Shown one piece after another: positions 1 through 64,000 of a stretch of DNA of 64,000 bases. The position numbers and the translations under genes were made by a program. The DNA is from Dimorphilus gyrociliatus (lineage: Eukaryota > Animalia > Annelida): assembly GCA_904063045.1 (NCBI GenBank), contig CAJFCJ010000036.1, positions 62,001 through 126,000 on the forward strand, given 5' to 3'. The number at the start of each line of letters is the position of its first letter. The stretch's first letter is position 1. The notes beneath the pieces were generated by a model that saw only the letters and a list, made by a program, of their open reading frames with translations, did no database searches and was not told the DNA's origin.

Positions 1-188
1 ATGGAGCTACTCTCCTCTCGTTTAACCTAATTTAATTCAAATACAACTTATCAACTTTTTGTTAGATACAATAGAAAATCATTTAAATTGATTTAATTCA
101 AAAATATTACTACTAGTTCTACTGCTGATGTATGTGAAAACATGATGGCAAACTATATGAATTTTTTGGTTTGTCATTTCAATTCCAA

Positions 189-434
189 TTACAGTAAGAA
201 AGATAGAATAATAATAACAATAAAAGTAAAACTGGAATTACAGGAATTGCCTGGAATGCTCCATTCACTGTATGTTTGTCTTGCAGAATAGAATGGGTTT
301 TTTTGTATAATTACAAGATTCCTCTCATCTGATTCAGATACCTTTTTGGGACAACCAGTTCTAGGTTTGTCTTCCATGGAAGAACATTCCATTGCCTTCT
401 TCAGGTTGTACCATACATACAGTACTATAGGCAA
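189..434 (-). mobile_element. Tc1/mariner transposase N-terminal (paired HTH) fragment
   Basis: ORF contains KPRTGCPKKVSESDERNLV..QKNPFYSARQ, matching the GRPKK..ER....NP..TA region of the intact Tc1 transposase at 35764-36762; truncated. Confidence 0.75.
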
Positions 435-1992
435 TTTGAAACTGCTTCGATATTTTTACATCGCTTAGCCCTCTTTTACTTAAGTCAACAATTTTCTCCC
501 TGATTTCAAGGCTTATCTTCACCATTTTATAACATTCTTCAAATTTTATGTTCTCTGATTGTGTAACACTTCTGAGTAAATGTCATAAAAAATTGTATTT
601 GGGTTTCTGTCTGATTATTATCTATTTTTTTGATAGAAACAGGGAACATAGCAGGAACTTACTATCCTTCATTTTGTTGAAAACTTTTAAGTAAAGATTA
701 CTGTGGAGTTAGAAAAATTTTGTAACAAGTTTTATCTATAAATTCGGTTGTATAAAGATCTTATCATTTAGTCTAAACAAAAAGATTTAATTAAGTATGT
801 CCTGTTAGTTAAATATTCACTTTTTCCAATCTAAGAACAACCTCTGTAAATAATGATTTCACTATATTTTCAAAAACAAAATAAAAACAAATTAGGAAAC
901 ATAATGAAAGGGAAATTGGTACATTTTCAAAATTTCATTGACCAATTAGTTTATATTCAAATAAATTTTTGTCTATAAAATTTCTTGTATTGTTTTATTG
1001 AAAATTGATGAAAAATCTATTGAGTTTGTAAACCAGAAATGTTTTCTAAAAAGCATTTTTGAGTAAGAGGAATTGCTTTGTTACTTCCTTTGTGTTTGGT
1101 AGTTAATGTTTATGAATTTTGAGTGAAAACTAAATCGAAGTTTTTGAATCAAACTTTGATTGAAAAGTCATTTTAGAGCTGTATTTTGCTTTAGATAGAG
1201 ATTGTATAAATTTCTGAGCAATATTTAGGCACTCTGAAGATCAATTCTAATGAAACATTCATTATTGATAGAGCTTTCATTGCAGCAGTTGGCATTGATA
1301 AAATTTTAAACGAATATTGTCTATCTGAACAATCTAGGAATGAACTGAAAATTACTAATACAATTTATAACAACTATACTGAAAAATGCACAGATATAGT
1401 GAAGAGAGGTCAGGACAGGTATTATACAGCTTAATTAGAGAACATGAAAGAAAAGAATCAAAATATGTACCTTGAAATGAGAAAAATTATTAAAAACTGG
1501 TACATTTTTTCTGAGTGAATGTGTAGTAAGTGTATAAATAAGGGGACGATTTAAATCCCTTATGGTTACGCTTTAACCCATGTACGGTTTCACCTGCTTC
1601 CTTCCCCCAACTGGATTGTAGTACTAATAACAATTTAAAAAAAATTTATTATAATACTAATATTTATTCATTTTCTGTCTAAAGCAGTTTTTTTTCTTAA
1701 GATGGTTCTAACTGGAAGTCCAAATGCAACAATATCAGTTTTTTCTTCTATATTAGTCTTTAATTTAATTGAAGTCAATTTTAAAAAGTATATTGCTGGT
1801 TCTGCACTTTTTTCTGTAACAGTAATGTGTTCTAAGTCAATATTTCCAGCTATTACAATTTTGAAAATATTAGAGTAAAAGTTTCAATAGACAGAACACT
1901 GTTTTGAAACACTAACCACAATCTATTTCATCTTTTCCATTATCACAGCCTTCTTTTAAATTGCATACATGCTGATAATATATTTGAGTATT

Positions 1993-2400
1993 TTAAGTAC
2001 AATTAAACATAAAATTCTCTGTACAATCAGCTTCATCAATAGAGTCTGTTCCTTGTTCAAAACCAAAATATTTACATAAAATATTTACTTCTCTACTCCT
2101 TAAATTGATGGGACACATTTTACGCCAAAAATTAAGATTATAAGCTTCTATATAGCCTTTTAATTCATTCAATTTCCAGAAGTGCCTCATGCTATGTACT
2201 TTGTTGTATTGTAATTGTAGGAATTTCTGCTTCTTCAGAACAATATTCGTCCTTTCCAATCATTTATCAATTTACCAAAGTACTGGTCCAATTAGAACCT
2301 TTCAAGTTCGTCCACAAATAGTCTTAACAAATGTAATTTCGGTAGAAATAATTCAACAAAATACCAGTATTTCGTCCAAAGAATATGTATTGAGTAAATG
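1993..2400 (-). pseudogene. Relic ectodomain exon(s) (SRCR-like) of the GRL101-like receptor family
   Basis: WRKMCPINLRSREVNILCKYFGFEQGT aligns with WLSIRSFSLKKREIDVVCRHFGFTSGT (gene A, 50172-50648) and YTLCPLYLRTKAVKLICQAMGFEDGT (gene B, 53848-54294); adjacent sequence has stops. Confidence 0.6.
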
Positions 2401-2735
2401 AGTTTCTAGTTCTAAACAAGTAAGTTTAAACAACCAGTTAATGGTTAAAGAACTGAACTGACAGGCTGGGGAAATGCATTTCCTTTTATACATTTCCAAA
2501 GCTTGGGTTCAAGTAGTCAAAGGATTACAAAGTTGAAATCTGATGGTCTCATAATTCTCATGTAACAAAAATATGAAAGACTGTTATATCACACATATAA
2601 AATATAATCCTAAGATTAGGACCACATGTCAAACATGTGCCGCAATAAACAGGCCTGCCTCATCAGCATCTGGTGTTCGACCTGCATCTTTCCCATGTTC
2701 TTTGTTCCTTTGTTAATTCCCAAGTAGCCACCATC

Positions 2736-2959
2736 TGTTACAGTCAAGAGTCTATTTCTTACGAAATAGAGTTCTTTTCTTAAGTATTAAAAGCTAACAC
2801 TATGAAATAAAAGTCTTTCTAAAGTTCCAGCACTATAATTCCTACGAAATATAAGTATTTCTATAGTTAATAGTCTAATTCTTATAAAATAGAAGTCTTT
2901 CTAATGTACCCTTATATCTAAAGTCTAAGTATTGATATATCATTATATCTAAGTGCACA
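2736..2959 (-). repeat. Putative LTR (~224 bp) of the Gypsy element
   Basis: On the minus strand a purine-rich tract AAAAGGGTGGGATATC precedes TGTGCAC...; the segment ends ...TGTAACA, followed by a PBS-like TGGTGGC. It contains internal imperfect repeats (GAAATA..AGTCTTTCTAA). No TSD found. Confidence 0.5.
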
Positions 2960-5622
2960 GATATCCCACCCTTTTAAGACCTTGCTTCCACGAAAGGTCT
3001 GGGACTTGTCACAATGACTCTATTACCTTCTTTTGAAAATGTTGGATAGTTTTTAAGAGGTATTGCTTCTTGGTCAATTTCCATAGTTGAGTATGTTGGG
3101 ATCTGTAAATCTTTTTGTTGTATACTTGGAGCTGTTGGTTTGGCTTTCCTTCTTTCTAAGTATTTCCAAATTCTTTTCCTAGTAAGTTTGCTACATCTTT
3201 TTTTATATGCGAAGTTCCAATAATAATTATTGTTGGAAATGCAATATTAATCAGCATTTTGGTTGGAGTTTTTAGCCATGATGAAAATAAATGTTGATGT
3301 GTTGACATACTTGAGTCAATTCCTAATTCATTAGCAAAGTTGATATGTTTGTTATAAGTTGGTGGTTTTCTTGTGATAGTTTTATTAACCCTATCTCTGT
3401 ATTCCTTCTTTTTCAAAGCAGATTTGCAGAGTGCAGTAGCTCTGATTTCTTCCATTTCATGCTTTCTATCAAGTAGGAATTTTGTTGTTGGTTCTAATCT
3501 TGGGATTTCCATCAATAAATCTAAAATGTTTCTATTCTTTAATCCAAATAATATTTCATGTGGTGTTTTTTTTACCATTTCTGTAAAAATTTCCCCAAGG
3601 AAATTCCTTCCTTGATCTGTAAGAACTTCTTCTGGAATACCAAATATTGGAAAATAGTTGAAAAATAAATGTTTGGAAATTTCTTCAGCTGTTTGAGTTT
3701 TTAGAGGGAATAGATTGGTGAATCTTGACATGTGATCTATAATCACAAGTATATATTTGTAAGAATCATGTCCAGTCAAAGGTCCCATTATGTCCATAGC
3801 AATTCTTTGCATTGGTAGAGTTGGATGAGGTGTTTCAACCAACAAGTGTTTGTTGCCTGGTGCTCTTAATTGCTCACAAAATTCGCAATTCTTTATGTGG
3901 TCTTTAATTGTCTTCTTTAATTTTGAATGCCAGAAGGCTTGTTCTAAGGTATGAATTGTTATATCAACACTATAATGTTGAAATAGCTGATGTTGATGAA
4001 TTTGTCCAAGTAGGTTGGTTAAAGTTGATAGTGGTATTACAAGTAGTGGTTGACAACCATCTAAATACCATACCAGATCCTCTTTAACAAACATATTTTC
4101 AATGAAGTTTTTATATTCATACGATGTTCCAGTATCAATATTTTGTCCTTCCAATTTGTCTACAACTTTCATCAGTGGAGTATCCAAAAGTTGTTCTGTA
4201 TAGAAGTCTATTTTAACAGTTGTAGTTTTTAGTTTCATAACTTTCAATTGGTTTTCAATTGTTTCTTCATCATACTCATCATCTAAATTATCATCTAAGC
4301 AATCATCTAATTCTTCCAGATCTTCTGTATCAATATAAAAGCATTTAAGCATGTCTTTTCTTTCTGCTAGCTGAGGAACTGTATTGCCATTCTGTTTTTC
4401 TTGATTCAGTCTGTCTTTTAGTAAGTTGAGAAAATCAATTACTTCATCAGTTTCTCCAATTCTTGATACCCAGTCTGCAAACATATCTGCATCTTTTATC
4501 TTCTGAATCTTTTCTGGATCAGTTTCAATACCATTTTGTGTAATCTTATGACCAAGAAATTGTACTGATTCCTGTAAGAAAGCACACTTGCTTGGTTTGA
4601 TTCTGAAATCTTTTTCTTTAATTCTTTCTATTAGTTTTTGTAAAGCTATGTAGTGTTCTTCTAATGTTTTAGTAAACACAATAATGTCATCCATATAATT
4701 AATGCAAAAATTTTCTAATCCATTAATTACAAAATTTGTCATAATATAACTAAAGTGTAAAGGTGCATTTGCCAAACCAAAAGGCATTTGATTGAATTCA
4801 AACAGTCCAAATGGTGTAATAAAAGCAGTTTTTTCTTTGTCCTCTTCCTTGATGGGGATGTGGTGAAATGCACTTGTCAAATCTAATATGGAAAAGTATT
4901 TGTGGCCTCCTCCAAGCTTATCAAATAAATCTTCGCGGTGTTGGGATTGGATAGCAATTCTTTTTTGATTGCTTGTTAAGTTTTCTGTAATCCACAGACA
5001 TTCTCAATGTTCCTTCTTTCTTTTTAACAAAAACAATTGGTGAAGCCCATTGACTTTTACTTGATCTAATTAGTCCATTTTCCAATAAACCATTGAGTTG
5101 ATCCCTACATTCCTGTTGTTTATTGGGTGGTAATCTATAAGGCCTTTGTTTAAAAGGTTTTACATCTTCCAATAATTCAATTGCCATTGGTGGAACATCT
5201 GGTGAACCAATGTCATTCTGATTTGTAGCAATAATGTCTTCATAATTCTTTATCATTTCTTTTAATTCTTCTCTGTTCTTGTCAAGATTATTTTTGGACT
5301 CATGTAAATAATTGTCAGTTTCTAATGTATTTGAATTAATATTGTGTACATTTAGATTAGACAAATGTTTAAATTCAATACTTTCCAACTGTAATTCTTC
5401 TATTTCAGGAGTTACTGAATTTTTCTTTTGTTCTTTTTCCACTTTGATAGTTATTCCATCTTCTAATTCTATATATTGTGGTTTCACTTCCATTTCCATA
5501 GCCAAATCTTCAGATATAATTTCAGTTTCTTCTTCAGAAGAATTTACGAGAATAACAGAGTCATTGTCAGACTTAGGTGTGTTTTCACAGAAGACTTCTA
5601 TATCATTATATCTAAGTGCACA
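2960..5622 (-). mobile_element. Ty3/Gypsy LTR retrotransposon, internally deleted pol (RT, RNase H remnant, integrase)
   Basis: RT motifs PFKQRPYRLP, SQWASPIVFVKKK, VDYRKLN, FNQMPFGLANAP and YMDDII; integrase zinc finger (H..H...C..C) and core IAMDIMGPL, LTDQGRNF. RT jumps directly to ADWVSR (end of RNase H) and the integrase core is truncated; frameshift near 4900. Confidence 0.92.
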
Positions 5623-5699
5623 TGCTAAATAATTTTTTAAGTTATTTCTATAAATTAGGCTATATTTTTCTTCTAATTGACTTAATTTCAATGCAAAAA

Positions 5700-5990
5700 T
5701 ATCTTTAAAAAAATTACAATTATTAGAGAATTCTCTGCAAAAAAGCTTACAAGATGATTTCCCTTTAAAGCATTTTAAACAAAAATATCTTGCATTGTCA
5801 TAATGGAAATTTTATCTATCAAAACTGAAAAAACAGAATTATATATGCATTTTTAGTATTAAAGCTGTTTCAAATTGTCCCAATTCTAACACAGTTTCCT
5901 TCACTGAATACTTTGTTGCCCTGATTAACATTTTCTCTTACTGCAATTTTAATAATGCTTACAAATAACAACAATGTGTTTTTGAAGATT
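5700..5990 (-). pseudogene. Upstream relic of the GRL101-like receptor gene interrupted by the Gypsy element
   Basis: Minus strand 5790-5746 reads RYFCLKCFKGKSSCK, matching FCMKCYKKTSPC (gene A) and FCIKCFKSTNPC (gene B); surrounded by stops. Confidence 0.5.
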
Positions 5991-6076
5991 TTCTATAAAA
6001 ATGTCTATAACACCTGGAGAGGAAAAAGCTGTAATTGAAATCTAAAATTTGATGATACAAAACCGTTAGTTTTATG

Positions 6077-6262
6077 GGGGTCGACAGAAAATGTCCACAA
6101 ATGAGAAATTTCAAGACTAGATTTTGGATAAAGAAATGGTTTGGAAGAAGAAGATAGCAACTGATTTGTAGTTAGGAGGATCTCCTCTAAGGGTTAGGGG
6201 TAAGGGAAAAAGTTAGATACAGACAGAGGGCTGGGTTAGGGTTAGGGTAAAAGCACTGATTT
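6077..6262 (+). mobile_element. Truncated MITE copy (GGGGTCGACAGAAAA family, TTAGGG-containing)
   Basis: High identity to 15862-16068 from the left TIR to AAAGCACTGATTT; the right TIR is missing. Confidence 0.85.
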
Positions 6263-7249
6263 TATAATATGAATAGACAAATTCTTTCCATTATTCTGAC
6301 ATTCAGAGGCAACCATTAGTGGCGATTTGTAAAAAAATGTAAACAGTGATAGAATCACATATAATTTCATATTCTGTTACAGAGAGAAAAAAAATTGAGC
6401 GTATTTAAATATTAGAAAAATGTACTTTTTTAAAAAACAAAAGATGATTCTTGAAGAATTTTTTCTTTTCTAATAGTTTGTTATGTCTTTCAAATGTTCA
6501 CTAACTATTAGCTATTCATTAATTACTTTTAAATAATTTCCAGTTCAATGCAACAGTATCTATTTTTAAAAAAAAACTACAAGAAATTCTCAATTATTAT
6601 TGTCATTTTCTTACAATCTATTTCAACTTTATCACAAAAGAAAGTAATTTATTAGCATTTCGTCATTTGGGTGATAAGAGGCTGACATGTTTTATAGGTG
6701 AATTGAATATATCAGAGTTGACAGAAAATTTCAAGGCTAAATTTTGGATTGGAAATTATTTGGGAGAATTATCTCTAATTAACATTGTTGTTTAGGGAGA
6801 TCTCAATCAATTACAACCCAAGAAGGATCTTAGAGTGAATGCTTCTTATTTAGGATTACAGTTGGATTGATGATTTCCAATGGGGAATATTCTTTAATCT
6901 ATAGAAGGATCTCTTTACTTGTTGATGCAAAAAAAGATAAAATAAATTTTTTTGGCTTATTCAACTATTATGACATATCCATTCATCAATTATTAATGCA
7001 GCCATTTTGATTTTCACTATTATAGTCCTGAATATTTGAGAATAAAGAGACAAAACAAGACGAAGGAAAGATGATAGAGGGTGCTAAATAATAAAGATTT
7101 ATAGTAATAATCTTTTCTTTGCATAAAGGAATTGTACAAAAGATTGACTTGAAAACTTTTTATTTAAAAATCTTTGAATTTTTTAACGGTTTGCCGTAAA
7201 GATTAAGTTTTATCATAGATAAAAGATAGAGAGAAAGAGAGAAAGAGAG

Positions 7250-8522
7250 AAAGAGAAAGAAACCAACATGAATATTTTTCATTTCTGTTGCCGCCATTTT
7301 TGTTTAAATCAAAATCCATATAGGAAACAAAACGAGTAAATTTGATTTCCTCCACATTACATGTCATTTTAAATTTAATATTTTGTTTACCATTTAGGTT
7401 GTTGTCTTTGTTTCTTTCTAAATGATAAACCATTTCTACTTCCGGTGAAAATAGTCTTTTGACTTTATGCCTAGTTTTAAATATATCTCTCTCTTCGCTA
7501 ACTCTGAAAGAAGAAAGAAGGTAAAGCTGTTCACACTGTCCAACTAGTTTAATGTTACACTAACTGACAATCTCCACCATCTTCAGAGTTTATATGAAAA
7601 ATGAAAGAGTCGGGTTTAACAGAAATTCCTGATATTGTGACAATCGCTTTTTTTGAATCTGTAAAAATACAATAAAAGAATTTAAAGGATATTTAATAAT
7701 ATTTGAAAAAGTTCACTTTTATCGACAATTACAACTGGAAATTTCATCTTTTCTTCATGTTTGTCCAATTGGTCAATACATTTAACCGTAATATCTGTTG
7801 TCAAAGTTCCTTCAACATTTGCAGCATTAAATGATAGAGTTAAACTTTCTCGATTCAGAACTGTATGATTCCTTTTCATTGTTGAAATAAGGGATTTATC
7901 TTCCATGTGAACGCTGCACAAAGCAGAACCTCTGAATGCGTCAACAGATACTTTCAAAGGTCTATGATTAGCTGACATATCGGGATATACAAAACCAGGA
8001 AATGTAAAGGTTGATACTAGTGCTTCAGATTTTGTTACTAAAAAACAATCCAATGTATTTATGAGATGAGACTAAACTGTTTTTTATTACCATTATTATC
8101 ATCATCAATAACTTTAAAATTCTGTTCAACTGTTCCAATTACTGGGCATACCAATTTCATCTTGTATTCATGATCTCCAGAGAAAACATCGTCATTTTCC
8201 GCCTTTACTCTTAAACTAATCGTATTATCTGTATATCGAACTTCATGTGTGACTGAATTAGATTTTGGGCTAATAGAGACCTCCCTAAAATCCAATTTGG
8301 CTATTTATGAATATGAAAAATAGACATATAAAAGATAACTTACGTGCATTCAGAAGTTCTTTTCTTTTCCAAATAACAAGCGAGAATAGATAAACGTTCA
8401 TTTTCATACATTTCATCCAGAAATGTACAAAATGAATCATCATTTTTAATGACACTCACTTTGGCCGAAATGGAAGAGAAGTACAGAAAAAGTAGACAAA
8501 AATTTGTAAATTTCATCATCAA
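7250..8522 (-). CDS. Multi-exon secreted/surface protein with divergent cadherin-like beta-sandwich repeats
   Basis: Signal-peptide-like MMMKFTNFCLLFLYFSSISA, then exons ending in cadherin-like linkers (FKVIDDDNNG, VVIVDKSE, YMDFDLNKNG). Exon chain only partly resolved; the 3' end is uncertain. Confidence 0.45.
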
Positions 8523-9039
8523 ACAAAGTCAAATTTACAACTGAAACGCTTCAAGACAGAAATTGTATTTACAGAATGGTTAATATGTTGGAATTTCCAA
8601 TAGCGGTTTTTCGAAAACGAGACGATTGTTGCTATGGAATTATCAATATTTGCTCCATTTCTCGAATACGCTATCAGTTTACTTTAGCTTTCGGCTCATT
8701 TGCAATTTATGAGTTTGTTTGATTTTATTTTGCATTTTTATGTGAATTGACAAAACAGTCAGAAAAAAGATCAAAAAAAGTAAAAAATTCTTTAAAGTGT
8801 TTAATGATTCTCCTTTACAAATATTATAAAATCTACTTCCCACCCTTTCATTCAAACAATATGTTAGAGAACTTCCAGATCTCTAGAGTTAAATGTGATA
8901 TTACAGTTGGGGGTCATACACATACATATATATAAACATGTCTTTATGCATACTATGTATTAAATCTCGTGTAATACGCTACGAGATTGAATCTAATACC
9001 AATTAGTAGTCAATTAGAATACAGCAACCGTTTGATATG

Positions 9040-9390
9040 GTTACATTCAGTAAATTATATCGTTTTGTAATCGTAGAAGAACCGATCTTCAACACAATAA
9101 AGCATTGTTTTCATCTGATGATTTACGGATAAAGTTTGATTTTTTGTTAGTTTTTCAATTGGTTTTTCCAGTCTATTCTTTGGTGGGTGAATAGTATAAT
9201 TCTCTTTCTGTGTTACCTTTTCCCTGCACTCTGAACAGGAAATTTGGTTTTTTTGCGATTGGTAATTGATTTAAACAGTTGCAGCCAAAAGTATTTTGAC
9301 ATTGAAAGACTCTTTGATCACTTTCCAGCCAAGTGTGTTTGCAAATAGGGCACTGAAATTCTCTTTGTAGTCTTAAACTCTTTCTTCTTG
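9040..9390 (-). pseudogene. TRIM-like RING + B-box relic
   Basis: REFQCPICKHTW...FQCQNTFGCNCLNQL, then after a frameshift QISCSECREK, then a B-box-like NHQMKTMLYCVED...ECNH. Confidence 0.6.
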
Positions 9391-10111
9391 AGGGAAGCTA
9401 TTTAGTAACCTGTTATCTATTTATTACTAATTGATCGTTGTCAAATTTTTTTGTCACTTTATTGATCACATTATATGTTTTTAAGATTATAAAATGGTTT
9501 CAAATATAAATTTGTAAACGTATATTGCGGTGAAAGTTCAGAAGATGCTGTACAGGAAGCGTTTCTGCCTATCGACGCTATATTTATAAGATTGCCAAAA
9601 AATCTTTCCTAAAAAACAAATTTAAAGTTTTCAAGAGTTCTCTAAATCTAGAATTATCCAAATTTTCCAAATAAATATTATACAATTAGTCTTTTAGACA
9701 AATGCTTTGTTTTTTAAAACAATAGATATAACTATAAAAATCCTTCTAAATGTGATAATGACTCCATTTATAGAACATTTTTAATTTCTTAAGCTGTTAA
9801 ATGTACTTGACAAATCAATGATAAGTTTTTTATAAACAATGAATAAATTCAAAATATCAATTTGTTAATCGATTTTAATAAAAAACTTGAATAGTAAATT
9901 AATTTGTTTAAAGTTCAAAAATCTAAAAAAAAGAAAAGGTCCATTTTTCGCAAAGTGTTTGATCAATTTATAGAATTTACATTTTCTTAAAAGAACGTTG
10001 TTTATCATTTATCCCAGCCTTTACAAAATAGGATTCATAATGAATAAACCTTTAATCTTTCTATTCCTGTGGTTTGGTTTGTATAGTAAATAAATCATTC
10101 TTTTTTTTTTG

Positions 10112-12290
10112 ATGAATATTTTAATGTTTTATTTTATTTTAGATTCAATTACTCAGGTAATTTTGATGAATTTAGCAAGAGGAAAGTTATCTTTTCAGAG
10201 CTCTACACAAGGAAGTAATATTAATCCCAGTATACCTCAATTTGCTGTTGACAATAATATTAATATTTCATTAACCAATGCAAGTATTTAAATATATAAA
10301 AACTGGTTCGAAAAAATATATAAAATTGATTTTATTAGCCTGAACACTGTTCAAGTACTGACAATGATAATCTGGCGGCCTCTTGGTGGTCTGTTGATCT
10401 TGAAAATGAATATAGAATTACTGAAGTATGTCTTTTGAATATAGATCATAGCCGTTGTAAGTAAAGCTATCAAAGAAAATAAATTGGGACACCATACTTA
10501 ATTTTTATCTTGAAATTATTTTAGCTGTTGATTTAAAAGAATTCTATATTTTAATTGGCAACTATCCAAATGATAATAAAACTATATGCAATTATGTGTC
10601 TAGTCCAGTAAAGAGGCCAATTTCAACTGATATTTCACAGTATGATTGCTATTCCTGCAATGAGGGATCCATTGGTTCATTTCTGACTATTCAGTTAACA
10701 ACAATCAATAAAAAGTTAATATTATGCGACGTAGATGTTCATGGAAGTTTAATTAATGTTAATAGAGGTGTAAAGGCGAATTTTTAATCAAGTTTTAAAA
10801 CTTTGAATAATAAATTTGTGTTTTTTTTCTAAAAACATAATAAAAAGGTGTTGAATTATTAAATATGAGCAAAATTAAAACAACGACTGGCGGCCATCTT
10901 GGAAATGCAAAAAAAGAGAATGCGTATGATAATGATTATAAAACATTATTCCATTCAAGAAATGGTCTTTTAAAACCATATTTTTTAATTGATGCTATTC
11001 AAACATTTAAAGTACACAGAGTAATTATTGTTTCATTATACAATGATGGTTTGTTGTCAAATATTGACTTTTTGTTCCATTCCTATTTTTCGTTTTAACA
11101 GATTATCATAAAAGATTTCAAAGAGCTTTTATTTCCGTTAAACACATTCCGGAAACGGATTTAAATTTAAATAGTAAATTTTGCATTATGAATTTTTCTG
11201 GACAATTTCGAACAAGTTTTGAATTATTCAATATTGAATGTAATCCTATTCTTACTGGAAGGTATATAGTTGTCCATCACAATGTAAGTAAGATACCAAA
11301 CAAATTTTTAGAAATGATGGAAATATATGCCTATGTTTCAAAAATTTATGAAAATCAACCGGCAGGTTTGCACCTAATAAAAAGTTATTGAAAATATTTA
11401 GGAAATTTCAATACAAGAATCGTTTTTTTTTTAAAATAGAAATTGGACATAATTTTAAATCATACATTACTGAGGCAAAATTGAATAATGTTGTACTACC
11501 AAGTAATCAATTATCATTCTTAAAAGATGATATCTATTTTATTAATGATCATATTGGAAAGATAAATTTAAAAAATGATGATATTCTTAAGATAACTACA
11601 AATCTTATTCATCTAAATTATATTTGTTTAAGAGGTTAATAAGTTTACTTTTTTTTGAAATTTACAGTTTCTTTTTTAAATTTAAATTTAAATTTTTTAT
11701 ATTTCAATAGTTTTTCAATCTGTAAATATAACACATGAATTTGAAATAGAAATAGCAAATTTTCTAAATAATTCAACAATTGAACAACAAATAACAAGAG
11801 ATTTCAAAAACTCTCATACAATTTGTGTAAAATTCAATTTCACGTTGACGAAACAAATACGAATTATATCTAAAAATAGCCAAGGATTAGGAGAAGTTGA
11901 TCTTATTGCAGTTTCAACTTTAACTCAGAAAAGTTAGTAGCAAAAAAGATATTCTTCAATTTTTTTGTTTTTTTGTTTTTTACAGATTTGCCTGTTTGCT
12001 TTCAAACAATTGATAAATGGGCCTATTCTGTTTCTTTATTACAACAGAACTCTCAATTATATATCTATATTCTATTGGAAATTGTTGATAGAAATGAAGA
12101 AATTATTGTTTATCATTTGAAAACAGCTACTTATAACAAATTTTTAAGTTTATGCTCAAAAGTACAAATTCAAGATAACAGTTGGATGTTAAGAAATTAT
12201 CAACTATTTCTTTGTAAAAAGCTTGATGGCTCTATTGTAATTACTTCCTACCAGTTAAGGAAAATTGTAACAGCTTTACATATTTTTTAA
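10112..12290 (+). CDS. Secreted tandem F-type lectin (fucolectin/FTP, discoidin-fold) domain protein
   Basis: NLARGKLSFQSST..AVDNN, HCSSTDND..SWWSVDLENEYRITEV.LLN, GSFLTIQL..LILCDVDVHG; second domain AYDNDYKTLFHS..PYFLID..GRYIVVH..LEMMEIYAY; short GT-AG introns. The 3' exons (11388-12290) are less certain. Confidence 0.75.
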
Positions 12291-13003
12291 GCTATGTTTA
12301 CTGTTATTATTATTCAACAATAGATAAAAATTGCAATAGAGTGTTTGTGTTAATTAAATATTTATCAGGCCTAGGTTATTCTTAAAATAAAATCTTTCTC
12401 CATAAGCAACTTACCCATATCAATTCTTAATTTTCTTTAAATCTTTGCTTAAAACACTTGAAGAGAGCGATAATGGCAATTTGTCTGATGTAATATATAC
12501 ATCTTGTAATTTGTTGTTTTGTCTTTTATAAATTACTGTAATTTTAATTAATTCAATTAATAATGAATTAAAATGAGTTCTTTTATTCATGTAGCAGAAT
12601 CTTTGTGGTATAGCTGGAAAGGCAAAAGTAATATCTATATATTGATCAGTACAATTATGAAGTGCGCATGATGATGACCGCTCATTATTGAAAGTTCTAT
12701 CCAGAGCATTTTCACAGCCAAAATCATCCTTTGCAGTAGACGATGTACAATTTGCTCAGAAAAATATTTATGAGCATATCAATCAATTGCTACTATGACG
12801 GGGTCAAAAGAGAACGTCCTTAAAGGTTAGATGGTCAAAAGAGTATAAAAATATTACAGTTAACTCTACAAACACTAAATAACGTAAATAGCCACCAATA
12901 TTCATTATATATGATTAATACAGCCTGTAGAAAAATTCTTGCATGAATATAAAATAAGACAACAAAAAGTTGGTTGCTAAGGAAAGTTTATTAATAGGTT
13001 CAT

Positions 13004-15155
13004 TCAGAATTTACATTCTCGAAAAAATAATACAAAAATAATAGAAATAGCAATTAATTGAAATTTATAGGTAGTTTTTCCAACTCCTGTCTTGCCATCC
13101 AATTCCCAAGCATTGCATTTGTCTCCTTTACAGCATTTTACGCACTCTGTCTTTCCATCTGCAGTCTTACAATTTTCATTTATTGTTTCTGAAGTGCAAG
13201 TTTCATTTGAACAGCCTCTGGCATATTATAATTTATTTGAGGTTTCAATTCTATATGCCCAACAATCTCCAATGGAATAACTAGTAATTCTCATTTTATC
13301 TGTATTATTGTTGGTACTGGAAATTTCATCTCCACAATCAGTTTGATTTCCTTTACATTCATAGCATTTTTCTAAAGAAATTGTACAACATATTATAATA
13401 AGAATAGATATGATATAGACTAATACTACTTACGAGCACATTCCCTATTATAATTCATCAAGTGGAAATCAGTTTTACATTCAGTGCAAATACGTCCATT
13501 AATGCACATGGAGCATTTAGTTATTGAACATGCTATGCACTCTTCTCCATCATCGCTTAAAGAATAACCAGCAGTACATGAATTGCAAACAGTCTTTCTA
13601 TTCAATTGGATCATAGAAATAACCAGAATTACATTGTTGATCATCACATTTAGCAATTCCATTAACACTACATTTTTTACAATTTGGATCACATCCTGTA
13701 AATATTTAAACACTCAAAAAAGGTGAAGTCATTAACACAATACTTACTTTCACAGAAACCAGGATTAGTGGATTTGTTTATTCTGTAACCAATTTTACAT
13801 ATTTGTGGTATAAGTACATTGGATGAAGGTGTTTGATATGAATATCTTGCTACTCCATCTCCAGGGCAAGGCAGACAAGTTCCCTCAGTTCTGTGTCTAA
13901 TGAAGCATTCTTTGCAACCATCAGATATACAATATTGATCATTTAAACAAACAGGACAGTTTGCAACACATGCAAGACAGTTTCCACTGTTATCTTTATA
14001 ATAACCTCGATTGCATTTCAAACATTTGAATATTCCTATAATTTGTTGTACACATATTTCACAATTGGCAATAGAACAGGAATCACAGCTGAAATCAGAA
14101 TCTTTCAAAGCCCCTGAACTGCATCCCAAAGAGAGGCATATAGCATTATTTTGATTTTCAGGATCAACTCTGCATTCACCACAATTGTATGGACATTGTA
14201 TACATGTTCCAGCATTATTAAGAGCATACCTTGATGAACATTCAGTGCACTTATTAACTGTGGATGGTGATGAAGTTACATCAAGAGTACATGATTTACA
14301 TCCAGTCTGGCATTGATGACATTTTGATGCTGATGAGGGGGAAGCAGGCTCAAGAGCCCAACCAGAATTGCATTCTATACATTCTGAAGCAGTTGTTGAC
14401 CCAGTTGGGCTATTGTATTCTTTACAATTAGCAATGGCTTCACCCCCACCATTTGTATTAATTATGCACTGTGTTTTTCCCTGTGGCTGATAATTAGCTA
14501 AACATTCTGAACATGTACAAACATCATTGACCAACTTGAAAATTTTACAGTTTGGAATTTGATCTAAAGAACAAATAACACAGCCATTTGAATTAGAGTT
14601 CAATAAGGTGTTATTTGAACATGTGCATTCACATTCATTTCCTGAATTCAATACTGCTGTTCCACCAGTACATGTTATTTCATTTTGACAATTAATACAT
14701 TGAATATAGCTTGTCCGTTCATAAGGAGGTAAACATTCTACACAGAGACAGCCACCATCAAAGAACTCAAAGGTTTTACATTCTGGAATTTGAGCTAAAG
14801 AACAATCAAGACAGCCATTTGAATTAGGGTTCAATACATCCTTATTTAAACATGTGCATTCACATATATCTCCTTCAGAATTTAGTTTATGTATTCCATT
14901 GTCACATTGTCCACAAGAAAGGCACGATTGACCATCTTTAGAAACTATTTTACCATTACTGCATTCCTTACATACTGAAATATATTCTCCTTCTGCTAAT
15001 TTTAGTGTGTATTCATTACAATCTGGTATATCTGTAATTTCCATACATCCTACAGTAACCGGATGTTTGAGGTAATGTTTACCTAAACTATCAGGACTGC
15101 ATCTCCCACATATACATACTCCATTGAATTCAACAGCAAATGAACAATGTGACAT
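13004..15155 (-). pseudogene. CXXC-rich (furin-like/VSP-like repeat) surface protein with C-terminal Ly6/uPAR-like domain and hydrophobic tail; disrupted
   Basis: 488-aa Cys-rich ORF with an internal ~80-aa duplication (CECTC..LN.NSNGC..CSL.QIP.CK.F). The last exon reads KCYEC...ARGC...CVKCCKGDKCN plus LIAISIIFVLFF. In-frame TAA at 13226-13228 and a stop/frameshift near 13600. The 5' end was not found. Confidence 0.75.
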
Positions 15156-15790
15156 TTATTTAAAACAAAATATTTACCATTTACACAAAGAAAAACTGAT
15201 CATGTGATAGTATATAATTGTGTTCTTTTTTATTGGTTCTCTCTTAATCCTAATATCAAGACTGGGAGGAGTTTAGGAATAACAATGGTAGAAGAATGAA
15301 TATGTATGAATTGAGTGTCCTTATTAAAGGACAGATCAATAAAAGAGAAATTTCAAATCTAGATTTTGGATAGAAAAGTTCTAGGTTAGATTTTGGTGTT
15401 AGGGTTTTGATGCCCTAGAGTAGCACCATTGTTATTCCTAAACTCTAAATTGTTTGCATTCAAGTCTATAACAAAATAACAATACAAAATAATTTATAAG
15501 CTTCTTAGGTTTAATATAAACCATATTGCAAAATTTTCTGCACAAGGCATTTCAGCTTACTTTATATTTCTTCTTTTGTAAGGTCTGGAATGTCATGTCT
15601 GGACATGATTCTTTGTCATAGCAACAGACCAAAATTTGCATTGGACAAATTTCAAGCAAATTGGACAAAAGCCCTCTACAGAATAGAAAAAAGTGATTTC
15701 AAATTGAGAAATCTGAATACTTAAACAAGCCTACGAAGTTCTATGCATACAGAAAGAGAATAAACCATTTTTTTGCTTATTAAATTTTTT

Positions 15791-16190
15791 GGATGCGACA
15801 GAAAGCGTTGGCAAAACCCTAACCTAGCCTTTGACTCTCCCTAACCTTTATGATTACTCTTGGGGTCGACAGAAAACGTCGACAAATGAGAAATTTCAAG
15901 ACAAAAATTTGGATTGAGAAATGGTTAGGCAAAAGAAGACAGCAACTGATTTGTAGTTAGGAGGGTCTCCTCTAAGGGTTAGGGCTAATGGAAAAGGTTA
16001 GGTACAGCTAAGGGCTAGGTTAGGGTTAGGGTAAAAGCACTGATTTGTGGACATTTTCTGTCGTATCCTTACTCTTAACCCTTAGATGGAATCTCCTTAG
16101 CTGCAAACCAATCGCTACTTCACTCCCAATCATTTTTCAATCCAAAATGTTGCTTTCAAATATCATTTGGTGACGTTTTCTGTCGGTCCC
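15791..16190 (-). mobile_element. Older related MITE (host of a nested insertion)
   Basis: Terminal GGATGCGACAGAAAGCG...GACGTTTTCTGTCGGTCCC, opposite orientation to the inner copy and split by it. Confidence 0.7.
15862..16068 (+). mobile_element. Complete 207-bp MITE with 8-bp TSD (Merlin-like or MULE-like)
   Basis: Imperfect ~25-bp TIRs GGGGTCGACAGAAAACGTCGACAAA / TTTGTGGACATTTTCTGTCGTATCC; flanked by TTACTCTT at 15854-15861 and 16069-16076. Confidence 0.88.
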
Positions 16191-18938
16191 CTAAGGAGTA
16201 TATCTGTGTAAAAAAATGTTTAATAGATATATTAATTATATGTTGAATCCTTTTATTGTCTTAAAAGAATATTGCATATGCTAAAATAATATATATATTC
16301 CAAACTTTTTATCCATCTAATATCACTATTGTAGGCAGCAGGAAAAGTAAAATATTCTATTTCAATAGAAAAAACTGGTAGAAATATGGTGAAATCCATT
16401 TGTAATCCAGTCTTTTTTAACCACATCTTTAGAATTGTTTTCTTATCTTTCATCACTCATTAAGACAAGCATAATAGACAAAGGTACTCAATATTTTTCT
16501 AATTACAACCATAGATAGGAAAAAGTTGATAAAGTGAATGCCAACCAGTTTGAATGTTCATTCAATAAAACATATTTTACAACAAGTCAAACAGTTCAAA
16601 GCAGAAGAACAATCTCTTTTATAATGTAAATTAAAAAAGGCTTGTAATTCTGTACTAAAGGAGTTGAACTGAAGCAATTTCTTTAGCAATATATGCAAGA
16701 AATAGTGATCAATTGCAGGTTTATTAGAGAACTGTTAGCATTTATAGAAGATAGATGAAAAAACATAATCAGACAACATTTTAGGATACGATAATTGGTC
16801 AACTGCTAATAAGATACAATGATTTAAATATCTGCCTTTTATTTTACCATAAACATTAATATTATTTATTTTAATATCTTTCACATAAACCTGAACATTG
16901 TCATTTTTTTCGAATCTCTTTCGTCCAATATCCCCCAATTAAACCTCCAATTCTTTTATAGTATATATCAACACTCTTAAAGAAGACATTGAGAAAAGAG
17001 CCAGAATATACTTTAAAAATCTTTTGTTACAATTACAGCTAATTTAAAATTTTTGTTTAAATATAAAAAATGACATTAAGAGATCAACAAGAAATGTCGA
17101 TTACATCAAAAATATTGAATATACTTGAAGGACAGTTATTTAAATTATATAGAGTTGACAGCCTTTGGCTTGGATCACTGGGGTCATTGGAAAAACACCT
17201 CGAATATTGTGAACTAACAAATCTACTAAATCATTTCAACACAAAAAACTGAAGATTGAAATCAGAAATATCAGTTGCATTAGATTTCGTGGGAATAATA
17301 GAGAATAAATAACGTTGGAGAATCTAATTATTCAGCGAGAGTCCACTTTAGGAAATGAAGCAGGAAGACTGTGATATTTATATCACATAGAATCTTTTAT
17401 TACAATTGATAACCTATCGATTTACAAACATTCTGAGTAGTATAGATGCAATTTACAGTATATATACAGTATACATCGCCATTTTTATGGTTTTACATGT
17501 AAATTTTTAAATTAATAAATTGGTTCACTAAATAAAAAAAACAACTTGAGTAAAAACATAATAAATATTGATGATTGTTTTTGCGCCATCTGGTGTTATT
17601 TAAGTTAACTATAGTGTTTATACCTTCTTTTTATATAAGGCAAATTTCATTTTGTTGTATAATCTCTATTTCTTGTATTAAAGTATTTTTTAAAGTATCT
17701 TAAACTTTAATACGAAATTGTGGATGAAAACTCTGTACTTGAGTATGAGGTAGACACAATACTATTATTTATACATACCAAAATTGTCGCACGCGTGTAA
17801 ACATATAAAATTCTTACAAACAAGCATAATGAATTTAGTATTAATGATAGAACTACCTATCACCAGCTAAAAAGTACCAAAAGGTCAAAGTTGACTATTA
17901 TTAGGTTTTGGACCAGTTCCAATTTCTCTCATTCAATGATTGAATTGAATGTTACCAAAATTGTAACATCTTATGAAAGAAGCTGACTGCCTAAATTTTA
18001 TCTAACCTAATTACTTAGGATGAATGGAAACAATTAAATGAGGAACCATTTATAGAACTTTCAATTGTGTTCAACATTACTTTGCATTGTTGGAACTTTG
18101 AAATTGTGAACTGTTAAACTTTTAGCAAAGTATATAAACTCTAAAAATTGAACAGTTGTTAGCTTAGTTTTGAAATCGTTTGCTTAGATATAAAAGCTCA
18201 GAATATTTAATACACATCTTATATGGTAAAATAATGGCGCTCTGTTGAAAGTTCAATATAGAACTTTGGACAAATTTCATTTATTTGCTAAAACTTGTGG
18301 ACCAACTTAAGGTTCTAATTGGACCAGTACTTTGGCGCATCATTAAATGAGCAATACAGATAGTTTTGTTTGGGATGAGAATGAAATTCCCCCAATCACG
18401 ATACAACAAAGTAACAATGATACCAAGAATGGTTTTAGTTATAATGTATTTTGAATAATTGACTGCTTGGTTGAATTTTAGAATTATCCAATGGCATGTA
18501 AGAATTATGACTTTTATATTAAGAAGAATAATAAAATTTAGCAGACCATTTCTCGAAAACACTTACAACAGAAGTCATTGAACTTTTGTTATATATAGAT
18601 AAATTTGTCCTCTACGCGTGATGTTGAAAAAAAAGAAACTGTATAATAAATGAGTACTAAATTGTCTAAGAGAAGTGAATTTAAAACCTAAAACAATGGC
18701 GCAAATTGTGTAAGCTACATAATAATTAATGAAAGGAAAACATATTTTAAAAAGACTGCACTAATAGTCTTTTATATTGTGTTATTGTGCTGTGTCACAT
18801 AGATATCATGAACAAATAGTTAAATAGATACCAGTTTGAATAATGAACATAAGCAAGTTAATGGAAGACTTTGTTAATTGTCAAAGGGCTTTATATATAT
18901 ATATATATATCACTATTCTGCATTACAAAACTTTACCA

Positions 18939-19744
18939 ATGAAGATGAATTATATCATAATTTCTCAAATTGTAGTATTAAGGTTTTTTCAACAGTTTTT
19001 CCTTTTCAGAGCAGAAAGTAATCTACATTTTAAAAAGTTTTAAAAAACGACTATTTTATTTAAAAATATAATTTATTGCAGAATGCAGTTATACTCTGTT
19101 TCCTGATATCAAGTTCACAGATGGGAAATATACTCCTCCACAGTCGTATGCCTATTATATTGGGAGTACTGATAAGGACAAATGTTTGTCACTTTGTGAT
19201 AAATATCCTTTGTGCAAGTAAAATTGACAAAAGGTCTTATTAACTTAATATATTATATTGATATCAAAATAAACCAGGTCATTTTTAATCACTGTAAGTG
19301 ATGTTTGCTACCTAAAAACAAAGACAAAATATGGGTCAACCATAGAGGAACATGCAGGATACTCTTACTATGAAAAATTTGGTGGATGTGGTCTGCTTTC
19401 TGGTTTATTTCTAAATTTCAAAAAATTAAAACTATTTCTTTAATTAGAGTGTACTTACAAGAAATTTGGAGGAAAACAACTGAATGGGACCAATCTAGAG
19501 ACAAAAACTTCTCCTACAGTTGAAGATTGTCAACAGTTCTGCCATGATAATTACAAATGCCAGTAAGTCTCAAGGAAAATGAAAAATATTGATAATTCAG
19601 GATATTTTTTTAAATTAATAGATCATTTAGCTATAATAATTTGAATGGAGACTGTGAATTGAATGGTTTTTCAATAAAATTGAATCCAGAGTTCTTTGTT
19701 TCTTCAAGTGATTTTGATTGCTATGATTTAAATGATAATTGCCG
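18939..19744 (+). CDS. Secreted protein with two PAN/apple-like domains
   Basis: Hydrophobic first exon, then GT-AG exons CSYTLFPD..DKCLSLCDKYPLCK/SFLI...CYLK and CTYKKFGGKQLNG..VEDCQQFCHDNYKCQ/SFSYNNLNGDCELN. The 3' end is unresolved. Confidence 0.72.
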
Positions 19745-19849
19745 TAAGTATTTTCTTAGTAGTTGACCCTTCAACTTTGATTTCGTTATCATCATCATCA
19801 TTAAAACATAACTGTCGAGTACAGGGTTTTGAATATGTTTATTCAATTT

Positions 19850-20900
19850 TTTAAGCGTATCAAAAACAATTTACAGGGTCTTGAAAACGGGGTTTTATAC
19901 ATTAGATATCAGGGATAGGAATACAATACCACTGGCTAAAAACAAACCAATAAACGCACTTTAATTCATTAATGTTCCAAAAGTTATACTTTCAGAAAAT
20001 AGTTTTTATAAATACTTAATTCAGAAGAAAATACACCTTTCGATAATGATAAAATGGATAACACACTTTCTAAATGTTGAAGAAAGAATGGTTTATCTCT
20101 TTTTCTATAGCCGACAGACTACATTTTATTTACCATTGAGGCTGATGAAATTGGTAATAAATTCCCTATCTAGAATTAGAAGAATGCATAGCATATATTT
20201 AAAGTTTGGTTTTGCTGTTGGACTCGGAAGTATATCAATCATAGTTCTGTTTGTACGCCTATTGCTGTTGTTTTTCAAACCTGCTCAAATCTCTTAAATT
20301 CAAATTTTATATGAGTACTATTCTGGCTATACGGATTTTGCGGGATTATCGTTAATGCTATCACTCTAATAATAGGAATGATAAAAGAACCGTCTCTTTT
20401 CAAACTACTCATATTTTTGGAGATTTCTTTACTTCGCTCTACATAATAATTCTTATAGTAGACTTTTATTAAGGTGAAAATTATCTAGATTTTGACGAGA
20501 AATGGATGTATAGTCTTACTTGTAACGTTTTGGGAAATGTCGTACTTTTAGGCCTATTCCTCTCTTCAACCAGTCTACTGTTATTGACAATTGAAAAACC
20601 TATAATAATATTGAATAATGGTAACTCAGGGCAGTTCTTTAAAAGAAAGGAACTATCCATTTCTTTAACAATTATAGTAACATTTTTAGTGCCATTAATA
20701 CCAAGCATCATTTACAACGTATAGGCCTATTAACTTCCTCAATTTAACAATAATCTGTTTATAGAATTTCCATTCAAGAACAAAAATTTGTTTGAATGTA
20801 AATATCTAAGGAGATTAGAGCGAAGGATGGTTTTCACATTTGTAATGTTTGGAATTCTTGTTCTATTGTTTAATATAGCAATAGTAATTTGTTATGTGAA
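19850..20900 (+). pseudogene. LRR-7TM (LGR/GRL101-like) receptor pseudogene
   Basis: TCSNLLNSNFI*VLFWLYGFCGIIVNAITL (hinge+TM1), GDFFTSLYII..VDFY*GENYLDFDEKWMYSLTC (TM2/ECL1), LLLLTIEK (TM3), then TM4-5; stops and frameshifts; ends just before a MITE. Confidence 0.7.
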
Positions 20901-20984
20901 GATACATTGCTTTGTCAAGAAGTCTTACACTACTCATGAGGTTAAAAATTGATACAAAGACAAAACTATCAAATACAAAATTGT

Positions 20985-21193
20985 GTGGCCGACAGAAAAC
21001 GTCCCCAAATGAGATTTTTGAAAGCAACATTTTGGATTGAAAAATAGTTAGGAGGAGTAAAGTAGCTTTTGATTTATAGTTAGGGGGGTTCCATCTAAGG
21101 GTTAGGAGCAATCAGAAAGGTTAAAGAGAGAGACAAGAGCTAGGCTAGGGTTAGGGTTAAACCATGCATTTGGGGATATTTTCTGTCAAATCC
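20985..21193 (+). mobile_element. Complete 209-bp MITE with 9-bp TSD
   Basis: TIRs GTGGCCGACAGAAAACGTCCCCAAA / TTTGGGGATATTTTCTGTCAAATCC; CAAAATTGT duplicated at 20976-20984 and 21194-21202. Confidence 0.85.
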
Positions 21194-21508
21194 CAAAATT
21201 GTTATTGAACTGACAAACATTTTGACTTGGGCGCCATTTTCTATTCTATGTTATAACAATAACATCTCTTGTTGTTGTTAAGAGCGGCTAAAATCTTTTT
21301 TTTTTTGACCTTTGACCTTAACCTACTTTATTTTTCTTTATATTTTTTAAATACTCGCTTTTAACAATACAAATATCTACGTTTATATAGCAGACTTGTT
21401 CCTGCTCTTAAATTCCTTTGTTAATTCAAATATTTATCTAATTAGTCATTTATCTAAGACTATTCTCCTCTTCAAGAAAGGAAAGCAGAGAGAATGTTTG
21501 TAATCCTA

Positions 21509-22907
21509 TAAAGTAAATGACAGGAATATTGGAACACCTCAAATTTTTATATTGCAAATATTAAAAATCTTTTTCATTATGAAAAAAGATTATTTTTTTT
21601 ATTTATTCAGCATTTAAAAATAGGTTAAATTTGCAATTTTATATAAATTTCTTTAAAACAGCAGTTACATAAGTTTTTACATATTTTTTTAAATAGAGAT
21701 TACAATAGTTTTCTGATTTTTTATTTCTTATTTGGCCTCGCAACATGTTTTTTGGAACAATGTTAAATTGTTGAATTTTTTGTCTATTTCTGTATGTGCC
21801 CACCCTCTCTTTCTATGCATTTGCTTATTCTACAGCCCATTCCCTCACATAAACTTGGCAACAAGAGTAGATTTCTGTTGATAACCTCATAGCAGCACTT
21901 CTTAATCTTTCCCCACAGTTCATCCTCTGGCTCGAACTGTGGGCCATTATAGACCATTGTCTTGGTCAGGTGTCACATGTTCTCAACTGGACTGAGATCA
22001 GGGCTCCTTGCTGGCCAATCAATGGGTTTGATGTTATTGTTTTTAAAGGCTCTTTTTGTTTTCTTTTGTAGTGTGACAGCCAGCATTGTCAGGCAGAACA
22101 TCTTCCACAATGAAGGAGCTATAGTTTTCTGCATTCAGCCTTCTCCTTATTCTCCAGACTTCAAATCACCATCAGAGGTTATCAACCCCCACACCAATAC
22201 TCCACCTCTCCCCATATTTTTCATCACCCTGAAGTCCTTTTCACTATTGCTGGTCCAAGTCCTAAAGTCATCAGGTCCACTTAGCGAAAACCTAGTCTCA
22301 TCAGTAAAAATAACCCTAGACCAGTCCAAATTTTTGCTAATAAATTTGAGGCAGTATTCTTTTCTCCATTTACAATCTGTGGAGGTGAGATCAAATCTTT
22401 GTCTGACTCTTTTGTATTTGAAATTTTGTCTTTTCAGCTCCCTCTAAATTGTTCTGATGCTTACATCTACTTCTAATTCCTTTAATATCTTTGCTGCTGT
22501 CACTCTTTGCTTGTTATCTTTCAGTTTCTTCACAATCCATTTCATCCTGGCTATCGCTCTGTTGGAAAGCTTCTTTGAACCACCCCTATTGTCTTGTTCT
22601 GGTTGCTTATATTTCAAGATGTTACTAACTGTTAATGGTGCCATTCCTAAAACTCTTGCTGTTGCCCTTAATTGCGGCCAAATAAAGAAAAAACTTATGA
22701 AAATTATTAAAAATTTTTGCTAATAATGTTCACAAAATATTATCATTTTCTTCAATTTTTTTCAATAATATTTAACTCAATTTAACTCTTTTTCTATATA
22801 AATTTAGACAAAAATACTAATTTGCAGCGGACAAACAATTTTAACTGTTAATTAAAAGTTGGCCTATCAAAATTTATGGTGTCCATATACTCCTGTCGTC
22901 CACTTTA
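21509..22907 (-). mobile_element. Degenerate Tc1/Tc3-like DNA transposon
   Basis: Transposase remnants VIFTDETRFSLSGPD, GGVLVWGLI, DNAGCH, WPARSPDLSPVEN with stops and frameshifts; imperfect ~30-bp TIRs (TAAAGT..ACAGGA.TAT..ACACC) each flanked by TA. Confidence 0.85.
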
Positions 22908-23442
22908 TATAATAGTTTATCTTAACTGAAATGTCAACTGAAATGGACATTTCCAATGATATCAATGTATATGGTTATCTTGTCAAAAATATACTTCAGA
23001 AGTGAAATGCAACATTTGTAAACGAAAATATCGGTTGTAAATTGGCCTATGCATTTAGTAAATACTCTTCCATGTTGACATTTTAAGACAATTAAGCAAG
23101 CCATATTATTTATAATACATTTATTTGTAAATTTTTCATTTGATTAGTTGAGAAAAAATATTTCAAAAAGAGAAATCTCTTTAAACCGGAAGTCGGATAA
23201 GTCGGGTATTATAGTCAATAATTGGGGATAGACAAAAACTCAATACGCCTTTGTTGAGCACTGATAGAGAAGATAGTAGGAACTTGAACATAGCTGGATA
23301 GTTGAATTTCATCCTTTATTCATAATTCAAATTTATACTTTAAACTAAACAACTCAAGACTTATTGATTATTCGGGTCACACTCCAAGGTATTTCTTGTA
23401 TTGTTTGTGAGGATTTAATGTCAAAGCAGCAAAATGAGTGTT

Positions 23443-26400
23443 TTAGGCTTTAGGCACATCAAAGAAAAAGAATTTACTCATAGAAAAGGACGTTTCGGGA
23501 ATTTGCCTATAATCATTATAACCATATGTTGCAATTTTCATGTTCATTAGCATATAGACTCTCGCCATAATGTCTGTTAAAGATTGTTTGTGAGAATATA
23601 CTCTCATGCAGATAATAAAGCAGCGTATAAAAAGACTTCCATGAGGTAAACGTTCACTGATTTTGCCTAATTGAATTGAATACTCATAAGAAGGTTAATT
23701 ACAAACTGAACAAAATTAATACCTTCTATTGTTGAATAAATTTTAATACAATCTGACATTTCCAAACTTTTTGATTTTCCTGTCAGTTTATTAATAACTT
23801 TACTTAGTAAATTTCCATCTGTGTCTTTGGTAGAACAGTCACTTTTGTTCAAAGGCTTGTCTCCTATTTGAAAAGTGATAAAACAATGTTTAGTAGATGG
23901 AGAAAACGTCCACAAACAGTCAACTTTGGGCCTAGGTTAGGGTATTTCTAAGGTCAGGGAAATCTTAAATTTATTTGTTTCATTACTATGTTAGAGATGG
24001 GATAAAAACGCAAACTGTGGACATTTTCTCTAAAATTTTCTATCTAAAATATTTTTAACTAATTGTCACTTAATCTAAAATAACATTAAAATATATTTAA
24101 AAATATTTACCTCTGCAACAATTGAAAAAGAACACTTTAGGTTTTGAAAATAAACTTGGGCAATTAACATCATCGAAATAGAGCATTAAATCTTTGAAAC
24201 TAGAAAGACGTTTGCCACGTACTGTAATTAAAAACATAATTAAAAACACAAGAAATCACACCAATGAAAAGGAATATTTTTACAATCAAATCCATCTTTG
24301 TCACCATGAGCCATGATAAAGAAAATTAAACAATCAAATTCCGCCATTTTAGACTGCAAATTTATTATTGCCGTCTTAAAATCACTCTCCGTTGGGTCTT
24401 GCAATATTTCTACGTCGTAATTAAGAGTTTCAAACATGTTTGATAAATTTTCTACATCGTATTCACTTCCTTCTCTACCTGCAAAAAAAAGACTTTTTTA
24501 GACTGGTATCCTAACTTACCCTTTCAACTTACCTTCTGAATCATTAAAAATGACAACTTTTACAGTTTGAAACTCATAGTAAAGTTTCTGTGGAAAAAGA
24601 AAGAGAAAGCTTTAAAAAATATTATTGAGTTGTGTTATAAAAACCTTATGACCAAGTCTTTCATGATATGCTTTGTCATTACTAAAATTTCTTGTGTGTA
24701 GATCAAAAGGAATTTTCTTTTCGCTTTCTTTGTTTATTAAATCGAAAATAAATATAAATAAAAAACGTAATTTATAAATTATACCGTATTTGGTAAATTC
24801 TGTTAATAATAAATTATCCATAGTAATTAAATTAACTGGTAGGAAATAATAATTTTTAAAATCATTAGTTTGCAGTTGAAAATCTTCATTGTCTGATATA
24901 TTTTTCTGTTTTGACTGATATGTTATATCAGTTAATTCCATTATCTTTCGCAGTGGTTCGCAATAATTGCAGTATTTTATTGATAGTATTAAACCTTTTA
25001 CAAAAATACTTCCACTATTCTTTAGGTAATTGCAGTCCTCTGAAATTTGTAAAAAAAATTACAGAAAAGTGGATATTACTAAATTCAGGTCAGAATAAAA
25101 TTCACCAGAAATATTTGTAATTTTAACAAAAGTATTGGTTTTTCCTGATAAAAGTTGGCGTTCGATGTTTGTTCTTTCAACTTTAAAAATAAGAAGAAAA
25201 AAACCATAAAACTTAAAAATCTTTCACAAAATATGGTATTTTTTGATATTCATTAATTTTTTTATTACTTGAAATCGAAACATTCATTTCTTTATTTCCG
25301 GCTTGTTCCTGTGGCTTCTTACTCGAAATATGCACAAAGCCATCTGAGCCAGAGCGAGTAGCTAAAAGTATATACAATTAGAAAAAAAAGAACATAACAA
25401 TCTCTTTCAAAGTACAACCTTCACTTTTTGTATAAAATTGAAAAAAAAACATTTTGGGTTGCTCATCAAAATCATTAATATTTAATTTATTCATGATTTC
25501 ATTACATTTTTTAATATCTGAATTTCCACTTGACTGAATAAAAAATATTAAAGATTTTCTTTCTAAACATTGTTTTAAATTCTTTGTCATTTGTGCAGAA
25601 AGATCTTTTGTGAAATCTAAAGATTGAATTTCAAACTCTAAAAAATTAAAAAATCCTTTTAAATTCAAAAAATCTTTTTGAAAATTTGTTTGATCTTCAT
25701 CTAAAGATAAAAAGAAAACCACAGTTTCATTATAAGCACTATATGAATCCTGTGAAAGACAAATATATTATGTTTTGTAAAATAAATGAAAATATATTCA
25801 ACTTTATCATTCAAGCATTTCCGCATTTTCTCAAATTTCTTTTCACATTCAAAGTTTTCCTGGTGTTGAAGTTGTGGTTTATCTAAAAAGAAATATAATT
25901 TGCAGAAAAACTGAATATTAATTAGCTAATCTCCACTTATTTTGGTGTCTATTCTCACCATTTTCTGAATAATATCCCAAAATGCATTGTTTTGAAAATT
26001 TTTCTTTTGGCAGACTGAAAAAATTATCTTTGAACTGCCAATTTCTTGAAATAATTCCTTCTTTTGAATCTCCGCTTTCAATGATTATTATTCCCCCATC
26101 ATTTATATTTTCACGTTTTAGGTAAACCGCAAAAGAACATTTATTACCTAAATAAAATCAATGAATGATGGAATTAGGTCTATCAGAATTGTTTTTTTTT
26201 CTTTTTTTAAAAACCTAGCTTAAAACAATCAAATATTTCTTTGGAGTTTCTGGAAGAGACTTTTGAAAATCCCTCTCCTTTCACTGTTACCCGCAGATCA
26301 TTTGTAGATGACACCTCACTATTTAATTTTTGAAGTGTTATCTCATTCGTTTCCAAATGAACATTTGTAACTTCCTAAAATTAGAAAAGAGAATATATGT

Positions 26401-28904
26401 ATATAAATTTAGTGAAAACCGGTATACTAACTTCAGTCTTTAAACTAAAATGAATAGAAAATTTGACACAGCTAGGATCTGCTATTTCAATAGAACAAGA
26501 TACATTAAGCCTCATTCCATCATTGCTAATATTGGAAAAATCGTGTGGGGAAAAATGATTCAAATTTGCAACAATCAAATCAGACTTTAAATATTTAAAT
26601 TTGTTTGATTTTATATCTTTAGACTTAAAAATAGGATTCAAAAATAATTTTGCCATGATTTCTTCTTGTAATTTTCCATCCGGTTTACAATCAATAGAAC
26701 TTTTAAGTAGAATATAATCATTCTCTTCAATAAATGAATAATTTTCCTGGATGGAAACAACAGTTGATTTTTGATATGATTTTTTTGGAAAGATTATTAA
26801 TGAATTTTCAGCATTTAATTGCAATTCTTCACCAGTAAAAAGAGCTGTTGAAAATGAATTAATATCATTATTCAACCTATTTAACACTGGACAAGTATCA
26901 CAAATCAATTTCTTATTTTTAGTTTCCATTCGAATTTCTAAATTATCTATTTTTTCAATATAAAATTGCTTGTTGTAAATAATTCCCTTTGATAAATAAT
27001 TTATAGATGAGACTGTAAAATTCAAGTCTCCATTAATTCGAATCCGAATCCAAGTATCTTTCATTTGACTCAATTTGAAATCCTTCAAATAGACAAGATT
27101 TTTCAAAGAGTTTATACTATTCTTTTCGTGTCTGATTGATAAATTGCAACCCATAAAATTTTCTCCTACATATTCTGCTTGAATGCATAACAAAAGTGTC
27201 AACTCTCCTTTATCATTTTCTCCACTTTCAATTGGAAAGAGGTAATTGTTAAGAGTACCGTCGAGGAGAGGAACATAGTTTGATTGATGCTCAATTAAAA
27301 CACCGTTTTTCAGTAGTTCAACATGGTCTGTATTATAATCGAAAGCGGGTACAATAATCCAGCCAAAATGATTTGATATTTGTCTTGGAAAAATACAACT
27401 TTCAGTTTTTTTTATTGTAACAACTAACACAGATTCATCGAAAGAATCTAATTGAGTTGTATCTAGAATGAATCCAAAATCGTAGGCGGTTTTAAACTCT
27501 GTTTTTTTCGTTCTATCCTTTCCATCTAACCATAGAATAATTCTGATACTGTCCTCGTTCCAGAACATGAATGTATCATTCACCTTCCTTCTCAATTCAT
27601 CAATTAAACATTTGCATTTCCGACAACTACAACTTTCTATTTCCGCTTTTTTTTTAAATAAATATGCCGAAAGCTGCTTGGGATCTTTGTTTTGGAGAAC
27701 TTCAGATGTAGAAGAAACTTTTTTGGAAAGGAAAGATAAGAATATAATGATTTAGATATTTTGAATAGAATGACGTTTACTATCAGCGAATAGAAGAGAT
27801 ATTTCTCTTTTTGTTGAAAAGCAATAACAACTTAAAAAATTATTCATTGTATCCTTAACATTTTTCATAGCTGTAATTTTGAATGAAAGATTGAACGAAG
27901 GGATTGTATAAAAAAGAAATAACCTTTGCTCAGCTTATTTTCATAATTCATTGTAAAGACCTCTTTATTTGAATAGTTAAAATATTCAAAAGAAAGAGAA
28001 ATATTCTTTTTTGCTTCCACCATGTTTGTATTTTCGTATTCTTTTTCTAGCTTTTCAGGTGTTGCGTAAAATTTTGTATTTTCATTACCAGTAGTGTATA
28101 GTATCCTTAGAGAAGGAACTCTATCTTCATTAAACAGTTTTTTTGCAACTTCTTTTATCCATTCCTCTATAGAATAAATTCTAATTTAGAATAGAAATTC
28201 CCCTTCTTTGAATAAGAAATAAGTTAAGAACCTGGAGAAGATTCCACAAATGATATTGATTTTCTATCAGCTCCAATGCCAGGCATTTGGTGTGAAAATT
28301 TTAGAATCTCAAACTGCAATTTGAGATCATAATCTGCTTGTTGTGATAAAGAAAAGTTGAGGGAAAATTATTGACAAAGCGCTCACCTTCTTCATAATTT
28401 GGGATGATGAATAATTTTTGTTTATTTTGAAGTACATTACAATTATCCTCATTAATCTTCTTTTGAAATTCGTTAAATAACTTATATTCTGATTTCGAAC
28501 CTTCAAAGAGACGAAAGAGTAGATTGTCTAGTTAATAATATAATGAAAACCTTCTAGTGAGAGAGCAAAGAAGATAAATCGATCAACATTTTTTGAATTT
28601 CTCTTTAAATTTTCGACTTTTAATTCAAATTCTCTTGGACAGTCAATCATCCATTTTTCAGTAGAATCACACAGATTAGATAATCCTTGAATATTCAATT
28701 CCGTGCTATAGTCATTTTTATCTTTAAAGATAAGAAAAGATCGTGTAAACAATAGAATAATAGAAATTTAAGAAATAGCGCCCACTTATTAAAATGATAA
28801 GTTGAGTACGTTGAGAAAATCCCTAAAAGAGGAAAATTTGAATTATTTGGATAAAATTCCAAATTGATAAAGAAAGAATATACTTTAACTAATTCTTCAG
28901 CCAT
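23443..28904 (-). CDS. Multi-exon protein: pseudo-caspase 1, ZU5/UPA-like modules, pseudo-caspase 2, catalytic-type caspase domain
   Basis: Exons chain in frame through short GT-AG introns from MAEELVK (28904). Last domain: GREGSEYDVENL, FIMAHG, CPSLFSKPKVFFFNCCRG, YSTIEG..GSLFI, RQIPE..SKFFFF. Two upstream caspase-fold copies lack His/Cys. The long exon has a ZU5-like LIIFPKKS..LLKSSIDCKPDG..ANLNHFS and a UPA-like IRIRINGDL. Apparent 1-nt frameshifts near 28417 and ~23560. Confidence 0.78.
23897..24035. mobile_element. Short related MITE in a caspase intron
   Basis: Inverted repeats GAGAAAACGTCCACA / TGTGGACATTTTCTC around a TAGGTTAGGG core. Confidence 0.6.
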
Positions 28905-29988
28905 TGATATGCCTTGTACAGCACCTTTGCAGTAGGTAAATTTAGAAAAAACAAGAAATTTTATTTATATAAAATTCTTAACAAAGAACTCACCTGCTTC
29001 ACCTTGTTCGTATCTGCTTATTTTGAATATATTGTGGTCTTTATTTTCTTATATTGACTTGGAAAATCCACATTTTGCGATAAGGTTATAAGTCACGTGA
29101 TTCGTCAACAACCTTTGAAAAAGAATTGCATCTGTCGATAAGCTAAAATTTCATATAATGAGATAAACTTTTTCGTTTTGCTCCACTAAGAACAACAATA
29201 AAAGAATGAATAGTAATAGCGATAGCTCAAATTTGCGTTGATCTTATTCTAATTTCTATCACGTGTTTGTTTCGAATTTGACAGAAAATGGCCACAATAT
29301 TGAAATACTAAAGAAGTATTCAAAAGGTACGCTTGCCTGCTTCAAAAACATTTTTTTCTTAAAAAACATAGGCTTAACTCAGGACTATTTTAAATGAAGG
29401 GTTAAGATTAGCATTGTGTGTATCCAACCACAAAGGCCATATAGAGTCAAAGACAAAATTTTTGGTGTGTAGCATTGTTTTCTATATGAAAATATTGAAA
29501 ATTCAATACAGTTTCAAACAACTATGTAACTGTAAGCTATTTATTTCCTGTAGCATTGATATTCAAGCTAAGAATGTTGAAGACAACTGATTAAAGTTCA
29601 CTTTTATTATTCTCGAATGAAAACAAAACTAGGGAAAAAGATAAATAAAACATTTCTCTCTCTCCGAGAGATGGTGTGTAATAGCTATATATTGTCATTA
29701 GTGTATTAATGACACAACATTTAAAATTTTGCTGATTCTGCTTCATTAAACCAATCAATCGGGATTAGTACAAACTAAGCCTAGAGAGGTGAAGGGTCGT
29801 TAATGACCATAACAAAATGTATATACAGTATTTCGCAGAAAATGCTAATTATTTTCACAAATTGGTGTGTATGCTTAATTATAGCTGCAATTATTATAAT
29901 AATTATCTCGTCATGAGGAATGGAATCCATATATATATAGAGAGAGTATCCTGATAATATCCTCCTCCCTTCTTTTCTTTATTCAATT

Positions 29989-31206
29989 ATGGTATTTTTT
30001 ACAAAGATTCTCTTTTCTTCTTTAATTCTATTTCTTTCGTTTGAAATTCAACTTTCTGGTAAGGTGATTTTTATCTTTGTTTTTAATGTTTTTATACAAG
30101 TTTTATAATTATTAGTCATTTGTTTCTTTTCTTAAAAGCTGCCGTTAAACGCTCAAAAACAGTTTGTGAACATCTTACATTAAATATCCAATGTCCTATT
30201 AATGAGGAAATTTCAATACAAACTGCCATTTATGGTAGATCGAAAAATGTGTTATAAGAAATCTTTAAGTTTCTCTCCATTTCGTAAACAGATTTTAAGT
30301 AGAGTTTGTAAAGCAAAAAATTCCGAAATGATAACTAAAGCAAAAATGCAATGGTAGAAGATTTTGTTCAATCAAAGCTTCGAATAAAGTTTTTGGAGAT
30401 CCTTGTGTTGGAATACATAAATATTTATCAGTTATTTATGAATGCAAATCGAAACTGGTAGGTCTAAAAACGAAAATTGTTAACGAACATAGAACACTTC
30501 ATTTGGCTTGTTCAAATGGACAATTTATTGAGATTATATCAGCTTTATATGGAAGATATCGTAATGATCATCAGATGTTGTCACATAAGAAATGGAAAAA
30601 ACTTTCTCATAATGATTGCAATTCATCACATTCCTACTTAAAAGTAGGTCAATTATGTAATAATAAAGAGAAATGTAGTATAAAAGCAAAAAACTCGGTA
30701 TTTGGTGATCCATGTAAAGGAATTACTAAATATTTAGAAGTAAAATATATTTGTCATGAATTCGATCAAATAGAATCAACAGCTGCAACAACTGCAACAA
30801 TGAAGACAACGCCTACTAGTTTTATTTATTGTAAGTGTCTTTTTTGTCTAAAAATAGTTTTTAACTTTTCTTTTCTCTCTTTCTAGATAATATTCCATTA
30901 ATTGTTTGTAAACATCAAATTGCTAGTATAAAATGTCCAGTCAAGTCAATAATTCATATTGAACATGTATTTTATGGAAACAGAGAAGATGATTGGATAA
31001 GTTGCACCAAGCAACACTTAAAGAGTATCTTATCAACTAACAAGATAAGTCAATGCGAATCATTAAAATCAACTAGAAAAGTATCTTTAATGTGCAACAA
31101 AAAACAGTTCTGCTCAGTGGAACCAAAACATTATTATAATCATCATTTCTGTTGCAATGACTTTAGTTTCTTTACTGTCATCTATTCCTGTTTAAAGGTC
31201 AAATAA
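29989..31206 (+). CDS. Secreted rhamnose/galactose-binding lectin with three SUEL (Gal_lectin) domains
   Basis: Signal peptide MVFFTKILFSSLILFL; VCEHLTLNIQC..AIYGR, FGDPCVGIHKYL, LYGR..FGDPCKGITKYLEVKYIC, Thr-rich linker, third divergent domain ending in TAA at 31206. One apparent homopolymer frameshift near 30345. Confidence 0.85.
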
Positions 31207-31333
31207 GTACATTTATGGGTAAAAAAATGAAATTAATTCTTTCATAATAAACACTGGTTCATTCAAAACCAAAAGAGATATTTATCCACTTTATGTCTTT
31301 CCAGTATAATATGGTCAGTTGGAATTTTCGACT

Positions 31334-31335
<2 letters not shown>

Positions 31336-31366
<31 letters not shown>
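31336..31366. repeat. (CT)n microsatellite
   Basis: About 15 consecutive CT units. Confidence 0.95.
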
Positions 31367-31369
<3 letters not shown>

Positions 31370-31778
31370 TGATTGTTTCTGTTTGTTATTTAAGGGGTTA
31401 GAAATATTTAAACTTTGCGATATTTTAGATGCAATATTAGGCCTAAACTTCTGTTAGGAATGCAAAGGTAAAATCACTTATATGTGAAAAAATGACAGAC
31501 ATTTTATTAGAATTGGCACCTTAGAAATAATCAAGGAATAATACAGCAAGTAGTTCTTCTACTTAAATTCTATACGGCTTCGACAGGGAGCCCTACTACC
31601 TTTTATAATCACAATACAATAGGCCTTTGTGAATGAAGAAATCAATATTACACTATTCATATTGGTGAATTGAGTGTTTATTGTTATCATTCGACTGGCG
31701 AGCTGACACTTTACATTTGAGGAAAACGTATTTATCTACGTAGTTAGGGATTTTTAGAGGATAGCAGACGATTAAAAG

Positions 31779-33130
31779 ATGGAACTGGAACAGAGGAAGT
31801 TCGTTATTAATTCGGAGGAAATTTTTGAAATGGAAAGAAAGACACTTCTTCCGTGTTCTGTTTGCGGTAGTCCTTCTACGGGGTAAATATTACTATATAT
31901 TTAGATAGTGACCTACTTATTGAGAGATTTCAATCAACCTTAATCAGATGCCATTATGGTGTGTTCACCTGCGAAGCGTGTAAAGTGTTCTTTAAAAGAA
32001 GTGCGAAAAAACACCATCTCTACAAGTGTAAGAGAAGAAAAAACTGCAATCCGGATAGAGACGGAATTTTCGCTTGCCGCTATTGCAGATTTAATAAGTG
32101 TTTAGGCGTTGGAATGTCATTAAATTACATAAGACACGGGCGTTACTCTCGCGAGAAGAAACAGGTAACTTGTGAAAGAATAGCGGAAGTTACAGAAAAG
32201 AAGAATATGATGATGTGTTCTATACCAGCTTTGCCTAATTTTACGGATGCTGATGAAATATTGATGGGATGCTGCAATATTATATCAGATATTCAAAACA
32301 TCGACTGGGAGAAGGATTTCCCTCATTTAGACAGTCTTCTCCAAGCTGCAAAAGAAGGAATTAACAGTATCTCTTATCCTTTGGAACAGTATCATGATAT
32401 CTTCTGTCTATCAGGATTAGAGGTAGACAATAGAAGACAATTCTCTGGATCCGTTCAACAAATCATTGAATACAATGTTAAAAGATGGACGAAGTATTCA
32501 AGAAAAATACCAGGATTACACGATCTATCAGAGGATGAAATTTTCAGCCATCTTTGCAGCCATAGCGACTTAATTTACGTCACTATTGTAGCATTTAATA
32601 TCCATAGATGGAGCAAAGAAGACCTTACGTTAACGCTCAATAATCAAAGTATACTTGTATCTCGTAGATCAATAGATTATCTTCTAGATAAGAGAGATTC
32701 AAAGATGAAGATGAACATCTTTGAAAAATTTTCCACATTAAATCCAACATTTGAAGAACTAACTCTTATCATTTTGCTCACCCTATTAAAACCTAATGAC
32801 AAATATCCACAATTTCAACACTACTATGATAAAATCATTCTAGGCTTTACTAGATATTTACAGAATATCCATGGAAACAATTTCATTGGAAGGATGAATG
32901 ACATCGTCAATTTTCTATCATTTATGTCTATGGAAACGTACAACGCGGGGAAATGGAGGCCTACCGTTAAAGACTATTACACAACGATATTCGCTGGCGA
33001 TATAATGAAAGAATTTTGGTTTCACCCTACCATTTCAAAACCGGAAGTGAGTATTAATGATCTAAGCCTGTTAACGAATGATCTCATTTTGCTAGATGAA
33101 TATTTAGACGAAAGTATGTGTTTAGATTGA
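31779..33130 (+). CDS. Nuclear hormone receptor (two exons: 31779-31882, 31948-33130)
   Basis: Spliced DBD CSVCGSPSTG/CHYGVFTCEACKVFFKRS..C.....C..CRYCRFNKC; divergent LBD with YSRKIPGLHDLSEDEI and a C-terminal MKEFWF. Confidence 0.93.
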
Positions 33131-34877
33131 TATGCTAGAAAAGACTATTTAAAGAACATTTGCCTGAATCTTGATCAATATCCTCTTGTCATAATTCTCT
33201 GTAAATAGGCCTATATTTTTGAATCAAATAAACAGAATCTTTTAAAAATTATAATAATAAGTTGCCGTTGTTATTAATTCTTTTAAAAAGAACGTCACGT
33301 GTCAGCAAAACCACACCTTTAGGACTATGATAAAGAATATTTTTTTTCTGAAACTGTCTAATTTAGCCATTTGAACCTTCTGATGAGGAAGAGAATCAGG
33401 TTTATGGAACTCCATGGATTTCTTCCTACCCTGGTGTCTGTGAACTCTGATATGTCTGTTGTTTACTGTGTCTTGCTTATACTATAGAATCCACCTTTAA
33501 CACCAGTTTTTCGAATATTTCCAAGAATGCATACTACTGCTCTAATCCGTATGACAATTCGCAGATTAAACGATGCAATAAAATCAATACAGGAACTGTC
33601 AGTGCAGATTTCTCAGAAAAACATTCAACAGTATTCTTGGAATATTTCTTTGTGAAACATCAAACTTTGTGATATAAACCCAATATTTTTCTTAACCTAC
33701 TTAGATCTTTCATTATATTATGCAAATAATTTCGAGGTAGAGTTGTATTATTCAAGTACAATTCTTTCAGATTTGTCTTACTGTTTGTCCATATCAAACT
33801 GCTTAAAGAGTTCATTCACTCAAAGAGATTGATGTGTATTAAAATTGAAATTTGGATTTGTTGATAATCTCCCCTCAATTGGAAAATATAGCAACAGAAT
33901 GTTAGGATAAAAAATGTTCACTAATATAGTCAGCCCTTTTCCGATGGCCTCTTCTTACACAAAACTAACTACCCAGAGAATTATCATTCTTATTTAAGAG
34001 AAATAGAGAAAAAAGTAGTTGCTTGAATATTTTAACTACTCAATGTAATATAAGAAAAAATTTCATAAATAAGAAATATTCCCTCTCCCTTTAACCTAGA
34101 TATTTCTGAGCACTATCAATTTGCAGCTGACCTACCATCCTCCTTTGTAAATATCACATCATTTATAGGAGGGAGTTGTAAGCCTAAATTACTGTTTTTT
34201 AGATACATTATCATAAAATTGATTAAGTATATAAAAATCGTAAAATCATAATTCATTGTTTCACAAATTATACTGTTTATTCCCAAGTATATAGGCCTAA
34301 AGTAAATTTCATAACAACATCATTTTCATTGTTTAAATTAGAATATTCTAAAAATAAATAAGATAAAGGTATATTTTAATTATTTAAGATCATCTTTTAA
34401 AGACATAAAATATGCCTATAAGATTAATAAAATTTATCTTTGAATAGGGCTATTTTACAAAATACATCTAAAATGGTGAAAGGGTCCATATAGTATACCA
34501 TTAAACATTATAAACAGCTTTAGGCCTAATTCCAAAGTGAAAAAACTTTCATGGAATTACTTGAAGAATGAACTCAATTCTCTACTTAGAATTATTTTAT
34601 TATAAAATAGCAAAATAACATTATTGTGGACCATTCAAATATATTCGTATGAGCATATTCAAATCATTATGAATAACATTCGCCCAAGTGGAAGGATTTT
34701 CTGATTAGAAATGGATTGAAATCTCTCCGACAAAACCAAGTAGTTAGGTCTTCATTCAGAACAATAGGTCTATAATCATAGTATTAATAAGCTATTCCGA
34801 CTTCTATATTACTTAGCTGATAACAACTCCTAAACTTTAAAATAATCCGCTTATAATTAGAAAGTGTAAAGGTTTTT

Positions 34878-34895
34878 TTTTGCGCATGCGCAAAA
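34878..34895. promoter_or_regulatory. Perfect palindrome containing the NRF-1/EWG consensus GCGCATGCGC
   Basis: TTTTGCGCATGCGCAAAA in an otherwise AT-rich region; function inferred from the known consensus only. Confidence 0.4.
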
Positions 34896-35451
34896 TGTAG
34901 TACAAATAGATGCAATCCCTATAAACACAGGTTACAGTGTCAAGCTGTAGTTGAAAGATAGATAAAAGAAGATATAAATAAAAATATGGATAAAAAATTT
35001 ATGTTTATTTTTTCACTTTTAAATATTGTGACAGAAATTTCTGCATGTAAAAATAATTATCTAATTTGTAATGATAATTATGATAATGTTGACAAATGTT
35101 AATTAGATATTTCATGGTTTTCAGTACAAATTTATCAAACTCCTAGTCGGGTTGTTTCTAAACTTGTTGAAAAGTTGAATATACAATACGATTTAAGCAG
35201 TAAACATTTCGTATTGAAATTTCCACTAGAAAAAGGAAATCATAAAAAAATTTTGTTTTATAAATTATAGAAATTAATGGAATTCAATTAGAAAGACTTT
35301 ATAGTGAGTGATGTTAATCAGCTAATTTATAAAACTCCTAATTTTACTGATTGTTACAAAAATAGATGGCAAGCGACACCTGGCGGAAAAAGTTCAACAT
35401 ATCTATTCAGAGTTAACAATGTCAAAAGATCAGTTAACGATTAATGCAATA

Positions 35452-37093
35452 CAGTACCGGCGGTAAGTCACTGTTACACCTCAAAAAAATAATATTTTCT
35501 TGATTTTTTCTCTTTCCATACTTAAAGAATGAAAATGAAGGATATTATTATATTTAGTAATATTCTTCTTATCATTATAGAGAGAAAATATATGTTTTTC
35601 ATTTCAAATCTCTGAATTATTGATATTTTAATGTGGTAGGCCTATTTTCTATGGGAGCATAAGTACTTGTTACAATCACAAAAATTACTCTAAAAGAATA
35701 TTAAAAGTATTTTTTTGTTCTTATTTTGACTGTTATTTACAGGATATTATATTTTTTAATGTCTTAATAGTTTGTGTGCATACCCTTAGCTTCTACAACT
35801 GCCCTAAGCCTTCTTTCCATTGTCTCATATAAGAATTGAATTTCCAATTCTGAAATTTTATAAAATTCCTCTCTGAACATCTCCCACAGCTCATCCTTGT
35901 TTCTTGGCTTATGTGCCATTAAATGTTTTTTGCATATGCCCCATATTTGCTCAATTATGTTCAGGTCTGGGCTGTTTGCTGGCCATGGATCCAGTGTTTC
36001 TACTCCCTTTCTCTCAAGGTACGCTTTTGTTCTGGCTGCTGTATGACAGCTAGCCCCATCCTGCTGGAAAATTTCCCCTCTCCTATAATTTGGGACAACA
36101 TGACTGCTCAAAATTTTGACATAATCCAAAGCTGTCATGCGATTAGACACTAAAGCTAGGCCCCTATCTCCATTGAACTTAATGTAGCCAAACACCATTA
36201 TATTCCCTCCCCCAAATTTTACTGTTTTTGTGGTATATTTGGGGTCATTCCGTTTACCTGGTGGCCTCCTAACAAACTCCCTTCTCCTAGGATGCAGCTC
36301 AACCTTTGATTCATCAGAAAAAACTACTTTTTTCCAATTTTCAATCCCCCAGTTTTTTCTCTCTCTACAGAACTCTTTCCTACTTATTATCTGCCTCTTA
36401 GATAAAGCAGGTTTTTTGGCTGCAATTCTCCCATTTAAGTTATTTTTTTGTAGTACCTGCTTCACTGTTGTTAGAGAAAGAGATATTGGTATACCAGAAT
36501 TATATAATACCTGATGGGCTGTCCACTTCGGGTTTGATTTAGATGCCCTGGTAATTTGCCTTTCCATCTTTGGTGTCACTTTTTTTGGTCTACCACTTCT
36601 TTGCTTATCTTTTATCATTTTTAGCTCTTCAAATTTATTTTTTATATTTTGTACAGTAGTTGGACTACATTTAAAAAGCTTTGCCACTTTTTGAATGGAC
36701 ATTTCTGGTCTTTGAAGACAATTTAAGATAGAAATTCTTGTTGCTTCAGATAGCTTCACCATTTTTATTTTAAATTTTTCAACTGTTAGATTACACATGT
36801 GCAAACACATAAATGACCTTAAAATCTGGTTAAAAGTGACACTACTCAATGATCAGGGTAAATTTTTTGAACATAACTGATGCTTGTGCTTTTCCATAAG
36901 TAGGCCTATCACATTAAAGTGATCATATTTCTGAGATTTTAAATTAAAAACATATATTTTCTTTCTATAATGATAAGAAGAATATTATTAAATATAATAA
37001 TATCCTTCATTTTCATTCTTTAGGCGCGGAAAGAGAAAAAATCAAGAAAATATTATTTTTTTGAGGTGTAACAGTGACTTACCGCCGGTACTG
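35452..37093 (-). mobile_element. Full-length Tc1-family DNA transposon (1,642 bp)
   Basis: ~200-bp imperfect TIRs starting CAGTACCGGCGGTAAGTCACTG, TA duplications at 35450-35451 and 37094-37095, intact transposase ORF. Confidence 0.96.
35764..36762 (-). CDS. Tc1-like transposase (DD35E)
   Basis: Likely start MVKLSE at 36762; paired HTH, GRPKK, FSDESK, QQDGAS..WPANSPDLNIIE with 35 residues between the second D and the E. Confidence 0.95.
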   Translation of the reverse strand: MVKLSEATRISILNCLQRPEMSIQKVAKLFKCSPTTVQNIKNKFEELKMIKDKQRSGRPKKVTPKMERQITRASKSNPKWTAHQVLYNSGIPISLSLTTVKQVLQKNNLNGRIAAKKPALSKRQIISRKEFCRERKNWGIENWKKVVFSDESKVELHPRRREFVRRPPGKRNDPKYTTKTVKFGGGNIMVFGYIKFNGDRGLALVSNRMTALDYVKILSSHVVPNYRRGEIFQQDGASCHTAARTKAYLERKGVETLDPWPANSPDLNIIEQIWGICKKHLMAHKPRNKDELWEMFREEFYKISELEIQFLYETMERRLRAVVEAKGMHTNY

Positions 37094-37268
37094 TATAAAT
37101 TTGACAAAAATTCCATTCAAACAGATTGATGGTTTTATAATAAATGCAACAGTATCTGATGGTACTAGTGCTGATTCTAAGACAACTGCAATAGCCTTAT
37201 ATGGTAATTAAACAAAAATCTTTTTCCACTTATTAAGTCATTTTTAAACAAAATTTCAAACAAATTCT

Positions 37269-37475
37269 GGATGCGACAGAAAATGTCCACAAATGAGTGC
37301 TTTTACCCTAACCCTAACCCAGCCCTTAGCTGTACCTAACCTTTTCCATTAGCCCTAACCCTTAGAGGAGACCCTCCTAAGTACAAATCAGTTGCTCTCT
37401 TCTTCTTCCTAACCATTTCTCAATCCAAATTTTTGTCTTGAAATTTCTCATTTGCTGACGTTTTCTGTCGACCCC
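37269..37475 (-). mobile_element. Complete 207-bp MITE, reverse orientation
   Basis: Near-identical reverse complement of 15862-16068; no intact TSD. Confidence 0.88.
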
Positions 37476-37896
37476 GAATTTAATTTATGGGGCTCATCCA
37501 CTCTACTCTAAATTTTGAAGTTATAAAGAAAAAGATAGACTGATTAGCTCATTTTCTACTATAACCTTTACTGATGGAATAGTTGAATTAAATAGTTCAA
37601 TTACTGCAATTTGGGATATAAATAATGAAGATTTCTATTGTCAATTAAAGTTGTAAAGATGGAAATGATAATTTTTGTATCATTTACAAAGTCAACAAGT
37701 TAGTTTAAACAAATTCAAATATATCCATTTTTTTCAGGTGGTTCATCAAAAAGAAATGAAATAAATTTATTCTTCTTCTACTTAACCATTTTATTTTCAA
37801 TCATTTCTTTACAATTACATAATTTCTTCTTTTATTACAATTGCACTTATTGAGTAGTTTTTAAATTAAAAATTTAAATATTTAAAAATGAATAAC

Positions 37897-38797
37897 TTAA
37901 AGTTTCTTTTCCATTTTGTAACCTCCCTGCAAATGAAAAAAAAGGGAAGAAGCATGAAATTAACTAATATTTAAAAAAATAAATATTAATAAAATAATAT
38001 AAAAAACCTTGTTGCCAAAAGCAAAGTATTTATTAATGATAAAAAGTGTTTTTGGCAAGTAGCCAAAACTTTCGTACAGTCTTTTACCTTGAAAATTTTC
38101 AAGATAAACAAAGAGAAAGATTTTCTGAAAGTAAAGAAAAAAAGGAACATATTTTATTCTGCTATAGAAATTTCTGTTCTGTTCATCATTTTACTAACTC
38201 GGAATCCTCTTCTTATTGCTTCTTGATGAGCAGAGTGTAATAGAATTTTACCGACTCCATTACCCCTCAATTCTTTATCAACAGCTAATAAATTTAAATG
38301 ACATTCTCCATCTTCCAATTTCAGCAAATGCTCAGACATTCCAAATGATAGAAAACATTTTAATTTTGTTAAAAGTGAAAATTCCTTTGCAGCATTATCG
38401 TCATTATCTTTAGTACTAAAAAAAATTTCAATTTTTAAAAAAATTTAAAAATTTAAATATTTAAATAAAATATAAACTTTGAATATTTCATTTCGCATAT
38501 TCCAACTATTTTACCATTTTTTTCAGCAACTAGCACATCTTTAACGTCTTTTTTAATACTATTCACCATACTAAGGCAAGCTTTTTCATCTTTTTCTACA
38601 TCGTTTGTCTTTCCAATAATAAATAGAACATCTTCCATAAAACCTTGAGAAATGATATAATTGATTCCATCCTTGTCCGATTGCTTTCCATCTCTTACTA
38701 TTACATTTGAATCATTTACTATTTTTGGTGGTTTTGAAGCCAAATTCTCATCCATATTTAATTTTATTACTTTAACAAACAAATTAAAAATCCACAT
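37897..38797 (-). CDS. GNAT-family acetyltransferase 1 (4 coding exons)
   Basis: VAEKNGKIVG; HLNLLAVDKELRGNGVGKILL (acetyl-CoA motif A); LFVYLENFQGKRLYESFGY (motif B); ends GGYKMEKKL*. Start at 38797 or 38755. Confidence 0.88.
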
Positions 38798-39419
38798 GTT
38801 TCTATTGAATAAAAAGAAAAATAATATCATCATTTATATTCAATATCCAGTATTACTTTTAATTTTAAAAGTCACGTGTTAAAATAGAGCATCTCTTTTT
38901 TTTTTAATTTAAATATTACCTAACAAACATGTAATTCATCTGACATATTTTATATAATAAATTTTAAATAAGAGAATTCTTTTCCAACAGAAGTGTCACG
39001 TGACAAGTATTTTACAACCAAATAAGATATTTTATATAAGCAATGGTAAAAGACGTTTATACCTGTAAGCAATGTGACCGTTGTAGGTAATGATTTCTTC
39101 GAATTAAATACTTAGTTACTTCCTATCATCTCAGCAACTTGGCTAAACTGATAAGGACAGTAAGATAAGATATATTTTATTACTGGTATTATAACTTATC
39201 GATAGGATATAATCAGTAAATAAAAGCTCAAAAGGTCAAATATCTCAAAAATTTCATTATTAGGCAACAATATATGTTGTATAATAGATTACAAAAAGTT
39301 TAGGACTTGAGTTTTTTGGATAGAACAATAGCTGAAAGGAATAAGATGTCCATTTATTCTACTTAGAGCCGTCCCATTCAAATGCTAGATGTACTCAAAC
39401 AGGGTTTTTCCATCATAGT

Positions 39420-40310
39420 CCATTATTTTTATAGTCTATCATAAGCTTTCAATTTGCCTTTTTAGCAAAAGTCCCTTAATAATCATACCAAGTGAAAAAA
39501 TGTCTACGTTTTCGATTTGTTTGGATTTATCGCCAATTCTGATAATATTTAAATGATAATTTCTCTTTGACAACTGCAAAACATAAAAGGAAAAGGTTAT
39601 CAGATAAATTCCTACAAAAAGTAGAAGCTTGATTAAGAGAACAGCAAAATAATGCTAAAAAATACTTTTTTCAAAAATTTCATTCAATTTCAGTAAAAAA
39701 TTCAATTTGCTATTTTTTGTCTTTAAATAAATAGAAAGAGAAAAATTTTCAACATATCTTCAGTAATTTCTTTTTTCCAACTTTCTCTTATAGTTTAAAT
39801 ATTCACCAAAAGTATAACGGAATGGATTTAAAATTGAATTTAAAGGCAATAAAAATCATACCAGCAAACTTAGATTAGTATTATTTATATCAATACTATA
39901 AAATAATGTTAAAATTCCTTAAATTGAAAATAGAAAGAAAAACCGGATGTAAATTTAAATAAATATCTTAAGAGATAACATTTTTTGATTGACAAAGTTT
40001 AATATTTCTCAAAGATAGGTCATGCCCCACATAAGAGAACGAATAATATGCATCAATTGCACCAATTGTCAATATGTAGTACGAGGTAATGAGATCACTA
40101 AATGTTAAAAGTATTTGGAAATATCTAACATTTTTATTTATTAACTAATTGATAGAAATTGATAAGGTATTTCCAAGTAGGCCTACAATACCAATTCCAG
40201 ATAAAACATTCTTTAATTCAAAAAATGAAATCGCTGATTTATTTAAAAACAAAAACTGTAAATTTTTAAGTGATTCAAAAGAATTTTCTTCAATAAAAGA
40301 AATTCGACAT
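39420..40310 (-). pseudogene. Heavily deleted LRR-7TM-pseudokinase (GRL101-like) relic
   Basis: CRISFIEENSFESLKNLQFLFLN (LRR), GIVGLLGNTL (TM1), FSDLITSYYILTIGAIDAYY (TM2), LLPLNSILNPFRY (TM7), VDIFSLGMII (kinase subdomain IX-like); stops and deletions. Confidence 0.68.
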
Positions 40311-40989
40311 TTTCACATTTTTAATATTTTGAATTCTTTCAAAATTTCAAAATCGTTTCGTTTAATTGTTTGAATGTTTGAAGAAGAAAAGTCAACATAT
40401 CTCACGTGCCTGCATTTCAATATCTTGCCGAAAAATGACAATGGCGGTATTTTATTGTCGCCAATGTCAAGGTACTGTAATATGTCAAGGTAACTGTAAA
40501 TCTCATTTGGTTTTCAAACCAAAGTAGAGTTATCAGCATAAGTATCAGATATTCTTTGTCCTAAAAGAAAAGTACGTGTCTTAGAGATTGTTTAAAGAGT
40601 CCATTTTAATTTGTTGAAACATATAACCGGAAATGATATATCTAAGCATTTTGGAACAGAAACTTGGCTAAAATATTTGGAATGTTGAAAATAATAAGAG
40701 CCTTTGTTTAGATTTTCAAAAGTATAAAATTTCTAAAAGAGTAGAAAAATATTTTGTATGAAAATATTGACCAAAGAATTCTATTTATAGACAACAAGAA
40801 TTTGAATCACATGTTTTCATACTTTTGGATGAAGAATTAATATCTTAAATGCACTAAATTCTCTCTTTATTGGGCTATTTACCCTTTAATAGGTAAGTAA
40901 ACTTGAATTCCTAGGACAATGGAATGTAATCACTTTTTCTTTTTCTTTAATACCTTATATTATATCCTTTATTTTTCTGACATAATCTT

Positions 40990-41996
40990 GCTCTTTTATG
41001 GAAGCTTTTGTATAAATTTGTAATATACCAATTTGGTATGTTATTAAATTCCTCCTCTACTGCCCTCTAATCATCTTTTGTCTGGAAAACATGGGTTTGC
41101 AACCTGTTTTTTAAGTAAGCCCACAAATTTTCAATAATGTTTAATTCTGGGCTTCTGGATGGCCAGTCTTGCAAAACTACTATATTGTTTCTCTCAAGAA
41201 ATGTCCTTGTAGATGCCGATGTATGACATTTGGCACCATCCTGCATAAGCAGGTTGTCTGGCTCAAAAATTGGAAAGAGCTTCTCCTCAATTATTTCTTG
41301 GTATAAATTGCTATCCATATAACCATTATATAATTTTATAGCTCTTGTCCCATCAGCCTTTATACACCCCCATATTGATATTGAAGCATTTGCTGTTTGA
41401 ATGGCTTTTTTTGACTATTTTATTTACAGTTTATGACTCCCCCTATGGACCCAAATTCTCCTTTTTGGATATAACTCAATCGGACTCTCATCAGAAAATA
41501 TAATTTATATCTTGTTGACTCTTATTTAACATAGACAAACAAAAAGATTTTCTATTTCTTGCATGGCAAGGTTTTAGTGCTGGCTTACTTGTTGCAACAT
41601 AGCCTTTAAGGTTGTTTTTTGCAAAATCTTTTTGCATGTTAATAGAGAAATTTTGGAACCTAATCCTGAATGTTCAAGCACATTCCTTGCTGTTAGAAAT
41701 GGATTTCTCTTTGAAATCTGACAAATTTTTCTCTCTTCCCTTTCTGTTAGAATCTTTGGGGTGCATAATTTCGATAAATACTTAATAGTTCCATGTTTCT
41801 CAAACTTTTTTATTATGTAATGGACAGGTCCCTGTGAAATTTTTAATTGTTTTGCAATTTCATTCATTGACATCTTCTCCTTCCTCTTTTCCATCAATAA
41901 TTTTCTCATATCCAAGCTTATTTTTGGCATTTTTAACTTTTTTAAAATTGTTATCCAACTTTGATTCTTGACATAAATTTTTGTGTGGGAAAGCAA
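40990..41996 (-). mobile_element. Degenerate Tc1 element (DD35E type)
   Basis: HTH/NPFLTARNVL, IFSDES, WGCIKADG, QDGAKCH..WPSRSPELNIIE; frameshifted. Confidence 0.88.
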
Positions 41997-43106
41997 AAAA
42001 AGTTTGTCATTTTCGTAAATTTTTAATTATTGTTCAAAAATAGGATATCGGGTACTTTTCACGATTTTTTCAGAATAAAATATTTTTTGTTATTCAAACA
42101 GTAAAATACAAAGATTTAATTTATTGAATATGTTGATTACAAAGTCACAATATTGATTATAAAATATCATATTTGCACCAAAACTTTTATTATAATTAGT
42201 CAATGTTTTATTAAAATATTCATTCTTTTTACAAAGCTCTTCCCAAAATGAACTTTGACCCTGGATTATGTAAATTATATTTCTTGTCCTTAATAATAGT
42301 GCATAAGTATTGTATTTAAATATAAAAGTGTAAATATCCAAAAGAAGACATAAGCGTTCAGTAAAAATGTTAAACAGTATTTAAAGAAACTGGTTCAAGT
42401 AGAATTATTTTTAAAACATTGCAATTGAAGAGTTAAGAATGGCAAACAAGTTGAATCGTTGTATCTATTTTTATCAAATCAATATCGTTTCAAATATATT
42501 TAAATATATTTTTACTTACAATTTACAACAAGACTCTTTTTATTTTCCAAATTTTAGACGCCTTTCTCCGTCCTTAATCTTTTTGGCAAACGTAAACGAA
42601 AATAAGAATCTAAGCCCAATTTCCTACATATTTCATTCGAATGACGTAACGAAATAACTTGACAATTAATGTAATAAGTTCTAGTGTTATTTGATAATTT
42701 AATAATTAAAGTTCCTTGAACGGATATTAAATCAAATTTTTTGTCAATTAAATAAAGATTATTCGAAAATTCATCTATATTTATTATTAAATCAGATATA
42801 ATTGTTTTTAAGTAGGCCATTATTTAAAAAATAAGAAATAACGTTTCAAATTTCTTCATTTTATCTATTCAATATAAAAAAGAACCCGTTTACCAGTTTT
42901 TTTTTCAATAATTACAATAAATAGATTATTATGAATTGAACTTGTAATTTGTTACTGATTAAATTATAGGCCTACTAGTAGTTAATGTTTACTTTTTATT
43001 ATCTACCAAATTATAAATAGACATTCTTTTAATCATCTTTCACTCATAATCTTTTTTAGTAAAGATTATAGTTTATATGTTTTTTTTCTAAAAATAAATT
43101 TATCGG

Positions 43107-44009
43107 TTACGAGAGAGTAGCTACAAATATTTTTCCATTCTGAAAGTTTTCTGTAATGGAGGAAAGAAAATTAAAGGAAATTGAAAAATTTTGAATAATC
43201 TTTTCTTTTTACTTTATAACCAAAATTAATGAATTTTGGACATTGAATTTCCTGAGTAATGATATAACCAAGTCTTTTATAGAGGCTCAATTGGTCTCCA
43301 TATTCGGAAAATACAGTTAAAGTCATTTTCTGTGGACGAGATAAGAGATTTTAAAAATAATTAATAAATTAATTAATTAATGACCTTTGCCCCTCTTTGC
43401 TCAGCTATATATTCTGCGAATTTCATTAGATTGAATCCAATACCTTTTCCCCTTAGATTAGAATCTACGACCATAAATTCAAGATATTGATCACTTTCGT
43501 CAGCATATTGATAAATAATTTCCATTTGCCAAAATGTTAATAGTAGTTTTATTGCTCCGAAAAATGGTACAGTTTTAAATACTTCACTTACTGGCAAAGC
43601 TTTTTCCTGCCTGATAAAATTATTTATTAGTTAATTAATTATTCGTTAATTAATCAATAATTAACCTATTGAAATCCTGCATTTTCAAGAAACCTTTGGC
43701 TTTATTGTCTACCTCTGCAACAATAAAATTCCGTTTAGTTATTTCGTCTTGTTCTACAGATTTGAACCAAAAATCCACTATAGTTTCTAAATTATCCTCT
43801 CCAACAATGAAAGAATATTCTTTAGTGTGACCGTACGTTAGATATTTTGCTAATATTCGTGTGTCTTCATTTTTGAATTTTCGAAACTTAACACCATCTA
43901 GAACAGGTTTTGGTCTTTTCGCATTACTTTTAGTCTTTAAAAAGTCTTCGTATTTTGGTAAATAAGCAATTCGTTTACTTCGAATTAACAATCTTGTTAA
44001 ATAGTTCAT
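43107..44009 (-). CDS. GNAT-family acetyltransferase 2 (4 coding exons, same intron positions as GNAT 1)
   Basis: FIVAEVDNKAKG; YLEFMVVDSNLRGKGIGFNLM; LTVFSEYGDQLSLYKRLGY; ends FRMEKIFVATLS*. Confidence 0.88.
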
Positions 44010-45910
44010 AATTAATCGTTGAAAAAGGTCAAGGACTCTTTTATTAATTACAATTCTTTTACTAATTGGTCAGTAATAGAGGAGTGAAGTCTACTAGAGC
44101 AAGAGACTGATATCCAGCTGCGATTACATGCTATTTATGTAAGGCCAGAACCTATATACTTTATAGCAACATGATGTTAAGATAAGAATAACAGATAAAA
44201 TCGATTGAAAATTTCGATTTTGAATTATTAAATCATTACAAAATAATTCTATTCTTTCTATCTCAACTATAAGATCTACATGTTAAATATGTCGATCAAT
44301 TATTGATATTACAGTGATAGTTATCATACATTATAAAGTCACGATAATAAGTAATTATAATAAGTGATAAAACGTTTTAAACGTGCGAATTTTTTGACGA
44401 CCAAAGCATCTTTATAGTCTAGATGATTGACAAAGGTATAAGCAATTTGAAAACAGTTGCTATGACGTTACAATTAAGAGTTATTATCTCCCAGATCACA
44501 AACAATAACAAGGAAAATGGAATTGTAGATTACAAACAAATGAAGATTTAAACCAAACTGGAAAGCGCAAGAAATTTTACAAAACTGTACTGTGCCTATT
44601 CAGATATTATTGTCTGATGTCAAAAAGGTTTTATGCAAATACATGTTAAATTGGAAGAGTTGAAAAATAGGCCCTTCTAAAATCCAACTCTAAAAAGCAA
44701 TGAAAATTATATAACACCAAATAATCATATTATAAGACCATTTTCCCTTGTACTAATTACTTATTATCGTGACTGTATGAACAAGGAGTATTTTCCTACA
44801 GGAAACTTGAATTTTTTAAAAAATCGCCCACTTAAATCAATATTTCTTTGTTGTTTTACGCTAAGAACAGCCGATATTTTATCTTCTACTCTTCAAAAAC
44901 TGTCGCTCTCCTCCTGTACATTCGACTTCAATGTACGCCTAAAAGAAGACACGACTACCCATCAACTCTCCAATTTGAAAGATTTAGAAATGGTATACTG
45001 CTGTACATCCGATTAGTCAAATCTTAATGATTTATTGAAATACTGTACTAGGCTTGGCCGTTTTATTATGAGAAACAAGATTAAGGAAAAGAAGACCAGG
45101 AGAAAGCAACATTTATCGAATAATTCCACGTTTTCTCTTCCAAACGTTAAGAAATAATTGTAAAAAAATAAAAAATGCTGATCTTTCACCTTCGCTTTTC
45201 ATTTAATACGATGCTGAAGAATTTGCAGAAATTTTTACACTGTTCACTACACTTGAATCTTTAAATTTATGATTCAATTTCGAAATGGGAAGGGGAATTC
45301 GAGCGATATGCGAGGGAATTTGCTCATCATCGTTCAATACTCTCAAATTCTTTATAATGAAAAGCTGTCGTCTCAGTTATATGCCATCAGAATACCTTAA
45401 TTTACTGATAACATGTAAACAGTTGAAGATAATCAGATAAACTAGTCCTGAATCTGTCAAGATTAAAAACTGCTCCACCTAGAAGTTTAGACGAATTTGT
45501 ACTCTATATTATCTATATTAAATGTTATTAAAAGAAGATAAATTAGGCGACAGCGTCACCAATTCAGCAACTTTAGTATTGCAAGCGCTACTCAATGAAA
45601 ATTAAATAGGTCTAATGGACTCTTTAAACTCCTACTAGTAGCAGGAATGGCAGTTGACCAGAGCTAGAGGATATTCTCAATTTTTAACAGAAGAGCGCTG
45701 CTAACCCCAATGTCTATAAGACTTGAAATACTCTACTGGAAATTTAAATTGCAATCGTTTACGCTACATGTCCGACGTTAGGAAAATCTTTATTAACAAA
45801 GTCCTTTTTGAACGTTGAAGCCATTTTATTTGGTCGATTAATAGTAAACTGGTACAATCAACAGAATATTTTTGAATTTCTATTGGTCTATTGTATTTCT
45901 TAAATATAAA

Positions 45911-48900
45911 TCACTTGACTTGTATATTAACTCTCCTTTGTAATATATTCCTTACAAACTTTCCATAAGATAGCATATCCATTCTCTCATTCGACGAGTT
46001 CAATTGTTCAAGCGAGCACGTATCAATTTTAAAATGACGGCCATCATAGAAAATAGATTTTAGAGTTATATCTCCATTTAACGATAATGAATATCGGTGA
46101 CAAAAGCAAATTGCTTGACAAACGTCTTTTAAACATTTTAAATATTTTGAATTTTTAAAGAAATTATTATTCAAATTTAAACTTTCAACATTTTCGCAAT
46201 GGCAAATTAGTCCTTTTTCGCAACGAAATTTTATAAAATTGAAGCTTTTATTAAATAAACTTTCTTTAAAAGTTTCCATAAATTTCTGCCTAGATAAAAA
46301 ATTATTTAAATTTAAAATTTTGAATTTTAAAATGTTTGTCATTTAATTTTACTTTGCAATAAGCGATTTAGATTTTTTAAAGTTGATTAAATCTTTTAAT
46401 TCAGCTGCGGAATAAATGAATGGGTTTAAAAGTGGATTAACTTGAATTAATACAGCTATTATCCAAGTATAGGCTTCTTTGTCAAAATTAATATACACCA
46501 ATGATGAAAATGTACCTGTTTGAGCGAAAATATAAGGAAATGTATAAAATTGACAGAAATATACCCATAAGCGAAATAGGAAGCCAACAACACAAATTTG
46601 TAAATGTCACCATAAAAGCCGATTGAAATAATTTGAAAAAACGGTTTCTTAATTGTTCTTTTGATAGAATTCGCTTAGATTTTAAAATTTCTTTTAAGAT
46701 TAAAAAGTATAAAAAACCATTCAACAGACAGCAAACCAATAAAAAAAGGCCATAAACTAAAAATGAATACCACCATCCTTCACCTTTCGAACTTCTTATG
46801 TGTAGTGAAAAACAAATTGGTGATGTTGCGTAATATCCCTATTTGAAAAACTTATCTTATTTTAAATGGTACAAAATAACAAAAAACAACACTAATTTAT
46901 TTGGAGCTACACAACTGAAAATCCTAAAATTGGCACCATTCCAAAAAGAACCGACAATAACAAACAGGCTATAAATATGAACAAAATTCTTTTAATGTTT
47001 AAAAACTTGCTAAAAGGATGAACTATAATCATATATCTTTCAACCGATACGCATAGGATGCAGAGTGAAGAAAAGCATATTGAAAAACTAGCAAATGCGC
47101 CTATACCTGTACAAATAACACCATTTCTCCATTTATCATCATATTCAATATATACATCTCTGTAAATCTCATCAGCAATTCCCAAAGAAAATAAATACAT
47201 TCCAGTGAATAAATCTCCAATTGATACTCCTATGCTAAATATCTTCTTTTCTCTCTTTCCTTTTGACATATTTATAATTAAAATAAAAATATTCGCAATT
47301 AATGAGAGAATTGCGAATGTCCAAATGATGATTCTAATTGTTCTTGTTCCAAGTAGATCTGTACAAGAATTGATAAGCATTTCACTGGGGAGACAATGTT
47401 TAATGTTGCGCAACAATTTCCATGACAAACAACATAATTTGAAACTTTTCGAGAAAATCTTTTCCACATTTTCAAAATTGTTCATTAATTTTGAATTCAC
47501 CGCATCGCTTCGGATCGACGTTCCGTTCAGATGCAACTCTTTTAGGTTTGGGGTCGACGAGAAAACATTCTCTTCTATTTCCCTTAGCCGGCAGCCTTTC
47601 ATTACAAGAACCTTCAAGGTTTTCACATTCTTCAAAGTCCCCCTCCGCAAACTGACCACTTTCGTATAAGACAAATCCAAGATGGATATTGAAGAATACT
47701 CTGGAAATTCAAAGTCTTCTTCCAACCGCAAAGGATTCCGCCCAATTCTCAGGTGCTGAAGCAACAGCAAACGTCCCTTTAACAGACCCGAAACAGATTC
47801 TATCTTGTTATTTTCAAAATCCAAATAGAAAACGTTGGGGAAAAAGGCGGAAACCTCAAAAGTGGAAAATGACAAACAATTTGTAATTTGCAAGAAGGTC
47901 AAGTGAAACGATTGCGTTGTTGGCTTTGCGAAATCTCTCAAACCGTCTACAATCACTTTCTTATGGTCGAAAATACGAAAATCCCGACTAACAGTAGTAG
48001 TACAGTTCATCACGTAAAATGGCCGACAACTGCAGTTTGTTGCGCAAGTAAACTGATCGAAACAAAACAATTCGTCACTTCCATCCAAACAGTTGACTAT
48101 TCCGTCGCAAACATTCGTAATGTTTATGTAATAATTCTCTTCTTTTGAACATTTAAAAAATCCCCTTGGTTTGTACTTTTCTATAAACAAACAATCGACG
48201 ATTAGACGATTGAATGAAGGAAACGTAGAAGCAAAAGTTAAAACAAAAGCTGAGGAATGTGCGAAAGAAAGGGATAAGAGAATCACTGAACGAAAGAGGG
48301 AAGAAGTGATTGATTGAATGCATAGAGATGAACAGAGAAGACCACTACACCTATCTTACCACAGTTGATCTCATCATCACCGAGTAGGCAATGATTAATA
48401 TTATCACAAACCTGTTGAATTGATATACAATACTTTTCCTGTTTACACTGATACTGTCCAAATGAACAGTTTTTGATATGGGAACAATTTGATAATTGAT
48501 AAAATGGCACATTTGGTTTAGTTTTTATAAATCCCATGGAATCATAATGTAAATTACAATGATATTGTTGAAATTTGATGTGATTATTGTTACATTGATT
48601 ATCGCGATTATCGGTTACGCTGGCACAAACAAAACCTTCGTCCACTTCATTTTTACAGTCGTATTTCAAGTCGCACAAGAGATCTTTATCAATACATTTT
48701 TTATCGCAGTAAAACTGAGTATCTTTAATGCAATCTATTAAAACGAAAAATTTGTTCTTTTCTTATCTATTCATAACGTAAATGGGGTAGAATCTTGTCT
48801 TTACCGAATGTCTCTTCTGAATAGCAAATTTCGTCTGTTTTATCGTAACAATTGTATTCATTATCGCAAAAATTTTTGTCTTCAATGCATTGTCCGTTAT

Positions 48901-51900
48901 CGCATTTCTTATAATTTGGCCTATTCAAAGAGGATATCATCCTCCCTCTGTCCTGACAATCATTCCAAGCTATGAATAGATGAAGATCAACATGTTATTT
49001 TCTCTTTGAACATACAAAGATAAATTCAATACAAACAGCAAAACTCTTCGTCCTGGTTATTCAAACAATCTTTAACAAAATTGCAAACATGTTGAAAGGC
49101 AAGTCTTTGTCCACTGTTACAATGATACTGTTTATCGTAGTTATTGTATCCCATGGTGCAATTGTCTTCATCTTCGCCAGAAGGACAATCGATATAATTA
49201 TTGCACAAATTTATAACATTTATACAAATATTATCTTTTAAACACTTGAACGAATTATTTGAACAGGTGATTTCGATATTCAAATTGAGTATATTATTCA
49301 AATGATTCAACGACTTTAATGAGTAGTATCTACTATTGAACAGTAATATAATTAATATTAATATATTCATATATATTATGTAAATTAATTACTTGATAGA
49401 ATCCATACAAAAATAGAAAGAAAACGTCTTACTTATACAAGTTTCCCTATTATAATTTATGAATGACCGGTATGAATTTCGTTTAGAACGGTCAATTTGT
49501 TTAAATATTGTGCAATCTTCCGGATAGGAAAATATTAAATTATCAGGATTAATTTCAGTTGAAAGCGATTTGTAAAAATTGCAGGGCGTCCTTTAAAAAT
49601 ATAGTAATGGATGTTAAAATAGAAAATAGGCCTAATGTATTACGATTATAAATATAAGTAGTATATTTTACTTATCGTATCTATCAATAAGAGATGTTGT
49701 AAATTCGTAAGGAGTATTGTAAGTAGTTAATTTCACGGAGACGTTTCTCGAATTCAATTTATCTTTATAATCTTGATAGGAGAGATAGGAAAGGTTTGAA
49801 TTATAAATTCTTATAGGCCTAATATATTAATATCATATTTACACGTAATAAATGAAAATTTATTTTGCAGTTTATAATGATTTGCAAAAAATTCAGAAAT
49901 TGCAAAAAATTTTTTCTCTACGTTATGAATAGAGAAATTAGGAATATTCAAAGATAATTTTGAACAGATCTTGTCTATTTCATAAATATTTATTCTCCTT
50001 GTACTTTGGAATAAATAATAACAACTTCCGTAGAATGAAAAGGAATTTTTGTATGAACAATGTTTTGAATTCGAATGGGTGCATTCAATTAAATAGTCTA
50101 TCTGTTTTCTTTCCTTTGAAAAGTATTTCAAGAAGTCATATTTCTATAGAATGGAGAACACACCAATTGTATTAATTGAAGGAATATTTTGTTTTTGTCT
50201 TTACAATTTTCCATGGTGGAGTTGCTATAAAGCCATAAGAATTCTTTAAATCTGTACACTCATTTAAACTCGTATTTTCACTCTGACATTCAATGCCAGG
50301 GTGTAGCTGGATTGGTATGAAATACGTATTATCCGCAGCTTCACTGATTAGAGTTCCCGAAGTAAATCCAAAATGGCGGCAAACAACGTCTATTTCTCTC
50401 TTTTTAAGAGAAAATGACCGAATGCTTAACCATATGTAATTTTTAAAAACTTGTAATATGCCGCTAATTTTTTCAATGTTACGTCTAGCCGTTTGTTGAT
50501 GGAGAGCATAAATTGATTTTTTATCGTTTAATAATCTATAGAGATTTTCTAGTTTGTCATCTAAAAATTCGTGTTTACCACATAGAAAATGATTTAGATA
50601 GAAGAAATGAATAAGAACCTTGAACAGAACTGACAGAATCGCATTCAAATTCTACCAAGTAATAAGCATAAATGATATGCTTAAGTTGGCATTCCAGATC
50701 TCGTCTGGTCCAATCGCAATTTATCATATGGAGACTCTTTGCCGAGTACTTAAGCAAATGAAAATTGAATATATTTTTACAGATTCCCACCTGTCCAAAA
50801 CATTATAAAATTTCAAAATTAAGCAGTATTTTAAACGGGAACAAACCGGAAGTGAGAACGGTTTAGGCAAGGGATTTGTATACTTCCCGCTAAATACTTT
50901 ATTAATTCTCTTACAAGCCATATGAAGATATTGTTGGAATACGTCGGAAGACGGAATGACAAATGGAATATTTCCAAAAGTTTTTGAATAGATTGAAATT
51001 GAACGAAAGAAACCTTCAGAGTTTGATAATTCACTTTTTATATAGAAAATCTTATAGGAATAGTCTCCATTTTCATTCATTCGATAAAAGTAGTCTGATT
51101 TGGTAAAATAAATAGGCCTATAATAGTTATTTTCCTTGTTTTTGACAATCTTCTTAGAAGGAGGAGGAAGGAAACTGTTTTTTTTCTCTCCCTCCAACTT
51201 CCGGTTCCTTTTTATTTATTTATATTTTTACCGCGAATTTGCCTATATGTACAGAATAGACTTTGATTATTTCCTTTACGATTTACTATTGTAAAATTGC
51301 CATTTCCGTCAATCGAAATATGAATAGTAGGTTTAAAATTCAAATTTTCGGCTATAAATTCAATTTTGTTGCATAATCTTTCGACAGCATTATGATTAGC
51401 AGCATTGCTAATCAGTACCACATACGAAATTTCTTCATTTCTAAGTATTATTGAGTACAATCCCTGGTTTGAAATTGATTCCACAGCATATAAATCTATT
51501 TATAATTAATGAATGGATTATTGCAAAATTTTGAGATAATCTTGAAAGAAGATTAGTACATGGTGACGTCTTTTTATAACATTTCATACAAAATATTTCT
51601 GAATGATTCTTGTATCGCAATATGTATTTATGTCTAAAAAGTATCAAAATGTTAATTATATTGAAATAAACAAGTTTACAGTAAAAATTTGAAATTGGAA
51701 ATGGTCATTAAATGCTTATGGTATGTAATGATAAAGTAATCGACATCACGTGACCTAGAGAATTAGCTTTTGTAAACTGTTCAATTTTACACCTTCTACA
51801 ATAAATATATAGATAATGTTATTACAAAAAGCAACATTCGATGGTTGAATCCTTGGTAAAATATTCTCCGTATTCGCCTTCGTTTGCTGTTTTTTTTATG

Positions 51901-52297
51901 AATTGAAATAAATTTGATGACGTCATTCGTTGTATAATTGTTTTCATATTTTTTTCATATAAATTGAATTGTACTTACTTAGGCTACTGTTACATGTTTC
52001 GGCTATAAAATGAACGCTATCATAGCCCATTCTAGAACACATATTTTGTAATTTTCTCTTGAATAAAAACGGACTAGGTTCAAAGAAATACGATTTGGTA
52101 TCATTGCCCAGTCGAATTTTCAATTTTCCATAAATCCATAGACGATTCTCTTGAATCGGTTCAAGATGATAATGAATTCTTTCATCATCAACATCAATTG
52201 AAGTTTTAACAATGATTTCATTTTCGGGACAAACACCTATAGTTGTATAGAGTAGTGTTGAAACTATAAAATGGATAAGCAATATTCTATGAGTCAT
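45911..52297 (-). CDS. Receptor A: GRL101/LGR-like (signal peptide, SRCR-like, CTL-like, LDLa repeats, LRR, 7TM, pseudokinase)
   Basis: Signal MTHRILLIHFIVSTLL; SRCR-like VVCRHFGF; CTL-like FYGSCYY; many C..CDG..DC..GEDE..C repeats; LRRs; 7TM with SVERY, CCWLP, NPLLNPFIY; phase-2 intron 46352-46290 joins an in-frame kinase-fold exon. The true 3' end may lie below 45911. Confidence 0.88.
47295..48381 (-). repeat. Left arm of 1,087-bp inverted repeat (last LDLa exons, 179-nt intron, LRRs, start of TM1)
   Basis: Reverse complement of 56162-57248. ORF-track translations are identical in several frames; the only mismatches I found are at 48350 and 48339. Confidence 0.95.
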
Positions 52298-52458
52298 AAC
52301 TTTTTGAAATGAATAATAAATAATGTTCATGAAATGTTGAAATTTCATTACTAAACAAAGAAAGAAGACAATATAAAGACAATATTGAATTACAAAAGAG
52401 AGATGATTTCCTATTTAAATAGTTTTTAACGTTTGTTTATTCCAATAATTTCTTTTGA
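52298..52458. promoter_or_regulatory. Candidate bidirectional promoter/5'UTR interval between receptors A and B
   Basis: Only ~160 bp separate the divergent signal-peptide start codons (52297 on minus, 52459 on plus). Confidence 0.55.
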
Positions 52459-55400
52459 ATGAGCATGATGATTGTATTGTTAAATATTCTCCTTCTACAT
52501 TTATCTTATTGTTTTGTTTTAGATAATGATATTCATAAATATGCGATTCAAAATTGTCCAGAAAATTTTGAAAATTTATCTATAAATATCAATCATTTTC
52601 ATTTATTCAAATATAAAATTCAAATTACTCATAATTCATCAACTTCTGTTTATGGAAGGTTAAGCGTCTATTTTAAACGATTAAACGCTACTTATACTAT
52701 TGCTTTTGCTCCCTTTCTACCAACAAACTATTATAAGAAAATATGCATAAATCTAGGATACGATGATTTTCATTTTCATGCTGAAATTTGTCCTTTATTG
52801 AATGCTAAATGTAGGTCAAAAGAGAATACATAACAGCTTTTACCTTTTGGCATATCTTGCTCTATTAGATGATAATAAACGATTGACGTCGGATATTTTT
52901 ATAAAAAACCAATCGGGGCAGCCATGTTGTTTTTTGTGAATATTTTTGAATTATTTTTTTGAATATATTTTTGGTTTTTCTTTTCCTTTTTCAGCTTTAA
53001 ATATTTATATAGACAATCTACCAAGGTCATGAATCAATTTTGTATAAAATGCTTTAAATCAACAAATCCTTGTTTGTTTCTATTAATGTATCTCCTTGGC
53101 AACTGTATTCACCTAATTTTCTCTTATCTTTTTTCCTCTTTAGATCTCTTTGCGTATAAAATAACTAATAAGATAGACGATGACTATTCAATAATGATTA
53201 GAAGGCGTCTGATAAATTATCAAGTACTCGCCTCAATTGACGACAAGGAGACGCTTTGTAAAAATGTTGAATTTTTCAAGAATACAATGATAAACGTATC
53301 GAAAGAAAGTTTATCTATCAAGTTGAATAATAGCACTAATAGTTCATTGCTAATTGGTGACGTAATTAATCCTAATGACGTCACAATCGCTTGCTCTATA
53401 GTTGATATGAGAGGTATAAATTTAACAAATTTAAAAAATGATTAAGTTTATCCGCCATTTTGGTTTTTCAGATTTTAAAATAAAACATATGGTTTACAAT
53501 TATGCGCAAAATATTGTAAAATATCTCTCCAGTTATATTATACCAATGGTCTACTCGAAAACTTATGGCCATTTTCCCCTAGCGTTTCATTTCGTAACTA
53601 ATCCCCGAAGATATTACTCAATGGTTTGTGCTGAATTGTCAACAATAGTATCACACGTCAGACCTTTGCTTTTGGAAAATATTTGGGAAATTCCAGTAGA
53701 ACATTTCTGTTATTCCAATTAGAACTAGTGCATTTAATTCGTTTTTCATTCTGCTTCCTCGAATAGAAAGAAAATTGCTTTAACGGAATAAATATCAATT
53801 TTCAACAAAAAAAACCGCGTATTATATTCGAAAATTGTACTGGAGAATTGAAATATTTTGGCGGATGTAGCCCTACATTCGAAAAGAAAAGTTACATATT
53901 TTACGTGGTACATTGTAAGTCTATAAAGGAATATTATAAGGAGAACACAATACTTTTAATGAGCGCACATGGCACTTTCCATTCCCTTAATTACTGGGAA
54001 AACAAGGCTGCAAAAATCATTTCAGGGGTTGCTGGAATATTTAAAGGTAACTCCATCTATACTCTATGTCCTTTATATCTCCGAACAAAAGCTGTAAAAC
54101 TCATCTGCCAAGCAATGGGCTTCGAAGATGGAACGTTAATATTCGAACCTGGCTTCGTAAAGATATACGATCCTATCGTCGAATACGGAATTAAATGTTC
54201 CAAAGAGGATAAGACTATAAACGATTGCGAAATTGTCGACAAATGCCCTATGCTTTTTATACCTAATACAATAAAGTTTAGTAGGCCTAACTGAAATCTA
54301 TCTATTAATAGAATTTCTCTTTTAGGGAGTACATTGAATATTTTTGGAAAATTAAAAGCGAAGCAAGAATTTTATGCCACTATTACAAATATACAGGTGC
54401 ATAAATAACTTTCAATTATAAATAGGCCTATATCTACATATATCTTTCTTCAGATTGTAGGACGGAAGAAGCGTTTAAATACGATCATATTTGTTATATA
54501 ATTTATCAGAGTAAAAAATATATTACAGCTAATGAAGCTAATGAAAATTGCCTTAAAAGGAATATGACGTTAGCTAATTTTATGTTTTCAAGACAATTCG
54601 GAGTTCTTCTTACTATCATTAAAATACATAATTTTTTACTAAAAGTTCGTAATAATCTAACTGATTTACCAATAGGAACAATTGTACCCTTTAGTATGGT
54701 TTTCTTTTCACACTTCCATTTTTAAACTAGACCTATATATCTCTTTATTTTTGCTAAATTATAGAATTTCATATGGTGAACAATTCGAGGAATGAAAGTT
54801 TTCGAGTTTCTTCGCAGAATATTCCTATGTTAATTGTTGATAAAATCAAATACGAAATGAGGTTTGTAGACTGGTTCAACCGTCTATTATTCTATTATCG
54901 TTCGTTTATAGGAAACAATTCTGTGATTTACTTTGGACAATAAAAAAAGATGATGCATTATCTTTGTTCCATTCTCAAAATGGCGATTGCTTTAGTTTAG
55001 GTGAAAATTCCGACTTAATTTCCATTAGTGATTATGACATCAGTAGAATGATATATCAAAGTATACCATGCTTTAAAGCCAAATTTAAACATTTCATTTG
55101 TATTGAAAGTTTGTTATTGACAAACAATTTCAAAAAATATATCTAACGTAACATTCTTTTTTTAAGAGCAATTTCATTCCGATATTTATAAATTACGTAA
55201 TACCATCTTAGCGATAAACATTTCAGTTTGTCCTCCGAATTCGTTTTTATGCGTAGAAAATGAAATTTGTACAAATTCCATAAACGTTTGTAACGGATAT
55301 GAAGATTGTCCTTCGGGAGAAGATGAGAAAAATTGTTCATTCGTTCAATTCTTTAAATGTTCAAACGGATATTCAATTGTTTATCAACGAGTTTGCAATT

Positions 55401-58400
55401 TCGTAAACGACTGTCCGGACAATGAGGATGAACTTTTGTGCGGTAGAGGTTTCAAATTTTAATCAGTTCGCGTCGATTGACGATTGCCTAATACATTTCT
55501 TAGAAAGAAAACCTTGCAATAACGACCAATCTTTGTAATTTATCTTCCATAACTTAAACACTTATCCACTACTCAATGTATTCTATTTATAGACAATGCG
55601 AAAATGGACAGTGTATTAAAAATCAGCACTTCTGCGATCAAGAAAAAAATTGTTTTGATTTATCAGATGAAAAATGCTATTTAAACAAAACTGGTAAATA
55701 AATTAAAGGAAAACAACATTCTAAAACAACAAAAAGGGTCTTTTTTTAAAAAAAAATAGTTTGTCAACAATCACCTTCAAATTTATTTTGCGATGGTCGA
55801 TGTATAACTTCACAAGAACAATGTGATTTTAAAGCAGACTGTGCAGACGCTTCTGATGAAATATTTCCAAAATGTCGTGAATACTGCTTTGATGAAAAGT
55901 GGAAAGTGATCACTCAGTTAGTTAAATATAATCAATACTTACATGGAAACAAAATTGAATATTCAAAAATTGAAATCTAGAAAAGGATACTGCATTGCAA
56001 ATTTCACTTCTACAGGAAGATTAACATCTCATTTACATCTATTTGATGAATTATATGGCAATGATTGTCCTCCATGCAAAATCGGACAATACTCTTGTAA
56101 TGTTTTCAAATATTGTATATCTCTTCAACAGATTTGCGATAATATTAATCATTGTTACTTTGGTGATGATGAGATCAACTGTGGTAAGATAGATGTAGTG
56201 GTCCTCTCTGTTCATCTCTATGCATTCAATCAATCACTTCTTCCCTCTTTCGTTCAGTGATTCTCTTATCCCTTTCTTTCGCACATTCCTCAGCTTTTGT
56301 TTTAACTTTTGCTTCTACGTTTCCTTCATTCAATCGTCTAATCGTCGATTGTTTGTTTATAGAAAAGTACAAACCAAGGGGATTTTTTAAATGTTCAAAA
56401 GAAGAGAATTATTACATAAACATTACGAATGTTTGCGACGGAATAGTCAACTGTTTGGATGGAAGTGACGAATTGTTTTGTTTCGATCAGTTTACTTGCG
56501 CAACAAACTGCAGTTGTCGGCCATTTTACGTGATGAACTGTACTACTACTGTTAGTCGGGATTTTCGTATTTTCGACCATAAGAAAGTGATTGTAGACGG
56601 TTTGAGAGATTTCGCAAAGCCAACAACGCAATCGTTTCACTTGACCTTCTTGCAAATTACAAATTGTTTGTCATTTTCCACTTTTGAGGTTTCCGCCTTT
56701 TTCCCCAACGTTTTCTATTTGGATTTTGAAAATAACAAGATAGAATCTGTTTCGGGTCTGTTAAAGGGACGTTTGCTGTTGCTTCAGCACCTGAGAATTG
56801 GGCGGAATCCTTTGCGGTTGGAAGAAGACTTTGAATTTCCAGAGTATTCTTCAATATCCATCTTGGATTTGTCTTATACGAAAGTGGTCAGTTTGCGGAG
56901 GGGGACTTTGAAGAATGTGAAAACCTTGAAGGTTCTTGTAATGAAAGGCTGCCGGCTAAGGGAAATAGAAGAGAATGTTTTCTCGTCGACCCCAAACCTA
57001 AAAGAGTTGCATCTGAACGGAACGTCGATCCGAAGCGATGCGGTGAATTCAAAATTAATGAACAATTTTGAAAATGTGGAAAAGATTTTCTCGAAAAGTT
57101 TCAAATTATGTTGTTTGTCATGGAAATTGTTGCGCAACATTAAACATTGTCTCCCCAGTGAAATGCTTATCAATTCTTGTACAGATCTACTTGGAACAAG
57201 AACAATTAGAATCATCATTTGGACATTCGCAATTCTCTCATTAATTGCAAATTTTTGTAGTTTAGTTTTGATTATGTTACAGGAAGAGACAGATGGGAAA
57301 GTGTTAAGGATTTGTGTATCATTGGGTTATTTATGTACTGGTTCATATCTATTGTTGTTGGGAATTAGTGATGTCATTTTAGAAGGTACATTCGAATCAC
57401 TAACGGATGAATGGAAACGAAGTAGTCTTTGTAAAATATTACAAAGTGTTGCCAATTTTTCTATAGTATTTCCTCAATTATGCTTTCTGGTTGAATTACA
57501 TTTGAATTTTCAAATGACAACGAAATTAGCAATCGAAAGGGGGGATATGAGATATTTAAAGACGTACTCAATTTTTGGAATATTACTTATTTCCATTACT
57601 ATTTGTATTTGTCATAATTTTATATTTTCAGTTAATTTTATTCAAATTTAAATTTATATAAAATATTATAAGCGTTTGTCTTTTTCCCAAATTAAACAGG
57701 TGTCCTATTCCAATCTATGTTTTTTATTTAACCCGATAAAGGAAGAATTTTCCGGCTGGATATTTAATATAATATCAATTCTAGTGTTAAATATTTCATG
57801 TACAACATTAGATGTTTATTTACTATATTCAATATTTAAAAAGAAACTATCAAAAATGAATGAAAAGTCATTAATGTCAAAGAATAAATATCTCAGTATA
57901 AAGCGAGGAAATATTTTAGTCCTCATATTAAAATCTTTATGTATTTTATTTATTTTTTTAATTGGGTTCTTTCTATCCAGTGAAATGGCTAGTTAATTAA
58001 GAGTTTTAATAGTTAAATATTCAAAAATATTTTGTTTTTATTCAAATAGATTACAAGAGACAGTTATATTATTCTTACTGGAATGTTATTGTTTCTCCTA
58101 TCTACTATTCATCCAGTTTTTTTCATAATTGAAAAAATTTCCTTTGTTATTTACCAAAAAGGAATTTTAAATGAATTTAAAAAGTAAAATTTAAACAAAT
58201 TTGTTGTTTTATTAACTAAATCATATTTTGTAATATTTCCTAGAATGAAACTAATGGAAGAATGTAAACAATTGAATTTTACAAAAAGTAAATAACTCTT
58301 TTCTTCTTTCTATCCATCTTTTTGAATATTCAAGACTTTTTTTTTTAGTTTCGGAATTTATTGAAAATAGTAGTAAAAATAATCTCCTGTGCAGTTGTAA

Positions 58401-58778
58401 TCATTCAAAACACGATAATATAAAACTGGAAAACAAATATTTCCCCATTGGAAACGTTCTAAAATGTTCAAAAGATATGGCAAACATTTTAATATTTTGT
58501 CATTTGAATGAAATATCATTGGATGGAAATTTTTCTATGGAATCATTATTTTATTATGTAAACGATTTAAATATATTTGAATATTTAAATTTTATACTGT
58601 TTTCTCCCCATCCTCTAAACAGACAAAGAAATCTGGCAAAAGATTGATTCATGAATATTCAATCGAATTTTCAAATTTCAATTATTTATCGAGTTCAAGT
58701 GAACATTTAGACATTCTTTCTTATGGTAAAATGTTTGAAGAAATCATAGAGAAAAATTCCTCTTATTTCATTAAGTAA
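52459..58778 (+). CDS. Receptor B: GRL101/LGR-like paralogue (SRCR-like, CTL-like, LDLa, LRR, divergent 7TM, pseudokinase)
   Basis: Signal MSMMIVLLNILLLHLSYC; KICINLGY and LICQAMGF modules; CTL-like exon ~54455; LDLa exons 55240-56183; LRR/TM exon 56363-57630; TM5-7; phase-2 intron 58184-58243 leads into kinase-fold exons (LKCSKD..FCH..SLDG; DILSYGKMF). Confidence 0.86.
56162..57248 (+). repeat. Right arm of 1,087-bp inverted repeat
   Basis: Matches the reverse complement of 47295-48381; mismatches seen at 56193 and 56204; identity stops abruptly after TTAATTGC in TM1. Confidence 0.95.
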
Positions 58779-59149
58779 ATCAAGATTAAATTTCATGAAT
58801 AATACATATTTTTTTAGTTTTTTTTTACTGTACAAAGTGATTAATTCACTGACAATTTGTGTTTTATGCTGCTATACATTGTATAGGAATCATCTATTTA
58901 TAGAAACAATGGATATATGTAATTAAGCACAAAATTTACGTTAATACAATATGTTTGAACATAATTCAAATAGCAAATATTTCTTCAATCATAGCTGCAA
59001 AATGTAAAATGTCTTTTTCATAATTTTCCATATCTTTCATGACAATATTCTTGATTGGAAAAACAATTGATCTACAAAGACCTACTCTCTTTTGGTTAAG
59101 TTTCAAGAAATATTCTAATTAATAAAAAAATTAATAATGAATAATTATT

Positions 59150-59990
59150 TTATTATTGTTTGTCAAAATATTTAAATAGTTTACTAAAAACATTAAATTG
59201 GTTTGTGAGCACAATAAATTACAAATGTCAAAAAATCCATTTCCGAAATATCTGAAATGCCACTTTAAATATTTTTATTCCAAATAATGATATACAATGA
59301 TTTCCAATTAGGTCACATTCTGAAAAGTTTAGACATTTTAATGTGTTTGTTGATTAGCAAAAATTTCAACTTTTGAACCATTTATCAATAGCTATTCAAT
59401 AACTGTACATTCAATACATTCAAGTTTTCTTAGATTACAATTACTTAAATTGAAAGATTTTAACCTTTTTTTTTGACTTTCAAGTCCACTACATATTTCT
59501 AATAATCCATTATCACTCATTGTTAAATTAATTGTCAGTTTAATTAATTCTATTCTGGAGCATTCTTTAGCGTATTTCCAATCATTTTACAATCATTTGC
59601 TAAAAGTTAACAATCTTTCAATTTAAGTTGTTTTAAATAATTTGATGATAGGGCGAGCCCATTATAAATCTCTACTAATCCACTTCCCACATTTGGATTG
59701 CCACTTAAATCCATAATTTAAATAAATAATATACAAATATTCTCAAGGTTATGAGTTCTACAATGCAATGAACACTCTTTATTATGTGTTACACATGTAT
59801 TCTTATTGAATTGTAGCTGTTGGCACGAATTTAAGGGGAAATTCTTGCAAAATGTTTAATTTTACCTTCTGATAATTTCATTTGTCGTCTGCAAGAGGAT
59901 AACTAATTTGCATATTACGAATATGTAATTTTTTTAAATATCAAAGACAAAATGAATGCTGACAGTTCAAAACTCCATGATTCTTTCCAA
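59150..59990 (-). pseudogene. RING + B-box + ribonuclease-inhibitor-type LRR relic
   Basis: VLNCQHSFCL*YLKK..QISYPL/CR (RING), TCVTHNK..HCRTH (B-box-like), LSGNPNVGSGLVEIYNGL..LKQLKLKDC and MSDNGLLEICSGL..NLSNCNL (RI-like LRR); many stops. Confidence 0.62.
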
Positions 59991-60710
59991 CCAATGATTC
60001 GTTAAGTTTCCACTGACATATCCTTTAACTGTCGAATGAGCAGTATCAGAACGAATCTAATTTGAAATTCTCTACATATACAGAGTCTTGTATAATGATC
60101 GATAATAAAAGCGGCCATGATTCGTGAAGAAATTCAAACCTGACTGTTTGTTTATTACTATGTCAACTTAGAGAAGAACTGACTAGAGAATAAATTGATT
60201 TGAATTTATTTTTGGAACATGATTCATTATTATAACAAAACCTATAATGCCAATTAATTAGATATTTAGCAATGTTATAACTAATCTAAATGGTGTAACC
60301 ACAGTGTCATTAGTTGAAAAATACCAGTGATTATATATAAACACAGCTATGAAGAGCAAAAAACAATTGTTTAGTTTAGGTCAATGAACTTGAATATATC
60401 ATTGCAAGTACACAATGCTAATTGAATTCTGTGGAAATTGAAACAAAAAGGATGCACATATAGTTTCTTAGACGGGAAAAAATGTTATATATTATAAATT
60501 TAACAATTTCTATTCAACAATTCTTATTTGGATTGGGGAAAATTTTATCAAAATGCTGGCCAAACTCTTGAAAGTGCTGTTATAATTGTAAATATAAAGA
60601 ATTTTTTGACAAACTATACTTAAAAGTAATTATTTGTGTTTTCAATTTAATTCTGGTTTGTATAAATATTGTTAAATTATATATACCAATCGAGAGAATC
60701 TGTTTATTAG

Positions 60711-61516
60711 ATTCTTCTTTGATAACCAGATCAGGAGGATCGAGTAGTGGATTCACAGTTTTCCTAAATACTAGAAAGAACGATTATATTTGAGCAACAA
60801 CCTTATCTACTGGATTTAGGGTGAGTACTTTTTAAAATTTACTTTCAAAATTAAATAAATTAATAAACAGGTTCTTATTCATAATTCAAAAGATCATCCG
60901 GAAATGATAGAGAAAGGTATTAAAGTCATCTTTGGAAGGGAATACCTTTTGTCAACAACTTTGGAAGTTACAAACTTTCTTAATAAGCCATATGGAGATT
61001 GTAATCAAGATAGAAACTATAGACTTCTATAGTCATTGTTCTATTGCAATTTTTTTCAAATTATGTAGAAAAGCAATGCAAATGTATTTCACCGGAAATG
61101 AAGAAAAGTATGTATGGTTTATTTGTTTGTTTTTTGGTTATTTTTTTAAATTTAAAGTATTCAAATTAGAAAAGAAAGATACAATTGTTTGTGCTCCATT
61201 CAATTTGGTATGCATTAAGAAGAAAACAGCTATTTATATTGGAAATGAGATATTTACTCATTGCAATTGTCGGAATCAATGCTACAATTCTCAATATCAT
61301 ATTCGTCTTTCGTCGTCTGAATTTCGAAATGATTTGAAGCAAATATTAGGCTCTGAACAGTTTAATCCTGATAATATACTTATTGTTAATGTCTTCTTTT
61401 CATCAATGATCTCCGATATAACCACTGAAAAACCAGGTATGGCTGACTCTTTTGTCAGATGTTGGTGGTGCATTTGGACTTGTTTTGGGTGCTTACTGAA
61501 TTTTTTGATTTTCTAA
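60711..61516 (+). pseudogene. DEG/ENaC (ASIC-like) channel pseudogene, C-terminal half
   Basis: SSGFTVFLN..TGFR/VLIHNSKDHPEMIEKGIKV..NKPYGDC; CNCRNQC..Y..RLSSS; IVNVFF..TEKP; after a frameshift LLSDVGGAFGLVLGA (TM2). In-frame TGA at 60791 and several frameshifts. Confidence 0.8.
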
Positions 61517-63177
61517 GTGATACAATCATTCATATTCTATTCAAACATATGTTACGGTAGCAGTTGAGTAGTATGTATTTTCTGATACTATAAAAATATT
61601 TCAGGATACCTATTCTCTGGAAAAATTCCAATTGTTTGAAATAGTAGGGAGGTAAATAATGGATGAATCACGCAGAAGAGACCTACTCATGCTAGAGTAA
61701 AGTGAAAAAAACCAGGATATTTAATCCATGAGGAAAGGCAGCAACTATTAGTTAAGATAGATAAGAAATCCATTTCCCTAATACTAGATCCTAAGTTCTT
61801 TTCATTTTGCTTTCCCTAAAGTAAATTAGAGCTAAAAGAAATTTTAAAGTTTCCGAAACTTGAAAAAGTGCCTCATCTCTCTCTCTCTCTCTGCAAAGTT
61901 GGACCTCTCAACATGTTTACCTGCAATCCTTTTGCAGCATCATTCTCTTATTAAAATTTTCTACTAGTTGATTGTGCTTTTGCTAATTGAAATATTATTG
62001 TTTTTTCTTTTTAATACAGTAACATCTCTGTTTGAAATGTGTTTAACAAAGTCAGTTTTCTTCTTTCTGAACTTGATTATCAATGTAGTTATGGTACAGC
62101 TAATCCTCAGTAATGTCCAAATGGACTTTTTTTTATAATATAATATATTCCAATCAAATTATATGCACACTAAGAGTTCTGAAACAAATGACGTTGACTG
62201 TCCTGGAGAAGTACTTTGAATTGTCATTGACTCATATTCAGCTGATGTCTTAGAATACATTACAGAAATCATGTGATAGCTGTAAAGTTAGTCAAAATGG
62301 AAAATATCGTTCTATTTAGAAAATGTTAAATATTGATGAAATAGTACATTACGCAAACTCTTCTAAAAACAAAAATATCGCTACTTTTCATTGTTACTCT
62401 GCTAATAATAAGAAATATAAATGCAAAATTCACAGAATGTTTTATTAAGATATTTTTCAAGACAAAATTACTAATAGAATTTATAAATCACGTGACTAAA
62501 AGTTCAAAAGATATATCATTCAACGGAGATTTTTACGTCATAACTCTTATACATTTTCTAAATTGTTGCGGGCACGAATTTCTATAAAAGGAATATTTAG
62601 CTATTCAAATATTCTTTCTATATAGAACGGTGTGCACAAACTTATGAGTCATTGAATGATCGTGACTAGTGTGGGAAAGCCCTCCCCCCCTCTCTCTCTC
62701 TATTCATCTGACTCGTCAGAATAAGGCGTGTGAGTCACATGAACGATTTTTATACAACTGACAAGTCGAAAACGAATCAAACTATAACAAGCGTTGGTAA
62801 GTGAATGTTTATTATTCAAACTTCTCCAGTTAATTTATCTATTAATTAATTGATTAGTAAATTATTAAGAATAGAATATCTATCTTAATAGAACTAATAG
62901 AATATATAATTCTAAATGTTTGAAATTTAATAGTAAAAGCAGGAAATTCGAATTTACATAGGAAAGACAACAAGGCTTTCTACACCATATTTTTAATAAA
63001 TTTAGAGATAATTTATTCTGATAACAGCGACTTCCGGTCAATACTGTTTTGAAATCTTTTTTTATACAACCAGAGGTGTTTTATTCAAAGTACTTTTTTT
63101 ACAGTATCTCTAACATTTTAAAACTAGAAATTCAACAATTAAATTTCTATTTTCAATTCTTTTACAGAGTGCCGACA

Positions 63178-64000
63178 ATGATGAACCACAGCGCAATTAA
63201 TTCGTTCTTGAAGACGCCCGACTACAGTTTGTATAGGGATCAAGTAAACAACGTTATGGCTCAGTTTAATATGTGGAACGATTGCGAACAAACTGTAGCA
63301 CTATTCAAGCTAGTCCATAGTATGAGGCCTACTCACGCACGCCTTCTATGCAGAACTCTTGAACAATCACTGAATAATGATGAGGCTTTAAAGAAAAGTG
63401 ACGAGGAGGCAAACGATTCCGCCTACTTGAGGCGACTTGCCCAGGAAACGGATACAGCAGGGGCTTTGAGAAATTTACTGGCTCATATTCCTCTTCTCCG
63501 TCCCGGTTTGAAAGAGGTCAAACAAGATTATATTTGTCTTATAAAACGCCTAATGCAATTGGCCGCTCACGAAGGACGTCAGACGGAAGAATGCCGCCAA
63601 TTGGCTATGTATCTTGTCTTGCACCCTGCTCTCACCCAGACCGAGATTCAAGAGTTTAAGACCTGGTATTCAGATCTGGAACAACAACAGCAGCTAATGT
63701 CGATTCGGGCCCCAAACGTGACATCTAACGACAAAGAAGAAAATACCAGCAGTTGGCCACCAAGCTCTCTAGGAGATTCCGGACTTGAATTAAATTACAT
63801 AGTTGATGATAATACATATGGCTCAGCTTGGACACAACATAGGCCCCTCGGCTATTCAGGCAGTATGGGCGTAACCAACAATGTTTCAACCACTCGTTTT
63901 AAGTTGCAAACTATTGATCCGACACCTCAGCCATGTTTTGAAAAATCCAAAGTTTGTTCAACTATATCGAGCCCACCTGGTCTATGTAACATTTATAATA
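63178..64000 (+). CDS. smg: Smaug/SAMD4-like RNA-binding translational repressor, 5' partial (runs off the window end)
   Basis: Open frame YRDQVNNVMAQFNMWNDCEQTVAL..HARLL..LEQSL..LLAHIPLLRPG..EECRQLAMYLVLHPA matches the Smaug/SAMD4 N-terminal region. Preceded by an acceptor at 63167 and a UTR-exon donor at 62797. Missed by the ORF track because no stop is reached. Confidence 0.92.
   Translation, partial: MMNHSAINSFLKTPDYSLYRDQVNNVMAQFNMWNDCEQTVALFKLVHSMRPTHARLLCRTLEQSLNNDEALKKSDEEANDSAYLRRLAQETDTAGALRNLLAHIPLLRPGLKEVKQDYICLIKRLMQLAAHEGRQTEECRQLAMYLVLHPALTQTEIQEFKTWYSDLEQQQQLMSIRAPNVTSNDKEENTSSWPPSSLGDSGLELNYIVDDNTYGSAWTQHRPLGYSGSMGVTNNVSTTRFKLQTIDPTPQPCFEKSKVCSTISSPPGLCNIYN

Follow-up and report, generated by a model that had tools for sequence, protein, structure and literature searches.

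A multidomain caspase of the annelid Dimorphilus gyrociliatus joining caspase-like regions and a ZU5-UPA-ZU5 module in one chain

Inactive caspase folds can act as regulators of active ones, as in the heterodimer of cFLIP and caspase-8, in which the partner of the live caspase is catalytically dead. ZU5-UPA domains occur in numerous proteins that do not cleave themselves, e.g. UNC5 and ankyrins. The human proteins PIDD1, NLRP1 and CARD8 are armed by self-cutting. Their autoproteolytic sites are of the type HF/S in PIDD1 and SF/S in NLRP1/CARD8; such acyl-shift sites need the Phe and a nucleophile, either Ser or Cys, but can do without the first triplet residue (PMC3210808). In one polypeptide, caspase-X of the coral Acropora combines an inactive caspase-like domain, devoid of His and Cys, with an active-type caspase downstream. 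The pseudo-domain restrains the active domain, since its deletion increased killing, the pair was modelled as an intramolecular counterpart of cFLIP/caspase-8, and one prediction from A. digitifera holds four caspase domains (PMC4715348). This tandem contradicts the premise of an earlier note on the DNA studied here, according to which pseudo-caspases and caspases never share a polypeptide.

In this study, we analyzed a window of 64,000 nucleotides from D. gyrociliatus (assembly GCA_904063045.1, contig CAJFCJ010000036.1, positions 62,001 to 126,000). Coordinates refer to this window, and all features described are located on the minus strand. Between 28904 and 23443, 21 exons can be joined in frame, with all introns having GT-AG borders; 19 introns have sizes of 50-88 nt and one has 247 nt. 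After splicing, a CDS of 4,056 nt encodes a protein of 1,351 aa. From the in-frame model and spliced contigs of the public run X1, the coding exons are 28904-28884, 28822-28786, 28721-28551, 28500-28387, 28333-28232, 28166-27924 and 27870-27781 (exons 1-7), 27717-26432, 26374-26215, 26147-25959, 25882-25803, 25749-25419, 25361-25269 and 25180-25106 (exons 8-14), and 25039-24785, 24727-24645, 24587-24533, 24478-24284, 24221-24111, 23863-23723 and 23666-23443 (exons 15-21).

For the junction check, run X1 contigs were aligned to positions 23300-29200; the library type of this run is unrecorded, and the contigs were treated as RNA-derived because they are spliced. All 15 listed joints of the contigs correspond to modelled introns, six further joints were recovered exactly from contig 2 by depth arithmetic, and all 20 coding introns are matched by spliced contigs. 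The depth arithmetic also led to a 3-nt correction at exon 5, for which the downstream member of a NAGNAG pair is the acceptor (28333, not 28336). Together with a translation of the leader, it placed the 5′UTR at 28905..29200, extending past 29200, with an intron at 28993-28925. The start ATG is at 28904, and the spliced leader ahead of it contains an in-frame stop; the reading frame closes with the stop codon at 23445-23443.

Contig 1 (2,963 nt) covers the caspase and pseudo-caspase 2, reaching from the 3′UTR into exon 8; contig 2 (2,143 nt) covers pseudo-caspase 1 and reaches from exon 8 into the 5′UTR. No single record covers the whole mRNA, and the two contigs overlap by just 30 nt. In addition, the public annotation has a different, shorter protein here (DgyrCDS14409, 859 aa). 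Both points could be taken as signs of an artefactual long frame, i.e. two or three genes merged by contig assembly or read-through, or a decaying, functionless copy. We consider this very improbable. The overlap is located inside one exon, exon 8, away from the domain boundaries, so that each of these is bridged by a spliced contig; the modules are separated by introns of 50-88 nt, in which a terminator plus a promoter would not fit; and the frame remains open through all 20 introns and 1,351 codons. As for the annotated model, it omits transcribed exons and continues into a transposase fragment, so that the error lies in the annotation and not in the long frame. A single transcript with a single open frame over all modules thus bears out the earlier note's proposal that the exons join via canonical introns into one polypeptide, and the motifs quoted there (FFALSLEG, FIIPNYEE, FFIQSSGNS, FFFQFYTKSE, FIMAHGD and FFFNCCRG) are present in the minus-strand ORF pieces in the frames given for them. 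The locus is one expressed D. gyrociliatus gene encoding a 1,351-aa multidomain caspase, with the domain order pseudo-caspase 1, linker, ZU5, UPA, ZU5 ending with His-Phe-Ser, UPA-sized region, pseudo-caspase 2 and active-type caspase.

The last domain (23443..24587; exons 17-21) is a true Peptidase_C14 domain with a Pfam match of E 2.8e-32 (same residues in P0001); as separate exon pieces, it was matched with E 8e-6 and 1e-5. In agreement with the earlier assignment as a caspase with His and Cys, only this domain has kept the catalytic residues, namely the His of AHG (codon 24308-24306) and the Cys of NCCRG (codon 24117-24115). As counterparts of the Arg, Gln and Arg of an Asp-specific S1 pocket, alignment and reading suggest the Arg in GREGSEYD, an Asn where QACRG has its Gln, and the Arg in KISERLPHGS. 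As the active site reads NCCRG instead of QACRG, the substrate specificity is uncertain. Neither the exon pieces of this gene nor P0001 gave a CARD or Death match, caspase-like domains filling that place, and no NACHT or LRR match was found among the exon pieces.

Upstream of the caspase, pseudo-caspase 2 comprises a p20-like half (25419..25749; exon 12), assigned by profile comparison and an AF2 model, and a p10-like half with the linker to the caspase (24645..25361; exons 13-16), assigned by family profile alignment. The alignment places IQSSG at the position of xHG and FQFYT at that of QACRG, so that His and Cys are lost. As exon pieces, both pseudo-caspases gave no Pfam match. For the p20-like half, the profile of the pseudo-caspase 2 family matched the caspase profile with P 2e-9 and a probability of 96% (hhalign), and a profile of pseudo-caspase 2 only ranked caspase-3 chains first in the PDB. 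The AF2 model of this half (pLDDT 75, pTM 0.67) had large subunits of caspase-2, -1 and -4 as its top 18 PDB matches (Foldseek probability 0.97-1.00), with a bias toward a caspase-like model because true caspases were contained in the folding alignment. For the p10-like half, the family profile aligns to the 'GSxFIR' helix of caspase p10 (P 4.8e-5), and this half and the linker are conserved in relatives. These results support pseudo-caspase 2 as a caspase homologue. Since it lies together with the caspase on one spliced contig, both form an inactive/active tandem in a single chain, as in caspase-X.

For pseudo-caspase 1, hhalign and HMM scores delimit a p20-like half at 28387..28822 (exons 2-4, about aa 8-114). 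It aligns to the caspase profile over 106 columns with P 2.8e-5 and the motifs in register, LSLEG standing for xHG and PNYEE for QACRG, i.e. His and Cys are lost here as well; its HMM score was 21.0 bits compared to a best score of 8.6 bits among 2,000 shuffles. The following region (27924..28333; exons 5-6), which the earlier note had considered as the p10-like half, did not match caspase p10 profiles significantly (P 0.14) and weakly resembles an N-terminal exon of a relative. Hence, of the triple caspase fold proposed earlier, caspase homology in three regions stands, and for pseudo-caspase 1 it is limited to a p20-like half recognized from sequence alone. All three caspase-like regions are caspase homologues in this sense.

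This limitation leads to a reading with two caspase folds instead of three, in which pseudo-caspase 1 would be a decayed large-subunit remnant that has ceased to form a complete caspase fold, and whose role would not go beyond that of a variable sensor or bait region at the N-terminus. We take this as a possibility to be reckoned with, though a somewhat doubtful one. In line with it, no caspase-like region was recognizable upstream of the ZU5 module in the relatives examined, and the position of pseudo-caspase 1 is occupied by LRRs in the paralogues P0002 and P0008, to which LRRs are confined. Against it, the p20-like similarity spans the whole half-domain with every landmark motif in register, the 110 residues after it resemble a small subunit in length and hydrophobic pattern as judged by reading the sequence, and the region is in frame over five exons and expressed.

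The middle of the protein is encoded mainly by exon 8. A first ZU5-like domain (27266..27577; exon-8 residues about 47-150) and a UPA-like β-sandwich (26867..27238; about 160-283) were assigned by fold matches of an AF2 model, and a second ZU5 domain (26549..26866; 284-389) by fold matches and the Pfam ZU5 matches of homologues. Residues 46-281 of the exon-8 model matched the FIIND of CARD8 (Z 8.9, 203 residues) and residues 59-279 the ZU5-UPA of UNC5b (Z 9.0); Unc-5 and CARD8 were also matched by Foldseek. For the UPA-like domain, matches were the UPA of ankyrin-B (Z 9.1), the C-terminal FIIND chain of rat NLRP1 (Z 8.8) and the UPA of human NLRP1 (Z 7.2), while the second ZU5 matched the ZU5 of ZO-1 (Z 8.4, Foldseek probability 1.00) and of ankyrin (Z 6.5-7.7). 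A search of 48,161 PDB chains independent of Foldseek had ankyrin-B, UNC5b, CARD8, NLRP1 FIIND and ZO-1 ZU5 as its top five at Z 8.4-9.1, a modest margin as generic β-sandwiches score Z 5-8. The mean pLDDT of the exon-8 model was 69. Exon 8 itself gave no Pfam ZU5 or UPA match; Pfam ZU5 was passed by the homologues P0011 and P0014 (26.2 bits, cut-off 21) and by P0008:440-560 (21.8 bits). The ZU5 identity of the exon-8 domains thus rests on fold matches of a predicted structure and on homologues, which agrees with the ZU5/UPA-like modules noted earlier for this region.

His-Phe-Ser (residues 647-649; 26557-26549), located by homologue alignment, forms the exact C-terminal end of the second ZU5 and is a candidate autoproteolytic site. 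The Phe, with either Ser or Cys after it, is present in 10 of 10 homologues at an overall identity of about 20-30%; the His is replaced in four of them, by Gly in two, by Gln in one and by Ser in one. The 157 aa after the motif (25959..26548; tail of exon 8 and exons 9-10) have the place and size of a UPA domain, an assignment by position and length only. The sequence of this region does not resemble that of the first UPA-like domain, and its portion within the exon-8 model has low pLDDT because it is truncated there. At the first ZU5/UPA junction, where the UPA-like sandwich with Z 8.8-9.1 follows the ZU5, there is no Phe-Ser type motif.

The missing motif at the first junction would fit an explanation in which ZU5-UPA-ZU5 serves for scaffolding or binding and does not cleave, the protein is a caspase-X-like tandem whose unusually large prodomain docks it to a partner, and HFS is a structural element. 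Non-cleaving proteins (UNC5b, ankyrin-B, ZO-1) are among the best fold matches, the window's own sequence has no Pfam ZU5 match, and the His is not kept in four of the 10 homologues. We nevertheless regard this explanation as unlikely, because at such low identity an invariant Phe followed by Ser or Cys would have been retained exactly at the ZU5 C-terminus, and because the pattern is that of PIDD1 and NLRP1/CARD8, in which the first triplet residue can vary.

A comparison with these proteins revealed likenesses and differences. Similar to the FIIND of NLRP1/CARD8, which was among the top fold matches, a ZU5 ending with x-Phe-Ser precedes a UPA-sized region and a death effector part, and the N-terminus is variable (LRRs in a paralogue). 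Unlike NLRP1/CARD8, the annelid protein has no CARD/PYD, a directly fused caspase and an extra ZU5-UPA unit ahead, and no NACHT was seen. With PIDD1, whose output is caspase activation, it shares HFS right after ZU5, more than one ZU5 and an LRR-bearing family member; PIDD1 (LRR-ZU5-ZU5-UPA-DD) relies on its death domain and on RAIDD to recruit caspase-2, whereas the annelid protein carries a caspase within its own chain and has the module order ZU5-UPA-ZU5. While cFLIP, with its two DEDs, is a polypeptide of its own, the dead fold is present here in cis, and there is no space for DEDs since pseudo-caspase 1 begins at residue 8. Caspase-X lacks both the ZU5/UPA module and a third caspase-like region upstream; the annelid family and coral caspase-X likely originated independently. 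With CARD and DD absent and caspase-like domains in their place, the protein is likened in its presumed working to NLRP1, CARD8 and PIDD1 but is a member of none of these families.

On balance, the protein is probably a cytosolic multidomain caspase with a self-cutting second ZU5, a releasable C-terminal fragment and pseudo-caspase 2 as in-cis partner. The second ZU5 would cut its own chain between Phe and Ser, like PIDD1, NLRP1 and CARD8, with both halves remaining bound. If the variable N-terminal half (pseudo-caspase 1 and ZU5-UPA-ZU5) were lost or disturbed, this would free the C-terminal fragment, which could then self-associate and activate its own caspase without a CARD or death-domain adaptor. 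Pseudo-caspase 2 may act as a cFLIP-like partner restraining or shaping the adjacent caspase, comparable to coral caspase-X. In this tiny marine worm, sensor, switch and executioner may thus share one molecule. In view of that precedent, the earlier idea that the dead folds serve as in-cis dimerisation partners or regulators is plausible but has been put forward before. What is newer is the placement of a ZU5-UPA module, together with its conserved HF[S/C] site, directly upstream of tandem caspases; our literature search brought up no paper on a caspase with a directly fused ZU5/FIIND-type module. A more far-reaching version, which we put forward as quite speculative, is a single-chain 'inflammasome': the N-terminal half would restrain the self-cleaved C-terminal fragment, its dead caspase would be a bait for pathogen proteases or caspase inhibitors, with LRRs in the paralogues, and after destruction of the bait the UPA/pseudo-caspase/caspase fragment would oligomerise and fire adaptor-free. 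If true, the functional-degradation mechanism of NLRP1/CARD8 would have an adaptor-free, effector-fused version that arose in a small annelid lineage.

The core of ZU5 module, pseudo-caspase and caspase recurs in several genes on contigs of another organism. In five related genes, at L001 (two genes), L004, L006 and L007, the inactive/active tandem is repeated: the ZU5 module is followed by a pseudo-caspase without His/Cys and then by a caspase carrying CHG or SHG plus NNCRS. L005 and L008 have a ZU5 module and a single caspase. Within the same genome, the paralogue DgyrCDS14372 (P0002) shares ZU5-UPA-ZU5 (E 6e-22), with about 1,100 residues of LRR-type repeats instead of pseudo-caspase 1. Its annotated model, which may be incomplete, stops before any active caspase. 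P0002 has GFS at the motif position, and the pseudo-caspase after the module, with ADG and QVHNQ and thus without His and Cys, passes Pfam C14 (E 3e-7).

The gene on the minus strand at 28904-23443 encodes a tandem pseudo-caspase/caspase joined to a ZU5-UPA module of the PIDD1/NLRP1 type. The window is AT-rich (G+C about 29%), and in this region many short open pieces were found, the translations of which carry the motifs named in an earlier note that had proposed one in-frame polypeptide with canonical short introns. For the gene model, these pieces were joined by hand via canonical GT..AG introns, giving a stop-free frame of 21 exons with 19 introns of 50-88 nt and one of 247 nt. A terminator plus promoter would not fit into introns of this length. 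The public sequencing run X1 (2017) contains 62% of the words sampled from the window, and its contigs over 23300-29200 are spliced and were taken as RNA-derived. All listed joints (15/15) coincide with introns of the model, including the exon 13 donor at 25269. For six further joints, the binned depth of contig 2 (590.1) matches the exon coverage to the base in 8/8 bins, which is obtained only with an exon 5 start at 28333 and a 5′UTR intron at 28993-28925. With this start, the coding sequence comprises 4,056 nt (1,351 aa); it begins with the ATG at 28904, and an in-frame stop is located upstream in the spliced leader. Contig 1 spans the 3′UTR, the caspase, pseudo-caspase 2 and part of the large exon 8 (27717-26432), and contig 2 spans the remainder of exon 8, pseudo-caspase 1 and the 5′UTR. 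Since both share 30 nt inside exon 8, each module boundary is crossed by a spliced contig. The feature is real and expressed, supported by two overlapping spliced contigs, and the proposed single polypeptide was borne out.

The exon 5 acceptor is a NAGNAG pair at 28333-28336, of which the RNA contig takes the downstream AG (28333), making the protein one Ala shorter than the alternative would; other transcripts may use the upstream AG. Acceptor 28336 and an exon 13 'a' splice variant (donor 25323) were rejected, as the RNA contigs make no use of them. By eye, the only long intron (23864-24110, 247 nt) shows a 14-nt imperfect inverted repeat whose copies, GAGAAAATGTCCAC... and ...GTGGACGTTTTCTC, are separated by about 120 nt; it was absent from the repeat-finding output at seed 8 and is possibly a small inserted element.

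An exhaustive protein search with exon 8 returned the 100% identical DgyrCDS14409 of Dimorphilus gyrociliatus (P0001, 859 aa), the public model of this gene. Its start is a Met within exon 8, the pseudo-caspase 2 exons are missing from it, and its end is a piece of transposase; it conflicts with the RNA contigs and is a mis-model. Annelid caspase surveys built on models like this one would miss the architecture. A search for homologous proteins gave only this mis-annotated entry, P0015 (a transposase relative) and three caspases from fish, none of them a full-length product of this gene. Immediately downstream of the gene, broken pieces of a Tc1/mariner-type transposase lie on the minus strand at 21973-22644, which DgyrCDS14409 wrongly joins to the caspase. 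Its tail is 73% identical to part of DgyrCDS14671, a carrier of a DDE_3 transposase domain; the three transposase ORF pieces, each searched alone, had no Pfam match.

The C-terminal domain keeps the His (AHG) and the Cys (NCCRG) of a catalytic-type caspase, and residues 522-735 of P0001, identical to exons 17-21, match Pfam Peptidase_C14 (E 2.8e-32). At the level of the alignment, the positions of the Asp-binding Arg, Gln and Arg of caspases are occupied by Arg, Asn and Arg.

For pseudo-caspase 2, exon 12 and its homologues were combined into a profile, of which the alignment with a caspase profile covers 107 columns (P 2e-9, probability 96%), with IQSSG on AHG and FQFY on FNCC. Compared with the family's own active domains alone, P was 2.9e-11. 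A profile of pseudo-caspase 2 only, searched against all PDB sequences, gave caspases in register in 59 of the 60 rows shown (E about 0.05-0.2), and the exons after exon 12 matched the 'GSxFIR' helix of the small subunit (P 4.8e-5). In the AF2 model of exon 12 (pLDDT 75, pTM 0.67), strands and helices follow the beta-alpha-beta order known from caspase large subunits. Its best 18 PDB matches were large subunits of caspase-2, -1 and -4 (probability 0.97-1.00, TM 0.51-0.61). True caspases in the folding alignment bias this model; the sequence statistics are independent of that alignment. Pfam searches with exon or ORF pieces of both pseudo-caspases gave no caspase match, and neither did searches of PDB sequences with their single exons, including exon 12 alone, give any match. 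Against the three near-identical fish caspases alone, the two pseudo-caspases scored weakly (P 0.008 and 0.03). As judged from these profile comparisons, the link from pseudo-caspase to caspase goes via the family's own active domains.

For pseudo-caspase 1, which is divided among five exons, the alignment of residues 8-114 with the caspase profile covers 106 columns (P 2.8e-5) and places LIILIN at the first strand, FFALSLEG opposite FFIMAHG and KQKLFIIPNYEE opposite KPKVFFFNCCRG. With the same profile, the HMM score was 21.0 bits versus a best of 8.6 bits among 2,000 shuffles, and hhalign gave 40.6 versus a best of 24.4 among 100 shuffles. In the next 110 residues, the p10-like half, similarity to caspase small-subunit profiles was not detectable. 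The claim of a triple caspase fold therefore comes down to two firm domains, the caspase and pseudo-caspase 2, the latter as a caspase homologue with its motifs in register, and to one half-supported domain, pseudo-caspase 1, with sequence similarity in the p20-like half and none in the p10-like half. That pseudo-caspase 1 lacks a complete caspase fold, as this half would suggest, is an alternative to which we give appreciable weight, short of even, given the significant match of residues 8-114. Because no caspase-like region was seen upstream of the module in any relative examined, pseudo-caspase 1 may be a peculiarity of this one gene.

For the middle region, the AF2 model of exon 8, calculated with nine homologues, is all-beta with three domains (pLDDT 69, pTM 0.69). 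Applied to the complete 428-residue, multi-domain model, Foldseek gave mostly sliding-clamp noise, the only meaningful match being the ZO-1 ZU5 domain; VIA-align was needed. In a fold search independent of Foldseek, covering 48,161 PDB representatives, the five best matches were ankyrin-B ZU5-UPA (model residues 171-283, Z 9.1), the UNC5b cytoplasmic domain (59-279, Z 9.0), the CARD8 FIIND (46-281, Z 8.9), the rat NLRP1 FIIND (140-282, Z 8.8) and the ZO-1 ZU5 (284-388, Z 8.4), values only modestly above those of generic sandwiches (5-8). Ankyrin ZU5A-ZU5B, human NLRP1 UPA and ZU5-ANK followed lower in the list. Third domains of homologues exceeded the Pfam ZU5 cut-off of 21 (P0011 and P0014 26.2 bits, P0008 21.8 bits). 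Together, fold matches and homologues give the domain order ZU5, UPA, ZU5, in agreement with the ZU5/UPA-like modules suggested earlier. Pfam found neither ZU5 nor UPA in the window's own exon 8 or ORF pieces, the exon 8 family profile found nothing among PDB sequences, and ESM Atlas, queried by features as well as by shape, led only to unrelated clusters of low score. In profile comparisons, the two ZU5 domains did not behave as an internal sequence repeat of each other, and nor did the first UPA-like domain and the region after HFS. Just before the first ZU5, a Cys-rich CSCRKCKC (27620-27660, residues about 288-297) lies in a helical, low-confidence linker, with a comparable 'CEKCH' in the protein P0007.

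At the end of the second ZU5 stands Asn-His-Phe-Ser-Pro (26557-26549). Nine alignment columns are invariant, the Phe among them, and it is followed by Ser or Cys in 10/10 homologues of about 20-30% identity. PIDD1 (HF/S) and NLRP1/CARD8 (SF/S) need both Phe and nucleophile and depend little on the residue before them, and acyl-shift reactions of this type can use Ser, Thr or Cys (PMC3210808). In location and length, the 157 residues that follow HFS would suit a UPA domain. We slightly favour a reading in which the chain self-cleaves at the Phe-Ser of HFS and the two halves stay together. Loss of the variable N-terminal half would set free the C-terminal fragment, which would self-associate so that the fused caspase fires, and pseudo-caspase 2 would be a regulator in cis. 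That ZU5-UPA-ZU5 is a non-cleaving scaffold appears rather unlikely next to the invariant Phe and its Ser/Cys neighbour; the completeness of pseudo-caspase 1 is a separate question.

The self-cleaving ZU5-UPA switches PIDD1, NLRP1 and CARD8 are known to cooperate with caspases only via death-fold adaptors. A natural direct fusion of such a switch with a pseudo-caspase/caspase pair would show that adaptors are dispensable for release by loss of the N-terminal half, and it would offer a compact system for studying caspase firing under UPA-driven clustering with a dead partner in cis. In the literature searched, with partial coverage and thus as absence of evidence only, no description of a ZU5-, UPA- or FIIND-caspase fusion was found. 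A lophotrochozoan caspase survey including D. gyrociliatus lists several unusual prodomains, ZU5 not among them (bioRxiv 10.1101/2023.12.11.571055). The earlier view that pseudo-caspases and caspases are always separate proteins is contradicted by coral caspase-X, a tandem of inactive and active caspase, modelled as an internal cFLIP/caspase-8-like pair, with which cell killing rose once the first domain was removed (PMC4715348).

The architecture and its conservation are evident from related genes. The paralogue DgyrCDS14372 (P0002, 1,962 aa) combines about 1,100 residues of LRR-type repeats with the module (E 6e-22); its motif position reads GFS, and its pseudo-caspase (ADG, QVHNQ) passes Pfam C14. 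The annotated protein ends abruptly after the pseudo-caspase, and residues 1560-1600 and 1905-1962 are hydrophobic and of low complexity, resembling translated introns; part of the gene is probably missing from this model, possibly an active caspase further downstream. Further family genes were found on genomic contigs from the four SRA runs SRR23372216, SRR23372228, SRR23372229 and SRR23372231 of an AT-rich organism. At loci L001 (two genes), L004, L006 and L007, the module is followed by a pseudo-caspase without His/Cys, a small-subunit-like exon and a caspase with CHG or SHG and NNCRS; L005 and L008 combine the module with a single caspase, and P0008 has LRR-like repeats upstream. The picture of assembly from shared parts in invertebrate innate-immune and cell-death proteins thereby gains an annelid family whose N-terminal modules are interchangeable (LRR or pseudo-caspase). 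The two L001 members lie in tandem (4325-8400 and 10257-14480) on one 14.5-kb contig, which indicates a local gene duplication in the relative. At L004, a gene for an 851-aa Death and TIR protein (157-2712, minus strand) is arranged head-to-head with the module/pseudo-caspase/caspase gene. At L008, two BIR-domain (IAP-like) ORFs (4514-5065 and 7915-8460) are located a few kb downstream of the ZU5-plus-caspase gene, a possible caspase/inhibitor neighbourhood.

Follow-up and report, generated by a model that had tools for sequence, protein, structure and literature searches.

Two receptor genes of the annelid Dimorphilus gyrociliatus, A and B, which lie head to head in the analysed DNA stretch of 64,000 nt (the window), share an inverted block of 1,044 bp without a single difference, while elsewhere the two genes have a DNA identity of 55-62%. 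This arrangement is best explained by recurrent interlocus gene conversion between the inverted paralogues, a reading to which we assign a probability of roughly 0.8; both the mechanism and its recurrence are proposed from the pattern of identity and not from a tree.

Judged from their sequences, A and B are deeply diverged paralogues of the GRL101-like LDLa-LRR GPCR type. Their gene models (Table 1) are predictions constrained by RNA joints, and the RNA contigs demonstrate that each gene is transcribed and spliced. Receptor A has the architecture of the GRL101-like receptors, i.e. LDLa repeats, LRRs and a rhodopsin-type 7TM: in its ORF 46907-48286 Pfam recognized Ldl_recept_a, LRR_8 and 7tm_1, and the ERY and NPFIY motifs of the 7TM are kept. 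The LDLa and LRR parts are present in receptor B as well, and its 7TM is degenerate: ELH replaces E/DRY, HPVFF replaces NPxxY, and the search for Pfam 7tm_1 gave no match in this receptor, where only seven hydrophobic segments could be recognized. SRCR matches were obtained by Pfam at 50172-50648 (-) and 53848-54294 (+). The named homologues are GRL101-like proteins from Mizuhopecten, Lingula, Haliotis and Priapulus, and the protein identity to the relatives found in protein searches does not exceed 34%. A Lingula relative additionally has a C-type lectin domain. Multiple LDLa repeats, LRRs and a rhodopsin-type 7TM are features shared with GRL101 of Lymnaea stagnalis and the GRL101-like (type C LGR) receptors; compared with these, A and B have additional N-terminal modules, some SRCR-like and others unassigned, their cytoplasmic tail is long and has no Pfam match, and receptor B is devoid of the E/DRY and NPxxY motifs. 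The initial annotation had assigned a pseudokinase to the signalling half, which could not be recovered, as Pfam gave no kinase match even at E <= 1. The N-termini of A, B and a gene of a second receptor locus (L006, see below) are homologous. The duplication that gave rise to A and B is old, since the sequences flanking the block are collinear at 55-62% DNA and 20-35% protein identity.

Table 1. Position of the features of the receptor A/B locus in the window
Feature	Position	Strand	Description
Receptor A	45911-52348	-	predicted CDS of ~1,736 aa, 17 exons; RNA joints support introns of 49, 77, 70 and 67 nt
Arm A	47295-48338	-	in receptor A; 158 of the 179 nt of the intron, last LDLa repeat, LRR domain, hinge, first half of TM1
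179-nt phase-1 intron of A	48181-48359	-	twin in B at 56184-56362; GTAAGA...TTTATAG
Inner shoulder of arm A	48339-48436	-	~90% identical to 56107-56204, ~10 differences in 98 nt; then ~60%
Interior	48339-56204		7,866 bp between the perfect arms; one 7,840-nt short-read contig (48352-56191)
Divergent intergenic region	52349-52458		110 bp between the predicted start codons; presumed bidirectional promoter
Receptor B	52459-58778	+	predicted CDS of ~1,678 aa, 20 exons; RNA joints support introns of 61, 66 and 61 nt
Arm B	56205-57248	+	in receptor B; reverse complement of arm A by base-by-base alignment

The initial annotation had described a near-identical block at equivalent positions of two diverged paralogues, and the base-by-base alignment bears this out: arm A aligns with arm B (47295-48338 on the minus strand with 57248-56205) at 100% identity. 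The inverted repeat was originally drawn as 1,087-bp arms (47295-48381 and 56162-57248); a repeat is indeed present there, but it contains two substitutions, and identity is perfect over 1,044 bp only. The sole pair reported by a repeat search was an inverted one, 47164-48435 against 56108-57379 (1,272 nt, 96%), and blastn aligned 47250-48436 with 57293-56108 at 98.0% over 1,189 nt. Between 44 and 60 kb there were no further repeats, inverted or direct, and the block has two copies in the window. At the protein level the two receptors are 100% identical inside the block and 20-35% identical outside of it. With a background identity of about 58%, chance cannot yield such a block.

The position of the block is equivalent in the two genes. 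It starts 21 nt into the 179-nt phase-1 intron and continues across the last LDLa repeat, the LRRs and the hinge as far as the first half of TM1; its borders are thus in the middle of an intron and in the middle of TM1, away from any exon or domain border. On the outer (TM1) side identity falls abruptly to about 60-70%. The inner edge is softer: a zone of about 100 nt (48339-48436) at about 90% precedes the 55-62% background, and it takes in the 21 nt with which the 179-nt intron begins, as well as the end of the LDLa exon before it. Since other paralogues match 48389-48432 too, at 84-90%, this shoulder may be an older conversion tract, the result of LDLa motif conservation, or both.

Protein-level selection cannot explain the identity of the arms, because the identity extends to every synonymous site and to 158 nt of intron. 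The intron in question is the longest and most GC-rich one in the two receptors. It is retained in the RNA contig 48155-48735, while the RNA contig shared by the two genes stops exactly at its acceptor (48181). A hidden RNA or element within this intron was also considered; there was no Rfam match and the fold z-score was -1.6.

It had to be considered whether both arms are real, since short-read polishing of long-read assemblies can over-homogenise identical repeats, and a false copy of one arm or a false homogenisation of the two would imitate the observed pattern. Two sets of short-read contigs matched the locus, one of DNA (X1) and one of RNA (X2, a 2017 run). In the independent short-read DNA assembly a single contig of 1,087 nt coincides exactly with 47295-48381 and 56162-57248, and it has 0 differences to the latter. 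The 7,840-nt contig corresponds to the interior and runs into this repeat contig at both ends, and two distinct outer contigs exit from it; the topology of the contig graph is therefore outer A, repeat, interior, repeat, outer B, which demands two arms from the k-mers of the raw short reads. The depth of the repeat contig is 393.5, compared with 105-135 in the flanks, and the RNA contigs match the block and the junctions of receptor A with 0 differences. Furthermore, the surroundings of the arms are diverged paralogues, unlike those of a palindromic read artefact. The DNA run possibly comes from the same sample as the assembly, which leaves some room for an artefact of assembly or polishing; in the light of the contig graph, the depth and the RNA contigs we nevertheless consider such an artefact highly improbable, and the inverted-repeat topology settles the question of an assembly error in one arm, raised initially, in favour of two real arms.

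The depth ratio of about 3.4 is higher than the value of 2 which two copies would give. A third copy of the block or the GC bias of the Illumina data could account for this excess. Strong GC bias has been reported for D. gyrociliatus Illumina data (10.1101/2020.05.07.078311). A third copy was not adopted: the window contains two, and the hint from depth is confounded by the GC content of the block (0.38 vs 0.29) together with the bias of the library.

Base composition gives a second line of evidence. GC3 in the block is 0.434, compared with 0.22-0.29 in the remaining CDS of A and B (Fisher p 6e-6 to 4e-9), and the GC content of the 179-nt intron is 0.374, the highest among about 35 introns with a median of about 0.24. 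No comparable rise could be observed in the same region of three non-converted relatives, drawn from L006 and another locus, L001 (GC3 of 0.289 vs 0.264, 0.337 vs 0.357 and 0.223 vs 0.184). The elevated GC3 and intron GC fit long-running GC-biased conversion, which is suggestive and not a proof; the rise could also stem from the origin of the block in a GC-richer third paralogue, which was not seen.

Taken as recurrent gene conversion, the locus would work as follows. A break in one arm would be repaired from the other arm by non-crossover homologous recombination between the inverted copies, and the copied tract could not spread because homology drops to about 58% on either side. Long repetition of such events would raise the silent-site GC of the island through GC-biased conversion, and the latest event would be recent enough that no differences have accumulated since. 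The details of the block are consistent with this: there are no indels and no junction scars, the intron is 179 nt long in both copies, the tract is about as long as conversion tracts usually are, the borders are in the middle of an intron and of TM1, there is no recombinase in the locus, and the second receptor pair shows a like signature. The more cautious statement of the initial annotation, that the locus records at least a very recent gene conversion, has good support in the 1,044 bp without differences amid flanks of about 58%.

A single recent replacement, either a lone conversion or a partial inverted duplication by template switching without any history of repeated exchange, would be in accordance with the perfect identity, which dates the last event as very recent; the block of the second receptor pair, which has no GC rise, could be a one-off of this kind. 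On the other hand, at about 58% identity the flanks are not homologous enough to start a first conversion between copies that diverged long ago, the tract lies scar-free at exactly homologous positions, the rise of GC3 and intron GC confined to the block points to long-term exchange, and the shoulder at 90% is compatible with an older, longer tract. We find a single replacement distinctly unlikely.

The intermediates that lead to conversion can alternatively be resolved as crossovers, as is known from human F8 int22h, FLNA-EMD and the Y palindromes, and the consequences of a crossover at this locus deserve attention. The interior holds the 5' halves of both genes, i.e. the signal peptides and the SRCR-like and LDLa ectodomain exons, together with the 110-bp intergenic region, and the predicted start codons at 52348 (-) and 52459 (+) are both within it. 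When this 7,866-bp segment was flipped in silico, two chimeric coding sequences were obtained, in frame and without internal stops. The geometric part of the initial proposal, that one crossover swaps the ectodomains in frame, was thereby confirmed in the computer: the inverted repeats flank a segment whose inversion alters the gene product. According to the conversion model, the same recombination, when resolved as a crossover, would turn the 7.9-kb interior around and swap the ectodomains, and the inversion would be a by-product of the layout rather than a programmed switch.

It is a separate question whether such crossovers leave their mark in the population. Perfect inverted identity of 1,044 bp at a spacing of 7,866 bp makes the arms a good substrate for inversion by homologous recombination, and both products of the flip are intact ORFs; occasional crossovers between the arms could thus maintain an unprogrammed inversion polymorphism, with both pairings present in the culture or in the wild, or alternating over evolution. 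The PacBio-based assembly, however, has one orientation, and the short-read and RNA contigs fit both orientations of the interior equally, as the 1,087-nt repeat is not bridged by them. Such a polymorphism appears unlikely to us, and the stronger statement, that the interior truly flips by homologous recombination, often enough for the two orientations to occur side by side within the culture, in wild populations or even among cells, is quite improbable.

The initial annotation went further and regarded the locus as a candidate invertible cassette with the geometry of a shufflon or flip-flop switch. As a programmed switch, it would exchange the ectodomains between the canonical (A) and the degenerate (B) 7TM halves at appreciable frequency, in the soma or in the germline. 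The geometry and the in-frame chimeras are in accordance with this idea, a swap would have consequences given that the activation motifs of the two 7TM halves are different, and inverted receptor pairs with identical blocks do recur. No positive evidence emerged for such a switch. Among the ORFs of 35.7-61.5 kb Pfam detected no tyrosine or serine recombinase, only the receptor domains, Tc1/mariner DDE_3 and HTH, GNAT and ASC; the Tc1/mariner elements lie 5-10 kb off. Short defined crossover sites were not found in 44-60 kb: each arm is a 1-kb piece of an ordinary gene, coding sequence plus intron, and its borders, in the middle of an intron and of TM1, are unrelated to exons and domains. We know of no programmed DNA rearrangement in annelids.

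The second receptor pair of D. gyrociliatus is informative in this respect. The survey of the family, made by protein searches and cluster look-ups, covered one named D. gyrociliatus relative (P0017) and one extra locus, L006. The initial annotation had asked for other family pairs of the same layout, and this extra locus has an inverted near-identical block amid diverged flanks: it is about 1.8 kb long, contains three differences and is surrounded by sequences of 55-58% identity. L006 and the window have no repeats in common. It spans the putative promoter and the first exons, and because its arms carry the putative promoter and the N-terminus, a flip there would alter almost nothing (no more than three bases). 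The signature is therefore present where a switch would be practically without effect, and a programmed cassette at the A/B locus seems to us scarcely credible.

Recurrent conversion between inverted copies finds its closest parallels in the head-to-head Hsp70Aa/Ab pair of Drosophila and in the human Y palindromes, where close inverted copies have near-perfect identity including silent and non-coding sites. Sharp bounds set by diverged sequence are common to these pairs and A/B, and the raised GC of A/B is consistent with biased conversion. In contrast to them, homogenisation of A and B is confined to an internal module of roughly 1 kb within very old paralogues (20-35% protein identity), and their interior carries both 5' gene halves, so that a crossover would create chimeric receptors. 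Human F8 int22h, FLNA-EMD and IDS/IDS2 resemble A/B in having highly identical inverted arms around a short unique segment, and there the same arms convert and, in known cases, invert. Their arms are 10-50 kb long compared with 1 kb in A/B, which is known from one assembled orientation, and both inversion products of A/B would be intact genes instead of a disrupted one. In the R64 Rci shufflon, the Hin/Gin/Cin systems and phase-variable hsdS, as in A/B, inverted repeats within coding sequence bring variable ends onto constant parts. These bacterial systems rely on short specific sites and a dedicated recombinase encoded nearby, neither of which is found at the A/B locus; moreover, A/B belongs to an animal, in which the assembled orientation is the only one on record.

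The A/B pair represents a clean and well-bounded case of concerted evolution restricted to one module, within a receptor family specific to its lineage and in an annelid whose genome is compact, and it can be used to study how conversion islands persist within diverging paralogues. It also carries a warning, namely that identity in the LRR core of the LDLa-LRR GPCR family is no sign of recent duplication. If the interior flips, the two genes would yield four receptor combinations, either ectodomain being joined to the canonical or to the degenerate 7TM half, and the locus would correspond, in an animal, to a shufflon that works without a dedicated recombinase. Should inversion of the interior be shown, it would mean that sensor and signalling domains can be shuffled in an animal by plain homologous recombination.

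A single inverted pair was detected by repeat search in the 44-60 kb region, 47164-48435 versus 56108-57379 (1,272 nt, 96% identity), and blastn matched 47250-48436 with 57293-56108 at 98.0%; in a global alignment with flanks all 1,044 of 1,044 positions were identical between 47295-48338 and 57248-56205. The initial annotation had described 1,087-bp arms: the inverted repeat is real, but its perfect part comprises 1,044 bp, and the remaining 43 nt carry two substitutions. The outer edge of the block is abrupt, with identity down to about 60-70% only a few bases from 47294/57249, while the inner edge shows a shoulder of about 100 nt (48339-48436, roughly 90%) before the drop to 55-62%, the level of DNA identity between the paralogous receptor genes A and B everywhere outside the block and shoulder. 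No third copy was found within the 64-kb window. The block starts 21 nt into a 179-nt phase-1 intron (GTAAGA...TTTATAG), which has equal length in A and B, and its other end lies within the first half of TM1; therefore its borders match no exon or domain limit.

Since the identity spans the intron and the synonymous sites, it reflects copying and not protein constraint. The tract of about 1 kb has no indels, lies at exactly homologous positions and is free of junction scars, which is the product expected of homologous repair. At about 58% identity, the flanks are too dissimilar for a first conversion to start between copies that separated long ago, and in the simplest history the block would be an island that never left exchange while the remainder diverged. 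This history is supported by the silent-site composition. GC3 is 0.434 in the block (n = 295), and outside it 0.291 and 0.238 in A and 0.263 and 0.223 in B (Fisher p 6e-6 to 4e-9); additionally, the GC content of the 179-nt intron (0.374) is the highest among about 35 predicted introns. In three relatives without conversion, the corresponding LDLa-to-TM1 region (0.289 vs 0.264, 0.337 vs 0.357, 0.223 vs 0.184) showed no comparable rise. The raised GC3 would be the footprint expected from long-running GC-biased gene conversion; a GC-richer unseen donor is an alternative explanation of the same values.

An independent k-mer graph from the DNA run X1 (Logan contigs) consisted of four pieces, listed in the table below. 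Its topology is that of a true inverted repeat and not of a duplicated or collapsed artefact, so the concern that one arm might be an assembly error was dispelled and both arms are real. The graph is equally compatible with either orientation of the interior. The repeat to flank depth ratio of about 3.4 is above 2 but is not firm evidence of a third copy, because GC content is higher in the block than in the flanks (0.38 vs 0.29) and strong GC bias was reported for the Illumina data of D. gyrociliatus in the genome paper (10.1101/2020.05.07.078311).

Features of the receptor locus, its surroundings, the X1 graph and the second locus (L006 in its own coordinates)
Feature	Position	Strand	Remarks
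Cysteine-rich repeat ORF	13689-15155	-	488 aa
Nuclear receptor	31961-33130	+	D. gyrociliatus paralogues, 31-62% identity
GNAT acetyltransferase exons	43373-44009	-	
Receptor A CDS	ATG 52348 to stop 45911	-	~1,736 aa, predicted model
Receptor B CDS	ATG 52459 to stop 58778	+	~1,678 aa, predicted model
ASC/ENaC channel exon	60932-61516	+	
X1 outer A contig	ends at 47324		2,576 nt, depth 108
X1 repeat contig	47295-48381 = 56162-57248		1,087 nt, depth 393.5
X1 interior contig	48352-56191		7,840 nt, depth 134.6, both ends within repeat
X1 outer B contig	starts at 57219		8,934 nt, depth 105
L006 inverted block	7020-8823 vs 20183-18378		~1.8 kb, three differences; flanks 55-58% identical

The models of A and B were built under the constraint of RNA splice joints, and the upstream (5') exons of both are predictions with partial RNA support. 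The genes stand head to head with predicted start codons 110 bp apart. In the minus-strand gene, Pfam recognized Ldl_recept_a, LRR_8 and 7tm_1 within the long exon; the LDLa and LRR matches recur in the plus-strand gene. SRCR-like exons are located farther inside in the locus. The proteins are collinear, with 100% identity within the block and 20-35% elsewhere, therefore A and B are old paralogues. Judged by sequence, both are GRL101-like receptors: their named homologues, from Mizuhopecten, Lingula, Haliotis and Priapulus, are called GRL101 or GRL101-like (one Lingula relative additionally has a C-type lectin domain), and identity to any relative from the protein searches is no more than 34%. 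The 7TM half of A (46353-47294, minus strand) has kept ERY and NPFIY. That of B (57249-58183, plus strand) has kept seven hydrophobic segments, gave no Pfam 7tm_1 match, and carries ELH instead of E/DRY and HPVFF instead of NPxxY; B may be a non-canonical or non-signalling receptor. The cytoplasmic tails (45914-46288, minus; 58351-58778, plus), labelled pseudokinase in the initial annotation, had no Pfam kinase match even at E <= 1; scattered motifs such as LSYGK are common to both.

The joints in the RNA run X2 correspond to GT-AG introns that are 49-77 nt long and lie on the expected strands, and A-specific and B-specific contigs occur with zero differences; both genes are therefore transcribed and spliced. 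The mRNA stretch identical between them, about 865 nt, is not bridged by contigs. The 179-nt intron (48181-48359, minus; 56184-56362, plus) is the longest and most GC-rich in both genes, pyrimidine-rich, and open in the reading frame of the downstream exon. It is retained for A in RNA contig 48155-48735, and an RNA contig common to both genes ends exactly at its acceptor, an indication that the intron is removed from some transcripts and kept in others. Rfam gave no match anywhere in the locus, this intron included, and no unusual fold was found in it. RNA contigs 52850-53453 and 53477-54276, at a depth of 8-9 (B downstream exons, 1-4), are unspliced across the predicted B introns 52936-52994 and 53696-53766, which could reflect retained introns, errors in the models or a different transcript, e.g. 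an opposite-strand upstream start of A. Furthermore, an alternative joint of A (46837-47106, minus strand) leaves out 268 nt where the main joint leaves out 77 (depth 2.5 and 4.4, respectively), so that the TM2-TM4 exon is shortened by 191 nt and the frame shifts.

The initial annotation had proposed an invertible ectodomain cassette. Its geometry is correct, since flipping 48339-56204 in silico gave two chimeric coding sequences of 1,674 and 1,740 codons with zero internal stops. Nevertheless, there is no positive evidence for such a cassette, and the A/B locus lacks two defining features of known DNA switches. Neither a tyrosine or serine recombinase nor a short repeated site was found at the locus, where the sole mobile-element genes nearby, Tc1/mariner copies, lie at a distance of 5-10 kb. 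That a crossover between the arms occasionally inverts the interior is plausible, if rather improbable, and a programmed switch is very unlikely.

In the wider window, Tc1/mariner ORFs and Ty3/gypsy-like pol ORFs were observed on the minus strand (35764-36849, 41067-41996, 3156-5691). One Tc1/mariner transposase ORF is seemingly intact (361 aa, DDE_3 and HTH), and a broken copy lies closer to the receptors. The named close relatives of the nuclear receptor are D. gyrociliatus proteins only.

The comparison with other family pairs comprised one extra locus, L006 (CAJFCJ010000014.1:354396-376897), reached through the single named D. gyrociliatus relative DgyrCDS9719 (P0017). It contains a convergent GRL101-like receptor pair; its public annotation is fragmentary (a 706-aa and a 207-aa gene). 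An inverted near-identical block is present here as well, with one sharp and one decaying edge, but it spans about 250 bp 5' of a putative start codon, with the putative promoter, and the first exons of the ectodomain; the LRR core lies outside it. Inversion would rejoin near-identical promoter and N-terminal parts, so that the three base differences between the arms set the upper limit of change in the products. The same signature where a switch would have essentially no effect points to generic exchange between inverted paralogues that lie close together. Recent gene conversion, the minimum claim for A and B, has good support, and a sharper reading can be given, namely recurrent conversion restricted to one module; the locus adds a neat case to a process already known.
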